Shown here: piece after piece, positions 1-33,678 of the stretch
Layout of the letters: each line of letters begins with the position of its first letter
Position numbering within the stretch: the first letter of the stretch is position 1
DNA from: a virus
Length of the DNA: 33,678 nt
Virus record (IMG/VR): IMGVR_UViG_3300005074_000010
Direction: 5' to 3' (one strand)
Position numbers and translations under genes: made by a program
The notes under the pieces: model-generated
What the model was told of the DNA's origin: nothing
Databases searched by the model: none
What the model saw: only the letters and a program-made list of their open reading frames with translations

Positions 1-99
1 ACGCTCAACAGCAAATAGATAGGCTTACATATTATGTAAAGCAAAATGAGTATAAAGCAGTAACGCATAAGGCGTCTGCTAAAGGAGACCCTACAATAA
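1..99. repeat. 99-nt terminal direct repeat, left copy (identical to 33580-33678)
   Basis: Read by eye: nt 1-99 match nt 33580-33678 base for base. The match ends exactly at the window edges. Confidence 0.95.
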
Positions 100-122
100 C
101 AGCAACTTTTGACATACGATAG
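1..122 (+). CDS. C-terminal end of the tail-tip/distal tail protein that starts at 31488 (wraps around the contig junction)
   Basis: The frame carried over from 31488..33678 continues through nt 99-101 (ACA) to TAG at 120-122. Nt 1-99 duplicate the right end. Confidence 0.75.
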   Translation, partial: AQQQIDRLTYYVKQNEYKAVTHKASAKGDPTITATFDIR

Positions 123-146
123 CGGGTATTTTTTCATGGCCCAACG

Positions 147-186
147 TACGATTTAAGCACGATTTTAGACGATTTGCGGGACTTTC
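147..186 (+). promoter_or_regulatory. Iteron/operator-like motif cluster R1: ACGATTT x3 at about 10-nt spacing (148, 159, 169), then TTTGCGGGACTTTC
   Basis: 11-nt (tacgatttaag) and 14-nt (tttgcgggactttc) exact matches to 14532-14571. Lies in a non-coding gap upstream of the first early gene. Confidence 0.55.
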
Positions 187-223
187 GCTGTATTTTGATG
201 TATTATATTATCCTCTTTTTTTT

Positions 224-237
224 CTTACCGCAAAACC
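224..237 (-). promoter_or_regulatory. Inverted copy of the GTTTTGCGGTAAG motif
   Basis: The reverse complement of 224-236 is an exact 13-mer match to 18647-18659. It forms an inverted pair with TTTGCGGG at 173-180. Confidence 0.5.
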
Positions 238-332
238 ACACGAAAATATATATTCCGTATTTTAAAAAAATTTTTTATTATCGTTTGGAAAATTGAAAAA
301 AAATCGCGATAATTGCAGGAAAATTATAACTT

Positions 333-569
333 ATGACGTACACTACTCCCCCTACTAAAGGAACTTTTAGCGAGGTCTTTAGTAGAGCGCTTAAAGAGCG
401 TAAAATCAAGAGATATGATGTTTGCGATATGTTAGGTATTACTATGCCAACACTAAAGAGCAGAGTCGATTCTCCTATTGATTTCACTATGAGAGAGCTA
501 CTAATACTCTATCAGAATGGACTCAATTTTTTTGACTTTTTTTTTACAGTAACTATAACTAAAGATTAA
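333..569 (+). CDS. Small helix-turn-helix transcriptional regulator (Cro/Xre-like)
   Basis: 78 aa. The segment KRYDVCDMLGITMPTLKSRV looks like a classic HTH. It is the first gene after the regulatory region. Confidence 0.55.
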   Translation: MTYTTPPTKGTFSEVFSRALKERKIKRYDVCDMLGITMPTLKSRVDSPIDFTMRELLILYQNGLNFFDFFFTVTITKD

Positions 570-572
570 CTT

Positions 573-1079
573 ATGGAAGAAAAAACACTTTATGATTATC
601 TCCTTAGAGTACAAAGCGAGATAGGAGCTATACAAAAAAGCTCAGAGAATAACTACTATAAAAGCAGTTATTTCGATATTAACGATTTACTACAAGAGGT
701 CAAGCCAATACTTACTAAATATGGCTTAGTACTAACTCAACCACTCACTACTAAAGACGGAAGAATGTATGTATCTTCAGTTATTAGTAATGGTGTAGAA
801 GTAGTAGAATCAACACTAATATTACCAGATATAGTAAAACCTCAGGAACTAGGTTCTTGTATTACTTACTATAGGCGTTATACGCTAGTATCATTATTAG
901 CTTTACAGGCTGAAGATGATGACGGTAACGCTACAAAAAACGCTACCCAGAAAGGATTAGATAGGCATATTAACGCCATTATTAAATCAGGAGAGCTACA
1001 AAAGGCAAAGAGATATATGAAAGAATATAAGCTCACGCCTCCACAAGAGAAGAAACTCAAAGAATTTTTTAACCTTTAA
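573..1079 (+). CDS. erf: ERF-family single-strand annealing protein
   Basis: Motifs typical of ERF: YKSSYFDINDLLQEVKPILTKYGL and GSCITYYRRYTLVSLLALQAEDDDGN. Confidence 0.85.
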   Translation: MEEKTLYDYLLRVQSEIGAIQKSSENNYYKSSYFDINDLLQEVKPILTKYGLVLTQPLTTKDGRMYVSSVISNGVEVVESTLILPDIVKPQELGSCITYYRRYTLVSLLALQAEDDDGNATKNATQKGLDRHINAIIKSGELQKAKRYMKEYKLTPPQEKKLKEFFNL

Positions 1080-1090
1080 ATTTTATACAA

Positions 1091-1381
1091 ATGCCAAAAT
1101 CAATTTATGTAAAGGGATTCAGGACCTTTAAAAAGAACGATAATGCACCTGAACAACTAGTATGCAAATTACTAGTAACGCCTGAGATGTTGTTTGAACA
1201 GATTAAATCAGGTGAATTAGATGAAGCTCAATCTGAGTATCAAGGTAAGAAGCAGTTTAATATAGATGTATGGGTAACTGATGAGGGTACACTAAATTTT
1301 ACAGCTAATACCTTTAAGCCTGATTCGAGTCAATCAAAAATTACTAAGGTAGCTCAGAAAGACGATGACCTACCATTTTAA
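1091..1381 (+). CDS. 96-aa protein ending in an SSB-type acidic tip (DDDLPF)
   Basis: C-terminus ...KDDDLPF. Sits between the annealase and exonuclease genes. Too short for a canonical SSB. Confidence 0.5.
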   Translation: MPKSIYVKGFRTFKKNDNAPEQLVCKLLVTPEMLFEQIKSGELDEAQSEYQGKKQFNIDVWVTDEGTLNFTANTFKPDSSQSKITKVAQKDDDLPF

Positions 1382-1389
1382 CTAACAAT

Positions 1390-1465
1390 CTAGGGCTCTA
1401 CTGTCTATTTTATTCATTTTATAAATTTTTTAATCATAATTTATTTTTATTATGTAGGGCCCTAG
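1390..1465. repeat. 12-bp GC-rich inverted repeat flanking a 52-nt AT-rich spacer
   Basis: ctagggctctac (1390-1401) pairs with gtagggccctag (1454-1465), with one G.U/mismatch. The spacer is almost pure A/T. Confidence 0.6.
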
Positions 1466-1472
1466 TATTAGT

Positions 1473-2363
1473 ATGCAATATAAAACACAACATAACGCCT
1501 TTGAGAGCCCTCTGTTCGAGTATTATAGAGTACAGGAGTTCATAAAGGAAGAAAAAAACAGATTATTACTAATGAAGAAAAAATTTGATTCTAACCCAGA
1601 ATACCACTCAGCTAAAGGTATATCGGCTAGTGGACTAAAAAAGATATACAAAACAACAGTAACAGATTTTCTAACAGATAGAGTACAAAAGTCAAAAGCT
1701 ATGGAATTTGGCTCAGCAGTACATATCAAGCTACTAGAGCCTGAGAATTATAGTAAAGATGTATATGTAATGCCTAAGATAGATAAGCGCACCTCTACAG
1801 GAAAAACTGAAGCAGAAATACATAGAAAAAGAGCTATTGGTAAGATAGTAATAGATACAGATGAGCAAGCTCTAATTGATGAGATAGTAGCGGTTACTGA
1901 AAAAAATCCTGATATACAGTATTACTTACAAGGGGACCGCGAGTTAAGCCATTACGGACGTTTTAAGGGCGTTTCGGCTCGTTGTAGACCTGATATTATC
2001 AATTACGATAAAAAGTTCATAGCAGACGTTAAAACCTGTCAAAATCCGCACCCCTACGCGTTTCGCTCGGACGTATATAAGTGGGCGTATCATTTACAAG
2101 CTAGTTTTTACTGTGATTTTACAGGTATACCTATAGAAAATTTTAGATTTATCTGTATTAATGCTAGATATGTTAAGAATCAACACGCTGAAAGAGTACC
2201 TTTAGCCTCAGTATCACTAATACAGCTTAATAGTGAGCTAATGGAAGCTGGTCGAGTAGCTTACACTAAAGCAATAGAGAATTGGAAATTCTATAAGGAT
2301 ACAGGCGTATGTCCTGGTTACATATGGGATAATATAGATGATGATAATTCTCTGATAATATGA
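1473..2363 (+). CDS. PD-(D/E)XK exonuclease (DUF3799 / RecE-like)
   Basis: Motifs ISASGLKK...FGSAVHIKLLEP and RCRPDII...IADVKT...YHLQASFY. Confidence 0.8.
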   Translation: MQYKTQHNAFESPLFEYYRVQEFIKEEKNRLLLMKKKFDSNPEYHSAKGISASGLKKIYKTTVTDFLTDRVQKSKAMEFGSAVHIKLLEPENYSKDVYVMPKIDKRTSTGKTEAEIHRKRAIGKIVIDTDEQALIDEIVAVTEKNPDIQYYLQGDRELSHYGRFKGVSARCRPDIINYDKKFIADVKTCQNPHPYAFRSDVYKWAYHLQASFYCDFTGIPIENFRFICINARYVKNQHAERVPLASVSLIQLNSELMEAGRVAYTKAIENWKFYKDTGVCPGYIWDNIDDDNSLII

Positions 2364-2761
2364 AAGATATAATGAATGCTGTAGAGAAAGAGTACAAGAT
2401 AAATATATCAGTTTCTTCAAGGTCTACAGATTATGTAGAAGCTCGAGCAATATATTATGAGTTATGTAGGCGTTATCTAGGTACAAAATATGCTGATATA
2501 TCTAAATCAGTAAACAGAAACCACGCAACAGTACTACACGCGTTAAAAGAGTTTCCCTATATGATGAGATATAGTGAGGGTATGAAGCTGAAATACTATA
2601 GAATTAGAGAGGCTTTAGACGCTAAGTACAATAAGCTTAGAAATATAACACTAGAGGAGCTAAAACTTAGGTATGATAACCTAGAGTATGAAGCTCAAAA
2701 TATTACTGAGGAGATAATAAAGCTAAAAAAATATATTAGGATTTTGATTTCTGAAAAATAA
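2360..2761 (+). CDS. DnaA-domain-IV-like HTH DNA-binding protein
   Basis: VEARAIYYELCRRYLGTKYADISKSVNRNHATVLHALKEF resembles the DnaA C-terminal signature (...RdHTTVlha). Confidence 0.6.
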   Translation: MKDIMNAVEKEYKINISVSSRSTDYVEARAIYYELCRRYLGTKYADISKSVNRNHATVLHALKEFPYMMRYSEGMKLKYYRIREALDAKYNKLRNITLEELKLRYDNLEYEAQNITEEIIKLKKYIRILISEK

Positions 2762-2778
2762 TTTTATTTTTAAAGGCT

Positions 2779-3153
2779 ATGAAACGTAATCCGTTTTGGA
2801 AGTATTTAGGGCCTGAAGATAGAATGCAAAATTCAGTAATGAGCTTTATAAGAGCGCATTATCCTAAGGCGTTAGTAACACACGCTACAAATGAGGGTAA
2901 GAGAACGCCATTCGAAAGGTATAAGTTAAAATATCTAGGCGCTACAGCTGGAATACCAGATGTACTAGTATTTACACCTAACGCTAAATACAATGGTTTA
3001 GCTATAGAACTGAAGTATAAGTATAACAAACCAACGAAAGCACAAGAAGATTGGCTAAAAGAGCTTAAAAAGTGCGGTTGGTACGCAATAGTTAGTAACG
3101 ATATAGATAAAACAATAGATGTCATTAGAAAATATTTTAAAGATGAATTATAA
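2779..3153 (+). CDS. VRR-NUC domain nuclease
   Basis: GIPDVLVF...LAIELKYKYNKPTKAQEDWLKELKKCGW matches the VRR-NUC pattern (PD..ExK..Q..W). Confidence 0.8.
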   Translation: MKRNPFWKYLGPEDRMQNSVMSFIRAHYPKALVTHATNEGKRTPFERYKLKYLGATAGIPDVLVFTPNAKYNGLAIELKYKYNKPTKAQEDWLKELKKCGWYAIVSNDIDKTIDVIRKYFKDEL

Positions 3154-3391
3154 GAGTATATACTTTGATGAGGGCACACAGAAAATCAGATTTACCTCTG
3201 ATTGTACAGAGAATGTGCCTTACACTATGAAGTATGTAGGCAAAATGAACAGAGTAGAATTTGACGCTTTTATTGATTTTCTCTGGGAGGTATATGAAGA
3301 TAATCTAATACCTATGAGCGAATTAGTAAAGCATTATAAAGATTATAGAGAGTTTATAGATAAGAAAAAAGAACTCTTTAGAAGAAAATAA
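3119..3391 (+). CDS. Hypothetical protein (the start may be the ATG at 3143)
   Basis: ORF track only; no recognisable motif. Confidence 0.5.
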   Translation: MSLENILKMNYKSIYFDEGTQKIRFTSDCTENVPYTMKYVGKMNRVEFDAFIDFLWEVYEDNLIPMSELVKHYKDYREFIDKKKELFRRK

Positions 3392-3404
3392 CAATAGATA
3401 ACTT

Positions 3405-4247
3405 ATGGAAGCTAACCGCATATACAAGCCTAGTAGGTTTAGTAGGTATACAATAGTGCCTACTAGTGTTTTTAGATTGAAAGGTATAACAGCTGGAGCT
3501 ACAGGCTTATACTGTTATTTATTCTCTCACGAAGTAGGGCAAAGTATAACAATAAAATTTATTACTAATCACTTTAAAGAGGGTAGGGACGCCATTAACG
3601 CGCGTTTAAAAGAGCTCGAAAAACATAACTTGTTAATCAGAACACCTATTAAGGATAAAGGCAAATTTGCTGGATATAGTTACTATCTAAACGACCTACA
3701 AACACTAGAAACCGATAACGGGAAAACCGTAACGGAAAATCCGCACCAAAGTAATAATAAAAATATAAGTAATATAGATACTAACTCAACAGCTTACAGG
3801 TCCCTAGAGCATTTTATAGCTCTGTTCCCTGAAAAATATAGGCCTACTACAGATAATCAGAGGTATAAATGGTATCAATGCCTAGATAGAATAGAAAGGC
3901 TGGATAAGTATAACTTGAGAGATGTGTATAAAGTTTGCCAAAGGCTCCGTACAGATGAATTCTGGTCTGTAAATTTTTTAACACTATTGAAACTCAGAAA
4001 CCTAGATAAGAATAATATAAAATTTATTGATAGGTTTATGGATAAGTACAGTATAGAAGCTAAACCGAAATGCTACTACAAAATTAAAGGAATAGTAAAA
4101 TATTTCACATATGAACAAGATAATCAGTTACTATTAGGTGCAAAGACAAAAACAGTAACGCTATATGATTATAACCTGAGAAACGTCTTTAATGACGATG
4201 AGTATAACTTAATCTATGAATACACTAATGGGTCTGATAAGGAATAG
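3405..4247 (+). CDS. Putative replication organiser / winged-helix DNA-binding protein
   Basis: The N-terminus (YTIVPTSVFRLKGITAGATGLYCYLFSH...INARLKELEKHNLLIR) resembles phage replication initiator N-terminal wHTH domains. Located upstream of the primase-helicase. Confidence 0.5.
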   Translation: MEANRIYKPSRFSRYTIVPTSVFRLKGITAGATGLYCYLFSHEVGQSITIKFITNHFKEGRDAINARLKELEKHNLLIRTPIKDKGKFAGYSYYLNDLQTLETDNGKTVTENPHQSNNKNISNIDTNSTAYRSLEHFIALFPEKYRPTTDNQRYKWYQCLDRIERLDKYNLRDVYKVCQRLRTDEFWSVNFLTLLKLRNLDKNNIKFIDRFMDKYSIEAKPKCYYKIKGIVKYFTYEQDNQLLLGAKTKTVTLYDYNLRNVFNDDEYNLIYEYTNGSDKE

Positions 4248-4617
4248 TAAACAAGTTAAGCAGAGTATTGACTTTGAGGGAATAGAGAACGGAAATATGC
4301 ACCCTACAGATATAGACGCTGTATTTGAGTTTGATAATGAAGCGTTAATACTAATGGAAGTAAAGAAACGCGGTAATAAATTACCTGTAGGTCAAAGGTT
4401 AGTATTAGAGAGAATAGCGGACTCTTGGCACACAGGTAAATCAATAGTGTTGATTATAAATCACACCTTTAGGAATGATGATAAAGATATTCCTCTAGTA
4501 AAGTGTTATGTTAGAGGATTCTATTATAAAAAAATGTGGTATGAGTGTAATGAGCCACTAAAGAAAACACTCAACAAACTTGGTAAGAAATGGAAAATTA
4601 ATAAACTACAACTATGA
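4216..4617 (+). CDS. Hypothetical protein with a possible PD-(D/E)XK-like motif
   Basis: HPTDIDAVFEF...LILMEVKK fits D...ExK spacing. Weak call. Confidence 0.4.
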   Translation: MNTLMGLIRNSKQVKQSIDFEGIENGNMHPTDIDAVFEFDNEALILMEVKKRGNKLPVGQRLVLERIADSWHTGKSIVLIINHTFRNDDKDIPLVKCYVRGFYYKKMWYECNEPLKKTLNKLGKKWKINKLQL

Positions 4618-4712
4618 AAAACGATAAAAAATACAGAGAAGCTGTAATATTTACAGCTATCAGTTACGCTGGAGTTATCTTAGTTCTAATGTACTTATTG
4701 TATGTTGGATAA
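4614..4712 (+). CDS. Possible 32-aa membrane micro-protein
   Basis: ATGA overlap with the upstream stop. Sequence MKNDKKYREAVIFTAISYAGVILVLMYLLYVG has one hydrophobic helix. It is below the ORF-track cutoff. Confidence 0.3.
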   Translation: MKNDKKYREAVIFTAISYAGVILVLMYLLYVG

Positions 4713-6381
4713 GTTTCTTCAGTTAGGTATCAAGGTACGGAATGTATCAGGTAACCAGAAAACACATTGCCCTAAGTGTTCACACACTAGGAAAAACAAG
4801 AGAGATAAGAGCCTATCAGTAAATGTACAGGAGGGTATGTTTAATTGTCATCACTGCGGTTATAGTGGTAATGTAAATATTACTAAGCGAGATAATTATA
4901 CTGAGATTACTAAAGTAAATATTAACCTTAATGAGCGCGTAATAGGCTGGTTTAAGGATAGAGGAATAAGTACTACGACGCTAGAGTATTGGAAGATAGG
5001 CGAATCTATAGAGTATATGCCTCAGGTAGACGGTAAAAGGCGCTGTATTAACTTTAACTACTTTAGGGACAATACTCTAGTAAACGTAAAATATAGGACC
5101 TCAGATAAGCATTTCAAAATGGTTACAGGTGCAGAACTTATATTTTACGGCCTTAATAATCTCAATCTAGATACTGAAACTTGTTATATAGTAGAGGGAG
5201 AGATAGACGCTCTTAGCTTATATGAAAGCGGTATTTATAGCGTTGTAAGTGTACCTAATGGTGCGAGTAAAGGCAATCAAAATCTTACTTATCTAGACAA
5301 CTGTTATGAATATTTTAAACATAAGAAAGAGATAGTATTATGTACAGATAACGATGAAGCTGGTATTAAATTACGTAATGAATTGGCTAGGAGGCTCGGA
5401 TATTACAGATGTAAATATGTCGATTTTGGAGAGTTTAAGGACGCAAACGAATGTCTGTTAGGCAAAGGGTCTGAATATCTGCGAAGTGTGCTTAAAACGG
5501 CTAAAAACTACCCTCTTGTCGGTGTCTTGTCCCTTGACGATGTATGGCAATCGGTGCTAACATATTCTGAGTCAGGTATAGAAAACTACTCTATTGGATT
5601 AGGAGAGAGCGACAACTTTTTCAATCTAGCATTTGGAGAATGGTCTGTATTAAGCGGTATTCCCAATAGTGGTAAATCTGATATTATGGACCAGATATTA
5701 GTAAACATAGCAAAGCTACATAAGTTTAAGAGCGCTATATTTAGCCCTGAATCATTCCCTTATGAGGGCCACATAAAGAGAATTGCTAATAAAATCAACG
5801 GCAAAAACTGTACAGTAGAGGACTTGAATAATACTAAAGATTTTATAAAGGAATATTTCAGCTGGATTAGAATAGATTTAAAAAACCTTACACTAAAAGG
5901 TATACTAGATAGCTTCAGAGAATTAGTACTACAAAGAGGCGTAAAGGTCTTTGTAATAGACCCTTATAATATGCTAGACCACACAGCTCAAAAGGACTTT
6001 AGCTATATAGGTAAGCAACTGAGCTTAATTACTCAGTTTGTACAGCAAACTAACTCGCATTTATTCCTGATAGCACACCCTAAGAAGATAGAAAGCGAGG
6101 ACGGAGTATTTAAGAAGCCTAATCTATACAGTATATCAGGGTCTGCGGACTTTTTTAACAAGGCGTATAATGGGATAATAGTATATAGATGTATAGGCAA
6201 TAAAACAGAGTACAAATCAGATTTAGTAAAGGTATATATAGAGAAAGTCAAACGTAAGGAGAACGGCCAACTAGGACAATTTGATTTAGCACCTGATTTT
6301 TATAATGGAGGCGTATATAAACCTGTAGGTAAGAAAGAGAAAAAATTTAAGGTAATAAGAGATAATAACGTACCTTTCTAG
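4702..6381 (+). CDS. Bifunctional DNA primase-helicase (T7 gp4-like)
   Basis: Zn finger CPKCSH...CHHCGYSG, TOPRIM motifs VEGEIDALSL/CTDNDEAG, and a Walker A motif SGIPNSGKSD with a DnaB-like C-terminus. Confidence 0.85.
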   Translation: MLDKFLQLGIKVRNVSGNQKTHCPKCSHTRKNKRDKSLSVNVQEGMFNCHHCGYSGNVNITKRDNYTEITKVNINLNERVIGWFKDRGISTTTLEYWKIGESIEYMPQVDGKRRCINFNYFRDNTLVNVKYRTSDKHFKMVTGAELIFYGLNNLNLDTETCYIVEGEIDALSLYESGIYSVVSVPNGASKGNQNLTYLDNCYEYFKHKKEIVLCTDNDEAGIKLRNELARRLGYYRCKYVDFGEFKDANECLLGKGSEYLRSVLKTAKNYPLVGVLSLDDVWQSVLTYSESGIENYSIGLGESDNFFNLAFGEWSVLSGIPNSGKSDIMDQILVNIAKLHKFKSAIFSPESFPYEGHIKRIANKINGKNCTVEDLNNTKDFIKEYFSWIRIDLKNLTLKGILDSFRELVLQRGVKVFVIDPYNMLDHTAQKDFSYIGKQLSLITQFVQQTNSHLFLIAHPKKIESEDGVFKKPNLYSISGSADFFNKAYNGIIVYRCIGNKTEYKSDLVKVYIEKVKRKENGQLGQFDLAPDFYNGGVYKPVGKKEKKFKVIRDNNVPF

Positions 6382-6402
6382 AAATTTTATTAATTTTATC
6401 TA

Positions 6403-6567
6403 ATGCAAGATTTTGAAATACTAATCTTTTGGGACGGCCTATTAGTAGGATATACCTATTACCCTAAAGATGATGAATTTATGGGCACAGTATACGACTT
6501 TAACGAGCTTAATATATACTTACTATTCATTAAATTTTCTTACAGGTGGAACAAGGATTTAACCTAG
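6403..6567 (+). CDS. Possible 54-aa hypothetical protein
   Basis: Hand-translated ATG..TAG ORF (MQDFEILIFWDGLLVGY...), below the ORF-track cutoff. Confidence 0.3.
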   Translation: MQDFEILIFWDGLLVGYTYYPKDDEFMGTVYDFNELNIYLLFIKFSYRWNKDLT

Positions 6568-6758
6568 AACACCAGAGCTGGTGCTTCAATAATGGTATCA
6601 AGATATATATAGTACCTATAGGTCAGCATATCTATATAGAGATTAACGACAATGGGAATATTACTAGGTCTACTAAGACATATAAAAATCAGAAGATAGC
6701 TTCTAATAAAATATGGGAGCTGTATAGCTTCCTTTATTCGCGTTATTGTGAAAATTAA
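6546..6758 (+). CDS. Hypothetical protein (GTG start)
   Basis: ORF track only; no motif. Confidence 0.4.
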   Translation: MEQGFNLEHQSWCFNNGIKIYIVPIGQHIYIEINDNGNITRSTKTYKNQKIASNKIWELYSFLYSRYCEN

Positions 6759-6768
6759 AAATTTATTA

Positions 6769-6776
6769 TACATTTG
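6769..6776 (+). promoter_or_regulatory. Bacteroidota-type -7 promoter box (TACATTTG), within three ATTATACA repeats (6765, 6783, 6792)
   Basis: Matches TAnnTTTG and lies 38 nt upstream of the ATG at 6815. Confidence 0.45.
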
Positions 6777-6814
6777 TAAAACATTATACATATTATACAC
6801 ATAAAAAAGAGGGT

Positions 6815-7399
6815 ATGAATTCACAATTAGTAAAGATTAGTAAGGTTAAGATGAACAAATCTAACCCTAGATTTATTAGAGATAATAAGTTTAACAGGTT
6901 AGTAGCGAGCATTAAGGAATTCCCGGAAATGTTAAAATTAAGGCCAATAGTAGTAAATCAGGATATGATTGTACTAGGCGGTAATATGAGGCTAAAGGCC
7001 TGTAAAGAAGCTGGGCTAAAGGAGGTCTATATTGTAGTAGCTGAAGAACTTACAGAAGAACAACAGAGAGAGTTTATTATTAAAGATAATAATAGCTTCG
7101 GTGAATGGGATTGGGATATTATTGCTAATGAGTGGAATGAAGTCAAATTAGAGGAATGGGGTCTTGATGTTTGGAAAGGAGAGCCTGAGAGCGATATGAG
7201 CTTACTAGATGATTTTGATGATTCTATAGTGGATGATATGCAAATGGGAGTAAAGAGAGGTATACAGATACCCTTTAATCTAGAGCATTATGAAGAGGCC
7301 TTTGAGCTTATCAAGTTCTTTAGAGATAGAGGAGATTATGTAGGTATGCTAATAATACAACACTTAAAACAAGTAAGAGCAGAATATGAAAAGAATTGA
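6815..7399 (+). CDS. ParB-like nuclease-domain protein
   Basis: NPRFIRD...LRPIVV...VLGGNMRLKACKEAGLKEVYIVV is a ParB N-terminal domain pattern. Confidence 0.75.
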   Translation: MNSQLVKISKVKMNKSNPRFIRDNKFNRLVASIKEFPEMLKLRPIVVNQDMIVLGGNMRLKACKEAGLKEVYIVVAEELTEEQQREFIIKDNNSFGEWDWDIIANEWNEVKLEEWGLDVWKGEPESDMSLLDDFDDSIVDDMQMGVKRGIQIPFNLEHYEEAFELIKFFRDRGDYVGMLIIQHLKQVRAEYEKN

Positions 7400-8165
7400 A
7401 TTAGTAAAACAAGAGCATAGCGTTACTATTGGAGATGATTGTGGAGATATAGAGCCAAACGTAACAGAAGATAGCCTTTTTATCGAAAATGGAGAGGTAA
7501 TAGGCTTCTACATAGCAGACCTAGCGAAGTACTCGGAAAAGGCCTCAAAATTAGCGCATTTGGCCAATAATGAATTGCGCTCTAAGCGCGTGCCTAAATC
7601 GGTTATGAAGCGTTCATCTGGTTTTGATAATCCTGAAAATGATGTATCTCAATACAGTACAATACTAGGGAGCTGTTTACCTAAGCCACACTTAGGACGT
7701 ACATATGCTACAAGAAGCTCTGTACATAATGTAGAGTCCGCTAAGAACTTTGTGAAAGCTATGTATCTCTTATGTAGAGAAGCTGAAGATATTATAAAGG
7801 AATTAGCACCGACTATATACGAAGAACAGAAAAAATTAATAGAGGAAACAGTACCTGAGAAATGGAGATTCGGTAGGTTGTTTACTAGTAGCATTAGTAA
7901 TTATAATATACCGGCAAATTTTCACATTGACCACGCGAACATTAAAGGCTGTTGTAATGTTATAATAGCAAAGAAGAACAACGCTACAGGAGGACATACA
8001 ACAGTACCTGATTATGGCGCTACAGTTAATAGCTGTGATAATAGTATGCTAGTATATCCAGCCTGGAGAAATATTCACGGAGTTACGCCTATAATTCCTA
8101 CTAGCAAAGACGGCTACAGAAATACACTAGTTTTTTATCCCCTAGCAGGCTTTACAGATTTATAG
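7386..8165 (+). CDS. Putative 2OG-Fe(II) oxygenase-fold protein
   Basis: An HxD (FHIDH) ... H (NIHGV, +51 aa) ... R (YRNTLVFY, +14 aa) triad with spacing typical of double-stranded beta-helix dioxygenases. Confidence 0.45.
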   Translation: MKRIELVKQEHSVTIGDDCGDIEPNVTEDSLFIENGEVIGFYIADLAKYSEKASKLAHLANNELRSKRVPKSVMKRSSGFDNPENDVSQYSTILGSCLPKPHLGRTYATRSSVHNVESAKNFVKAMYLLCREAEDIIKELAPTIYEEQKKLIEETVPEKWRFGRLFTSSISNYNIPANFHIDHANIKGCCNVIIAKKNNATGGHTTVPDYGATVNSCDNSMLVYPAWRNIHGVTPIIPTSKDGYRNTLVFYPLAGFTDL

Positions 8166-8173
8166 TATATTTG
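8166..8173 (+). promoter_or_regulatory. -7 promoter box TATATTTG, only 4 nt before the terS ATG
   Basis: Exact TAnnTTTG. The ATG is at 8178, which implies a leaderless or near-leaderless transcript. Confidence 0.45.
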
Positions 8174-8177
8174 TACT

Positions 8178-8519
8178 ATGAGTAAAACGGAGCAAAAAAA
8201 AGAAGCATTACTAGAAGCTCTAGAGATGTCTTTAGGAGTAGTTACTACAGCCTGTAAGCGTATAGGTATAACTAGAGGCACTTACTATAATTGGCTTAGA
8301 GATGATAAAAACTTTAGAGAGCGCGTACAGGATATAAATAATATTGCCTTAGATTTTGCAGAGAGCAAACTCTATGAGCTTATCAAGACAAATAATGTAC
8401 CAGCTACCTTATTCTATCTAAAGACCAAAGGTAAATCTAGAGGCTATATAGAGAGGTCTGAAGTTAGTGTAGAGGGTAATTTCAAATCTAAAGTAATCGA
8501 ATGGACTCCAGCAGAGTAA
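8178..8519 (+). CDS. terS: Terminase small subunit
   Basis: 113 aa, HTH (CKRIGITRGTYYNWLRDDKNFRERV), overlapping and immediately upstream of terL. Confidence 0.7.
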   Translation: MSKTEQKKEALLEALEMSLGVVTTACKRIGITRGTYYNWLRDDKNFRERVQDINNIALDFAESKLYELIKTNNVPATLFYLKTKGKSRGYIERSEVSVEGNFKSKVIEWTPAE

Positions 8520-9679
8520 CGGAATACTGTAACAAACAATTCTATCAGTTAGTAAATTCAGATAAGCGTATCACTATATTACAGGGTGGAGCTAGAAGCG
8601 GAAAAACTTATTCCTGTTGTCAATATCTAGTATATAGATTAACTACTAGTAAGAAACCTATGACTATTACTATTATCAGAGATAGTATGCCCTCCTTGAA
8701 GCGTTCAGTAATGAGAGATTTTTTCAATATACTAGATAAGCTAGGACTATATACACTAGGTAAGCATAATAAGAGTGAGAGTACCTGGACCTATAACGGC
8801 TCAGTAGTACAAATGTTAGGAGCTGATGACCCAGCCAAACTAAGGGGAGCTAAGCACGATATTGCCTTTATTAACGAGGCTAATACTGTTGATTATGAAA
8901 CTTATAGGCAAATAGCTATGAGAACAACAGAGAAGATTATAATTGACTTTAACCCTAGTGAAGCTGTAAGCTGGTTATACTCTGAGCTTATAGATACAGA
9001 TAGCCCTGATATAGATTTTCATATTAGTACCTGGAGAGATAACAAATTTTTACCTCAATCTGTAATAGATGAGATAGAGAAACTTAAATCTAGAGATGAA
9101 GATTACTATAACGTATTTGGACTAGGACAGAGGGCTGTATTTACTAAGAGGCAAATCTATACTACTTGGCAATATATTGACTATGTAGAATTCCCTGATA
9201 TTGATTACTGTTTAGGCCTAGATTTTGGTTACTCACAAGATTGTACAGGAATAGTAAAGGTAGGTAGGCATAATGATAAGCTATATGTAAAGGAAATATG
9301 TTATCGTAAAGGTATGACTAACAAGGATATAGCCAATTTCATTAAAGAGCATAATCTAGAAGATTTATTGATAGTGTGTGATAGTGCTGAGCCTAAGAGT
9401 ATAGAAGAACTTAGAAGAGAGGGCCTTATGGTTAAGCCCTCTATTAAGGGTGCTGGTAGTGTAAATGCTGGTATTAGTAAGCTAAAAGAGTTTGAGGTAT
9501 TTATTAGTAAGTGTAGTAAGAATATCTTTAAAGAGCAACAAGGCTATTTATGGGAAGAACTGAAAGACGGTACTATTATTAACAAGCCTATTACCTCAGC
9601 GCCTGAACATTTATTAGACGCTTTAAGGTATGCTGTATATACTAGATATAAGTATAACGATAGCTTCTTTATAGTATAA
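8501..9679 (+). CDS. terL: Terminase large subunit
   Basis: Walker A GGARSGKTY, Walker B-like IAFINEA, and a C-terminal nuclease region (PBSX/Terminase_3-like). Confidence 0.9.
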   Translation: MDSSRVTEYCNKQFYQLVNSDKRITILQGGARSGKTYSCCQYLVYRLTTSKKPMTITIIRDSMPSLKRSVMRDFFNILDKLGLYTLGKHNKSESTWTYNGSVVQMLGADDPAKLRGAKHDIAFINEANTVDYETYRQIAMRTTEKIIIDFNPSEAVSWLYSELIDTDSPDIDFHISTWRDNKFLPQSVIDEIEKLKSRDEDYYNVFGLGQRAVFTKRQIYTTWQYIDYVEFPDIDYCLGLDFGYSQDCTGIVKVGRHNDKLYVKEICYRKGMTNKDIANFIKEHNLEDLLIVCDSAEPKSIEELRREGLMVKPSIKGAGSVNAGISKLKEFEVFISKCSKNIFKEQQGYLWEELKDGTIINKPITSAPEHLLDALRYAVYTRYKYNDSFFIV

Positions 9680-9692
9680 AAATTAATTTTTG

Positions 9693-9700
9693 TATTTTTG
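9693..9700 (+). promoter_or_regulatory. -7 promoter box TATTTTTG
   Basis: TAnnTTTG match in the 43-nt gap before the portal ATG at 9723. Confidence 0.4.
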
Positions 9701-9722
9701 AAAAAAATTTATAGTAATTCAT

Positions 9723-11681
9723 ATGGGACTTATAGATAACCTGAGAGCCTTATTTAAAAACTCACAAAACACTAACGAACAATATAATAGAGCTGTATAC
9801 AATTGGCTAGGTCAATCTGTAATATGGAATAGTGAAAATGATGATACCTATATAGATAAGGGCTATAGGCAAAACGCTACAATATACTCTATAATCAACC
9901 TAGTTACTAAAACTGCTTCTAGTATACCGCTAATGATATATGAGAAAGTAAGGGAGAGCTCTTATCAGAAGTATAGAAGTATGACAAGTGGTATTGTTAC
10001 TAAAGAATCTATACTACAAAGTAAACTACTGAGAAAAGAAGCTCTAGTAGAGTTAGAAGATACTGAGCTACATAGGCTACTAGAAAGACCTAATCCAGCT
10101 CAATCTTTTAGTAGCTTCTTACAAGAAATTATAGCGTTCGGTATGCTTACAGGTAATAGATACATTTATGGTATAGGTCCTGATACAGGCGTTAATCTAG
10201 GAAAATTTAAAGAGCTATATGTATTGCCCTCTCAAAAAATGGAGATTGTATCAGGTGGATTAATGCAACCTGTAAAAGAATATACTCTACAGTATAACGG
10301 AGAATATAAAATACCAGCAGACGCTATCTGTCATATAAAGGATTTTAACCCATATTTTGACGGCTCAGGCTCTAATCTATACGGACAAAGTCCTCTTAAA
10401 GCTGGTCTAAGAAGTTTAACTACTAACAACGAAGCTGTACAAACAGGCGTAAAATATCTACAGAATCAAACAGCTAGAGGTATACTAACAACTCAAGAAG
10501 AGGACGGAATAAATGAAGTACAAGCACAACAGCTAAAGGATAAATTTAGACAAGCTCATCAAGGGTCTAGTAATGCTGGAGATATTCTTATTAGCCCTAA
10601 GAAGATGTCTTGGGTAAATTTTGGATTATCTGCTACTGATTTATCACTAATCGAACAATATAACGCCTCAGTAAAAGACCTTTGTAATATATACAATGTT
10701 CCTGTACAGATGCTGAATAATACAGATAGCGCTACATATAACAATATGAAAGAGGCTAAGAAAGCACTATATCAACAATGCGTAATACCTCAACTGATAA
10801 ATATTAGAGATGAATTTAATAGGTGGCTTGCTCCTAAGTTTGGAGAGAAAATCTGTATAGATTTTGATTTTACTAGTATACCTGAATTACAAGAAGAAAC
10901 AGAGAAACTAGTAGACCAAATGGCAAAATCTTGGTGGCTTACTCCTAATGAAAAGAGAGAAGCTATGAGCTTTGGTGTAGATGAAGAAGAAGAAGCTCTT
11001 AATGATTACTATATACCAGCTAATCTAATGCCTGCGAAAGGAAGTGATATAAATCTAGTGAATCCTACATTACCTACAGAAGAAGTACAAGAAGAAGAGC
11101 CTATAGAGGCACCTGTATTCAGTACTCAAGAGGAAGCTGAAGCTGAAGCTGAGAGATTAGGAGGCTCAGGTTATCACACTCACGAGCAAGGAGGAGAAAC
11201 AATTTTTATGCCATTTTCCACGCACGAGGCGTACGAACAAGCGGTCAAATATGTCAAAGGCTTAAAACACAGCGAAGTGTCCGCAAATGTGCCTAAAAAC
11301 GTCCCAGCGGACGTATCTCAGCCTAGCGCCCAGCCCAAAATTTTGAAGCAAGAGAGTTACGATACTTACCCTCAAGGAGCTACTAATAACGCTAAGAGAA
11401 TGATAGCCTGGAGAGAGAAGTACGGTAGAGATGTAGTACAAGGTGGTACTAATGTAGGCTGGACTAGAGCCTCTCAGTTATCTAAGAGAGAGCCCTTATC
11501 AGTAGAAACTTTAGCAAGAGTAAAATCATTCTTAGCAAGACATAAAGAGAACGCTAAGATAGACCCAGATTATAGAGGTACTCCCTGGAGAGATAAAGGG
11601 TATGTAGCATATAACTTATGGGGAGGAGAATCTATGAGGACTTGGGTAAATAGATTGTTCGATAGATTAGATAATGAGTAA
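9723..11681 (+). CDS. Portal protein with a C-terminal extension of about 200 aa
   Basis: Sits just downstream of terL. The first ~440 aa look portal-like. An acidic linker is followed by the modules GYHTHE..G..FMPF.THE.Y and AKRMIAWREKYGR...GGT.VGW.RA.QL...ARHKEN...NLWGG. Confidence 0.85.
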   Translation: MGLIDNLRALFKNSQNTNEQYNRAVYNWLGQSVIWNSENDDTYIDKGYRQNATIYSIINLVTKTASSIPLMIYEKVRESSYQKYRSMTSGIVTKESILQSKLLRKEALVELEDTELHRLLERPNPAQSFSSFLQEIIAFGMLTGNRYIYGIGPDTGVNLGKFKELYVLPSQKMEIVSGGLMQPVKEYTLQYNGEYKIPADAICHIKDFNPYFDGSGSNLYGQSPLKAGLRSLTTNNEAVQTGVKYLQNQTARGILTTQEEDGINEVQAQQLKDKFRQAHQGSSNAGDILISPKKMSWVNFGLSATDLSLIEQYNASVKDLCNIYNVPVQMLNNTDSATYNNMKEAKKALYQQCVIPQLINIRDEFNRWLAPKFGEKICIDFDFTSIPELQEETEKLVDQMAKSWWLTPNEKREAMSFGVDEEEEALNDYYIPANLMPAKGSDINLVNPTLPTEEVQEEEPIEAPVFSTQEEAEAEAERLGGSGYHTHEQGGETIFMPFSTHEAYEQAVKYVKGLKHSEVSANVPKNVPADVSQPSAQPKILKQESYDTYPQGATNNAKRMIAWREKYGRDVVQGGTNVGWTRASQLSKREPLSVETLARVKSFLARHKENAKIDPDYRGTPWRDKGYVAYNLWGGESMRTWVNRLFDRLDNE

Positions 11682-12519
11682 ATTTTACGATAGTTTTAGA
11701 GGCGCATATGCAAAGGCTAGAGGTATTACAGAGAAAAAAGTATTACCTAAAGTATACAATTACTACATAGACCAATTCTCTAAGCTTACTAAGAAATTTT
11801 TAGAAACAGGCTCTTATAATCCTATTGGATTTTTTCAACAAAAATTTATAACTGATTTGTACGCACATATATACATTAATACAGGTATGTATTTTGTACT
11901 CTGGTATGCTGATAATTTTAGAAAATACTCTACAAAACAAGTAGACCCTGAATTATATCTACAGGAATGGGAAGCTACTTTCAAATGGTACTCAAAACAA
12001 ATGGCTGAGGTATGGGGTCCTGAAATTACTAGAACTGCTACAAGGTCCGCTATAAGAACTTTTGAAGCTCTTATGAAAGACCCTGAGTTTGCTATGCTAG
12101 GAGTAGAGCAAAAGGCGCGCGTATTAGCGCGAAAACACGAGCATATAGGTATGGTTAATAGCAAAAGAATAATAGCTACAGAAACTACAAGAATATCAAA
12201 TTACGCCTTAGAACAATCGGCTACTACACTATTTCAACCTGATGATTTAAAAAAATATTGGATTGCCTCTATTGACGGAGCAGAAAGAAGCTCACATAAT
12301 GTAGCACACTATAAATATCAAAAGGGAATACCTATGAAAGAGAAATACAATGTAGGCGGTGAAATGCTAGATAGGCCAGGTGCTGGATTCTTACCAGAAA
12401 ATAATATCAACTGTAGATGTGTTAGTGTAGCTTTACCTGTACCGGACGCTGAGCCTAATGTGGAATTAGATAGCTTTGGTTTTGGTATGGCTGGGGGTAA
12501 GACCACTAATTGGTACTAG
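11674..12519 (+). CDS. Minor head protein, Mu F / SPP1 gp7 family
   Basis: Position after the portal gene, and the signature ...PENNINCRCVSV near the C-terminus. Confidence 0.8.
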   Translation: MSKFYDSFRGAYAKARGITEKKVLPKVYNYYIDQFSKLTKKFLETGSYNPIGFFQQKFITDLYAHIYINTGMYFVLWYADNFRKYSTKQVDPELYLQEWEATFKWYSKQMAEVWGPEITRTATRSAIRTFEALMKDPEFAMLGVEQKARVLARKHEHIGMVNSKRIIATETTRISNYALEQSATTLFQPDDLKKYWIASIDGAERSSHNVAHYKYQKGIPMKEKYNVGGEMLDRPGAGFLPENNINCRCVSVALPVPDAEPNVELDSFGFGMAGGKTTNWY

Positions 12520-12557
12520 TAGTAAAAATTTATTATCTTTACAAAAAATTTTTAGAT

Positions 12558-13232
12558 ATGCAATTAATATACAAACAAAGTCCTTTAGGAGAAGTACAGG
12601 ACATAGATAGCAAGAATGGTATAGTAAAGGGCTATGCTAGTTACTTTGATAATAAAGATTCTGATAATGATATTATTAAGAGGGGTGCTTACAAAAAGAC
12701 CATTGAGGAAAATGGTTATAGAGTAAAATATTACTATCAGCACAAACTAGACCAACCTTTAGGGAAAATGAGAGAGCTATATGAAGATGAGAAAGGGCTT
12801 ATGTTTGTAGCAGAAATACCTAAAACTACTCTAGGTAATGATGTACTAGAGTTAATGAGAAATGGTATAATTACTGAGAATTCAGTAGGAATTATGCCTA
12901 TACAGAAAGAAATTAAAGAGGGTTATAGAGAATTAACTGAAGTAAAGCTGTATGAAATATCAGCTGTTAGTTTGGCTAGTAACGACCAAGCTAAGATACT
13001 AGACGTTAAAGGAATGAAAAATTTTGATGATGTTTACAAAAGATATGATAATCTCTGTAAACTTATCAGAAAGGGCAATATCTCTGATGAAATGGGATAT
13101 GCTCTAGAAGCAGAAATCTTAAAGCTAAAAGGAGTTTTTACAAGTTTAGCTACTCAGCCAGCGGAAGCTACTGAGCCAGAAGTTAAAAATGATAGTTCAG
13201 CTTACAGATTGTTAATAGATAAATTAAAATAA
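12558..13232 (+). CDS. Prohead protease (HK97 / S78 family)
   Basis: GIVKGYASYFDNKDSDNDII..GAYKKTI, YYYQHK...PLGKM, EISAVSLASN. The ATG at 12558 is preferred over the alternative-start extension from 12510. Confidence 0.85.
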   Translation: MQLIYKQSPLGEVQDIDSKNGIVKGYASYFDNKDSDNDIIKRGAYKKTIEENGYRVKYYYQHKLDQPLGKMRELYEDEKGLMFVAEIPKTTLGNDVLELMRNGIITENSVGIMPIQKEIKEGYRELTEVKLYEISAVSLASNDQAKILDVKGMKNFDDVYKRYDNLCKLIRKGNISDEMGYALEAEILKLKGVFTSLATQPAEATEPEVKNDSSAYRLLIDKLK

Positions 13233-13258
13233 ATTTTAAACTTTTAAATCTTTTGGTT

Positions 13259-14446
13259 ATGAATGAAGAATTGAAGAAAGAGATGAATGAACTTGGCGAC
13301 ATTATAGACGCTAAGATTGAAAAAGCATCTCAACAAGCAATAGAGAGAGCAGACCAGAAAGCCGATGAAACTTTAAAGCGTGAAATTGATAATCTAATGA
13401 ACAAGTTTAACGAGCGTATGGACGCTGTAGAAGTTGCTCAGAAGAAAAATGCAGAAGCTAGTAGTGCTACTAAAAAGAGCTTCAGAACTGCTTTAGAGGA
13501 AAAATTAGCTGAAGGTGCATTAGAAGCCTTTACTAAAGGTAATGCAAATGCTACTACTCTAGAAATTAAAGCCGATATGACTACAGGCGCGGACTTTACA
13601 GGAGATGTAATACCTCCTACAAGAGTTCCAGGTTATAAGTACGACCCTACTAGAACTTTCCATATGAGAGATATTCTAGCTCAAGGTAGTACAGATAGTG
13701 ATGTTGTTAGATATGTAAAGGAGTCAGGTTATTCAGACGGTAATGCACCCAAAAATGAGGGTCAAACATTAGGTCAATCTGATTTTGATATGACAGCTGT
13801 ATCTGTTCCTGTAGAGAAAATCGGTACTTACTTTAGAATCTCTGAAGAAATGATGGATTCTACACCGCAATTATCTGCGTATTTAAGCGCAAGAGCACCA
13901 GAAAAATTATTAGCTGTAGAAGATAGCCAGATTGTATCTGGTAACGGTACAGCTCCAAATCTTAGCGGATTATTAACTTCTGCTACAGGTTTCACAGGAG
14001 CTGGATTTGCTAGTTCTATTTCAAACGCTAATCAGTTTGATGTATTAGCTGTTGCTCTTAATCAATTAGCTGTAGCTAATTACTCTGCAGATTATATTTT
14101 ACTAAATCCTGTAGATTGGCATAAATTAAGCTTACAAAAAGCTACTACTAAAGAATATTTAGTGAGTGATTGGCAAGCTGGTATGGTGCCTAGAATTATG
14201 GGCGTTCCTGTTATCCCTACTACTGCAATCAATAGTGATAAATATATCGTTGGTAATTTTGCTCAAGGAGCTCAATTATGGATTAAAGATAACGTATCAT
14301 TAGGATTCTTTAGAGAGGACGGTACTAACGTAAGAGACGGATTTGTAACAGTAAGATGTCAAGAGAGAGTTACTCTTGCTACTTACTTACCAAATGCGTT
14401 TGTTCACGGAGATTTCTCAGCGGACATTACGACTATCGGAGCATAA
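13259..14446 (+). CDS. Major capsid protein (HK97 fold) with an N-terminal coiled-coil delta/scaffold region
   Basis: Follows the protease. Charged coiled-coil N-terminus, then a capsid-like body (...PNLSGLL...LLNPVDW...). Confidence 0.85.
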   Translation: MNEELKKEMNELGDIIDAKIEKASQQAIERADQKADETLKREIDNLMNKFNERMDAVEVAQKKNAEASSATKKSFRTALEEKLAEGALEAFTKGNANATTLEIKADMTTGADFTGDVIPPTRVPGYKYDPTRTFHMRDILAQGSTDSDVVRYVKESGYSDGNAPKNEGQTLGQSDFDMTAVSVPVEKIGTYFRISEEMMDSTPQLSAYLSARAPEKLLAVEDSQIVSGNGTAPNLSGLLTSATGFTGAGFASSISNANQFDVLAVALNQLAVANYSADYILLNPVDWHKLSLQKATTKEYLVSDWQAGMVPRIMGVPVIPTTAINSDKYIVGNFAQGAQLWIKDNVSLGFFREDGTNVRDGFVTVRCQERVTLATYLPNAFVHGDFSADITTIGA

Positions 14447-14471
14447 TAGTAAGTCAATACTATAAAAATTA

Positions 14472-14499
14472 AGAGGTCAATTATGGCCTCTTTTTTTTT
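14472..14499 (+). terminator. Rho-independent terminator after the capsid gene
   Basis: Stem agaggtc/ggcctct (7 bp, one G.U), loop aattat, then T9. Confidence 0.75.
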
Positions 14500-14531
14500 G
14501 CTTTTTTTTGAAATTTTGACAAAATCGCATA

Positions 14532-14571
14532 TACGATTTAAGGCCATTTTTCGGCGTTTTGCGGGACTTTC
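14532..14571 (+). promoter_or_regulatory. Iteron/operator-like motif cluster R2
   Basis: tacgatttaag ... ggcgttttgcgggactttc, about 80% identical to 147-186. A nearby palindrome tttgc-ca-gcaaa lies at 14608-14619 and ttttgcg at 14682-14688. Confidence 0.55.
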
Positions 14572-14706
14572 CCACCTCGCTGATATATGACATTCAAAAA
14601 TTTTTGTTTTGCCAGCAAACGAAATTTTCCAGAGAAGAAAAAATCACGAAATAAAAAAAATTAAAAAAAATTTTAAATTTATTTTGCGAAATCCAAAAAA
14701 AGTTAA

Positions 14707-14714
14707 GACATTTG
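14707..14714 (+). promoter_or_regulatory. Imperfect -7-like box GACATTTG (TTTGTAT core) upstream of the island genes
   Basis: One mismatch to TAnnTTTG; 31 nt before the ATG at 14746. Confidence 0.3.
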
Positions 14715-14745
14715 TATCAACATTAACAACGCAAACAACAACACT

Positions 14746-14913
14746 ATGACAACAGTAAGCAACACTAAGGAAATCCGCTCAATCAATATTGAAAAAGTGC
14801 TAACCTCTTACAAGGTTACCTGTATGAAAGGTAATCAAGTAATAGTAAAGCGCTTCGACTCTGAAGAGTTCGCTAATCTTTTATCATCAACGTTCAACGC
14901 GTTAATCAACTAA
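14746..14913 (+). CDS. Island small ORF (55 aa)
   Basis: Hand-translated (MTTVSNTKEIRSINIEKV...). Preceded by the AACAACACTATG leader. Confidence 0.45.
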   Translation: MTTVSNTKEIRSINIEKVLTSYKVTCMKGNQVIVKRFDSEEFANLLSSTFNALIN

Positions 14914-14944
14914 TATTAATAATAACACAATAAAAACAACAATT

Positions 14945-15091
14945 ATGAACACAACACTAAACACTTTCGTAACAGCTCAAGCTCAAACTTTTTTCTGTTT
15001 AACTGATAAGCTCGATAGAGATTATGCTAGAGGCTTCATTACAGAAGCAGAATACAAGAACTCTCTAAGAGAACTGAGAAGAGCTGTATAA
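14945..15091 (+). CDS. Island small ORF (48 aa)
   Basis: Hand-translated (MNTTLNTFVTAQAQTFFCLTDKLDRDYARGFITEAEYKNSLRELRRAV). Confidence 0.45.
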   Translation: MNTTLNTFVTAQAQTFFCLTDKLDRDYARGFITEAEYKNSLRELRRAV

Positions 15092-15160
15092 AGTCGTTAG
15101 GGCGACTCTAAATAGGTTACTAAGCCCTAAGCGTTTGCCTCCTAGTAAGTCGGGAGGCAA
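15092..15160 (+). ncRNA. Bipartite hairpin element, copy A
   Basis: P1 is cgttagggc (15095-15103) / gccctaaGcg (15124-15133). A single T follows. P2 is ttgcctcc (15135-15142) / ggaggcaa (15153-15160). Confidence 0.6.
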
Positions 15161-15200
15161 GGAAACAATAACAGGAGGAAACTCCACAAAACACAAAAAA

Positions 15201-15728
15201 ATGTTTATCAAATTAACAGAATTCGAATGGTTAAAAGTTAGTCAAGCTATGTCTTGCTACAGAGCAACACTAAAGAAAGAGCACAACGCTCTTTGGGATT
15301 TAAGTAACAAGGAGGTCAAAGATATTTGCGCTTTAACACACAAGTCCTTAGACGGTAAAATTAATCAAACGCTATTAGTAGAAGCTAATATGCACAAGCA
15401 AACTAGAGAAATATTTGCTGAGTACAGAGAGAACTTTGAAGGCAAATTTGTAGTAACACAAGCTCAAGCTCTATTTATGCTAGAGTGCCTTTATAACTAC
15501 TTGTCGCACAACAGGTTAGAGCTAAAGAAGCATACAGAAAGTACAAACGGATATATAGCACATTCTTACAGTTCAACAATAGAAGATGTAAGGAACCTAA
15601 TAGGAAAGCTACATAACTCAATAATGTACCAAACTATGCACAGTACTATTACTACTGCTAGTTACATTGAAGAATCTCTACCAGGTTTAGGAGAGCATAC
15701 AGAGTATACTCAAAGAATGAACGCTTAA
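15201..15728 (+). CDS. Island hypothetical protein (175 aa)
   Basis: The ATG at 15201 is preferred. The ORF-track TTG start at 15135 lies inside hairpin P2 of element A. Confidence 0.6.
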   Translation: MFIKLTEFEWLKVSQAMSCYRATLKKEHNALWDLSNKEVKDICALTHKSLDGKINQTLLVEANMHKQTREIFAEYRENFEGKFVVTQAQALFMLECLYNYLSHNRLELKKHTESTNGYIAHSYSSTIEDVRNLIGKLHNSIMYQTMHSTITTASYIEESLPGLGEHTEYTQRMNA

Positions 15729-15743
15729 TCACTAATACTAATC

Positions 15744-15763
15744 AGGGCGTGTAAAAGCGCCCT
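15744..15763 (+). other. GC-rich hairpin agggcg-N8-cgccct directly after the stop codon
   Basis: 6-bp GC stem with no U-tract. Followed by the conserved leader TTAATAACAACACTATG. Confidence 0.45.
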
Positions 15764-15777
15764 TTAATAACAACACT

Positions 15778-15900
15778 ATGAACACACAACAATTAATAGA
15801 AAATTTCGAACTTAATCAGGCGGTAATCTACGGAACAGATTATACGCAAGTAATTAACACTATAAAACCTAGTAAAAATGAAACATTATCAGTATACTAA
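15778..15900 (+). CDS. Island small ORF (40 aa)
   Basis: Hand-translated (MNTQQLIENFELNQAVIYG...). Overlaps the next ORF by 23 nt. Confidence 0.35.
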   Translation: MNTQQLIENFELNQAVIYGTDYTQVINTIKPSKNETLSVY

Positions 15901-16075
15901 AGAGCGTATAACAGGAATGGCTAAAGTAGCCACTATTACAGACCTAAAAACAATAGTAAGTAATCTAAAGAAAAAAATGATTATACCTGTATTATACAAA
16001 GGTTACGCGGAAGATAAGCTAATTTTAGACATATGTTCTGCTGAGCTGGAGAGTCGTTTGAGCGACTTAAAATAG
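15878..16075 (+). CDS. Island hypothetical protein (65 aa)
   Basis: ORF track only. Confidence 0.5.
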   Translation: MKHYQYTKERITGMAKVATITDLKTIVSNLKKKMIIPVLYKGYAEDKLILDICSAELESRLSDLK

Positions 16076-16121
16076 CGTTTAAGCTCAAAGCGTGCGTATA
16101 GCTAGGTCAAGTGCTATACGC
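16052..16121 (+). ncRNA. Bipartite hairpin element, copy B
   Basis: P1 is cgtttgagc (16055-16063) / gctcaaaGcg (16083-16092). A single T follows. P2 is gcgtatagc (16094-16102) / gctatacgc (16113-16121). Confidence 0.6.
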
Positions 16122-16162
16122 GGTACGAACTTGCCTTAAAACGGCTTAAAATACTTAAAATT

Positions 16163-16357
16163 ATGACATACGATGAAACACTAGAAGCTTACAAAATCTA
16201 CGAATTAGTAGAGAGTAAGTACAAACTTAGTAGCACTATGAAGAGAAGATTAAAACAATTTTCTATTCAAGAGCTAAGAGAATTAAGGGTCTTTATAGAA
16301 AGAGGTCCTGATGCAAGCTACAATAACGCTATGCAGTGGCTTTGTAGCCTAGATTAG
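16163..16357 (+). CDS. Island hypothetical protein (64 aa)
   Basis: ORF track only. Confidence 0.5.
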   Translation: MTYDETLEAYKIYELVESKYKLSSTMKRRLKQFSIQELRELRVFIERGPDASYNNAMQWLCSLD

Positions 16358-16366
16358 CACAATAAC

Positions 16367-16418
16367 TAGTAAGTAATAGTTATATGAACTTAAAGTGAAT
16401 ATAACTATTACTATACTA
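16367..16418 (+). ncRNA. Long hairpin with conserved loop GAACTTAAAGTGA (family 2, copy 1)
   Basis: 19-bp stem (16367-16385 / 16399-16418) with one bulged A (16413). The outer segment is tagta/tacta. Confidence 0.55.
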
Positions 16419-16433
16419 CTTAATAACAACACT

Positions 16434-16583
16434 ATGAAAGACGAATTACTACAAGAATTACAGAAGCTAGAGAAAGACCTAGTAGCACTATCATTATTTT
16501 CTACTGATGATAATGAGAGAAATGCTATGATGAGAAACTATGCTACTGTACGAAAAACAATCAAATATATTACTAATAACTAA
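16434..16583 (+). CDS. Island small ORF (49 aa, coiled-coil-like)
   Basis: The ATG at 16434 is preceded by TTAATAACAACACTATG. The ORF-track GTG start at 16395 lies in the hairpin loop. Confidence 0.5.
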   Translation: MKDELLQELQKLEKDLVALSLFSTDDNERNAMMRNYATVRKTIKYITNN

Positions 16584-16594
16584 ATTTTAAAATT

Positions 16595-17104
16595 ATGAGT
16601 GAAAACTTAACACCCCCAGAAAACGTTATTTCTAGAGACGATTTACAAGACAAAGTTCTAGAAGCATTATCTAATGACGGTTGGCCTTATTCCTCTGAAC
16701 TAACAGAAGAAGAACTAAGAGAAGCTGTAATAAATGAAGATAGTATTACTTACTATGAGCCTAATAGCTTAAGCTGGTCTGATATGGTTGAAAAAGCAGA
16801 CCTTAAAGGGTGGGTAGAGGACCTAGCCTGTGGTACTAGTGTGTATATACTAACAGATGAGCATATGCGAGGCCTAAGGCAAGGATATAACCTACAGCAA
16901 GACGTATATGTTGATTTGTACGGAGCTGAGGACCGTATCTACGAAGCTCTTACTAGCGGTTATAGTATTGCTATTGACTTTGAAGATGAGCTAGATATGC
17001 GCGAAGTATGGGAGCGTGCCTATGATGATATTAGGGACGCTAAAGAGCAAGAATACTACAGCGACTTAGAAGATGAGTATGATGAAGTAGTAGATGAATA
17101 CTAG
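16595..17104 (+). CDS. Highly acidic 169-aa protein (candidate DNA mimic / anti-restriction protein)
   Basis: Very high D+E content, ending ...EQEYYSDLEDEYDEVVDEY. No enzymatic motif. Confidence 0.6.
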   Translation: MSENLTPPENVISRDDLQDKVLEALSNDGWPYSSELTEEELREAVINEDSITYYEPNSLSWSDMVEKADLKGWVEDLACGTSVYILTDEHMRGLRQGYNLQQDVYVDLYGAEDRIYEALTSGYSIAIDFEDELDMREVWERAYDDIRDAKEQEYYSDLEDEYDEVVDEY

Positions 17105-17146
17105 TAGAATACTTATGAGCTTAAAGCGAAATAAGTATTACTACTA
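17102..17146 (+). ncRNA. Long hairpin with conserved loop GAGCTTAAAGCGAA (family 2, copy 2)
   Basis: 15-bp stem (17102-17116 / 17131-17146) with one bulged A (17140). Same tagta/tacta base as copy 1, but different inner stem sequence. Confidence 0.55.
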
Positions 17147-17154
17147 CAAGAGGA

Positions 17155-17226
17155 CAGGGCCTCTATAAATAGTACTTAAGCCCTGAGCGTTCCCCTAGTT
17201 TTGTGTTGTTGTTGTTGTACTAGGGG
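17155..17226 (+). ncRNA. Bipartite hairpin element, copy C
   Basis: P1 is cagggc (17155-17160) / gccctg (17180-17185) with loop ctctataaatagtacttaa. P2 is cccctagt (17192-17199) / actagggg (17219-17226) with a (GTT)4-containing loop. Confidence 0.5.
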
Positions 17227-17251
17227 AGGTGTAACTAAAAAATTTTTAATA

Positions 17252-17398
17252 ATGGAACACACTATTGATTTTTTGTATCAGCGCATTAGTAGCTTAGAAG
17301 CTCTAATTAAGCTGAAAGACAAACACATTGAGCGCCTAGAGGCACAGCTCGATAAGACACGAACTATTAACCCTAAAAAAGAAAACTATGGAAGATAA
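17252..17398 (+). CDS. Island small ORF (48 aa, coiled-coil-like)
   Basis: The ATG at 17252 is preferred. The ORF-track start at 17201 (MCCCCC...) translates the GTT repeat inside hairpin P2. Confidence 0.5.
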   Translation: MEHTIDFLYQRISSLEALIKLKDKHIERLEAQLDKTRTINPKKENYGR

Positions 17399-17810
17399 AA
17401 TCACATTTTGGAACACACTAGAAAAGGACTTACCTACTGAGATAAAGCTTAAAGTAATAAAGCACCTTTACAGCCTTGAAATAGGAGAGCCTACAGATTC
17501 TCACTATCATTCTAACAAATATGAAGTAAGATTGTATACTGAGTACACTAATGATAGCTACGAATACTTCACTATCAATTATAACGGTATTACAGAGCAG
17601 TTTACATATATGCACGATGATTACTGTAATTACATAGCGCACCTGATTCAGGAAGAAAAATACACTAGTATTTACTGTGATGATGATGAGATATTAGATA
17701 CAATAGAGTATGTCTTAGAGAATATTTACAATGACCTTACCTGGAATCACATAAATATTATCGAGGACGCATTAAAGGACCTTAATATAGATATGAAATG
17801 GAAAGTTTAG
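17388..17810 (+). CDS. Island hypothetical protein (140 aa, acidic, Tyr-rich)
   Basis: ORF track only. Confidence 0.55.
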   Translation: MEDKITFWNTLEKDLPTEIKLKVIKHLYSLEIGEPTDSHYHSNKYEVRLYTEYTNDSYEYFTINYNGITEQFTYMHDDYCNYIAHLIQEEKYTSIYCDDDEILDTIEYVLENIYNDLTWNHINIIEDALKDLNIDMKWKV

Positions 17811-18220
17811 AATTATACACACTAGAGGCGCTTCACAGATTTATAGAGAAAGAGCTAGATGATAGTATCTCTATACCGAAGCTTAAGCCAATATACAGAG
17901 AAATTAGAGGCAAATATTTTGCTATGTCCCTAGAGGATTTAGATATGCATATTGAGCTAGATAATCACGAGTACAGAGTAATAGGTAGCTGGTGTATTGA
18001 TAGAGTGCACAAAGAAGCTACTAAGGATATAGTACAAGAATGTTACTTTACTGAAACCAATCTTGATAAACTCTGGTGGATTAAGATTGATTGGACGGCT
18101 ACAAGTAACACACTAATAGAGACGGACGGCTACGCCAATATGTTTGCTACATATGACCACAACGAATATGAGTTCGATATGGATAATAGAAGCACACTAT
18201 ATTTTTTCAGGACTAATTAA
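17798..18220 (+). CDS. Island hypothetical protein (140 aa) with an ArdA-like C-terminal pattern
   Basis: ...KDIVQECYFTETNLDKLWWIKIDWTATSNTLIETDGY...YFFR loosely resembles the ArdA C-terminus (..YIDYqaygRDL....g..F). Judged from memory only. Confidence 0.5.
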   Translation: MESLELYTLEALHRFIEKELDDSISIPKLKPIYREIRGKYFAMSLEDLDMHIELDNHEYRVIGSWCIDRVHKEATKDIVQECYFTETNLDKLWWIKIDWTATSNTLIETDGYANMFATYDHNEYEFDMDNRSTLYFFRTN

Positions 18221-18231
18221 TACATAACGAT

Positions 18232-18393
18232 ATGAAAGACAAAAAAGAATACAAGAAAAAACTAGAACAAGAAGTCAAAGAGCTTAAAGACCGAAATGCT
18301 AGAATTACGCTACAGATTATGAAGATGAGGTCTGAAAGCAATTACAATAAAACACTAATACGCGGATATGAAGAAGAGCTCGAGAACTTATAA
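18232..18393 (+). CDS. Island small ORF (53 aa, Lys/Glu-rich coiled coil)
   Basis: Hand-translated (MKDKKEYKKKLEQEVKELKDRNARITLQIMKMRSE...). Confidence 0.4.
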   Translation: MKDKKEYKKKLEQEVKELKDRNARITLQIMKMRSESNYNKTLIRGYEEELENL

Positions 18394-18562
18394 AGCTGTA
18401 AAGAACGCACTAAATCGCGTAAGGCGTAATATGCGTGTGCGTAAAGAACGTAAAGAAAAATTAGAGAAAGTAATTTTTTATTGTATATTTACAGCAATAC
18501 TATTCGTTATTACTCTATTGTTTCTTAAGCTAGAGTATTGGATAGAAATAATCTTACACTGA
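18368..18562 (+). CDS. Small membrane protein (basic N-terminus plus one TM helix)
   Basis: RVRRNMRVRKERKEKLEK followed by VIFYCIFTAILFVITLLFL. Confidence 0.5.
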   Translation: MKKSSRTYKAVKNALNRVRRNMRVRKERKEKLEKVIFYCIFTAILFVITLLFLKLEYWIEIILH

Positions 18563-18594
18563 TTGTTTTCTTTGTAAATTTGGTTTTTTAGTTC

Positions 18595-18627
18595 AAGACC
18601 CTTACTGTTGTGAGGGTCTTTTTTTTG
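18595..18627 (+). terminator. Rho-independent terminator closing the island operon
   Basis: Stem aagaccct / agggtctt (8 bp), 10-nt loop, then a T-run. Confidence 0.75.
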
Positions 18628-18634
18628 TTTTTAT

Positions 18635-18659
18635 ACGTTTTTTGGCGTTTTGCGGTAAG
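18635..18659 (+). promoter_or_regulatory. Iteron/operator-like motif cluster R3 (ACGTTTT-N3-GCGTTTTGCGGTAAG)
   Basis: Same architecture as R1 and R2. Followed by the TTTTGTATATTGG box (18661-18673) and the palindrome agcaa-aca-ttgct (18695-18707), which spans the nuclease start codon. Confidence 0.5.
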
Positions 18660-18702
18660 ATTTTGTATATTGGTAGGTGATACACCTTAAAATCAGCAAA
18701 CA

Positions 18703-19122
18703 TTGCTTAAAACGTCCAAAAATGAGCTTAAAACGTATATTGACGACAAAAATTTGGTAGGCTGTTGCGCTGAATATATTTTCGCTACGCGATGTATGCA
18801 ACAGGGGTATTTAGTTAGTATGCCTTTACTACAGACGTCTAAGTATGATTGTATACTAGATGTTAATAAAAAATTACTAAAAGTACAGATAAAAAGTATA
18901 GGTATAAACAGAAGAAGAGATAAGGGAAAAAATAGTATACAACTAGTACTTGCTAGAACTCAGGACTTCTACTGTAGGGAAGATGTAGATTATTTTGCTA
19001 TATATCATAGAGAGCTTGACGGCTTCTTTATCATAAAAAATAATCAACAAAAGAGCATTAGAATTAACATTAACGGAAAGTATAAAGAAAATTTTAATAA
19101 CTTTGCTCTATTCTTACACTAA
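18703..19122 (+). CDS. Stand-alone PD-(D/E)XK endonuclease (I-Ssp6803I / PDDEXK_5-like), TTG start
   Basis: CAEYIFATRCMQQGYLVSMPLL..SKYDCILD...LLKVQIKS fits the E...D...(Q/E)xK core of this family. No in-frame ATG occurs before the motif. Confidence 0.55.
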   Translation: MLKTSKNELKTYIDDKNLVGCCAEYIFATRCMQQGYLVSMPLLQTSKYDCILDVNKKLLKVQIKSIGINRRRDKGKNSIQLVLARTQDFYCREDVDYFAIYHRELDGFFIIKNNQQKSIRININGKYKENFNNFALFLH

Positions 19123-19165
19123 GTTAAGTTTGTTTTCTTACATAAGTTATAGTTTGTTATTAAAA

Positions 19166-19194
19166 GGGCTACTAATTAAGTAGCTCTTTTTTTT
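19166..19194 (+). terminator. Rho-independent terminator after the nuclease gene
   Basis: Stem gggctact / agtagctc (8 bp, one G.U), loop aatta, then T8. Confidence 0.7.
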
Positions 19195-19206
19195 GTATCT
19201 TTACTA
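19191..19206 (+). promoter_or_regulatory. Promoter-like box TTTTGTATCTTTACTA (class 2)
   Basis: Near-identical to 23733-23748 (TTTTGTACCTTTACTA). Both lie 14-15 nt before an ATG. Confidence 0.4.
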
Positions 19207-19220
19207 AAAATATTTTACTA

Positions 19221-19730
19221 ATGAGGCAAATAAAGATAATAGCTACTTCAGGCTCAGAGATTGTTAGTACTAGTACAGCTAAGGCTTACTTAAGGGTAGA
19301 TTTCTCAGATGATGATACACTAATAGAGCGTATGATTACTCAGGCGCGCATATGGTGCGAGAATTATATATCTAGAGATATAGTAGCCAAAACAAGGGTA
19401 TACTATTTGCCTAGTACTAACGGTACATTTGACTTACCGTTTGCTCCTGTAGATAGTATTACGCACGTAAAGATTGACTCTGTTGTTGCTACATATAATG
19501 TACTAGGCCTTAATAATGAAACTATTGAGCTCAACGCTGGAGAATCTGAAAAGGTAGAAGTACGTTATGTAACATTAGGAATGTCTGATGATTTACTAAA
19601 GAATGCAATATTACAGCTAGTAGCTTCTTACTATGAGAATAGAGGGGACTTTATGGTTGGTAGTACAGTAAACGAAGTGCCTACTAATGTTAAATCTATA
19701 TTAGCCTCTTTTAAGTCAATGTATATATAA
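19221..19730 (+). CDS. Head-tail connector protein (gp6-like)
   Basis: AKAYLRVDFSDDDTLIERMITQARIWCENYISRDI is typical of the gp6 / Phage_connect_1 family. Confidence 0.75.
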   Translation: MRQIKIIATSGSEIVSTSTAKAYLRVDFSDDDTLIERMITQARIWCENYISRDIVAKTRVYYLPSTNGTFDLPFAPVDSITHVKIDSVVATYNVLGLNNETIELNAGESEKVEVRYVTLGMSDDLLKNAILQLVASYYENRGDFMVGSTVNEVPTNVKSILASFKSMYI

Positions 19731-20071
19731 TGGCAAAACAATTTCAACCTGGTAAACTGAACAAAAGAATACAATTTCTTGATTTCGTTACTGTAGATGA
19801 CGGCTTTGGAGGCCTTACAGAAAGTAGCGTATCAGTAATTGCTACTGTTTGGGCGCACGTGAAAGAGGTTAGGAGTAAAGTAGATGACCTTACTAAAGAC
19901 GGAGAAATAGGTAATAGAGTAGAAACTGAGTTCTACATTAGAAAAAAAGCAGTAAATATACAAGACGATTTTATTATTAGATTTAATAGTAAAGATTATA
20001 GAATTAACGCCTTTTATGATAGTGAATTAGATTACTACATAAAAATAATTGCTACTAGACAAGATGACTAA
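19730..20071 (+). CDS. Head-tail adaptor / head-closure protein (SPP1 gp16-like)
   Basis: GKLNKRIQF...DDGFGG...VWAHVKE pattern; 113 aa. Confidence 0.75.
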   Translation: MAKQFQPGKLNKRIQFLDFVTVDDGFGGLTESSVSVIATVWAHVKEVRSKVDDLTKDGEIGNRVETEFYIRKKAVNIQDDFIIRFNSKDYRINAFYDSELDYYIKIIATRQDD

Positions 20072-20528
20072 TAGTGCAGTAATAATATCTCCAGCCGATA
20101 TGAAGCGCCTACAGAAAAAAATGGGTAAGCTAAAGTTGCTCAGTTCTGCAGGTTTATCTAGGGAGGTAGCACACACCCTACTAGATATAACTAAAAAAGC
20201 TGTTACTAAGGCGCCTGTAGCTAAAAAAGGTAAAAGCGGTGGTACTCTAAGACAAAGTATAAAACCTACTGTACAAGGTCTTACAGGTTATGTAGAGGCC
20301 TCAGCAGAATATGCGCCCTATATGGAATTTGGTACAGGTGTTGCCTACAGTAGCTCACAATTAGACGCTTTAGGTATACCTACTAGCTACTCAGCTCAAT
20401 TTTTGGGTAAAGGCATTAGAGAAGTAAATTTAGAGCCCAGACCATTCTTATTTAACTCAGCTAGAGAAGCGTTTGGTGCTATGTTAGGTAGATTGAATGT
20501 AAAAATTAGAAAAGAACTAAGAAAATGA
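20064..20528 (+). CDS. HK97 gp10-family tail-component protein
   Basis: TKKAVTKAPVAKKGKSGGTLRQSIKP...AEYAPYMEFGTG. The ATG at 20064 is preferred over the TTG at 20049. Confidence 0.75.
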   Translation: MTNSAVIISPADMKRLQKKMGKLKLLSSAGLSREVAHTLLDITKKAVTKAPVAKKGKSGGTLRQSIKPTVQGLTGYVEASAEYAPYMEFGTGVAYSSSQLDALGIPTSYSAQFLGKGIREVNLEPRPFLFNSAREAFGAMLGRLNVKIRKELRK

Positions 20529-21367
20529 GGTCAGTAACACAATACATAAGAAAAACATTTATAGACGCCCTTAGTAATAAAATCTATCCTACTATAGGAG
20601 GAGAACTAGTAAAAGACGGTAGCTTTACTAATCCTAGTAATTATACTGTTACAGGTGGCTGGTCGATTACAACAGGAGCTGGTGCCTTTAATGATAATAC
20701 TAGCGGTAGAGTATCGCCTAGTAATTTACTTACTAGTACAGGTTATCTAACAAACGGCAAAAAATATTTACTATCTTTTGATGTCCTTACTGATTATTCA
20801 CACGCGAATATATGGTTAGGTACGGCTAATGGTGCAGACCCATATATAGCCAATTATTCAGATTATACTAACGGTACACATATTATACCTTTTACTATTA
20901 GTACTACACAAGACCCTATCAACTTAGCATTCTATGCTACTACAGGTAATCCAGGTCCATTTACTATAGATAATATTAGATTGATACAGATAAGCAGTAC
21001 TACAGCTATCAAGATATATAATAAAGTGCCTAGTAATGTATCATATCCTTTCATAAGAATATACAGCCAAGAAGAAAGACAAATAGATAACAACAATAGT
21101 AGATTTATGAAGGATGTTATTACACGTATAGAAGTAGTACACAGGAATACTACAGCTAGTGGTGGAGAGCTACTAAATAACAGTATTGTCAATCAAATCA
21201 CTAGTATATTAATGCCTAATCCTGGAGAATCTTTACCTATCACAGATTACAATATCAGTATATATAGTACTGAGCTTCTTGGTATTACAAACTTTCAAGA
21301 TACCTTTAAGGACTTCACATATCACCGCTCAATTATAGAAATTTCTACTAGAGTAGAATTAGTGTAG
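20525..21367 (+). CDS. Tail-completion (DUF3168/gp17-like) protein carrying an internal CBM-like beta-sandwich insertion
   Basis: The ends are gp17-like (IYNKVPSNVSYPFIRIYSQ...ITRIEVVHR). The centre has GGELVKDGSFTNPSNYTVTGGWS...YLLSFDV...FTIDNIRL, a CBM4/9-type pattern. Confidence 0.55.
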   Translation: MRSVTQYIRKTFIDALSNKIYPTIGGELVKDGSFTNPSNYTVTGGWSITTGAGAFNDNTSGRVSPSNLLTSTGYLTNGKKYLLSFDVLTDYSHANIWLGTANGADPYIANYSDYTNGTHIIPFTISTTQDPINLAFYATTGNPGPFTIDNIRLIQISSTTAIKIYNKVPSNVSYPFIRIYSQEERQIDNNNSRFMKDVITRIEVVHRNTTASGGELLNNSIVNQITSILMPNPGESLPITDYNISIYSTELLGITNFQDTFKDFTYHRSIIEISTRVELV

Positions 21368-21386
21368 CTATATTAATTATTTTTAT

Positions 21387-21394
21387 TATATTTG
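21387..21394 (+). promoter_or_regulatory. -7 promoter box TATATTTG
   Basis: Exact TAnnTTTG within ...ttattatatttgtac..., in the gap after 21367. Confidence 0.5.
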
Positions 21395-21585
21395 TACTGT
21401 AATCCTGTAAAATTCTTTGGCAGAGAAAAGAATCTTAGTGGGTCGCTCTGAGACCTGAGGATTACTAAGTATCAAGGGCCCAGACTATGGGAACTGAGAA
21501 ACTTTTTCCCCTCACCGGGAAAAAATTTCTCTAAAGATAGACTGGGACTCCTGATACCGATAAACAGGTAAATGAACAGGAGCTA
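21395..21585 (+). ncRNA. ORF-free, highly structured transcript leader / candidate ncRNA
   Basis: A three-way junction spans 21399-21465 and its two terminal loops share a 5-nt complementarity. An 89-nt rod-like hairpin spans 21469-21557. Visibly more GC-rich than its surroundings. Confidence 0.5.
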
Positions 21586-21750
21586 ATGAACGATTTTAAT
21601 ACACCTTTCCGCACTTTTTTCTACTCACTTAAGGCAAAAGCTATACGCTCCTGGAATAGTGCCTTAAACAGGCTTAAAATCGGTTGCAAATGCAGAGTAT
21701 ACAAAGATGATTACAAGAACGCTAAATGTTGTGATTGGTCGTGGAGGTAA
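21586..21750 (+). CDS. Possible 54-aa basic, Cys-rich micro-protein
   Basis: Hand-translated: MNDFNTPFRTFFYSLKAKAIRSWNSALNRLKIGCKCRVYKDDYKNAKCCDWSWR. Below the ORF-track cutoff; it may instead be part of the RNA element. Confidence 0.3.
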   Translation: MNDFNTPFRTFFYSLKAKAIRSWNSALNRLKIGCKCRVYKDDYKNAKCCDWSWR

Positions 21751-22013
21751 ATGAAAACAGTAAAGTAACTTTAGACCTAAAGACAATAGGTATGATAATA
21801 GGGTTTGTTATCAGTTTAAGCTCTATGTACTTTGTACTCAAATCAGATATAGCATTAGCTATGACATTACCTGAGCCTGAGGTAAGCAAAACAGAATATG
21901 AGCTAAAGGACAAAATAATTAGAGAAGCTGTACTAACTACACAAGAAGATGTAAAAGAAATAAAATCAACACTAGAGAAATTAGAGGTAAGAATATATGA
22001 GCTTAAAAAATGA
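21735..22013 (+). CDS. Single-pass membrane protein with a coiled-coil C-terminus (holin/antiholin or spanin-like candidate); non-ATG start
   Basis: TM helix TIGMIIGFVISLSSMYFVL followed by a charged helical tail. First gene of the envelope/lysis cassette. Confidence 0.5.
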   Translation: MVVEVNENSKVTLDLKTIGMIIGFVISLSSMYFVLKSDIALAMTLPEPEVSKTEYELKDKIIREAVLTTQEDVKEIKSTLEKLEVRIYELKK

Positions 22014-22342
22014 GAAATTTCTTACTAATATCATTTCTAATGTTTTTTACTGCTACATTTGGTCAATATAAGAACGATATATCTGTAGTACAGTTTACCG
22101 CTGAGTTTGTTACTAGCGCTTCACTAAAAGAATTCACAAAATACAATACATATACATTTTTTATAGAGGAAGAATCTGATAAATTCGATAAAGAGGATAT
22201 ATCATTTGTGCCTACTATAATACTATATCATAACGGTAAGGAGATTAAGAGAATAGAATCTAATATAATGCTAGAGCTACCTAAAGAATGGAGAAAAGAA
22301 ATACTAGAAGAAATAGAAGCTATAACCTCACAAAAATTCTAA
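22010..22342 (+). CDS. Secreted thioredoxin-fold-like protein lacking CxxC
   Basis: Signal peptide MRNFLLISFLMFFTATFGQ. FVPTIILYHNGKEI resembles the thioredoxin cis-Pro/beta strand motif. No Cys pair is present. Confidence 0.45.
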   Translation: MRNFLLISFLMFFTATFGQYKNDISVVQFTAEFVTSASLKEFTKYNTYTFFIEEESDKFDKEDISFVPTIILYHNGKEIKRIESNIMLELPKEWRKEILEEIEAITSQKF

Positions 22343-22710
22343 TCTTATACTGTACACTAACTCAAGCACAAATCATTGAACCAGATAAGATAAGCCATTT
22401 TTTAGGAGGCGGTCTTACTAGTGCTGTTACATATGAATATACGGACTATAAGACCTCTAGTAAGAGGCTAGCTCTGAAAAACTCGATTTTTTCTAGTATC
22501 TTTATAGGCACGATTAAAGAAGCATATGATAGTACACAGCCTAATAACGTATTTGACGGCCAAGATTTAGCCTACAGCGTTCTAGGAGGTGTTACAATTG
22601 CTTTTACGTTCAACCTATTAAACAGAAACAAAAATGAAAAAATTAATAATAATCTTGTTCGCTCTTATCGTAAGCATAGGAAACGCTCAAGAAAAAAAGA
22701 AAAAAAATAA
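22288..22710 (+). CDS. Putative exported/membrane protein, overlapping both neighbours
   Basis: Signal-like KILILYCTLTQAQ, DKISHFLGGG and KEAYDS...DGQDLAYSVLGG motifs, and a C-terminal hydrophobic segment. Overlaps its neighbours by 55 nt and 77 nt. Confidence 0.45.
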   Translation: MEKRNTRRNRSYNLTKILILYCTLTQAQIIEPDKISHFLGGGLTSAVTYEYTDYKTSSKRLALKNSIFSSIFIGTIKEAYDSTQPNNVFDGQDLAYSVLGGVTIAFTFNLLNRNKNEKINNNLVRSYRKHRKRSRKKEKK

Positions 22711-23731
22711 TTTCTTAAAGGAGATATTTAAGTACAGCACATTCTACAGTAGCTTTACAGAATCAAGCCCTCTTATAACACCAGATAATTACTTTGTAAC
22801 ACAATTAGGAGATGTTATTAATATAACGCCTGATAAAGAGAACGATTATAATATATCTGTAGGTATTAGAAAGATAGCTAGATTTGATTATGAGAATAAA
22901 GCAAAAAAATATTATGACGGCACAGAGAATAACTCTAGCTTAAATAGTAATGTAGGCTCTATTAGAGGTCTAGAGTATTTATTTCAGTACTCTAAAGGAA
23001 TGCAAAGAGGTATGAAGTTCACTAGTGAAAGATACTATATGAGATACTCTGGTAAATGGTGGAGCTCTAAGCTAGAGATGAACAATAACGGATTAATAGA
23101 CCTTAACTATAAATCTGCGGACCTTAGAGTAAGATTGCCTATTAAGGGTAATTTTTCTATTAGTATTGGCTCTACTTTAAGAACACATAAACCTTACGGA
23201 TATAATCCTATAGAGAGCTATCTCAGTAGTAACGCCTGGTGGGACCTGGCCTACTCTTACAATTATCAAGACCACTACTACGGAATAGATTATGATAATG
23301 ACGGCTTTACTGATGACGCTGATTGGTGGTGGAGTGATTCTGAAGGTAATAGAGTAGCTGATACAGATTTAGATTTCAGAAGAAACGTATATCAGAACAT
23401 AGTAAACGATTATAACAGGCGCGAATTAGACAAAATAGGCACTTTAGGGACACTTTCAGGAGTTTTAGGTATTGATTACTATATCTACAGAAATAATTGG
23501 TATTTGCACGCCTTTGCTAATATGTACCCAATACATAAGCATATGTTCGGAGATGAAGAATATAGCTATGAGGTATATGTAGGTAAAGATAATTGGCTAG
23601 ATTATAACGCTGGGCTAATGTACGGCTGGGATATTAGTAGCAAATTAGGTTTATTTACAGAGTATGAGATTACTAAATTTTGGGACAAAGAGCTAAGCTT
23701 TTTAAAGGCTGGTATCAATTATAAATTTTAA
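22634..23731 (+). CDS. Secreted outer-membrane beta-barrel-like protein
   Basis: Signal peptide MKKLIIILFALIVSIGNAQ. Alternating aromatic-rich strands, an Asp-rich DYDNDGFTDDAD..D.D.D loop, and a C-terminal ...GINYKF ending in Phe. Confidence 0.55.
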   Translation: MKKLIIILFALIVSIGNAQEKKKKNNFLKEIFKYSTFYSSFTESSPLITPDNYFVTQLGDVINITPDKENDYNISVGIRKIARFDYENKAKKYYDGTENNSSLNSNVGSIRGLEYLFQYSKGMQRGMKFTSERYYMRYSGKWWSSKLEMNNNGLIDLNYKSADLRVRLPIKGNFSISIGSTLRTHKPYGYNPIESYLSSNAWWDLAYSYNYQDHYYGIDYDNDGFTDDADWWWSDSEGNRVADTDLDFRRNVYQNIVNDYNRRELDKIGTLGTLSGVLGIDYYIYRNNWYLHAFANMYPIHKHMFGDEEYSYEVYVGKDNWLDYNAGLMYGWDISSKLGLFTEYEITKFWDKELSFLKAGINYKF

Positions 23732-23732
23732 T

Positions 23733-23748
23733 TTTTGTACCTTTACTA
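23733..23748 (+). promoter_or_regulatory. Promoter-like box TTTTGTACCTTTACTA (class 2)
   Basis: Paired with 19191-19206; 15 nt before the ATG at 23764. Confidence 0.4.
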
Positions 23749-23763
23749 TAAAAATTTTTAAAT

Positions 23764-24123
23764 ATGGAATTGAAATGGTTTAGATTATCTGAGTTTGATG
23801 AGCCTAAAAAAAAGGGCTCTGGCGCTAAGATGAGTAAAGATTTATTACTAATGTTAGACGACCTTAGAAACAAGTTTGGCAAGCCTATGAAGATTACTTC
23901 AGGTTACAGGTCTGAAAGCTACAATAAAAAAATCGGTGGCGTTAAAGATTCTTCACATATAAAGGGCCTTGCTGTTGATATTGCCTGTAACAACAGTAGA
24001 GATAGATTTATGATTGTAAAGCTAGCTCTAGAAGTAGGATTCAGACGTATAGGAATTGCAGAAACCTTTGTACACTTAGATATTGATACAGAAAAATCTG
24101 GTAAACTTATTTGGACTTACTAA
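23764..24123 (+). CDS. Endolysin, peptidase M15 family (zinc D-Ala-D-Ala carboxypeptidase / L-Ala-D-Glu peptidase type)
   Basis: ITSGYRSESYNKKIGGVKDSSHIKGLAVDI ... FVHLD matches the M15_3 signature. Confidence 0.85.
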   Translation: MELKWFRLSEFDEPKKKGSGAKMSKDLLLMLDDLRNKFGKPMKITSGYRSESYNKKIGGVKDSSHIKGLAVDIACNNSRDRFMIVKLALEVGFRRIGIAETFVHLDIDTEKSGKLIWTY

Positions 24124-24533
24124 TGGCAAAAAAACGCTTTAAAGATACACAAGTAGGTAAATTTCTACTAGATAAGATTCCTAGTGTTGTAGGAGCTATA
24201 GCAGAAGATACTCCTGTAGGGAGTGTGATAGAGGCTATTATTGGAGGGTCTGATATGCCTAAGGAAGATAAAGATATAGCTTTAGAGAAGCTAAGAATGG
24301 AACAGGTAGAAATGGATTCTATTACTAAAAGGTGGGTAGCGGATAGTAAGAGCACTTGGTTAGCAAGTAATGTACGTCCTTTAACCCTAGTATTTTTTAG
24401 TATTAGTTATGTGGTAGGCTGGTATCTAAATTACCCTCTTGATAGTATTACTGGCCTACTATCATTAATAGTTGGAGCTTACTTTGGCTCTAGAGGAGTA
24501 GAAAAGGTAATGGGTAATAACAAACACCAATAA
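24111..24533 (+). CDS. Holin-like membrane protein
   Basis: Overlaps the endolysin stop. The C-terminal half has two TM helices (RPLTLVFFSISYVVGWYL, ITGLLSLIVGAYFG). Confidence 0.55.
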   Translation: MDLLMAKKRFKDTQVGKFLLDKIPSVVGAIAEDTPVGSVIEAIIGGSDMPKEDKDIALEKLRMEQVEMDSITKRWVADSKSTWLASNVRPLTLVFFSISYVVGWYLNYPLDSITGLLSLIVGAYFGSRGVEKVMGNNKHQ

Positions 24534-24565
24534 TATGATATGTCCGCACTGTGTTATAGTAGGAA

Positions 24566-24594
24566 TCGTTTTTTTGGGCTTTTGCGCTAGCAAA
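24566..24594 (+). promoter_or_regulatory. Iteron/operator-like motif cluster R4 (TCGTTTTTTT-GGGCTTTTGCGC, palindrome tttgc-gcta-gcaaa)
   Basis: Same architecture as R1-R3. Four reverse-orientation AAAACG copies follow at 24632-24687. Confidence 0.45.
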
Positions 24595-24596
24595 TT

Positions 24597-24722
24597 ATGC
24601 CGAAAAAAATAGTTGCTATATATAACCTTAAAAAACGCAAGAAACGTCCAGGAACACACTCCAAAAACGCTTCTCGCGGTCAAAACGCGTATAAAAAAAA
24701 GTATCGCGGTCAAGGCCGTTAA
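24597..24722 (+). CDS. Possible 41-aa highly basic micro-protein (uncertain; may be non-coding regulatory DNA)
   Basis: MPKKIVAIYNLKKRKKRPGTHSKNASRGQNAYKKKYRGQGR. All Arg codons are CGN, unlike the AGA that appears to dominate in the genes inspected by eye. Confidence 0.25.
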   Translation: MPKKIVAIYNLKKRKKRPGTHSKNASRGQNAYKKKYRGQGR

Positions 24723-24729
24723 GATTTTG

Positions 24730-24737
24730 TATATTTG
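24730..24737 (+). promoter_or_regulatory. -7 promoter box TATATTTG (in TTTTGTATATTTGTA)
   Basis: Exact TAnnTTTG, 14 nt before the ATG at 24752. Confidence 0.5.
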
Positions 24738-24751
24738 TATAAAATTATAGT

Positions 24752-26095
24752 ATGAGCTTAAAGGATTCAGCAGTTTTTGCACTAGTACCTGTAGTATATG
24801 GTTATCAAAAATTATATACAGTTATCCCTAATTCTACTTCAGGAGACGTTACATTCTCTAGAGGTACTACTTCATCAAGAATTAACTCAGGTGGACTAAT
24901 AGAAATAACACCTGCACATTTCCCTACTGTTGATTACAAAATGGTAGACGCTGAGATAGTAGGTTGTCCTGAACAGAGTATACAAATGGGCCGTACTAAT
25001 TTCTTGAGAAGCAATATTGATTTTGTTGCTCCTGTATATTGGCTTACTAATAATGTATCTAAAGTTACAGACGCTAATCTAGAAACTCCTACAGGTGCCT
25101 TTGGTTGTGTTAGATTTATGGAGGGTACAGGAGGAACTACAGATAAAAAAATTACACAAACAGTATCTGTTGTAAGCGGTAGAACTTATAGCTTTAGTGT
25201 ATATGTAAAGCCCTATAATACAGATACCAGCAACAAACCATATGACCAGGCGGTAAGATTAAGATTTGGCTCTAATGACGCTAAATTCGATATACAAACA
25301 GGCTGGAGTAATGCTTCTAGCGCTAGAGACGCACAGGTACAAAAATTACCTAATGGCTGGTTAAGAGTAAGCGCTAAATTTACTGCTAATAGTAGCTCAA
25401 TGACTTGTGAAATATGGCTAATAAAAACTAATCAAAATTCCTTTGTAAACAATTACTCAGGAGACGCAGATAGAGGGGTTATGATGTATGGCGCTCAGCT
25501 AGAGTCAAATCCTGGTAGTAGTGCTAATGAGCCAAGCTCTCTAATACCTACTACTACAACAACAGTAACAAGAAGTAAAGATACAAACTACAGAACTAAT
25601 TTTTTCTCTAGCTACATACAAGAGCCTTACGCGTTATATTGGGAGGGTACAATAGATAGGCTTACTAGTGGTCAATCTCCTATAGCTGTATATGGTACTA
25701 ATTCTACTGTATTCAGCTTCTATCTTACTAATGAGAATACTATTAATGTATTTGGTAGGGCCTCAAGTGGCTCAGAGGTTTTAACCTCTTTCGATTTCAA
25801 AAAAAGAAAAGGAGATTATCTAAAAGTAGTAGCTCAGTATATTAGCTCAACAGAGGTATCTCTTTGTGTTAATGGTAGTTATTTAGGTCAAAAAACCAGA
25901 AGCTCTGTAGTAAATAATACTAGTATGAGGAATATATCAATAGGATATAAAGGATATTCAGATAATCAACAAAGGCAAAGCTGTAGTCAAGCTCTAATAA
26001 TTCCTAGAAAACTTACAGAAGCTGAATGTATAGAGATAACTACTAGTGATTCATTTGATAAAACAGTAAAAGAGTATAAATACTTAAAAGCATAA
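24752..26095 (+). CDS. Tail fibre / receptor-binding-like protein 1 (CBM/LamG-like beta-sandwich domains)
   Basis: ...TYSFSVYVKP...LPNGWLRVSAKFTA...MYGAQLE...SLIPTTTTTVTRSKD is a pattern common in phage fibre proteins. Confidence 0.6.
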   Translation: MSLKDSAVFALVPVVYGYQKLYTVIPNSTSGDVTFSRGTTSSRINSGGLIEITPAHFPTVDYKMVDAEIVGCPEQSIQMGRTNFLRSNIDFVAPVYWLTNNVSKVTDANLETPTGAFGCVRFMEGTGGTTDKKITQTVSVVSGRTYSFSVYVKPYNTDTSNKPYDQAVRLRFGSNDAKFDIQTGWSNASSARDAQVQKLPNGWLRVSAKFTANSSSMTCEIWLIKTNQNSFVNNYSGDADRGVMMYGAQLESNPGSSANEPSSLIPTTTTTVTRSKDTNYRTNFFSSYIQEPYALYWEGTIDRLTSGQSPIAVYGTNSTVFSFYLTNENTINVFGRASSGSEVLTSFDFKKRKGDYLKVVAQYISSTEVSLCVNGSYLGQKTRSSVVNNTSMRNISIGYKGYSDNQQRQSCSQALIIPRKLTEAECIEITTSDSFDKTVKEYKYLKA

Positions 26096-26096
26096 T

Positions 26097-27428
26097 ATGA
26101 GTATTAGATTAGGTAATAAAAAATTTGCAATAGGCACTAATAAGACGCTTATCTATAATGATGATAGCGGAAGATTCGCTGTTGATTATCTAGAAAATTT
26201 TAGAAACAGAAACGGTAGTTTTAAAGATTATAGAGGTAATCTTGTAAAAGGTCCTCAATTTTTGGGTCGTGTAGATTATGAGAGTAGGGGAGGAGCTGTT
26301 ATTAGTGAGAGCTCCTTTACGAATGAGAACGCACATAGCGAAGAACTTACTAACGGACACTATACAGCTTCAAATATGGTTGTATCTCTCCAATCATTAA
26401 GCGGACCTGATAAGGACGATACAATGCGTACATTTAAGCTACACAACTCTAATGCTAATGCAAGATTCAGTAAGACGTACGGAGTTTCTAGTAATAGACA
26501 AGTAAATCACAGCCTCTTTGTGAAAGCTGGTAATACAAAATATGTAGGCTTCAAAATGGTTACTAATGTAGGAGATAGTTACGCTATCTATAATATACAG
26601 GAGGGTAAAGTAGAGCAAACAGCTGAAACTAGTACAGATGTACAGATAAACGCAAAAATAATATCATACAAAGATGATTGGTATAGAATAGCTGTAGCAT
26701 TCAAAGAAGTAGCTACTACAGGTACTAATAGATTTGATTTTTTGGTCCTGAATAGTATTGATATTACCTCTGTTGTTACAAACAAATATTGTTTTGCTAC
26801 AGGTTATCAAAAAACACATTTGAAAGCGCTTAACTCTTACTTACCTACATATGATACAAAGAAAACATTTGTAGACGATAGATATAAAAGAGATAGTAAT
26901 ATGAAGTATTGGCTACCTAATAACACTAATAATTCACAATACGGAATTACCTTTACTGTAAGAGCTAGTGTATTCAAATTTGATGAAACCTCACTAGGAT
27001 TTATTAGTATAGGAGATAGTACTGCTGACTCTGATTCTACAGGTACAGGACATTTTATTGCTCTAGAAGCTACACTAAAAACTAATGAGCCTGTAATAAG
27101 GTGGAGAATGAAAACGAGTAGTAATAATCAATCATACGGTCCTAATATGTTACTAGGTGGCGTATCTAGTGGAGACGGTATAGAAACTATATATCACTTT
27201 GGTATTACATATACAGGTACAGGTACTTGGCTTATGTCTGTTAATGGCTCTACACAAACTATAACAGGTAATCCTACTATTGATACAGGATTTGTATATA
27301 ATACTTTCTCTTTAGCGCAACCTAGCGGAAATAAATTCAGGTGGAACGGTAGAGTATATGCTGTTAATATACTAGATAAACCAAGCACACAGGCTCAACT
27401 TAACGCAATAACCGCACAAAATTTATAG
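26097..27428 (+). CDS. Tail fibre / receptor-binding-like protein 2 (divergent paralogue of 24752..26095)
   Basis: Same length class (443 vs 447 aa) and the same motif order: ...HSLFVKAGN...DDWYRIAVAFK...GYQKTH...YLPTYDTKKTFVDD. Confidence 0.6.
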   Translation: MSIRLGNKKFAIGTNKTLIYNDDSGRFAVDYLENFRNRNGSFKDYRGNLVKGPQFLGRVDYESRGGAVISESSFTNENAHSEELTNGHYTASNMVVSLQSLSGPDKDDTMRTFKLHNSNANARFSKTYGVSSNRQVNHSLFVKAGNTKYVGFKMVTNVGDSYAIYNIQEGKVEQTAETSTDVQINAKIISYKDDWYRIAVAFKEVATTGTNRFDFLVLNSIDITSVVTNKYCFATGYQKTHLKALNSYLPTYDTKKTFVDDRYKRDSNMKYWLPNNTNNSQYGITFTVRASVFKFDETSLGFISIGDSTADSDSTGTGHFIALEATLKTNEPVIRWRMKTSSNNQSYGPNMLLGGVSSGDGIETIYHFGITYTGTGTWLMSVNGSTQTITGNPTIDTGFVYNTFSLAQPSGNKFRWNGRVYAVNILDKPSTQAQLNAITAQNL

Positions 27429-27430
27429 AT

Positions 27431-27679
27431 ATGATAACACATTTAGTAAAAAAATACGAATTCGAGAATGTAGCAGATTATGAAGCTCTAAAAGAAACTT
27501 ACGCCTCTACTGAGCATACAATAGTAGAACTAGGCCATATTGAAGAAGCTGATAATTTTTCTGTAGACGTACTATGGGTAAACCTAGAGGCACAACCAGA
27601 TGATTGGGCGCCTTATGAATTATCCCTTGATAATGACGGAGTACATATTTTTGACGGAGTACCCTACATTATAGAATAG
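27431..27679 (+). CDS. Small acidic hypothetical protein (82 aa)
   Basis: ORF track only; tightly coupled to the fibre genes. Confidence 0.5.
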   Translation: MITHLVKKYEFENVADYEALKETYASTEHTIVELGHIEEADNFSVDVLWVNLEAQPDDWAPYELSLDNDGVHIFDGVPYIIE

Positions 27680-27693
27680 ATAATAATTTTTTG

Positions 27694-27701
27694 TATATTT
27701 G
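27694..27701 (+). promoter_or_regulatory. -7 promoter box TATATTTG (in TTTTGTATATTTGTAC)
   Basis: Exact TAnnTTTG in the gap before the major tail gene. Confidence 0.5.
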
Positions 27702-27733
27702 TACAGTAATAATAATTTTAAAAAATATAAGTA

Positions 27734-28156
27734 ATGGCAAGTAATGTTTTCAACGGAACTAATCTACTATTAAAATTCGCTCAGGACGGGAGTTCTCCTG
27801 TAGTAATTGGGCACTCAACAAGCGCGTCTTTATCACTTAGTAATGACTTACCTGAAATCACTAGCAAAGATTCTGCTGGTTTTCAAGAGGTTATACCTGG
27901 TGTTAAATCGGCTGAGATTTCTTTTGAGGGATTAGTAAGTTATACTGACACTAACAACGTAAAAGAAATATCTGAATTATTACTTAATAGAAGCAAGATA
28001 GATTGGAGCTTTGCTACAGCTACTTCTGGGGACCAGATTTTCACAGGGGAGGGATTCCTTTCTAGTGTTGAGGTTTCAAGTGAGGCTGAAAGTCCAGTAA
28101 CTTATTCAGGCTCTATTACAGTAACAGGTACAATTACATCTGGTACAGTATCTTAA
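27734..28156 (+). CDS. Major tail protein
   Basis: 140 aa, Ser/Thr/Gly-rich beta protein immediately upstream of the chaperone and tape-measure genes. Confidence 0.7.
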   Translation: MASNVFNGTNLLLKFAQDGSSPVVIGHSTSASLSLSNDLPEITSKDSAGFQEVIPGVKSAEISFEGLVSYTDTNNVKEISELLLNRSKIDWSFATATSGDQIFTGEGFLSSVEVSSEAESPVTYSGSITVTGTITSGTVS

Positions 28157-28168
28157 TAGTATAATCAT

Positions 28169-28558
28169 ATGAACAAAAAAAGAGGGTATTATACCACTAA
28201 ATTAGGTGGTAAATCAAGGACGCTACATTTTAGCTTTAATTTCTGGGCAAATCTAACAGAGGAGCTCAATATAGGCTTAGAAAGTGTAGGAGAGGCATTT
28301 GGTACAGGTTTTAATATGACCGCTTTTAGAGCTTTAATATACGCTGGCTGTAAAGCATATGACCAGGAAAACAATATAGAGATAGATTACAATATCTATA
28401 ATGTTGGAGAATGGTTATCTGACCTAGAAGCTGAAGAAATAGAGAAGATAATGACGGCTATGAGTGAAACCAGAATACTAGGTAATGACCTTAATATGGG
28501 TATAGAAAGAAACCCAGAAGCCAAAAAACCTAATGCAAAAGCAAAAAAAAAGAGTTAG
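28169..28558 (+). CDS. Tail assembly chaperone (G-like, zero-frame product)
   Basis: Position between the major tail and tape-measure genes. Ends in a Lys-rich slippery tract. Confidence 0.75.
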   Translation: MNKKRGYYTTKLGGKSRTLHFSFNFWANLTEELNIGLESVGEAFGTGFNMTAFRALIYAGCKAYDQENNIEIDYNIYNVGEWLSDLEAEEIEKIMTAMSETRILGNDLNMGIERNPEAKKPNAKAKKKS

Positions 28559-28896
28559 ATAATCTAACTTGGGATAACATTACTGATTATTACATAGGTC
28601 AAGTAGGTATCAATCCTAATGATTTTTGGCTCTACACCTGGAACGAAGCTCAATTAGTAGCTGAATCATATCACATTAGATTAAACATAGAATGGGAACA
28701 ATGTAGATATATTGCTACTATGTTACATAATGTTAATGTACGCAAGCGCTCACAAGTAATAAAACCAGAAAAACTATTCAAATTACCTCAAGATTCTTAC
28801 AGGCGTCAAGACGTTGAAATACCTACAGTAGAGGATATGCAAGCGTTTGAAGATAAGCTAAGTAGGCTTACTAATAAAAAAGTGTTTGATTTTTAG
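28169..28896 (+). CDS. Tail assembly chaperone fusion product (GT-like) made by a programmed -1 frameshift at A_AAA_AAG (28546-28552)
   Basis: The -1 frame is open from 28534 to TAG at 28894-28896. It has no usable start codon near its 5' end. Confidence 0.7.
28546..28552 (+). promoter_or_regulatory. Slippery heptamer A_AAA_AAG for -1 ribosomal frameshifting
   Basis: Zero-frame codons are aaa(28547) aag(28550), within gcaaaaaaaaagag. Confidence 0.65.
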
Positions 28897-28904
28897 TAAA
28901 TTTG
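28897..28904 (+). promoter_or_regulatory. -7 promoter box TAAATTTG
   Basis: TAnnTTTG match 16 nt before the tape-measure ATG. Confidence 0.4.
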
Positions 28905-28920
28905 TACAAATCCCTTAAAT

Positions 28921-31488
28921 ATGGCACAAGCTAAATTACAAGTAAACTTATTGGCAAACCCAGCTGGGCTTACAGCTGGTCTAAATGTAGCCTCAGCTAG
29001 GTTAACAGCATTTGGTAAAAAAGCTACTATGATAGGAATGAAGCTAGGTAGGAGCTTTAGCTTACCTTTCGCCTTAATAGCTGGTGGCTCAATGAAAATG
29101 GCTGGTGACTTTGAGAAGAATATGACTAAGATTAAAACCTTAGTAGGTCTTTCAGGAGACGCTGTAGACGGAATGGCTGATAAAGTAAAAGCTCTAGCAA
29201 GAGAAACAGGAGTATCAGCTACAGAGGCGTCTGAAGCGCTATTCTTTATTACTTCTGCTGGTCTAGAGGGTGATTTAGCTCTAAAAACATTACAGGCGTC
29301 TTTAAAAGCGTCTGCTGTAGGTTTAGGGGACGTTTCTACTGTTGCTGATAGTGCTACTTCAGCTATGAACGCTTACGGTAGTGAGGTACTAGGAGCTTCG
29401 GACGCTACAGATGTGCTTATGTCTACTGTTAGATTAGGTAAGATTGAATCTGAAGAATTAGCTGGTAGTATAGGTCAAGTAATACCTATTGCTAGTAATC
29501 TAGGCGTTACATTCGATGAGGTAGGAGCTACACTAGCTTCTATGAGTAGAACAGGTACGAACGCTGCGACCGCCTCTATGCAACTGAAGAATATTTTAAT
29601 GTCTATCAATAAACCTAGTTCAGAAGCTCAGAAGCAATTATCTGCTATGGGTCTTAGTTCTGAATCACTAAAGAAAAAAATACAGGATGACGGCTTACTA
29701 TCTGTATTGACACTACTAAGAGACAAGTTTGGAGAGAATGAGGACGCACAAGCTAAGGTATTCGGTAATGCTAGAGCCTTAATGGGTGTTATGGATTTAT
29801 TAGGAGCTGGATTTGAAAGTACTACTATGATTTTCGATGAAATGACTAAGGCTACAGGCTCTACAGATAAAGGATTTGCAGAGCTACAAAAATCTTCAGA
29901 GTTCCAGCTGAGAAAAACTATGAACGGCCTAAAAGAGGACTTTAGGAATATGGGAGGCGTTATGATGCAGGTATTGGGTCCAGCTGTAAAAAACATAATG
30001 GGAGGTATAAGCGCCTTATTTAAGAAATTTCAAGGCCTTGACGCTGGTACACAAAAGCTAATACTAGGATTTGGAGCACTTGTAGCTCTAGCGCCTGTAC
30101 TAATATCAGCTGTAGGATTAGTAGCAAAAGCTATTGGCTTTCTATTAAGTCCTGTTGGTTTAGTCGTTGCTGGTTTAGCTGGTATTGCTTATGTAGTGTA
30201 CACACAATGGGACGGTATTAAAAAAATTATAGTAGATGTTGCAAACTACTTTATAGACCTGTATAATGAATCTAACGCGTTCGCTATACTAATGCACTCA
30301 ATAGGAGCTATTTTCAAGAGCTTCTACGATATTGGGGTATTCTTCTTAGAAGCATTAGTAACTTCATTCCAAAACGGCTTAAAAGTGATAAAAGACCTAT
30401 TTAGCGGTCTAGGAGGTATAATCAAGGGTGTATTCACATTTGATTATGACGAAATAAAGGCTGGAGTAAAAAAAATGGGTCGTGCTATTAGTGATAACTT
30501 CAAAAATGCTATTGAAACAGGTAGTGAGTTTGTAGAAAAATCAGCTGGAGCTGTAGCAGATAACTTTACTGAAGCGTTTAATAACGCGAAAACAAGACAA
30601 AAAATAGAGTTTATTACTGAAGATGATATAGATAATGGCGTAAATAACGCTGTAGATTATCTAAAGACAAAGAAAGACCAAATATTCGAGGCCTTTAATT
30701 TCGGTAGTGGAGGCGGTACTAATATGGACGTTGATACTAGTAGCTTAGATGACCCTACTTCAGGAGGAGATGACAACGATAATAAGCTAAAGAAAACTAC
30801 TACACTACTACAAGAACAAAGTACAGTAATGGAGGATTTAGGTCTTACTAGTGAGTTTGCTAGTGAACAGATGAGTAATTCATTTAGTAAGCTGAGTTCA
30901 GGTATTGTAGATAATCTAGGTATTGCTAATACAGCTCTAGGAGATTTTATGCAGAATTTAATTAACAGCGTTACAGAGCAAATACAAGCAAATTTAATGT
31001 TAGGCCTAAGTGAAGAACAGAAAACACAGCAAAAGGTAGCTAATACAGCTACAGAGGTCGGAGCGAATGCTATGTCGGTAGCTAGTAATACAGCTACAGG
31101 TACTGCTAATATAGGTATCAATACAGGAGAAGCTATATCTGGTGCAACAGCAACAGCTACAAATACAGCTAAGGGTATGGGTCCTATAGGTGCATTTGTA
31201 TTACCAGCCTTGATAGCTGGAGCTGTTGGATTAGTAATGAGCTCAATGAAAAAAGCTAAAAAATTTAAAACAGGTGGTATTGTATCAGGTACTACTCTAG
31301 GTATGGTTGGAGAATATCCAGGAGCCAAATCTAATCCTGAGGTAATTGCACCTCTAGATAGGTTAAAGTCAATGATAGGTACACCACAGGCTACTAATGT
31401 AAATGTAGGCGGTAGCTTTAGAGTAGAGGGTCAAGACCTTGTACTAGCACTTAGTAGAGCTAATAATGTATCTAATAGAATAAACTAA
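28921..31488 (+). CDS. Tail tape measure protein
   Basis: 855 aa. Ala/Gly-rich helical N-terminus with TMP-type motifs, central hydrophobic segments, and position after the chaperone. Confidence 0.9.
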   Translation: MAQAKLQVNLLANPAGLTAGLNVASARLTAFGKKATMIGMKLGRSFSLPFALIAGGSMKMAGDFEKNMTKIKTLVGLSGDAVDGMADKVKALARETGVSATEASEALFFITSAGLEGDLALKTLQASLKASAVGLGDVSTVADSATSAMNAYGSEVLGASDATDVLMSTVRLGKIESEELAGSIGQVIPIASNLGVTFDEVGATLASMSRTGTNAATASMQLKNILMSINKPSSEAQKQLSAMGLSSESLKKKIQDDGLLSVLTLLRDKFGENEDAQAKVFGNARALMGVMDLLGAGFESTTMIFDEMTKATGSTDKGFAELQKSSEFQLRKTMNGLKEDFRNMGGVMMQVLGPAVKNIMGGISALFKKFQGLDAGTQKLILGFGALVALAPVLISAVGLVAKAIGFLLSPVGLVVAGLAGIAYVVYTQWDGIKKIIVDVANYFIDLYNESNAFAILMHSIGAIFKSFYDIGVFFLEALVTSFQNGLKVIKDLFSGLGGIIKGVFTFDYDEIKAGVKKMGRAISDNFKNAIETGSEFVEKSAGAVADNFTEAFNNAKTRQKIEFITEDDIDNGVNNAVDYLKTKKDQIFEAFNFGSGGGTNMDVDTSSLDDPTSGGDDNDNKLKKTTTLLQEQSTVMEDLGLTSEFASEQMSNSFSKLSSGIVDNLGIANTALGDFMQNLINSVTEQIQANLMLGLSEEQKTQQKVANTATEVGANAMSVASNTATGTANIGINTGEAISGATATATNTAKGMGPIGAFVLPALIAGAVGLVMSSMKKAKKFKTGGIVSGTTLGMVGEYPGAKSNPEVIAPLDRLKSMIGTPQATNVNVGGSFRVEGQDLVLALSRANNVSNRIN

Positions 31489-33678
31489 TGGCGTATCAAG
31501 TAAAGTATAGATTACAATTCTCAGATTTACAGAACAATCCTCGTAAAGTAGAAATATGGCAAAACAACTACAGCGGAGATGTATTACCAATGATAGGTAC
31601 AGATTCGCCTGTTACTATTGAATATCAATCAGATAACGATTTCTTTAAGCCAATTCAAGGGTCAAAATGTAACCTTAATCTAATGGTTACTGATGATGTT
31701 GATTATGATGAGTTTTTTAGATTTGATGAACAAGAATTCTTGATAAAAGTATATGCTGGTTTGACTAGAGCAAAATCAGTATACAATAGAGCAACTTCAC
31801 ATAGATACATAGATAATTACTGTGCTCTAGATGAGTTTAGTTATGTATACCCTAATATTAGCGATAACCTGATTAATAGAGTAGCTAATGACGGTGGTAT
31901 AGTAGAAGCTCCTAATTGTATTATGGGCGGTATTACTGATTCCCTTGATTGTGATTGGGACCTATATTGGCAAGGTTTCCTAGTAGCTGATACATATAAA
32001 GAAGCTCTTACACAAAAGCCCTACCCTATTAGCCTGAGTGCTCTTGACGGATTAGGAACACTAAAGCTAAACCAATCTCAAATAACAGGTATAGAATATC
32101 CTAGTAGTATCTCTGGTGCTAGAACATTTGTAGATTATACATTACAACTGATAAACTTATCTAATATTACAGAGTTATATACTAAAGTAAATTTTTGGGC
32201 CTCTAAACAATATCAAAATTCTAGTAGCTTTGACGAATTCAAAGATGAAAATATTTGTGGGGATTCAGTATTCAAAAGTGGCTTCAAGATGAAAAATATT
32301 AAGGAGATGTTATCTGATTTACTGAACTATACTAATAGCCGTATGTATCAGTATGGAGGAGAATTATATATAGAGCCTGTTACAGTAGATAACACAATAG
32401 TAACTAATCTACCCTCTAATCAAACACAAGAAACAGCAGAGTATATAAAATCTATAGTAAACGGTATAATGAAAAATCCTTATACAGGAATGCAGTTTTA
32501 TACTAGATATTTCCAACAAGGCTCACAGAACTCTCAACCAGGTAGATTTGAGGGCTTTCCAGCTATTAAACGCGTAAATAACGAGCTTATAGCTATGAAT
32601 AATGATATTCAGATTGAATACCTACCGCCTTATCAGCAAGTAAAAATAGAGGCCGATTTGAGCGCTGTTGCTAGACGTACTGTAGCTATGACTCAAAACC
32701 CTACTATGGAGTATAGCTCCGGTATTACTGTAATATCAGGTCAAGCTGTTTTAGGTACACACCCTATTGCTAATAGTGGTACTAGGTCTATAAAGATTAC
32801 TAACTTTATAAGCACAGGTACGCCTACTAATACAGCTTTTAGAATGCTTCCTATTAGCTTAGCTACAGGCTCGGATAGAAAATTTATAGAAACAAAACCA
32901 AATTTTGACTTTAGCTTAGAGTACTATGTACAAACAGACGGTACAGCTACTCCTAAAGCAACAATATACTATAGTGTAAACTTCTATCGTGCTAGTAGTT
33001 TCAATACAAGCAACTACTTAAATTGGTTTACCTTTAGTGAAGAAGATAACACCTGGTTTCAAGCTAATAATACTAGTTTTGGTAATATGGTTAAGAATGA
33101 GATTAGAGTAATTGAAGAGGATAATATGAATCTTTGGAACTCTGTAAGCTCTTTACCTGGATTACCAGACGGACAAGGAGCCTCTACAGGTGTTATGCAA
33201 GTAACAGTATGGCAACCTAAGGTATACGAAAACGCTTCAGCAGTAGAAGCTATCTACTTTGATAATATAGCTACTTCCTTTCAAAAAGACACTAAGAAAA
33301 AAATAGAAGCTACTCTTACTAATAGCAGTACTACAAACTCAGCTATATATGAAACTAAGATACCAGCAATTAAAGCTACAATACTAAACGAATTACGCTC
33401 AGATTTCTTAGTAAGTAGTACAGGTAGTGTAACAGGCGGTCTAGTAAAAAAAGCAAACGCTGTACTAAAACTCTATCAAGATTATGTATATAGATATGAG
33501 ATGACTCTAAAGAATATGACGAATTATCCTATCTGTATCAATAGTAAGCCGTATATGAATTTTGATACTTATAAAGATGACGCTCAACAGCAAATAGATA
33601 GGCTTACATATTATGTAAAGCAAAATGAGTATAAAGCAGTAACGCATAAGGCGTCTGCTAAAGGAGACCCTACAATAA
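31488..33678 (+). CDS. Tail-tip / distal tail (baseplate-like) protein, 737 codons, continues at nt 100-122 across the contig junction
   Basis: TAATG overlap with the tape-measure stop. The frame is open to the window end in the hand translation and spot checks. It is absent from the ORF track only because no stop occurs inside the window. Confidence 0.75.
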   Translation, partial: MAYQVKYRLQFSDLQNNPRKVEIWQNNYSGDVLPMIGTDSPVTIEYQSDNDFFKPIQGSKCNLNLMVTDDVDYDEFFRFDEQEFLIKVYAGLTRAKSVYNRATSHRYIDNYCALDEFSYVYPNISDNLINRVANDGGIVEAPNCIMGGITDSLDCDWDLYWQGFLVADTYKEALTQKPYPISLSALDGLGTLKLNQSQITGIEYPSSISGARTFVDYTLQLINLSNITELYTKVNFWASKQYQNSSSFDEFKDENICGDSVFKSGFKMKNIKEMLSDLLNYTNSRMYQYGGELYIEPVTVDNTIVTNLPSNQTQETAEYIKSIVNGIMKNPYTGMQFYTRYFQQGSQNSQPGRFEGFPAIKRVNNELIAMNNDIQIEYLPPYQQVKIEADLSAVARRTVAMTQNPTMEYSSGITVISGQAVLGTHPIANSGTRSIKITNFISTGTPTNTAFRMLPISLATGSDRKFIETKPNFDFSLEYYVQTDGTATPKATIYYSVNFYRASSFNTSNYLNWFTFSEEDNTWFQANNTSFGNMVKNEIRVIEEDNMNLWNSVSSLPGLPDGQGASTGVMQVTVWQPKVYENASAVEAIYFDNIATSFQKDTKKKIEATLTNSSTTNSAIYETKIPAIKATILNELRSDFLVSSTGSVTGGLVKKANAVLKLYQDYVYRYEMTLKNMTNYPICINSKPYMNFDTYKDDAQQQIDRLTYYVKQNEYKAVTHKASAKGDPTI
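33580..33678. repeat. 99-nt terminal direct repeat, right copy
   Basis: Identical to nt 1-99. Consistent with a circular-assembly overlap or terminal redundancy. Confidence 0.95.

Follow-up and report, generated by a model that had tools for sequence, protein, structure and literature searches.

Three pistol ribozymes in a variable small-gene cassette between the capsid and connector genes of a marine phage

In phage T7, RNase III sites between the early genes cut the transcript into mRNAs with a stabilising 3′ structure. Lambdoid and HK97-like phages carry morons, or hypervariable slots, in which virion-dispensable genes lie between conserved late genes. Synthetic ribozyme insulators such as RiboJ are engineered systems in which a self-cleaving ribozyme 5′ of an ORF sets the leader and influences translation; the same is described for the ribozyme-dependent translation of RNA viruses, which is eukaryotic and cap-independent (bioRxiv 10.1101/2024.05.16.594327). 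Polycistronic RNA processing has been suggested for bacterial ribozymes (PMC6765202), and clustered hammerheads flanking prophage genes have been found to cleave both in vitro and in vivo (Perreault et al, 2011; PMC3088659). In those prophages, several same-strand ribozymes flank genes or short blocks of changing identity and have been suggested to divide long phage transcripts into mRNAs of gene length; one such set lies around an anti-restriction gene and beside a tail gene. The locus described here shares this arrangement and the proposed processing, but its ribozymes belong to the pistol class, their cleavage is predicted, the host lineage is of Bacteroidota type without Shine-Dalgarno sites, and the array occupies a cargo slot that is defined in position, between capsid and connector, and shared across the family.

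The window analysed is one strand of 33,678 nt (IMG/VR virus record IMGVR_UViG_3300005074_000010), in which we focused on positions 14447–19220; all features below lie on the + strand unless stated. As the first-pass annotation had claimed, the HK97-type major capsid gene (13253–14446; PF05065, 2.1e-33) ends at 14446 and the gp6-like head-tail connector gene (19221–19730; PF05135, 2.3e-10) starts at 19221, with a segment of small ORFs between them. ATG 13259 is the likely true capsid start (395–399 aa according to gene callers), and a head-completion gene and a gp10-like gene follow 3′ of the connector. Three terminator-like hairpins, all within a few nucleotides of the coordinates given earlier, set a cassette of 13 ORFs apart from a PD-(D/E)XK nuclease gene in this gap: T1, 3′ of the capsid gene (14471–14500; 9-bp stem, 4-nt loop and T-run), T2 at the end of the cassette (18595–18628; 11-bp stem and T-run), and T3, 3′ of the nuclease gene (19162–19198; hairpin with T-run, with a counterpart in the relative L014). 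The scan that placed these hairpins at 14471–14492, 18595–18620 and 19162–19190 found nine terminator-like sites between 13 and 22 kb, against 3.6 ± 2.0 in shuffles. T1 is kept in eight relatives, with one stem pair changed from A-T to T·G in L003, and has counterparts in the distant relatives L014 and L025. It is followed by a 245-nt non-coding leader (14501–14745) that holds no credible ORF; an 18-nt direct repeat has its left copy here. Scans for sigma-70-type and Bacteroidota-type promoters of the cassette returned chance-level results, so its expression may depend solely on late-operon transcription that reads through T1. Of the independent transcription unit proposed earlier, the bracketing terminators are supported and a promoter could not be shown.

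The first-pass annotation regarded this location as unusual, yet within the phage family a cassette here is normal: in 54 of 56 capsid relatives, the capsid gene is followed by a terminator, a variable cassette of small ORFs, a second terminator, the nuclease gene, a third terminator and the connector gene. Cassettes in these relatives measure 0.7–4.6 kb and have unrelated contents, with a capsid-to-nuclease distance of 684–4644 bp. L004 and L010, whose capsids are 71–73% identical, carry 2.5–4.4 kb of unrelated ORFs at the slot, other relatives carry mosaics of 0.7–2.2 kb, and L014 has the three terminators in the same layout but other small membrane ORFs. In the L023/L025 lineage the capsid and connector genes lie 329 bp apart, and L025 has neither cassette nor nuclease. 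The 317 cassette ORFs compared fell into many clusters, those of the window being common to L001–L003 only; the 13 ORFs are confined to relatives with 95–98% identical capsids, and gene-level indels occur even among these. The island is accessory, as the earlier reading had it, and it is hypervariable. Because slot contents are unrelated in relatives, and the capsid and connector genes of L023/L025 are separated by just 329 bp, the 13 proteins cannot be essential virion parts, which agrees with the earlier view. They could still have an accessory role in the virion or its assembly (as decoration proteins, chaperones or the like, made late together with the capsid), which their strand, their place inside the late structural module and the chance-level promoter scans would allow; we consider this very unlikely, since relatives with 71–73% identical capsids, and every more distant one, lack the genes, a terminator separates them from the capsid gene, and none of their products matched a structural-protein family. 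The host of this marine phage family is probably a member of the Bacteroidota: a Shine-Dalgarno-like motif precedes one of 42 genes, and relatives occur in a Saprospiraceae MAG.

Thirteen ORFs of 40–175 aa occupy positions 14746–18562, in keeping with the earlier count of at least 13. All are intact in L003, with pN/pS values of 0.08–0.68 at pS 0.03–0.47, a pattern of sequence conservation that identifies them as real genes; they evolve faster than the capsid, connector and nuclease genes. The first seven are i01 (14746–14913, 55 aa; pN/pS 0.62 against L003), i02 (14945–15091, 48 aa; 0.37), the helical i03 (15201–15728, 175 aa; 0.32), i04 (15778–15900, 40 aa), i05 (15878–16075, 65 aa), which overlaps i04 and has its stop codon within the linker of the second pistol, i06 (16163–16357, 64 aa), which is deleted in L002, and i07 (16434–16583, 49 aa). 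The A/C-rich start context reported as repeated is confirmed, with exactly three copies of AACAACACTATGA, at 14737, 15769 and 16425, in front of i01, i04 and i07. The earlier descriptions of individual proteins likewise hold, i08 (16595–17104, 169 aa; pI 4.05, pN/pS 0.19) being very acidic, i09 (17252–17398, 48 aa, coiled-coil-like) and i12 (18232–18393, 53 aa) charged and helical, and i13 (18368–18562, 64 aa) combining a basic N-terminus with one C-terminal transmembrane helix (residues 35–53). i12 is the fastest evolving (pN/pS 0.68). Two further acidic proteins of 140 aa are encoded by i10 (17388–17810; net charge −18) and i11 (17798–18220; net charge −13); comparison of the two rejected i11 as a paralogue of i10.

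The cassette proteins are orphans in protein searches of 5.8 billion and 1.84 billion entries, i03 forming a cluster of its own among 1.84e9 representatives. One explanation, put forward by the first-pass annotation and supported only by analogy, is an anti-defence or host-takeover island, whose small proteins would neutralise host defences or redirect host functions, with the acidic i08, i10 and i11 as DNA mimics and i13 as a membrane effector. In its favour, the cargo is hypervariable, orphan and fast-evolving, and i08 carries a net charge of −35 in 169 aa, although a DNA mimic is not identifiable by composition alone. An Agrobacterium prophage offers a parallel, in which a triple hammerhead flanks the anti-restriction gene ardA beside a tail gene (PMC3088659). 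On the other hand, no cassette protein matched Pfam, PHROGs, NCBIfam, PADLOC or PDB sequences, and the structure models were too poor for comparison (AF2 pLDDT 43 for i08, and 58 for i03, which gave no fold match). We therefore treat this explanation as tentative and would sooner doubt than accept it.

The repeated RNA elements noted previously exist: two are hairpins with a shared loop, and three are self-cleaving ribozymes of the pistol class, which match Rfam RF02679 at 62, 44 and 40 bits (threshold 34.5). These ribozymes are the only RF02679 matches above the gathering score within the 33.7 kb, and all are sense-strand, intercistronic and end 18–35 nt 5′ of a start codon. Pistol 1 (15092–15167; 44.1 bits, pairing checked) begins 1 nt past the i02 stop and ends 34 nt 5′ of the i03 ATG; it pairs as P1 15092–96/15103–07, pseudoknot 15097–102/15125–30, P2 15116–18/15164–66 and P3 15134–42/15153–61, with the predicted scissile bond at G15162|A15163. 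Pistol 2 (16052–16128) reached 39.7 bits in an alignment that is local only and skips P3, and its full structure was verified by hand (P1 16052–56/16063–67; pseudoknot 16057–62/16084–89; P2 16076–78/16125–27; P3 16093–102/16113–22); its predicted scissile bond is G16123|U16124, and it ends 35 nt 5′ of the i06 ATG. Pistol 3 (17149–17234; 62 bits, E 3.7e-9, pairing checked) ends 18 nt 5′ of the i09 ATG and pairs as P1 17149–53/17160–64, pseudoknot 17155–59/17181–85, P2 17173–75/17231–33 and P3 17190–97/17221–28, with the predicted scissile bond at G17229|U17230.

P1, the pseudoknot, P2, P3, the 2-nt junction and equivalents of A32, G33-C41, G40 and G42 are present in all three copies, and the pseudoknots are compensatory between copies (UUAGGG/CCCUAA, UUUGAG/CUCAAA and CAGGG/CCCUG). 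Shared with the described class (RF02679; Weinberg et al, 2015; Harris et al, 2015, PMC4604425) are the three helices, the 6-bp pseudoknot, the conserved AAA linker, purine-32, G33-C41, G40, G42, the 2-nt scissile junction and the proximity to phage genes. Pistols have been reported as prevalent in Firmicutes and environmental DNA, whereas the phage here is of a marine Bacteroidota type; the copies also differ from the described class in a G·A pair at the outer end of P2 and in long P3 loops (10–21 nt). In pistol 1, P2 comprises 3 bp plus the G·A pair, and the scissile junction is G-A, not G-U. Self-cleavage is predicted for the pistols, and the G-A junction and the short P2 count against it in pistol 1; junction identity is reported to be only modestly conserved (PMC6154101).

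Among up to nine relatives the pistol cores show zero substitutions, while adjacent synonymous sites differ by 10–47%. All changes are confined to P3 loops, namely that of L002 for pistol 2 and a 4-nt insertion in L003 for pistol 3; the pistol 1 core is invariant in eight relatives, and its counterpart in L003 scores 58.1 bits. The position relative to genes recurs elsewhere. Using a pattern derived from the cores of this window, and thus recovering a subset of the class, we found 36 pistols in 22 unrelated viral contigs, of which 25 have an ORF start 17–53 nt downstream on the sense strand, against one of 36 with an opposite-strand ORF start at matching distance. Same-strand arrays of two to six pistols occur in eight of the 22 contigs. 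The analysis thus shows the identity of the ribozymes, their conservation and the position rule, as it does the anatomy of the locus and the variability across the family. In the cassettes of distant relatives, Rfam searches of nine and a relaxed core pattern applied to all 80 loci found no pistols, so the ribozymes are not a requirement of the slot. Within the cassette, ribozymes precede only three ORFs and are missing in front of the other 10 of 13, so not every cistron needs processing.

The pistol identity, which the first-pass annotation missed, changes the main use of the island: a cassette with three pistols near gene starts is a natural case for asking what such ribozymes do. We favour, with moderate confidence, a joint reading in which a conserved head-module insertion of three parts has its variable cargo slot at positions 14447–18630, filled here by a moron-like accessory operon whose ribozymes cut a polycistronic RNA into sub-operon mRNAs. 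Thirteen lineage-specific small genes, dispensable for the virion, would be read as one + strand RNA, and cuts at the three predicted bonds would yield four pieces (i01–i02, i03–i05, i06–i08 and i09–i13). Upstream pieces would retain the folded ribozyme, which would cap their 3′ ends and carry a 2′,3′-cyclic phosphate, and downstream pieces would begin with a 5′-OH and a short A-rich leader of 23–40 nt to the start codon. Where the host initiates translation without Shine-Dalgarno sites, this leader could uncouple each block, in stability and in translation, from the RNA upstream of it. Cleavage in vivo, its effect on expression and any host-directed role of the proteins are inferences. Like morons, the cassette is bounded by terminators and differs between close relatives; unlike them, it has no demonstrated promoter, is a 13-gene operon and not one gene, would be processed by ribozymes, and lies in a slot paired with a conserved nuclease gene. 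As with the T7 RNase III sites, structured RNA elements lie between cistrons of a polycistronic phage transcript, but cleavage here would be autocatalytic and host-independent, leaving 5′-OH and cyclic phosphate ends. Compared with RNA-virus ribozymes and RiboJ, which are eukaryotic and cap-independent or engineered, the role is proposed here for bacterial pistols.

Such ends (5′-OH and 2′,3′-cyclic phosphate) fit the substrates of RtcB, and the segments between predicted cleavage sites (15163–16123, 961 nt; 16124–17229, 1106 nt) could in principle be ligated by an RtcB-type enzyme to give circular mRNAs or mobile RNA units. For clustered hammerheads, Perreault et al considered that circular or spliced products might form, but sought and found none (PMC3088659); moreover, the window encodes neither ligase nor reverse transcriptase and indels among relatives do not fall at ribozyme cleavage sites, and we give this idea almost no credence. 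Under the preferred processing of a polycistronic RNA, the hairpins that occupy the other gaps longer than 40 nt are probably further processing or stability sites. These are hairpin 1 (16367–16418; loop GAACUUAAAGUGA, −20.2 kcal/mol, z = −6.5) and hairpin 2 (17102–17146; loop GAGCUUAAAGCGA, −17.2 kcal/mol, z = −6.2), which have a common loop and are lineage-specific, hairpin 2 being precisely missing from L003 through a 38-bp indel, and a short G+C-rich hairpin in the i03/i04 gap (15744–15763, no strand assigned).

T4-like phages carry free-standing homing endonuclease genes, and the nuclease gene of the window (18703–19122; start TTG 18703 or TTG 18754) is likewise a small stand-alone gene between essential genes. 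Its product is I-Ssp6803I-like (PF11645, 4.8e-13; PDB 2OST, 1.6e-3, with the D...QxK motif aligned; PADLOC HEase, 3.5e-6). It had been counted as a member of the island, but it is conserved at its position in 54 of 56 relatives (37–56% identity across the family, pN/pS 0.06), and as the only conserved element among the slot contents it belongs to the family core and not to the cargo. It may nonetheless have shaped the slot: a free-standing homing endonuclease could cut the genomes of co-infecting relatives near the site, and repair would copy its gene with the adjacent cassette, making the slot hypervariable and the ribozymes passengers of one cargo. The family matches, one of them to a PADLOC model named 'homing endonuclease', fit this idea, as do the gene's own terminator and wedged position, the co-presence of cassette and nuclease in 54 relatives and their co-absence in L023/L025, and the 18-nt direct repeat TTTTTYGGCGTTTTGCGG (14547–14564 and 18638–18655), which brackets the cassette just 5′ of the nuclease gene. 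We nevertheless judge it unlikely, because a near-universal fixed position under strong constraint is unlike sporadic selfish endonuclease genes, including T4-type ones, and a housekeeping function in the maturation of DNA would be just as possible. Unlike I-Ssp6803I, the window nuclease is not intron-borne; the fold is also near that of Hjc-type Holliday-junction resolvases (PMC3384342), and the nuclease could equally be an Hjc-like resolvase. A homing origin of the slot variability would be compatible with ribozyme processing of the cassette transcript.

Every gene in the window lies on the + strand, and the G+C content is ~34%. The head module runs from the large terminase (8501–9679) through the portal (9723–11681), a MuF-like gene (11674–12519), the S78 prohead protease (12510–13232) and an HK97-type capsid gene (13253–14446), and continues after a gap of 4775 bp with a gp6-like connector (19221–19730), a head-completion gene and a gp10-like gene. 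Within it, the + strand has three terminator-like hairpins with T-runs, located after the capsid gene (T1, 14471–14492), the cassette (T2, 18595–18620) and the nuclease gene (T3, 19162–19190). The interval T1–T2 comprises 245 nt without ORFs and thirteen ORFs of 40–175 aa (i01–i13), whereas T2–T3 holds one PD-(D/E)XK nuclease gene (PF11645). T2 is the cassette's own terminator and is kept in relatives. The first-pass annotation had placed at least 13 small ORFs and terminators between the capsid and connector genes, and its coordinates and description are correct, since the three hairpins, the 13 ORFs and the nuclease gene were all found in the gap. Promoter consensus scans, sigma-70-type and Bacteroidota-type (TTTG...TAnnTTTG), stayed at chance level (35 found vs 34.5 expected), and the single Bacteroidota-type match in the window is not ahead of the cassette; no tRNAs were found within the window. 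The A-over-T skew at 14500–16500, the first half of the island, is much raised (0.19–0.26, versus 0.02 at the capsid end and −0.03 in the nuclease region), with no change in G+C.

The most informative content of the island is a triplet of pistol ribozymes. Scanning the whole window with Rfam yielded exactly three matches above the gathering score (34.5 bits for RF02679), all of them Pistol and all on the + strand; mir-957 and other weak matches fell below threshold and were rejected. Pistol 1 (15092–15167, upstream of i03) scored 44.1 bits (E = 4.7e-5), pistol 2 (16052–16128, upstream of i06) 39.7 bits (E = 4.7e-4) and pistol 3 (17149–17234, upstream of i09) 62.0 bits (E = 3.7e-9), with E-values computed for the whole window; the orthologue of pistol 1 in the close relative L003 reached 58.1 bits. 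The predicted scissile bonds are G15162|A15163, G16123|U16124 and G17229|U17230, and the next ATG follows after 34, 35 and 18 nt, respectively. On inspection by hand, all three copies contained P1, the pseudoknot, P2, P3, the 2-nt junction and the catalytic positions. P1 is 5 bp long in each copy, P2 consists of three Watson-Crick pairs plus a G.A pair, and P3 measures 9, 10 and 8 bp in pistols 1, 2 and 3, the perfect 10-bp P3 of pistol 2 having been passed over by the Rfam alignment. The pseudoknots of 6, 6 and 5 bp (UUAGGG/CCCUAA, UUUGAG/CUCAAA and CAGGG/CCCUG) show compensatory differences among the copies, and the linkers CUAAAUA, UAAAAUA and AUAAAUA match the conserved AAA linker. All three carry A at purine-32, G33-C41 as G-C, G40 (G15131, G16090 and G17187 in pistols 1, 2 and 3) and G42. 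The scissile junction is GU in pistols 2 and 3 and GA in pistol 1; the class usually has G-U, although the junction is conserved in length and only modestly in identity (review, PMC6154101). The cores show zero substitutions in up to nine relatives while the flanking coding DNA diverges, and the sole changes among relatives fall in the P3 loops. Judged by sequence, the three elements are pistol ribozymes, and Mg-dependent self-cleavage to 2',3'-cyclic phosphate and 5'-OH ends is predicted, with least certainty for pistol 1 on account of its G-A junction.

The ribozymes are placed at gene boundaries. Their 5' ends lie −23 to +45 nt from the upstream stop codon, and together the three + strand copies split the cassette ORFs into blocks of 2, 3, 3 and 5. 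A core pattern built from the window's cores matched more than 119 viral stretches, 22 of which were scanned with Rfam and gave 36 pistols. In 25 of these 36, an ATG that begins an ORF of ≥40 aa was located 17–53 nt downstream on the sense strand, compared with 1/36 when the same criterion was applied to the opposite strand. This position rule sharpens "near phage genes" into a testable hypothesis. Same-strand arrays of 2–6 pistols occurred in 8/22 contigs, a placement matching the description of clustered hammerheads in prophages (Perreault et al., PMC3088659), and the window cassette belongs to a known class, the ribozyme-punctuated accessory operons of phages. The pistol-flanked genes elsewhere are mostly anonymous and differ in each contig. 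The island proteins had zero matches in the 119 other viral stretches with pistols, which speaks against a common "ribozyme-associated gene" in this set. Among distant relatives of the window phage, Rfam found no pistols in nine cassettes, and 80 loci plus 2 MAG contigs gave no match to a relaxed core pattern. The densest array found here (L141, 306–4313) has six same-strand pistols in 4 kb, each between consecutive ORFs, in a region that also encodes a homologue of the DNA polymerase III beta-clamp; five of them lie 19–43 nt ahead of a start codon with a preceding Shine-Dalgarno motif, and the last lies 136 nt ahead. In another, unrelated contig (L096; 94–475, 837–912), a pistol lies ~360 nt from a GOLLD RNA (197.9 bits), and in a third (L084, 1059–1113) a type-P5 twister is near a DNA match to the pistol-core pattern, with no pistol above the Rfam threshold in that contig.

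The best-supported reading is that the ribozymes divide the polycistronic RNA of the accessory genes into four blocks; we infer cleavage, the timing of expression and any effect on translation. At each cut the upstream block would end in a folded ribozyme, and the downstream block would start with a short A-rich 5'-OH leader. A Shine-Dalgarno-like motif precedes only 1/42 window genes and relatives were found in a Saprospiraceae MAG; the host very probably lacks Shine-Dalgarno pairing, and leader accessibility should therefore matter. A broader proposal, which we consider unlikely, is that pistol self-cleavage generally enables the translation of phage cistrons or insulates them, with the island, inside a late operon, as a natural three-fold case of ribozyme-gated expression. 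Under this proposal, the cut would leave a 5'-OH leader of ~20–60 nt ahead of the start codon, and non-Shine-Dalgarno hosts would translate or stabilise the downstream block efficiently only after cleavage.

In 5/26 pistols (pistol 2 of the window at 16052–16075, and one each in L089, L109, L117 and L118), the upstream ORF runs through P1 and stops 19–23 nt inside the ribozyme. These stops lie in the conserved AUAAAUAG linker, which makes UAA and UAG available in two frames. Because the upstream ORF ends within the linker, translation of that cistron could interfere with ribozyme folding; under the broader, unlikely proposal, its ribosomes might even time cleavage.

Pistol chemistry has been understood since 2015, and the biological role is still open (PMC6765202). 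The locus is easily read in this respect: it combines three conserved pistols within one small operon of an abundant Tara Oceans phage (present, for example, in samples of the ERR594327 and ERR594400 stations), a short fixed pistol-to-start distance and a host type without Shine-Dalgarno sites, and some natural variants differ solely in the P3 loops or neighbouring hairpins.

All remaining intercistronic gaps longer than 40 nt also contain a hairpin. One is G+C-rich (15744–15763), and two others (16367–16418, z = −6.5; 17102–17146, z = −6.2) have unlike stems and a common 13-nt loop, GARCUUAAAGYGA, in which tandem G.A pairs, an R-Y pair and a C-G pair are possible around UUAAA. Both common-loop hairpins are lineage-specific, and the one at 17102–17146 is precisely absent from L003. 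They matched no Rfam family at E ≤ 1 and were not seen as hairpins in other viral contigs. The loop was rejected as a widespread motif, its at least 120 exact IMG/VR matches being stemless chance occurrences in coding sequence.

Turning to the encoded proteins, all 13 island ORFs are open in L003, with pN/pS values of 0.08–0.68, compared with 0.10 for both capsid and connector and 0.06 for the nuclease. On this comparative sequence evidence, the cargo ORFs are real genes. No family, structure or remote homologue was found for i01–i13 in Pfam, PHROGs, NCBIfam, PADLOC or PDB sequences. Beyond the queries' own clusters, three word-index searches of 5.8e9 proteins yielded only one 43%-identical fragment located on 1.6–1.8 kb contigs, and an exhaustive HMMER search of 1.84e9 representatives with one island protein (i03) returned its own cluster alone. 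Single-sequence AF2 models were too weak for use (pLDDT 43 for i08 and 58 for i03), and Foldseek against the PDB retrieved only generic helical bundles at E > 0.2. Paralogy of i10/i11 and of i02/i03 was rejected, both pairs being unrelated. The very acidic protein and small membrane protein described earlier are borne out by composition: i08 has a net charge of −35, followed by i10 (−18) and i11 (−13), while a transmembrane helix is present in i13. With DNA-mimic anti-restriction proteins such as ArdA and Ocr, i08 agrees in acidic composition only; no sequence match to them was found in the five databases, and its pLDDT-43 model was unusable for comparison.

A search of IMG/VR with the capsid protein gave 80 loci at 56–98% identity, and layouts were counted in the 56 relatives having both capsid and connector. 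In 54/56, a nuclease homologue (37–100% identity) is located immediately upstream of the connector, at 684–4644 bp from the capsid gene. The other two (L023/L025, one lineage) lack both cassette and nuclease, with 329 bp and a terminator between capsid and connector. The window's 13 ORFs are confined to L001–L003 (capsids 95–98% identical), whereas the slot holds 2.5 kb of unrelated ORFs in L004 (capsid 73%), 4.4 kb of unrelated ORFs in L010 (capsid 71%) and mosaics of different small ORFs elsewhere, many of them predicted membrane peptides; L014 has the same three-terminator architecture. Even the closest relatives show gene-level indels: an additional ORF of 106 aa occurs at window position 14916, L002 lacks i06, and L003 lacks one of the hairpins. 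The cassette sits between conserved genes and is absent or different in relatives. The island is therefore a cargo slot, with the nuclease as part of the conserved frame rather than cargo. The first-pass view of an accessory, hypervariable island therefore holds, and its observation is confirmed; its interpretation is supported in part: the location that it called unusual is the norm within this phage family, and an anti-defence role of the genes is a hypothesis. This family-wide layout represents a source of new host-interaction genes across dozens of relatives. A predicted two-helix membrane peptide of 47–65 aa (cluster c0) occurs in the cassettes of many distant relatives (34 loci, including L014, 5260–5760), along with other tiny ORFs, which points to small membrane proteins as the most frequent cargo of the slot.

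Megablast of 12.5–21.5 kb found no close GenBank phage, and the best GenBank match to the capsid by tblastn is just 33% identical. An 18-nt direct repeat (TTTTTCGGCGTTTTGCGG at 14547–14564 and TTTTTTGGCGTTTTGCGG at 18638–18655; 4,073 bp apart) flanks the cassette plus terminator in the closest relatives only, with a 3-nt interruption of the right copy in L003; it may have a regulatory function, or be a scar of the recombination that inserted the cassette ahead of the nuclease gene. The GGCGTTTTGCGG repeat, seen in the closest relatives only, was rejected as a family-wide regulatory site. In a 52-kb TARA scaffold (L202, 10800–11450), the sequence returns from just past i09 to the ParB_N gene, and the head module occurs a second time; this jump is an assembly join or concatemer-like artefact between variants.

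The nuclease matched PF11645 with 49.7 bits and has a PDDEXK_5 domain with the catalytic D...(E/Q)xK motif. Aligned to 2OST, it retains YD...VQ(I/V)K, PADLOC assigned it to HEase (3.5e-6), and its predicted product matches the I-Ssp6803I family. The sporadic, mobile distribution of a selfish homing endonuclease was not found; the gene is present at a fixed position in 54/56 relatives and strongly constrained, with a pN/pS of 0.06. It may instead be domesticated, or an Hjc-like resolvase (PMC3384342). Co-occurrence of cassette and nuclease suggests, on the basis of a single lineage lacking both, that the nuclease could drive exchange at the slot. The first in-frame ATG is not before residue 32 and the conserved region of homologues begins upstream of it, so the start is TTG 18703 or TTG 18754, and the 108-aa product of public gene calls is truncated.

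Elsewhere in the window, a ParB_N-like gene precedes one for a Tet/JBP-family 2OG-Fe(II) dioxygenase (PF12851, 4.4e-10), with the small-terminase-like gene directly downstream; this segment (6815–8165) is likely a DNA base hypermodification module. The early region (573–3153) encodes an ERF recombinase, a DUF3799 PDDEXK exonuclease, a DnaA-C-like HTH protein and a VRR-NUC nuclease, and its nucleases therefore offer a second candidate for junction resolution besides the one at 18703.

Follow-up and report, generated by a model that had tools for sequence, protein, structure and literature searches.

Three intergenic elements in a small-gene island of an uncultivated tailed phage are very probably pistol-class self-cleaving ribozymes

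Here we describe three intergenic elements (A, B and C) in the genome of an uncultivated tailed phage, contained in a window (the whole stretch of DNA analysed) of 33,678 nucleotides. The elements lie in an island of about 3.9 kb of small genes on the sense strand and are co-oriented with these genes. Comparison of the island ORFs with PHROGs and Pfam yielded no credible function, and a scan of 10 further ORFs revealed neither an RNA-repair gene nor a ligase gene. A terminator scan identified the following sites on either side of the elements:

14471..14500, + strand, terminator-like hairpin with T-run, after the gene of the major head protein (PHROG match)
18595..18629, + strand, terminator-like hairpin with T-run

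The island transcription unit is probably bounded upstream by the first hairpin and downstream by the second.

The first-pass annotation had described the elements as bipartite hairpins with compensatory base changes. The stems, loops and coordinates that it gave are all present in the DNA, including the 20-, 19- and 19-nt 'loops', the AAATAG motif, the extra G, the AGCGT tail and the three downstream ATGs. Its suggestion of a cis-acting RNA for processing was right in kind, as all three elements match the pistol ribozyme family RF02679. In an Rfam search of the whole window, copies C, A and B scored 62.0, 44.1 and 39.7 bits, respectively, all above the curated gathering threshold of 34.5 bits (E-values of 3.7e-09 for copy C and of 4.7e-05 and 4.7e-04 for the other two copies), and the match of copy C is full-length (model positions 1-68). 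No other Rfam family reaches its gathering score anywhere in the 33.7 kb. At E-values up to 5, the other matches were spurious microRNA or sRNA matches far below their thresholds, and hammerhead, twister, hatchet and twister-sister gave no match in the window even at that level. An independent covariance model (R1), built solely from three pistols on unrelated viral contigs, recovered these three sites and no others in the window (E-values of 2e-9, 3e-8 and 1e-7; 46.9 bits for copy A and 43.9 bits for copy B). Given the E-values of both models, the resemblance to pistol is far beyond chance. The three elements are very probably pistol-class self-cleaving ribozymes on the sense strand; they are new copies of a known class, and the family itself is not new. 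The pistol class was first described in 2015, and three more copies are unsurprising because the class, its structure and its chemistry are already well studied. Pistols are often found near phage genes (PMC4604425).

The 3' halves of the copies required separate treatment. The Rfam alignment left out the 3' end of copy A, and in copy B it skipped P3 and ended at 16097; R1 misaligned P3 of copy A and clipped the 3' strand of P2 in copy B. MAFFT failed on the 3' halves because the P3 loops vary. Owing to these limits of MAFFT and R1, P2 and P3 were parsed by script. A manual parse of copy B recovers a full canonical 3' end (GGU-ACG). The resulting features are as follows:

15092..15167, + strand, pistol ribozyme A (RF02679 44.1 bits, R1 46.9 bits; script and manual parse)
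15092-15096/15103-15107, + strand, P1 of A (AGUCG/CGACU)
15097-15102 with 15125-15130, + strand, pseudoknot of A (6 bp, UUAGGG/CCCUAA)
15108-15114, + strand, A-rich linker of A
15116-15118 (GUU) with 15164-15166 (AAC), + strand, P2 of A
15121-15124, + strand, active-site UAAG of A (A31, A32, G33)
15131-15133, + strand, active-site GCG of A (G40, C41, G42)
15134-15143/15152-15161, + strand, P3 of A (10 bp, 8-nt loop)
15162..15163, + strand, predicted scissile step G^A of A (alignment to the family)
16052..16128, + strand, pistol ribozyme B (RF02679 39.7 bits, R1 43.9 bits; manual parse)
16052-16056/16063-16067, + strand, P1 of B (AGUCG/CGACU)
16057-16062 with 16084-16089, + strand, pseudoknot of B (6 bp, UUUGAG/CUCAAA)
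16076-16078 (CGU) with 16125-16127 (ACG), + strand, P2 of B
16090-16092, + strand, active-site GCG of B
16093-16102/16113-16122, + strand, P3 of B (10 bp, 10-nt loop)
16123..16124, + strand, predicted scissile step G^U of B (alignment to the family)
17149..17234, + strand, pistol ribozyme C (RF02679 62.0 bits, E-value 3.7e-09)
17149-17153/17160-17164, + strand, P1 of C (AGAGG/CCUCU)
17155-17159 with 17181-17185, + strand, pseudoknot of C (5 bp and an A.A, (A)CAGGG/CCCUG(A))
17173-17175 (UAC) with 17231-17233 (GUA), + strand, P2 of C
17187-17189, + strand, active-site GCG of C
17190-17199/17219-17228, + strand, P3 of C (10 bp, 19-nt (UUG)n-like loop)
17229..17230, + strand, predicted scissile step G^U of C (Rfam alignment and parse)

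The elements thus start at 15092, 16052 and 17149 and reach farther 3' than first annotated, to 15167, 16128 and 17234. The ORF preceding each ribozyme terminates at its 5' end or within it, and in copy B the stop codon of the upstream ORF (TAG, 16073-16075) falls within the conserved AAAUAG linker. The next start codon is about 18-41 nt downstream. Most other pistols sampled have the same context, with co-orientation, an upstream ORF ending at the 5' end and a nearby start codon, so the setting is typical of the family.

All features of the pistol fold were found in each copy. The RNA would fold into P1, a hairpin of 5 bp whose loop pairs over 6 bp with the strand entering P3 to create the pseudoknot, and into a short P2 and a variable P3 hairpin of 10 bp. 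The two hairpins of the first-pass drawing map onto this fold: the first corresponds to the six-pair pseudoknot, a defined pistol feature (PMC4604425, PMC6154101), together with G33-C41, and the second to P3. The G that it showed as bulged falls, in the alignment, at the position of the catalytic G40 (15131 in A, 16090 in B and 17187 in C). The 5-bp hairpin that it had drawn as an alternative in A and B is P1, which is present in C as well (agagg/cctct, 17149-17164). The two-hairpin architecture omitted two parts, the short helix P2 and the cleavage junction of two nucleotides. G40, purine 32, G42 and G33-C41 have documented roles in the pistol active site (PMC6154101, PMC6795133), and all are intact in A, B and C, with UAAG and GCG at the aligned positions. 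In every copy P3 follows G42 immediately and has U.G as its closing pair, and P2 consists of three Watson-Crick pairs and a basal G.A pair, which is shorter than in the crystallised constructs. The sequences of P2 and P3 are wholly different among the three copies; pairing is kept nonetheless. The junction between P3 and P2 is two nucleotides long throughout, G-U in B and C and G-A in A.

Covariation was counted on 24 distinct sequences, over the well-aligned columns of P1, the pseudoknot and G33-C41 only. In these columns 96.5% of cells are paired, compared with 20-47% when the partners are slid. Both sides have changed in seven of the 12 pairs (four of five in P1 and three of six in the pseudoknot), G33-C41 is invariant in all 24 sequences, and none of 500 shuffles reached the covariation score. 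The paired substitutions noted in the first hairpin of the original drawing are real, and they are located in the pseudoknot. G.U pairs occur in the P1 and pseudoknot helices, which favours RNA of this strand over DNA.

These data bear on an antitermination or switch function. Phage HK022 put RNA consists of two independent stem-loops with one unpaired base between them, lies just downstream of early promoters and acts in cis through RNA polymerase, suppressing downstream terminators. The elements have a superficial likeness to it, as a pseudoknot-free fold draws two hairpins about one nucleotide apart in some 70 nt of phage transcript, and the 5-bp hairpin overlaps the first stem of that drawing, from which a two-state switch between this hairpin and the long-range helix had been proposed. 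However, the nested drawing arises only from pseudoknot-free folding. P1 and the pseudoknot use different nucleotides and both covary, as in the solved pistol fold (PMC6154101); the two helices thus coexist in one pseudoknotted structure. The elements match the consensus of another family, pistol, throughout, they do not appear to be placed between an early promoter and terminators, and no terminator-like site was found between them and 18595. A put-like antitermination RNA or a two-state switch is accordingly barely credible.

We compared the locus with its relatives. No close relative was found by megablast of positions 12000-20000 against 50,697 GenBank phage records, where similarity is at the protein level only. 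All three copies are kept in three related phage contigs (L009, L010 and L017), and these orthologues also exceed the RF02679 gathering threshold; the orthologue of copy A in L017 reaches 58.1 bits with its 3' end included. A search with the 175-aa protein encoded downstream of copy A returned the same three relatives and no further loci. Relative to L017, three of 299 sites differ in the ribozyme-bearing spacers, compared with 331 of 3,285 in the island ORFs (Fisher p = 6e-10), that is, a divergence of about 1% in the spacers and of about 10% in the neighbouring genes. Across the four phages the core is invariant whereas the loops and the neighbouring genes change. Family membership, the features of the fold and this selective conservation are established at the level of sequence comparison.

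The same comparison addresses whether the elements are coding. Open frames cross P3 of copies A and C, and the N-terminal extensions of the downstream ORFs, starting at TTG codons (15135 and 17201), might be translated. In L017, however, the P3 loops carry indels of 8 nt (A) and 4 nt (C) that shift the frames of these extensions, and the ATG-start ORFs remain intact. No codon-position pattern is seen in the spacers, whose divergence is one tenth of that of the genes. Translation of the extensions is thus extremely improbable.

Gene content of the island varies among close relatives. Four insertion or deletion differences were found: an extra 106-aa gene at 14913/14945, the absence of ORF 16163-16357 from L010, the absence of a 38-nt hairpin (17106-17143) from L017, and a 56-nt difference inside ORF 14746-14913. 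Repeated intergenic elements in such a variable region of small ORFs are a trait shared with PeSL elements of T4-type phages, in which an early promoter is joined to a stem-loop, and could be read as DNA-level recombination repeats or cassette boundaries that drive small-gene shuffling. That proposal, made in the first-pass annotation, does not survive comparison of the indels with the elements. A pistol copy is the end point of none of the four differences; three end away from the elements and the fourth is the 56-nt difference within a gene. The three copies form a direct-repeat family within 2.1 kb, but only about 45 nt of core is common to them. The G.U pairs and the strand-specific covariation in the helices also speak against a DNA-level element, and the elements are conserved in the manner of an RNA tertiary fold. 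In a scan for sigma-70-type promoters, which does not extend to those of Bacteroidota type, no site overlapped 15092-15200, 16052-16162 or 17149-17251 and none lay immediately upstream of any copy. We consider a PeSL-like role very unlikely.

Copy A departs most visibly from the pistol consensus, having a G-A step at the junction and one extra nucleotide opposite the scissile step. In the pistol family, the identity of the scissile dinucleotide is variable and its length strictly conserved (PMC4604425). A G-A step with a non-U base opposite is also present at L011:817, L003:4257, L015:12692 and L013:2164. The variant, which recurs in other pistols that score 52-60 bits and is always accompanied by a matching change of the opposite base, looks like a maintained subtype. 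It is nevertheless conceivable that the elements, or at least copy A, are pistol-derived RNAs that no longer cleave and are kept for another structural role, such as stable protection of a 3' or 5' end, binding of a protein, or control over translation of the next gene. The non-consensus step of copy A, its 3' end outside the Rfam alignment, the short P2 of all three copies and the start codon at a constant short distance downstream are consistent with such a role, and computationally predicted ribozymes sometimes do not cleave (PMC8782182). Set against this are the intact active-site nucleotides named in the literature, the recurrence of the G-A variant with its matching change in other pistols of 52-60 bits, and a core that is invariant across four phages despite changes in the loops and the adjacent genes. 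On balance, loss of cleavage appears improbable. We counted as points against the pistol assignment the three-pair P2 with its G.A, the G-A step and extra nucleotide of copy A, the Rfam omissions (3' end of A and P3 of B) and the A.A mismatch that ends the pseudoknot of copy C.

Pistol ribozymes cleave by attack of the 2'-oxygen of the G between P3 and P2 on the phosphate that follows it; the general base is G40, the acid is a hydrated Mg2+, and the products are an upstream RNA with a 2',3'-cyclic phosphate and a downstream RNA with a 5'-OH. The cleavage site of the family is documented (PMC4604425, PMC6795133). The predicted self-cleavage of A, B and C would occur at 15162|15163, 16123|16124 and 17229|17230 and would divide the island transcript into four pieces. 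Upstream pieces would each end in a folded ribozyme, and downstream pieces would each begin with a 5'-OH, 22-39 nt before a start codon, leaving the following leaders:

15163..15200, + strand, leader after cut A, before ATG 15201 (38 nt; one substitution relative to L017)
16124..16162, + strand, leader after cut B, before ATG 16163 (39 nt)
17230..17251, + strand, leader after cut C, before ATG 17252 (22 nt)

The most likely role of the ribozymes would be to cut the polycistronic mRNA of the island into pieces. Such processing may serve to make the stability or translation of one gene group independent of the next within a single mRNA; pistols of bacteria and phages have no generally established biological role (PMC6765202), so this purpose is put forward as a hypothesis only. 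A comparable proposal exists for hammerhead and twister ribozymes in bacterial and phage operons, which may split polycistronic mRNAs into parts of differing stability or translation (PMC6765202). These are likewise small self-cleaving RNAs near phage genes, with different folds and consensus sequences.

The tandem pistols might be more than passive scissors, through translation-coupled cleavage, RtcB-type re-ligation or both, and we regard this as a long shot. Conserved stop codons occur in the 31-32 nt with which the ribozyme begins (UAA at 18-20, UAG at 22-24 and UAA at 29-31, in canonical spacing); they close all three frames in copy C and only two in A and B. As the stops lie inside the ribozyme, a terminating ribosome would unfold P1 and the pseudoknot. 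If this were true, cleavage, and through it what happens to the mRNA of the following gene, would be tied to translation of the preceding gene. The predicted internal pieces (15163-16123, 961 nt; 16124-17229, 1,106 nt) would each bear a 5'-OH and a 2',3'-cyclic phosphate. Since an RtcB-type ligase joins such ends, circular or re-ligated phage mRNAs are conceivable. With three copies in one transcription unit, a short fixed distance to the ATG, and near-invariance in four phages while genes diverge, come and go, the locus provides a compact, conserved test case for the role of pistols.

The elements share the P1, pseudoknot, P2, P3 and two-nucleotide-junction architecture of known pistols (RF02679; env25, PDB 5K7C; Lysinibacillus sphaericus; Alistipes putredinis), including the core AAAUA linker, the UAAG, the pseudoknot followed by GCGU, the phage gene neighbourhood and the intergenic position on the sense strand. 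They differ from usual pistols in minor points: P2 is cut to 3 bp and a G.A, copy A has a G-A cut with an extra base opposite, three copies lie in 2.1 kb, and the ORF upstream of copy B ends inside the ribozyme. Pistols are commonest in Firmicutes, whereas the portal protein here, 34% identical to those of Cellulophaga phages, weakly suggests Bacteroidota as the likely host group. A strict core-pattern scan of 596 Gb of genome contigs gave 18 matches, about the number expected by chance on our own estimate and therefore uninformative about hosts; none of the 18 fits the covariance model, and the two inspected have no P1 and pseudoknot. Among viral pattern matches, L001 and L012 gave no covariance-model match. 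BLASTP of the island ORFs against the ORFs of all other pistol-bearing loci produced no match. A similar triple pistol array is present in a second, unrelated phage lineage. Different ribozymes can also cluster: on contig L016 a pistol lies 1.9 kb from a type-P5 twister.

An Rfam scan of the whole window at curated thresholds returned exactly three matches, all to the pistol ribozyme family (RF02679; gathering score 34.5 bits) and all on the + strand:

15092-15161, + strand, pistol ribozyme, copy A, 44.1 bits
16052-16097, + strand, pistol ribozyme, copy B, 39.7 bits
17149-17234, + strand, pistol ribozyme, copy C, 62.0 bits, E 3.7e-09

Relaxing the scan of the window to E up to 5 brought in nothing but spurious microRNA and sRNA matches that fell far short of their thresholds. 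An independent covariance model, trained on three pistol sequences taken from unrelated viral contigs (L006a, L006b and L002), found these three sites in the window and no others, at 46.9 (A), 43.9 (B) and 51.8 (C) bits. A repeat search grouped the copies as direct-repeat families D1 and D3. The first-pass annotation had described them as a family of bipartite hairpins; its stems, loops and coordinates were all found on reading 14400-17900, as were its start codons at 15201, 16163 and 17252, but all three elements run a few nucleotides beyond the last hairpin, which it missed. The copies add a new, tidily arranged and conserved set to a known class, and are not a new kind of element.

Structural elements of copies A, B and C
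P1, 5 bp: A, AGUCG/CGACU; B, AGUCG/CGACU; C, AGAGG/CCUCU
Pseudoknot: A, UUAGGG with CCCUAA; B, UUUGAG with CUCAAA; C, CAGGG with CCCUG, plus A.A
P2, 3 bp and a G.A pair at its base: A, GUU/AAC; B, CGU/ACG; C, UAC/GUA
P3, 10 bp, sequences unrelated between copies: loop of 8 nt in A, 10 nt in B, 19 nt in C
Junction dinucleotide: A, G-A; B, G-U; C, G-U

The pseudoknot joins six P1 loop nucleotides to six nucleotides 3' of G33. P1 is followed by an A-rich linker of the (C/U/A)UAAAUA type, UAAG carries A31, A32 and G33, GCG carries G40, C41 and G42, and a U.G pair opens P3; the functional assignments of purine 32, the G33-C41 pair, G40 and G42, and also the six-pair pseudoknot, follow published work (PMC6154101, PMC6795133). 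The pairings drawn earlier have other identities: the proposed alternative hairpin is pistol P1 (and is present in copy C at 17149-17164, not in A and B only), the original P1 is the pseudoknot plus adjoining pairs, and the original P2 is pistol P3. The "bulged G" falls where the family has its general base, G40, and the "AGCGT tail" is A39-G40-C41-G42-U43. A pseudoknot-free folding program renders the pseudoknot as an ordinary long-range stem, which is the picture drawn in that annotation. The P3 loop of copy C (17200-17218) is a (TTG)n-like microsatellite, TTTGTGTTGTTGTTGTTGT, with a 4-nt insertion in L017, a close relative of the window phage.

Covariation was counted on the P1, pseudoknot and G33-C41 columns of an alignment of pistols from viral contigs, found by core pattern and confirmed with Rfam and the independent model (31 matches, 24 distinct). 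In these columns 96.5% of cells were paired, 7 of 12 pairs had changed on both sides, and the covariation score was reached by 0 of 500 shuffles; sliding the partners by 1-3 columns lowered pairing to 20-47%. P1 and the pseudoknot both covary and therefore coexist, so the suggested two-state switch between the 5-bp hairpin and the long-range helix lacks support. G.U pairs in the P1 and pseudoknot helices and at the P3 base indicate an RNA of this strand rather than a DNA-level palindrome.

All three ribozymes are retained in place in three close relatives (viral contigs L009, L010 and L017, with 97%, 96% and 88-92% identity to the window phage). Between the window and L017, 3 of 299 aligned sites differ in the ribozyme-bearing spacers, compared with 331 of 3285 in the island ORFs, mostly at third codon positions (Fisher's exact test, p = 6e-10). 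Within the ribozymes only P3 loops have changed, by indels of 8 nt (copy A) and 4 nt (copy C). Both indels put out of frame the TTG-start N-terminal extensions that had been read through the elements, so the extensions are no conserved coding sequence.

The window is a tailed-phage genome segment in which replication genes are followed by terminase, portal, protease and major head protein (13253-14446) genes, then by an island of small ORFs with no assigned function (~14700-18560), and then by connector, tail and tape-measure genes. Plausibly the island is one transcription unit of ~3.9 kb, because it is flanked by terminator-like hairpins with T-runs (14471-14500 and 18595-18629) and a terminator scan found no others between them on the + strand. 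Given their intact features and the purifying selection on them, we infer that copies A, B and C cleave. In the established pistol reaction, G40 acts as base in an internal phosphoester transfer that leaves 2',3'-cyclic phosphate and 5'-OH ends (PMC4604425, PMC6154101, PMC6795133). Self-cleavage would split the island transcript at 15162|15163, 16123|16124 and 17229|17230, giving internal pieces of 961 nt and 1106 nt and downstream pieces that begin 38, 39 and 22 nt ahead of an ATG (cuts A, B and C, respectively). It could make gene groups carried on the same mRNA independent of one another in stability or translation, a standard and explicitly unproven hypothesis for bacterial and phage ribozymes (PMC6765202).

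Of the three, copy A has the least certain predicted activity. Its 3' end was left unaligned by Rfam, its scissile step is G-A rather than G-U, and it has AC in place of the single U of canonical copies; in solved structures this U29 and the +1 U make a U.U pair (PMC6795133). In the L017 orthologue the P3 loop is shorter and the Rfam alignment extends through GGAAACA (58.1 bits). A +1 A with a non-U base opposite also occurs in four other pistols (L011:817, L003:4257, L015:12692 and L013:2164), the first three scoring 52-60 bits. Because the G-A type recurs, and because the two junction nucleotides vary in identity while junction length is strictly conserved (Harris et al., PMC4604425), copy A is read as a probable natural subtype, a decayed copy being less favoured.

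The elements had also been likened to PeSL elements, as cassette boundaries. Four differences among relatives were compared with the ribozyme positions: an extra 106-aa gene in relatives at window 14913-14945 (L009 ~4410-4731, minus strand), flanked by a repeated A-rich leader sequence; a first island ORF (14746-14913) that is 56 nt longer in relatives, the difference lying within the ORF; precise loss in L010 of the 64-aa ORF 16163-16357 (window 16168-16366), with ribozyme B, the leader and ATGAC kept; and loss in L017 of a 38-nt hairpin (17106-17143). None of the four ends at a ribozyme, and the PeSL-like reading therefore fails the criterion that the first-pass annotation had set for it. 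Island gene content varies among phages that are 88-97% identical.

Pistols are frequently near phage genes (PMC4604425). Another, unrelated phage lineage (L003, L011 and L015) likewise has arrays of three, and L006 has two copies 457 nt apart; no similarity was detected between proteins around these arrays and those of the window island. The ORF ahead of a sampled pistol usually stops no more than ~10 nt from P1, or else within ribozyme positions 1-31, and a start codon usually lies 18-41 nt past the 3' end; the ORF ahead of copy B has as its TAG stop the UAG in the conserved AAAUAG. The canonically spaced core holds stops in all three frames (UAA 18-20, UAG 22-24, UAA 29-31; for example, window 17166-17179), and the upstream frame closes at one of them in several sampled pistols (loci L003, L011 and L015, and copy B), or, with a linker longer by 1 nt, at 30-32. 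Ribosomes terminating there would sit on P1 and the pseudoknot. In L016, an unrelated viral contig, a pistol and a type-P5 twister ribozyme (1177-1249 and 3099-3163) share a strand and are separated by 1.9 kb; self-cleaving ribozymes of different classes are known to cluster, and this is one such case.

The island also holds two very stable AT-rich hairpins (16367-16418 and 17102-17146; folding z-scores -5.2 and -6.2) with a common apical motif, GA-ACUUAAAGU-GA versus GA-GCUUAAAGC-GA, that carries a compensatory A-U to G-C change and, among fetched loci, is found in the window phage lineage only. The hairpin at 16367-16418 forms a near-perfect palindrome of 41 bp, and the one at 17102-17146, just 2 nt upstream of ribozyme C, has a precise absence (38 nt) in L017. 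They may be terminators, processing sites or small insertions. An identical 19-nt leader, TTAATAACAACACTATGAA, comes after both a GC-rich hairpin (AGGGCG...CGCCCU) and hairpin H1 (15744-15763, 15764-15782, 16420-16438, 14734-14754), and related AACAACACTATGA leaders precede other island genes. Besides the ribozymes, the island thus has this hairpin-leader unit as another kind of intergenic module, in which the leader probably serves as a common translation-initiation region.

The 12-mer GGCGTTTTGCGG occurs exactly twice in the window (14553-14564 and 18644-18655; 0.01 expected by chance), within a longer similar stretch, TATACG...TTTT..GGCGTTTTGCGG. It starts ~65 nt (14553) and no more than 35 nt (18644) past the end of a terminator-like site, with the next gene block downstream, and may serve the island and the following endonuclease gene as a promoter or regulator site. 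That gene, a stand-alone PD-(D/E)XK endonuclease (18703-19122; Pfam PDDEXK_5, E 5e-13) between the island and the head-tail connector gene, is bracketed by terminator-like hairpins at 18595-18629 and 19162-19199. Elsewhere, a ParB N-terminal-domain protein (6815-7399) has as its downstream neighbour a Tet/JBP-type 2OG-Fe(II) dioxygenase (7386-8165), a pairing that suggests DNA base hypermodification by this phage.

Follow-up and report, generated by a model that had tools for sequence, protein, structure and literature searches.

The phi29 pRNA is a ~170-nt RNA built around a three-way junction, with two mutually complementary loops that pair between molecules. The Alu domain of SRP RNA (Bacillus, archaeal) places a three-way junction with paired hairpin loops at the 5′ end, followed by a long rod that is closed by the 3′ end. 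Purine-riboswitch aptamers, which lie right after a promoter, consist of a closing helix and two hairpins with conserved, interacting loops, and the lysine riboswitch has a 6-bp L2-L3 kiss comparable to the loop pairing discussed below. Other "orphan" phage RNAs have lately been recognised as decoys against CRISPR, as mimics of guide RNAs or as self-assembling cages. For example, intermolecular kissing loops are used by the pentamers and the 60-mer cage of manA (bioRxiv 10.64898/2026.07.01.735769) and by the ROOL and GOLLD cages (PMC12286853), while the Racr RNA anti-CRISPRs (PMC10651486), tracr-L and the viral sgRNAs (bioRxiv 10.64898/2026.06.01.729453) are phage accessory RNAs.

In this work we analyse a 33,678-nt stretch of viral DNA (IMG/VR record IMGVR_UViG_3300005074_000010), which we refer to as the window. 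Judged by its sequence, one region of it encodes a real and evolutionarily conserved RNA fold without a described family, which can move between phage genome positions. The features of this region are listed here; L055 and L074 are contigs that carry the RNA in other genomic contexts.

21387-21394, + strand: Bacteroidota-type -7 box, TATATTTG, part of the module
21399-21465, + strand: domain 1, a tight three-way junction of 67 nt (MFE, RNAalifold)
21399-21406 / 21458-21465, + strand: helix H1, GUAAUCCU/AGGAUUAC, 8 bp
21412-21418 / 21427-21433, + strand: core of helix H2, AUUCUUU/AAAGAAU, 7 bp
21408-21418 / 21427-21437, + strand: H2 as extended by UAA/UUA past one A.C mismatch, ~11 bp
21440-21444 / 21452-21456, + strand: helix H3, GGGUC/GACCU, 5 bp including one G-U
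G21407, G21438-U21439 and G21457, + strand: the unpaired junction bases, 4 nt
21419-21426, + strand: loop L2, GGCAGAGA, with CAGAG at 21421-21425 complementary to L3
21445-21451, + strand: loop L3, GCUCUGA, with CUCUG at 21446-21450 complementary to L2
21466-21468, + strand: linker UAA joining domains 1 and 2 (UAG in L055 and L074)
21469-21557, + strand: domain 2, a rod of 89 nt (MFE, compensatory pairs)
Base of the rod, + strand: conserved GUAUCA/UGAUAC, bulged A21475, GG/CC, then CCCAGACUAU/AUAGACUGGG
21489-21495 (5′ GGGAACU) and 21532-21536 (3′ UAAAG), + strand: conserved asymmetric internal loop of the rod
21496-21531, + strand: hypervariable distal hairpin of the rod, 36 nt in the window
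21558-21561, + strand: conserved YGAU, directly 3′ of the rod
21562-21585, + strand: lineage-specific adaptor, absent from L055 and L074
21586-21750, + strand: Cys-rich ORF of 54 aa, a genuine gene outside the RNA

The MFE structure of 21397-21565 is exactly this three-way junction plus rod. It reaches -58.8 kcal/mol, compared with -38.1 +/- 4.1 kcal/mol for 200 dinucleotide shuffles (z = -5.1), and none of the shuffles was equally good (0/200). Most of the architecture had been proposed in an initial annotation of this DNA, whose 191-nt span gives z = -4.4. The -7 box, the 89-nt rod and the 5-nt complementarity of the loops are all found where it had placed them, and H1, H2 and the junction fold as the MFE; H3, which it had drawn with 4 bp, has 5 bp including the G-U pair. 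Of random pairs made up of one 8-nt and one 7-nt loop, ~1.1-1.4% would have a Watson-Crick match of 5 nt, and elsewhere in the window there are no sites complementary to L2 or L3.

The same annotation had described the stretch as richer in G/C than its flanks. This is true of the upstream side, where the G+C content is 0.26-0.31 and that of the element 0.43-0.44, but not of the downstream ORF, which is also at ~0.40. Its view that there is no credible ORF here was borne out: no frame is open through the element across the variants described below, and in most variants there are stops in every frame. Furthermore, the changes among variants are pairwise-compensatory and not codon-periodic, so a conserved peptide is not indicated.

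At the gathering threshold, Rfam 15 reports no family for the RNA, and its only matches in the window are three pistol ribozymes elsewhere. When the threshold was relaxed to E <= 10, the search of positions 21300-21800 returned nothing meaningful, and no family could be assigned to the long forms of the RNA in L074 and L055 either. ARAGORN found no tRNA or tmRNA in the window. The novelty that the initial annotation had made dependent on such a search is therefore upheld, as no described family meaningfully matches 21300-21800 even at E <= 10. Among the candidate identities that we considered, tRNA-like and SRP-Alu readings have no model support and a hammerhead reading fails because the junction lengths and sequence are unsuitable. 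K-turn and 11-nt tetraloop-receptor readings of the internal loop were rejected by eye, since the G.A or CC/GG positions on which these motifs depend lack conservation.

How does the RNA compare with the systems above? Like pRNA, manA, ROOL and GOLLD, some of which have their own promoter, it is a phage-borne, protein-free structured RNA. However, it has no sequence or model similarity to any of these, including no match to the phi29-type pRNA model (RF00044). The 5-nt loop complementarity is present and conserved, and may be intra- or intermolecular. A pRNA role is unlikely because DNA packaging in this phage relies on a portal and an ordinary large terminase; the module in the window (large terminase, portal, protease and HK97-type capsid) is a standard one and unlike that of a phage with a protein-primed genome and a pRNA-dependent motor. 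The topology is also the topology of SRP RNA, but S-domain motifs and a match to any SRP model are absent and the distal part of the rod is hypervariable.

The likeness to purine riboswitches, which the initial annotation had pointed out together with the absence of the purine consensus, holds for the architecture: a closing helix, two hairpins with conserved loops, and a position right after a promoter. It does not extend to the details. There is no match to the purine riboswitch model (RF00167) at E <= 10, the junction has 4 unpaired nucleotides and not ~18, and the arms are unequal, at ~11 bp and 5 bp. Moreover, two of its three contexts offer no gene to regulate; only in the window lineage does the RNA lie in the 5′ UTR of a gene that it could control through an expression platform.

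The three pistol ribozymes of the window lie on the + strand at 15092-15161, 16052-16097 and 17149-17234 (62, 44 and 40 bits, gathering score 34.5), between small ORFs in a variable island after the capsid gene. Could the RNA represent a new class of self-cleaving ribozymes or RNA-processing elements, one that severs the late transcript like the pistols? The two share a genome and a similar intergenic setting, with the pistols 4-6 kb upstream; the copies in L055 and L074 even occupy the same post-capsid variable island that holds the pistols here, and the compact core has invariant unpaired bases. However, the pistol, hammerhead, twister, twister-sister, hatchet, hairpin and HDV models give no match at E <= 10, just 4 nt of the junction are unpaired, and it is not obvious what a ribozyme would cut if it were made from a promoter of its own and ended at a terminator of its own. 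Pistols are also absent from L055, L073, L074, L075, L076, L086, L088 and L090, so the link between the RNA and the pistols is not a recurrent one. We consider cleavage an improbable function.

The gene upstream of the RNA (20525-21367) is a tail-terminator homologue that has just three close protein clusters among 5.8 billion sequences. In all contigs encoding those clusters the RNA comes after the tail-terminator gene and is followed by the same genes. These contigs come from marine metagenomes, with genomes of ~34 kb, and provide six distinct versions of the RNA. In this clade no stretch has diverged more than the RNA, with 65-84% identity compared with 88-97% for the flanking genes, and its pairing is retained. 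The rod tip is swapped wholesale among variants: it measures 36 nt in the window, 60 nt in L002, L006 and L053, and well over 100 nt in L055 and L074 (~130-145 nt as counted from the sequences, ~130 nt in L055). At least five unrelated versions of the tip can be seen. One contig, L017 (3870-4040), differs from L001 only in its rod tip, which it has in common with the window; recombination has thus taken place inside the RNA gene.

Altogether the family consists of eight distinct sequences in three clades, all of them metagenomic. The homologue and covariation analyses that had been proposed for this element came out in its favour, with compensatory changes in H1-H3 and in the rod. In an alignment from which the tip was excised and which holds six distinct variants, 94% of cells are paired and 18/51 pairs have changed on both sides, a value reached by 0/500 shuffles; when the 3′ partners are slid by 1-3 columns, pairing falls to 37-53%. 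RNAalifold, run on five of the six window-clade versions, recovers H1, H2, H3 and the lower rod, with 15/45 pairs changed on both sides. In domain 1 taken by itself, over the three clades, 96.8% of cells are paired and 12/23 pairs are compensatory (H1 3, H2 7, H3 2), in an alignment that was fitted to the model and is thus somewhat favoured by it. The lower rod contributes nine compensatory pairs, and its sequences are unrelated yet complementary: CCCAGACUAU/AUAGACUGGG in the window, CCUUGGUCU/AGACCAAGG in L055 and GGUUAAGUCC/GGACUUAACC in L074.

The strand on which the pairing occurs can be read from the mismatches. G-U cells outnumber A-C cells by 18:2 and 13:1, which places the pairing on the + strand, where the promoter box and every gene also lie. 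This bears on whether the structure acts as DNA (a cruciform, origin, packaging or recombination site) or arose by chance. The minus strand of the element does fold well too (z = -5.9), as such a site would predict. Nevertheless, the 18:2 ratio, the compensatory changes, the constant distance from the promoter box to H1 in three contexts and the different genome position in related phages all speak for an RNA, and we give a DNA-level or chance origin almost no credence.

Outside the helices, conservation is concentrated in a few places. L2 (GGCAGAGA) is unchanged in 8/8 variants and L3 has the family consensus RCUYUGA. The junction bases G, GU and G, the linker UAR, the bulged A of the rod and the YGAU after it are conserved without pairing, as are the GG... 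on the 5′ side and the YAAAG on the 3′ side of the internal loop; the G-U pair that closes H3 is conserved as well. Within the proposed loop-loop helix the sole change is a C to U in L074, which turns a G-C into a G-U pair, and there is no compensatory change. Since the one substitution keeps a pair, L2-L3 pairing is compatible with the data, though unproven.

The two other clades were found by different routes. L055 came from a pattern scan of metagenome contigs that was filtered with a covariance model of domain 1, and this phage has 70% identity to the window in its capsid protein. Its RNA (3895-4161) stands immediately after the capsid-gene terminator behind its own TATCTTTG box. A terminator follows at 4201-4217, the next ORF is 330 nt further, and the whole unit is flanked by a duplicate of the capsid terminator. 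We then fetched 65 loci around related capsid genes and searched them with the model, which revealed the third clade (L074, L073, L140 and L143). In it the RNA again comes after the capsid terminator behind a TATCTTTG box, and runs into a convergent 171-aa gene. Loose loop patterns yielded further L074-type copies and otherwise only chance matches within coding regions.

The long RNAs of these clades have in common an extra helix above the internal loop, GUUCAUUGAU / GUCAUUGGAC(UAUC), at 4001-4020/4131-4150 in L055 and 7103-7115/7228-7250 in L074, which is missing from the short window-type RNAs. The convergent ORF of L074 (7282-7797, - strand) includes the sequence HEIKH, an HExxH motif, and is perhaps an accessory gene of metallopeptidase-like type.

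The distribution is otherwise sparse. The other 63 related loci contain no copy of the RNA, and a weak model match in L088 was rejected as a homologue as it lies within coding sequence. Neither the window nor any of 70 related loci has the RNA twice, and the exact 36-nt tip pattern has no match in viral contigs. A scan of 185,579 genomes, one per prokaryotic species, gave 14 pattern matches that were all rejected by the covariance model, i.e. no cellular homologue at the stringency of that scan. BLASTN of the three RNA forms against cultured phages produced nothing useful. The capsid protein is less than 33% identical to that of any cultured phage, so no host can be assigned.

The promoter box deserves a closer look. 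On its own the -7 box is not significant, as TANNTTTG occurs 25 times in the + strand of the window. In its extended form, TATATTTGTAC, the box is seen again ahead of other genes: as TATATTTGTAC(T) it stands 4 nt before the ATG at 8178, directly ahead of which the same box can be written TATATTTGTACT, and similar boxes are located at 24730 and 28897. In the other clades the TATCTTTG box precedes H1 by 4 nt (L055) and 5 nt (L074), so that the distance from box to H1 is alike in all three. Transcription is predicted to start at about G21399, the first base of H1. As a side observation, a box TA..TTTG(TAC) followed 4-5 nt on by an ATG occurs at 8166-8180 in the window, 683-705 in L035 and 8296-8315 in L055, and this spacing suggests leaderless mRNAs made from Bacteroidota-type promoters.

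What the locus looked like without the RNA can be seen in relatives of the 90-aa protein encoded downstream, of which there are hundreds. The closest one outside the clade, in L035 (74% identity), has the box TAAATTTG, 4 nt and then the ATG of a homologue of the 54-aa ORF, with no RNA. In the lysis cassette of L055 a small ORF likewise sits right behind the promoter box without an RNA leader, and more distant relatives have no gap whatsoever. The leaderless ORF behind the box in L035 and L055, together with a Shine-Dalgarno sequence that is found only in the window lineage, indicates that a promoter box plus a leaderless ORF is the ancestral state. In the window lineage, ~190 nt are inserted between the promoter box and the ORF.

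The 3′ ends tell a similar story. In the free-standing copies YGAU leads into a U-run (L055 CGAUUUUUU, L074 UGAUUUU). The window has no such U-run and no terminator after the rod, nor any strong + strand terminator downstream of 21560, and the RNA is therefore physically a 5′ leader here. Its adaptor (21562-21585) contains AGGAG at 21578-21582, the only strong Shine-Dalgarno of the window; none of ~40 other starts has one. The 4-codon mini-ORF ATG AAC AGG AGC TAA (21572-21586) has a stop that overlaps the ATG of the next gene (TAATG). Together, the Shine-Dalgarno and mini-ORF look like a repair of translation after the insertion. In the gene behind them, substitutions between the window and L001 are mostly synonymous or conservative, and homologues with CxCRVYK..(A/S)KCC are found in L035 and L055. 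We also observe that AATGAAC is duplicated within 21562-21588.

The initial annotation favoured a regulatory leader that times the lysis cassette. In such a cis-acting riboswitch or thermometer, domain 1 would sense a signal, and pairing of the Shine-Dalgarno region would switch the 54-aa ORF and the cassette behind it. The aptamer-like architecture with its invariant loops and junction fits this idea, as does the presence here of the window's sole Shine-Dalgarno. Furthermore, when the tail is included, in the 191-nt span, the MFE (-61.1 kcal/mol) pairs UCCUGU from the 5′ strand of H1 with ACAGGA of the Shine-Dalgarno region in place of H1, nearly isoenergetic with the H1 fold, and CUCCUG in the 3′ strand of the rod is complementary to CAGGAG. 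Yet covariation backs H1 and not the alternative pairing, the tail with the Shine-Dalgarno is missing in L055 and L074, and the host type normally makes no use of such sequences. In addition, the L055 copy is terminated and the L074 copy faces a convergent gene, so that in two of the three contexts nothing downstream could be regulated, and the lysis cassettes of relatives have no such leader. We therefore regard a regulatory leader as unlikely to be the primary function. Given the near-isoenergetic pairing, the RNA may in this lineage also have a secondary influence on how the 54-aa ORF is translated.

The other option raised in the initial annotation, a stand-alone phage ncRNA, fares better, with free-standing copies behind their own box in two clades. 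The same RNA in three contexts, at the same distance from the box and with a differing 3′ neighbour, is the signature of an autonomous ncRNA module (a "moron") and not of a lysis leader. In our preferred reading, which we think is probably correct, 21387-21561 is such an autonomous, movable promoter plus ncRNA gene, whose product acts in trans in late infection as a scaffold or decoy. That the RNA acts in its own right, in trans and late, is what we infer from these contexts, and our best guess is that it is a compact scaffold or decoy which binds a host or phage factor via the invariant loops and the internal loop. Fast-evolving stems that keep their structure, invariant loops, a dispensable tip and an accessory spread all fit this description.

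The proposed mechanism would run as follows. From a host-type (Bacteroidota) -7 box, transcription of the + strand would begin with the opening base of H1. The conserved core is the junction with its two complementary invariant loops, plus the lower rod with the bulged A and the GG / YAAAG internal loop. The rod tip is freely replaceable. The module is accessory and changes both phage genome and position: two clades have it as a free-standing unit behind the capsid gene, and in the window clade it would have landed between a promoter box and the once-leaderless small ORF that heads the lysis cassette. There, read-through and the newly gained Shine-Dalgarno and mini-uORF would keep the 54-aa ORF expressed.

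The promoter-proximal position in all contexts and the two structured domains also recall processive antitermination, i.e. a HK022 put-like RNA that modifies the RNA polymerase transcribing it, and L055 has terminators downstream for such a polymerase to pass. A put-type antiterminator makes little sense of the remaining contexts, however. In L074 read-through would run antisense into the convergent gene, the window has no strong + strand terminator beyond 21560, and the fold is unlike the two stem-loops of put. This explanation seems to us very improbable.

A more specific version of a decoy is one directed against CRISPR defence, where the rod would mimic a repeat:anti-repeat stem with its bulge and dispensable upper stem, and the replaceable tip would track the repeats of hosts. 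Like tracr-L, the viral sgRNAs and Racr, the RNA is a phage accessory RNA with its own promoter in a "moron" layout, it evolves quickly, and it resembles tracr-L and the viral sgRNAs (bioRxiv 10.64898/2026.06.01.729453) in having a bulge between a lower and an upper stem and a loop whose length varies widely. In addition, the L055 tip (4043-4077, - strand) scores 29.5 bits with CRISPR-DR37, for which the gathering score is 40 (E = 0.0005, 141 nt searched). But this sub-threshold DR37 match is on the minus strand and of low complexity, and may be a coincidence; the + strand match, to DR21, has 16 bits; the window tip has no CRISPR-DR match, and no CRISPR repeat or anti-repeat is found in sense orientation in the window at E <= 10. 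The RNA also has no guide segment and no conserved tracrRNA tail hairpins. Its 5′ end is instead the 67-nt junction, the sequence after the rod is unconserved between clades, and a three-way junction of ~70 nt has no counterpart in known guide RNAs. We judge mimicry of CRISPR RNA to be quite improbable, somewhat more so than cleavage. On its minus strand the window tip also has the GUGAGGGG-AAAAAG of L055.

Returning to the scaffold or decoy module, the role of the loop complementarity within it may take two forms: it would either lock the fold or, the arms being unequal, join copies. With H2 at ~11 bp including a mismatch and H3 at 5 bp, a coaxial intramolecular kiss of 5 bp would need a sharp bend, and pairing between molecules is a serious alternative in this model. 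By analogy with pRNA and the RNA cages, one may take this further and envisage a self-assembling phage RNA, where CAGAG of L2 and CUCUG of L3 pair between molecules to give closed dimers or rings and the replaceable rod tips would point outwards. We offer this tentatively, as a possibility slightly ahead of the regulatory leader. If correct, it would be a small (~165 nt) RNA-only quaternary assembly encoded by a movable accessory gene of marine Bacteroidota-type phages.

If our preferred reading is right, the RNA is an undescribed, covariation-supported family, and a movable accessory gene of uncultured marine phages, with a compact ~110-nt core that has a built-in complementary loop pair. What is new here is the family of RNAs; by function it may yet fall into a known category. 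The locus would also offer a natural experiment, the same RNA being free-standing and a 5′ leader, and an example of a leaderless gene rescued after an insertion via a Shine-Dalgarno and a mini-uORF in an otherwise SD-less genome.

Two further observations concern the surroundings of the RNA. After the capsid terminator there is a conserved non-coding stretch of ~250 nt (window 14465-14740, L055 4194-4360; 65% identity over 175 nt), which includes AATTTTCCAGAG and no ORF, the first plausible small ORF of the window being near 14747. Finally, the lysis-type cassette (21735-24123) has an unusual position between the tail-terminator gene and the tail genes. It encodes the 90-aa membrane protein, 110-aa and 140-aa signal-peptide/lipoprotein-like proteins, a 365-aa secreted protein and a Peptidase_M15_3 endolysin.
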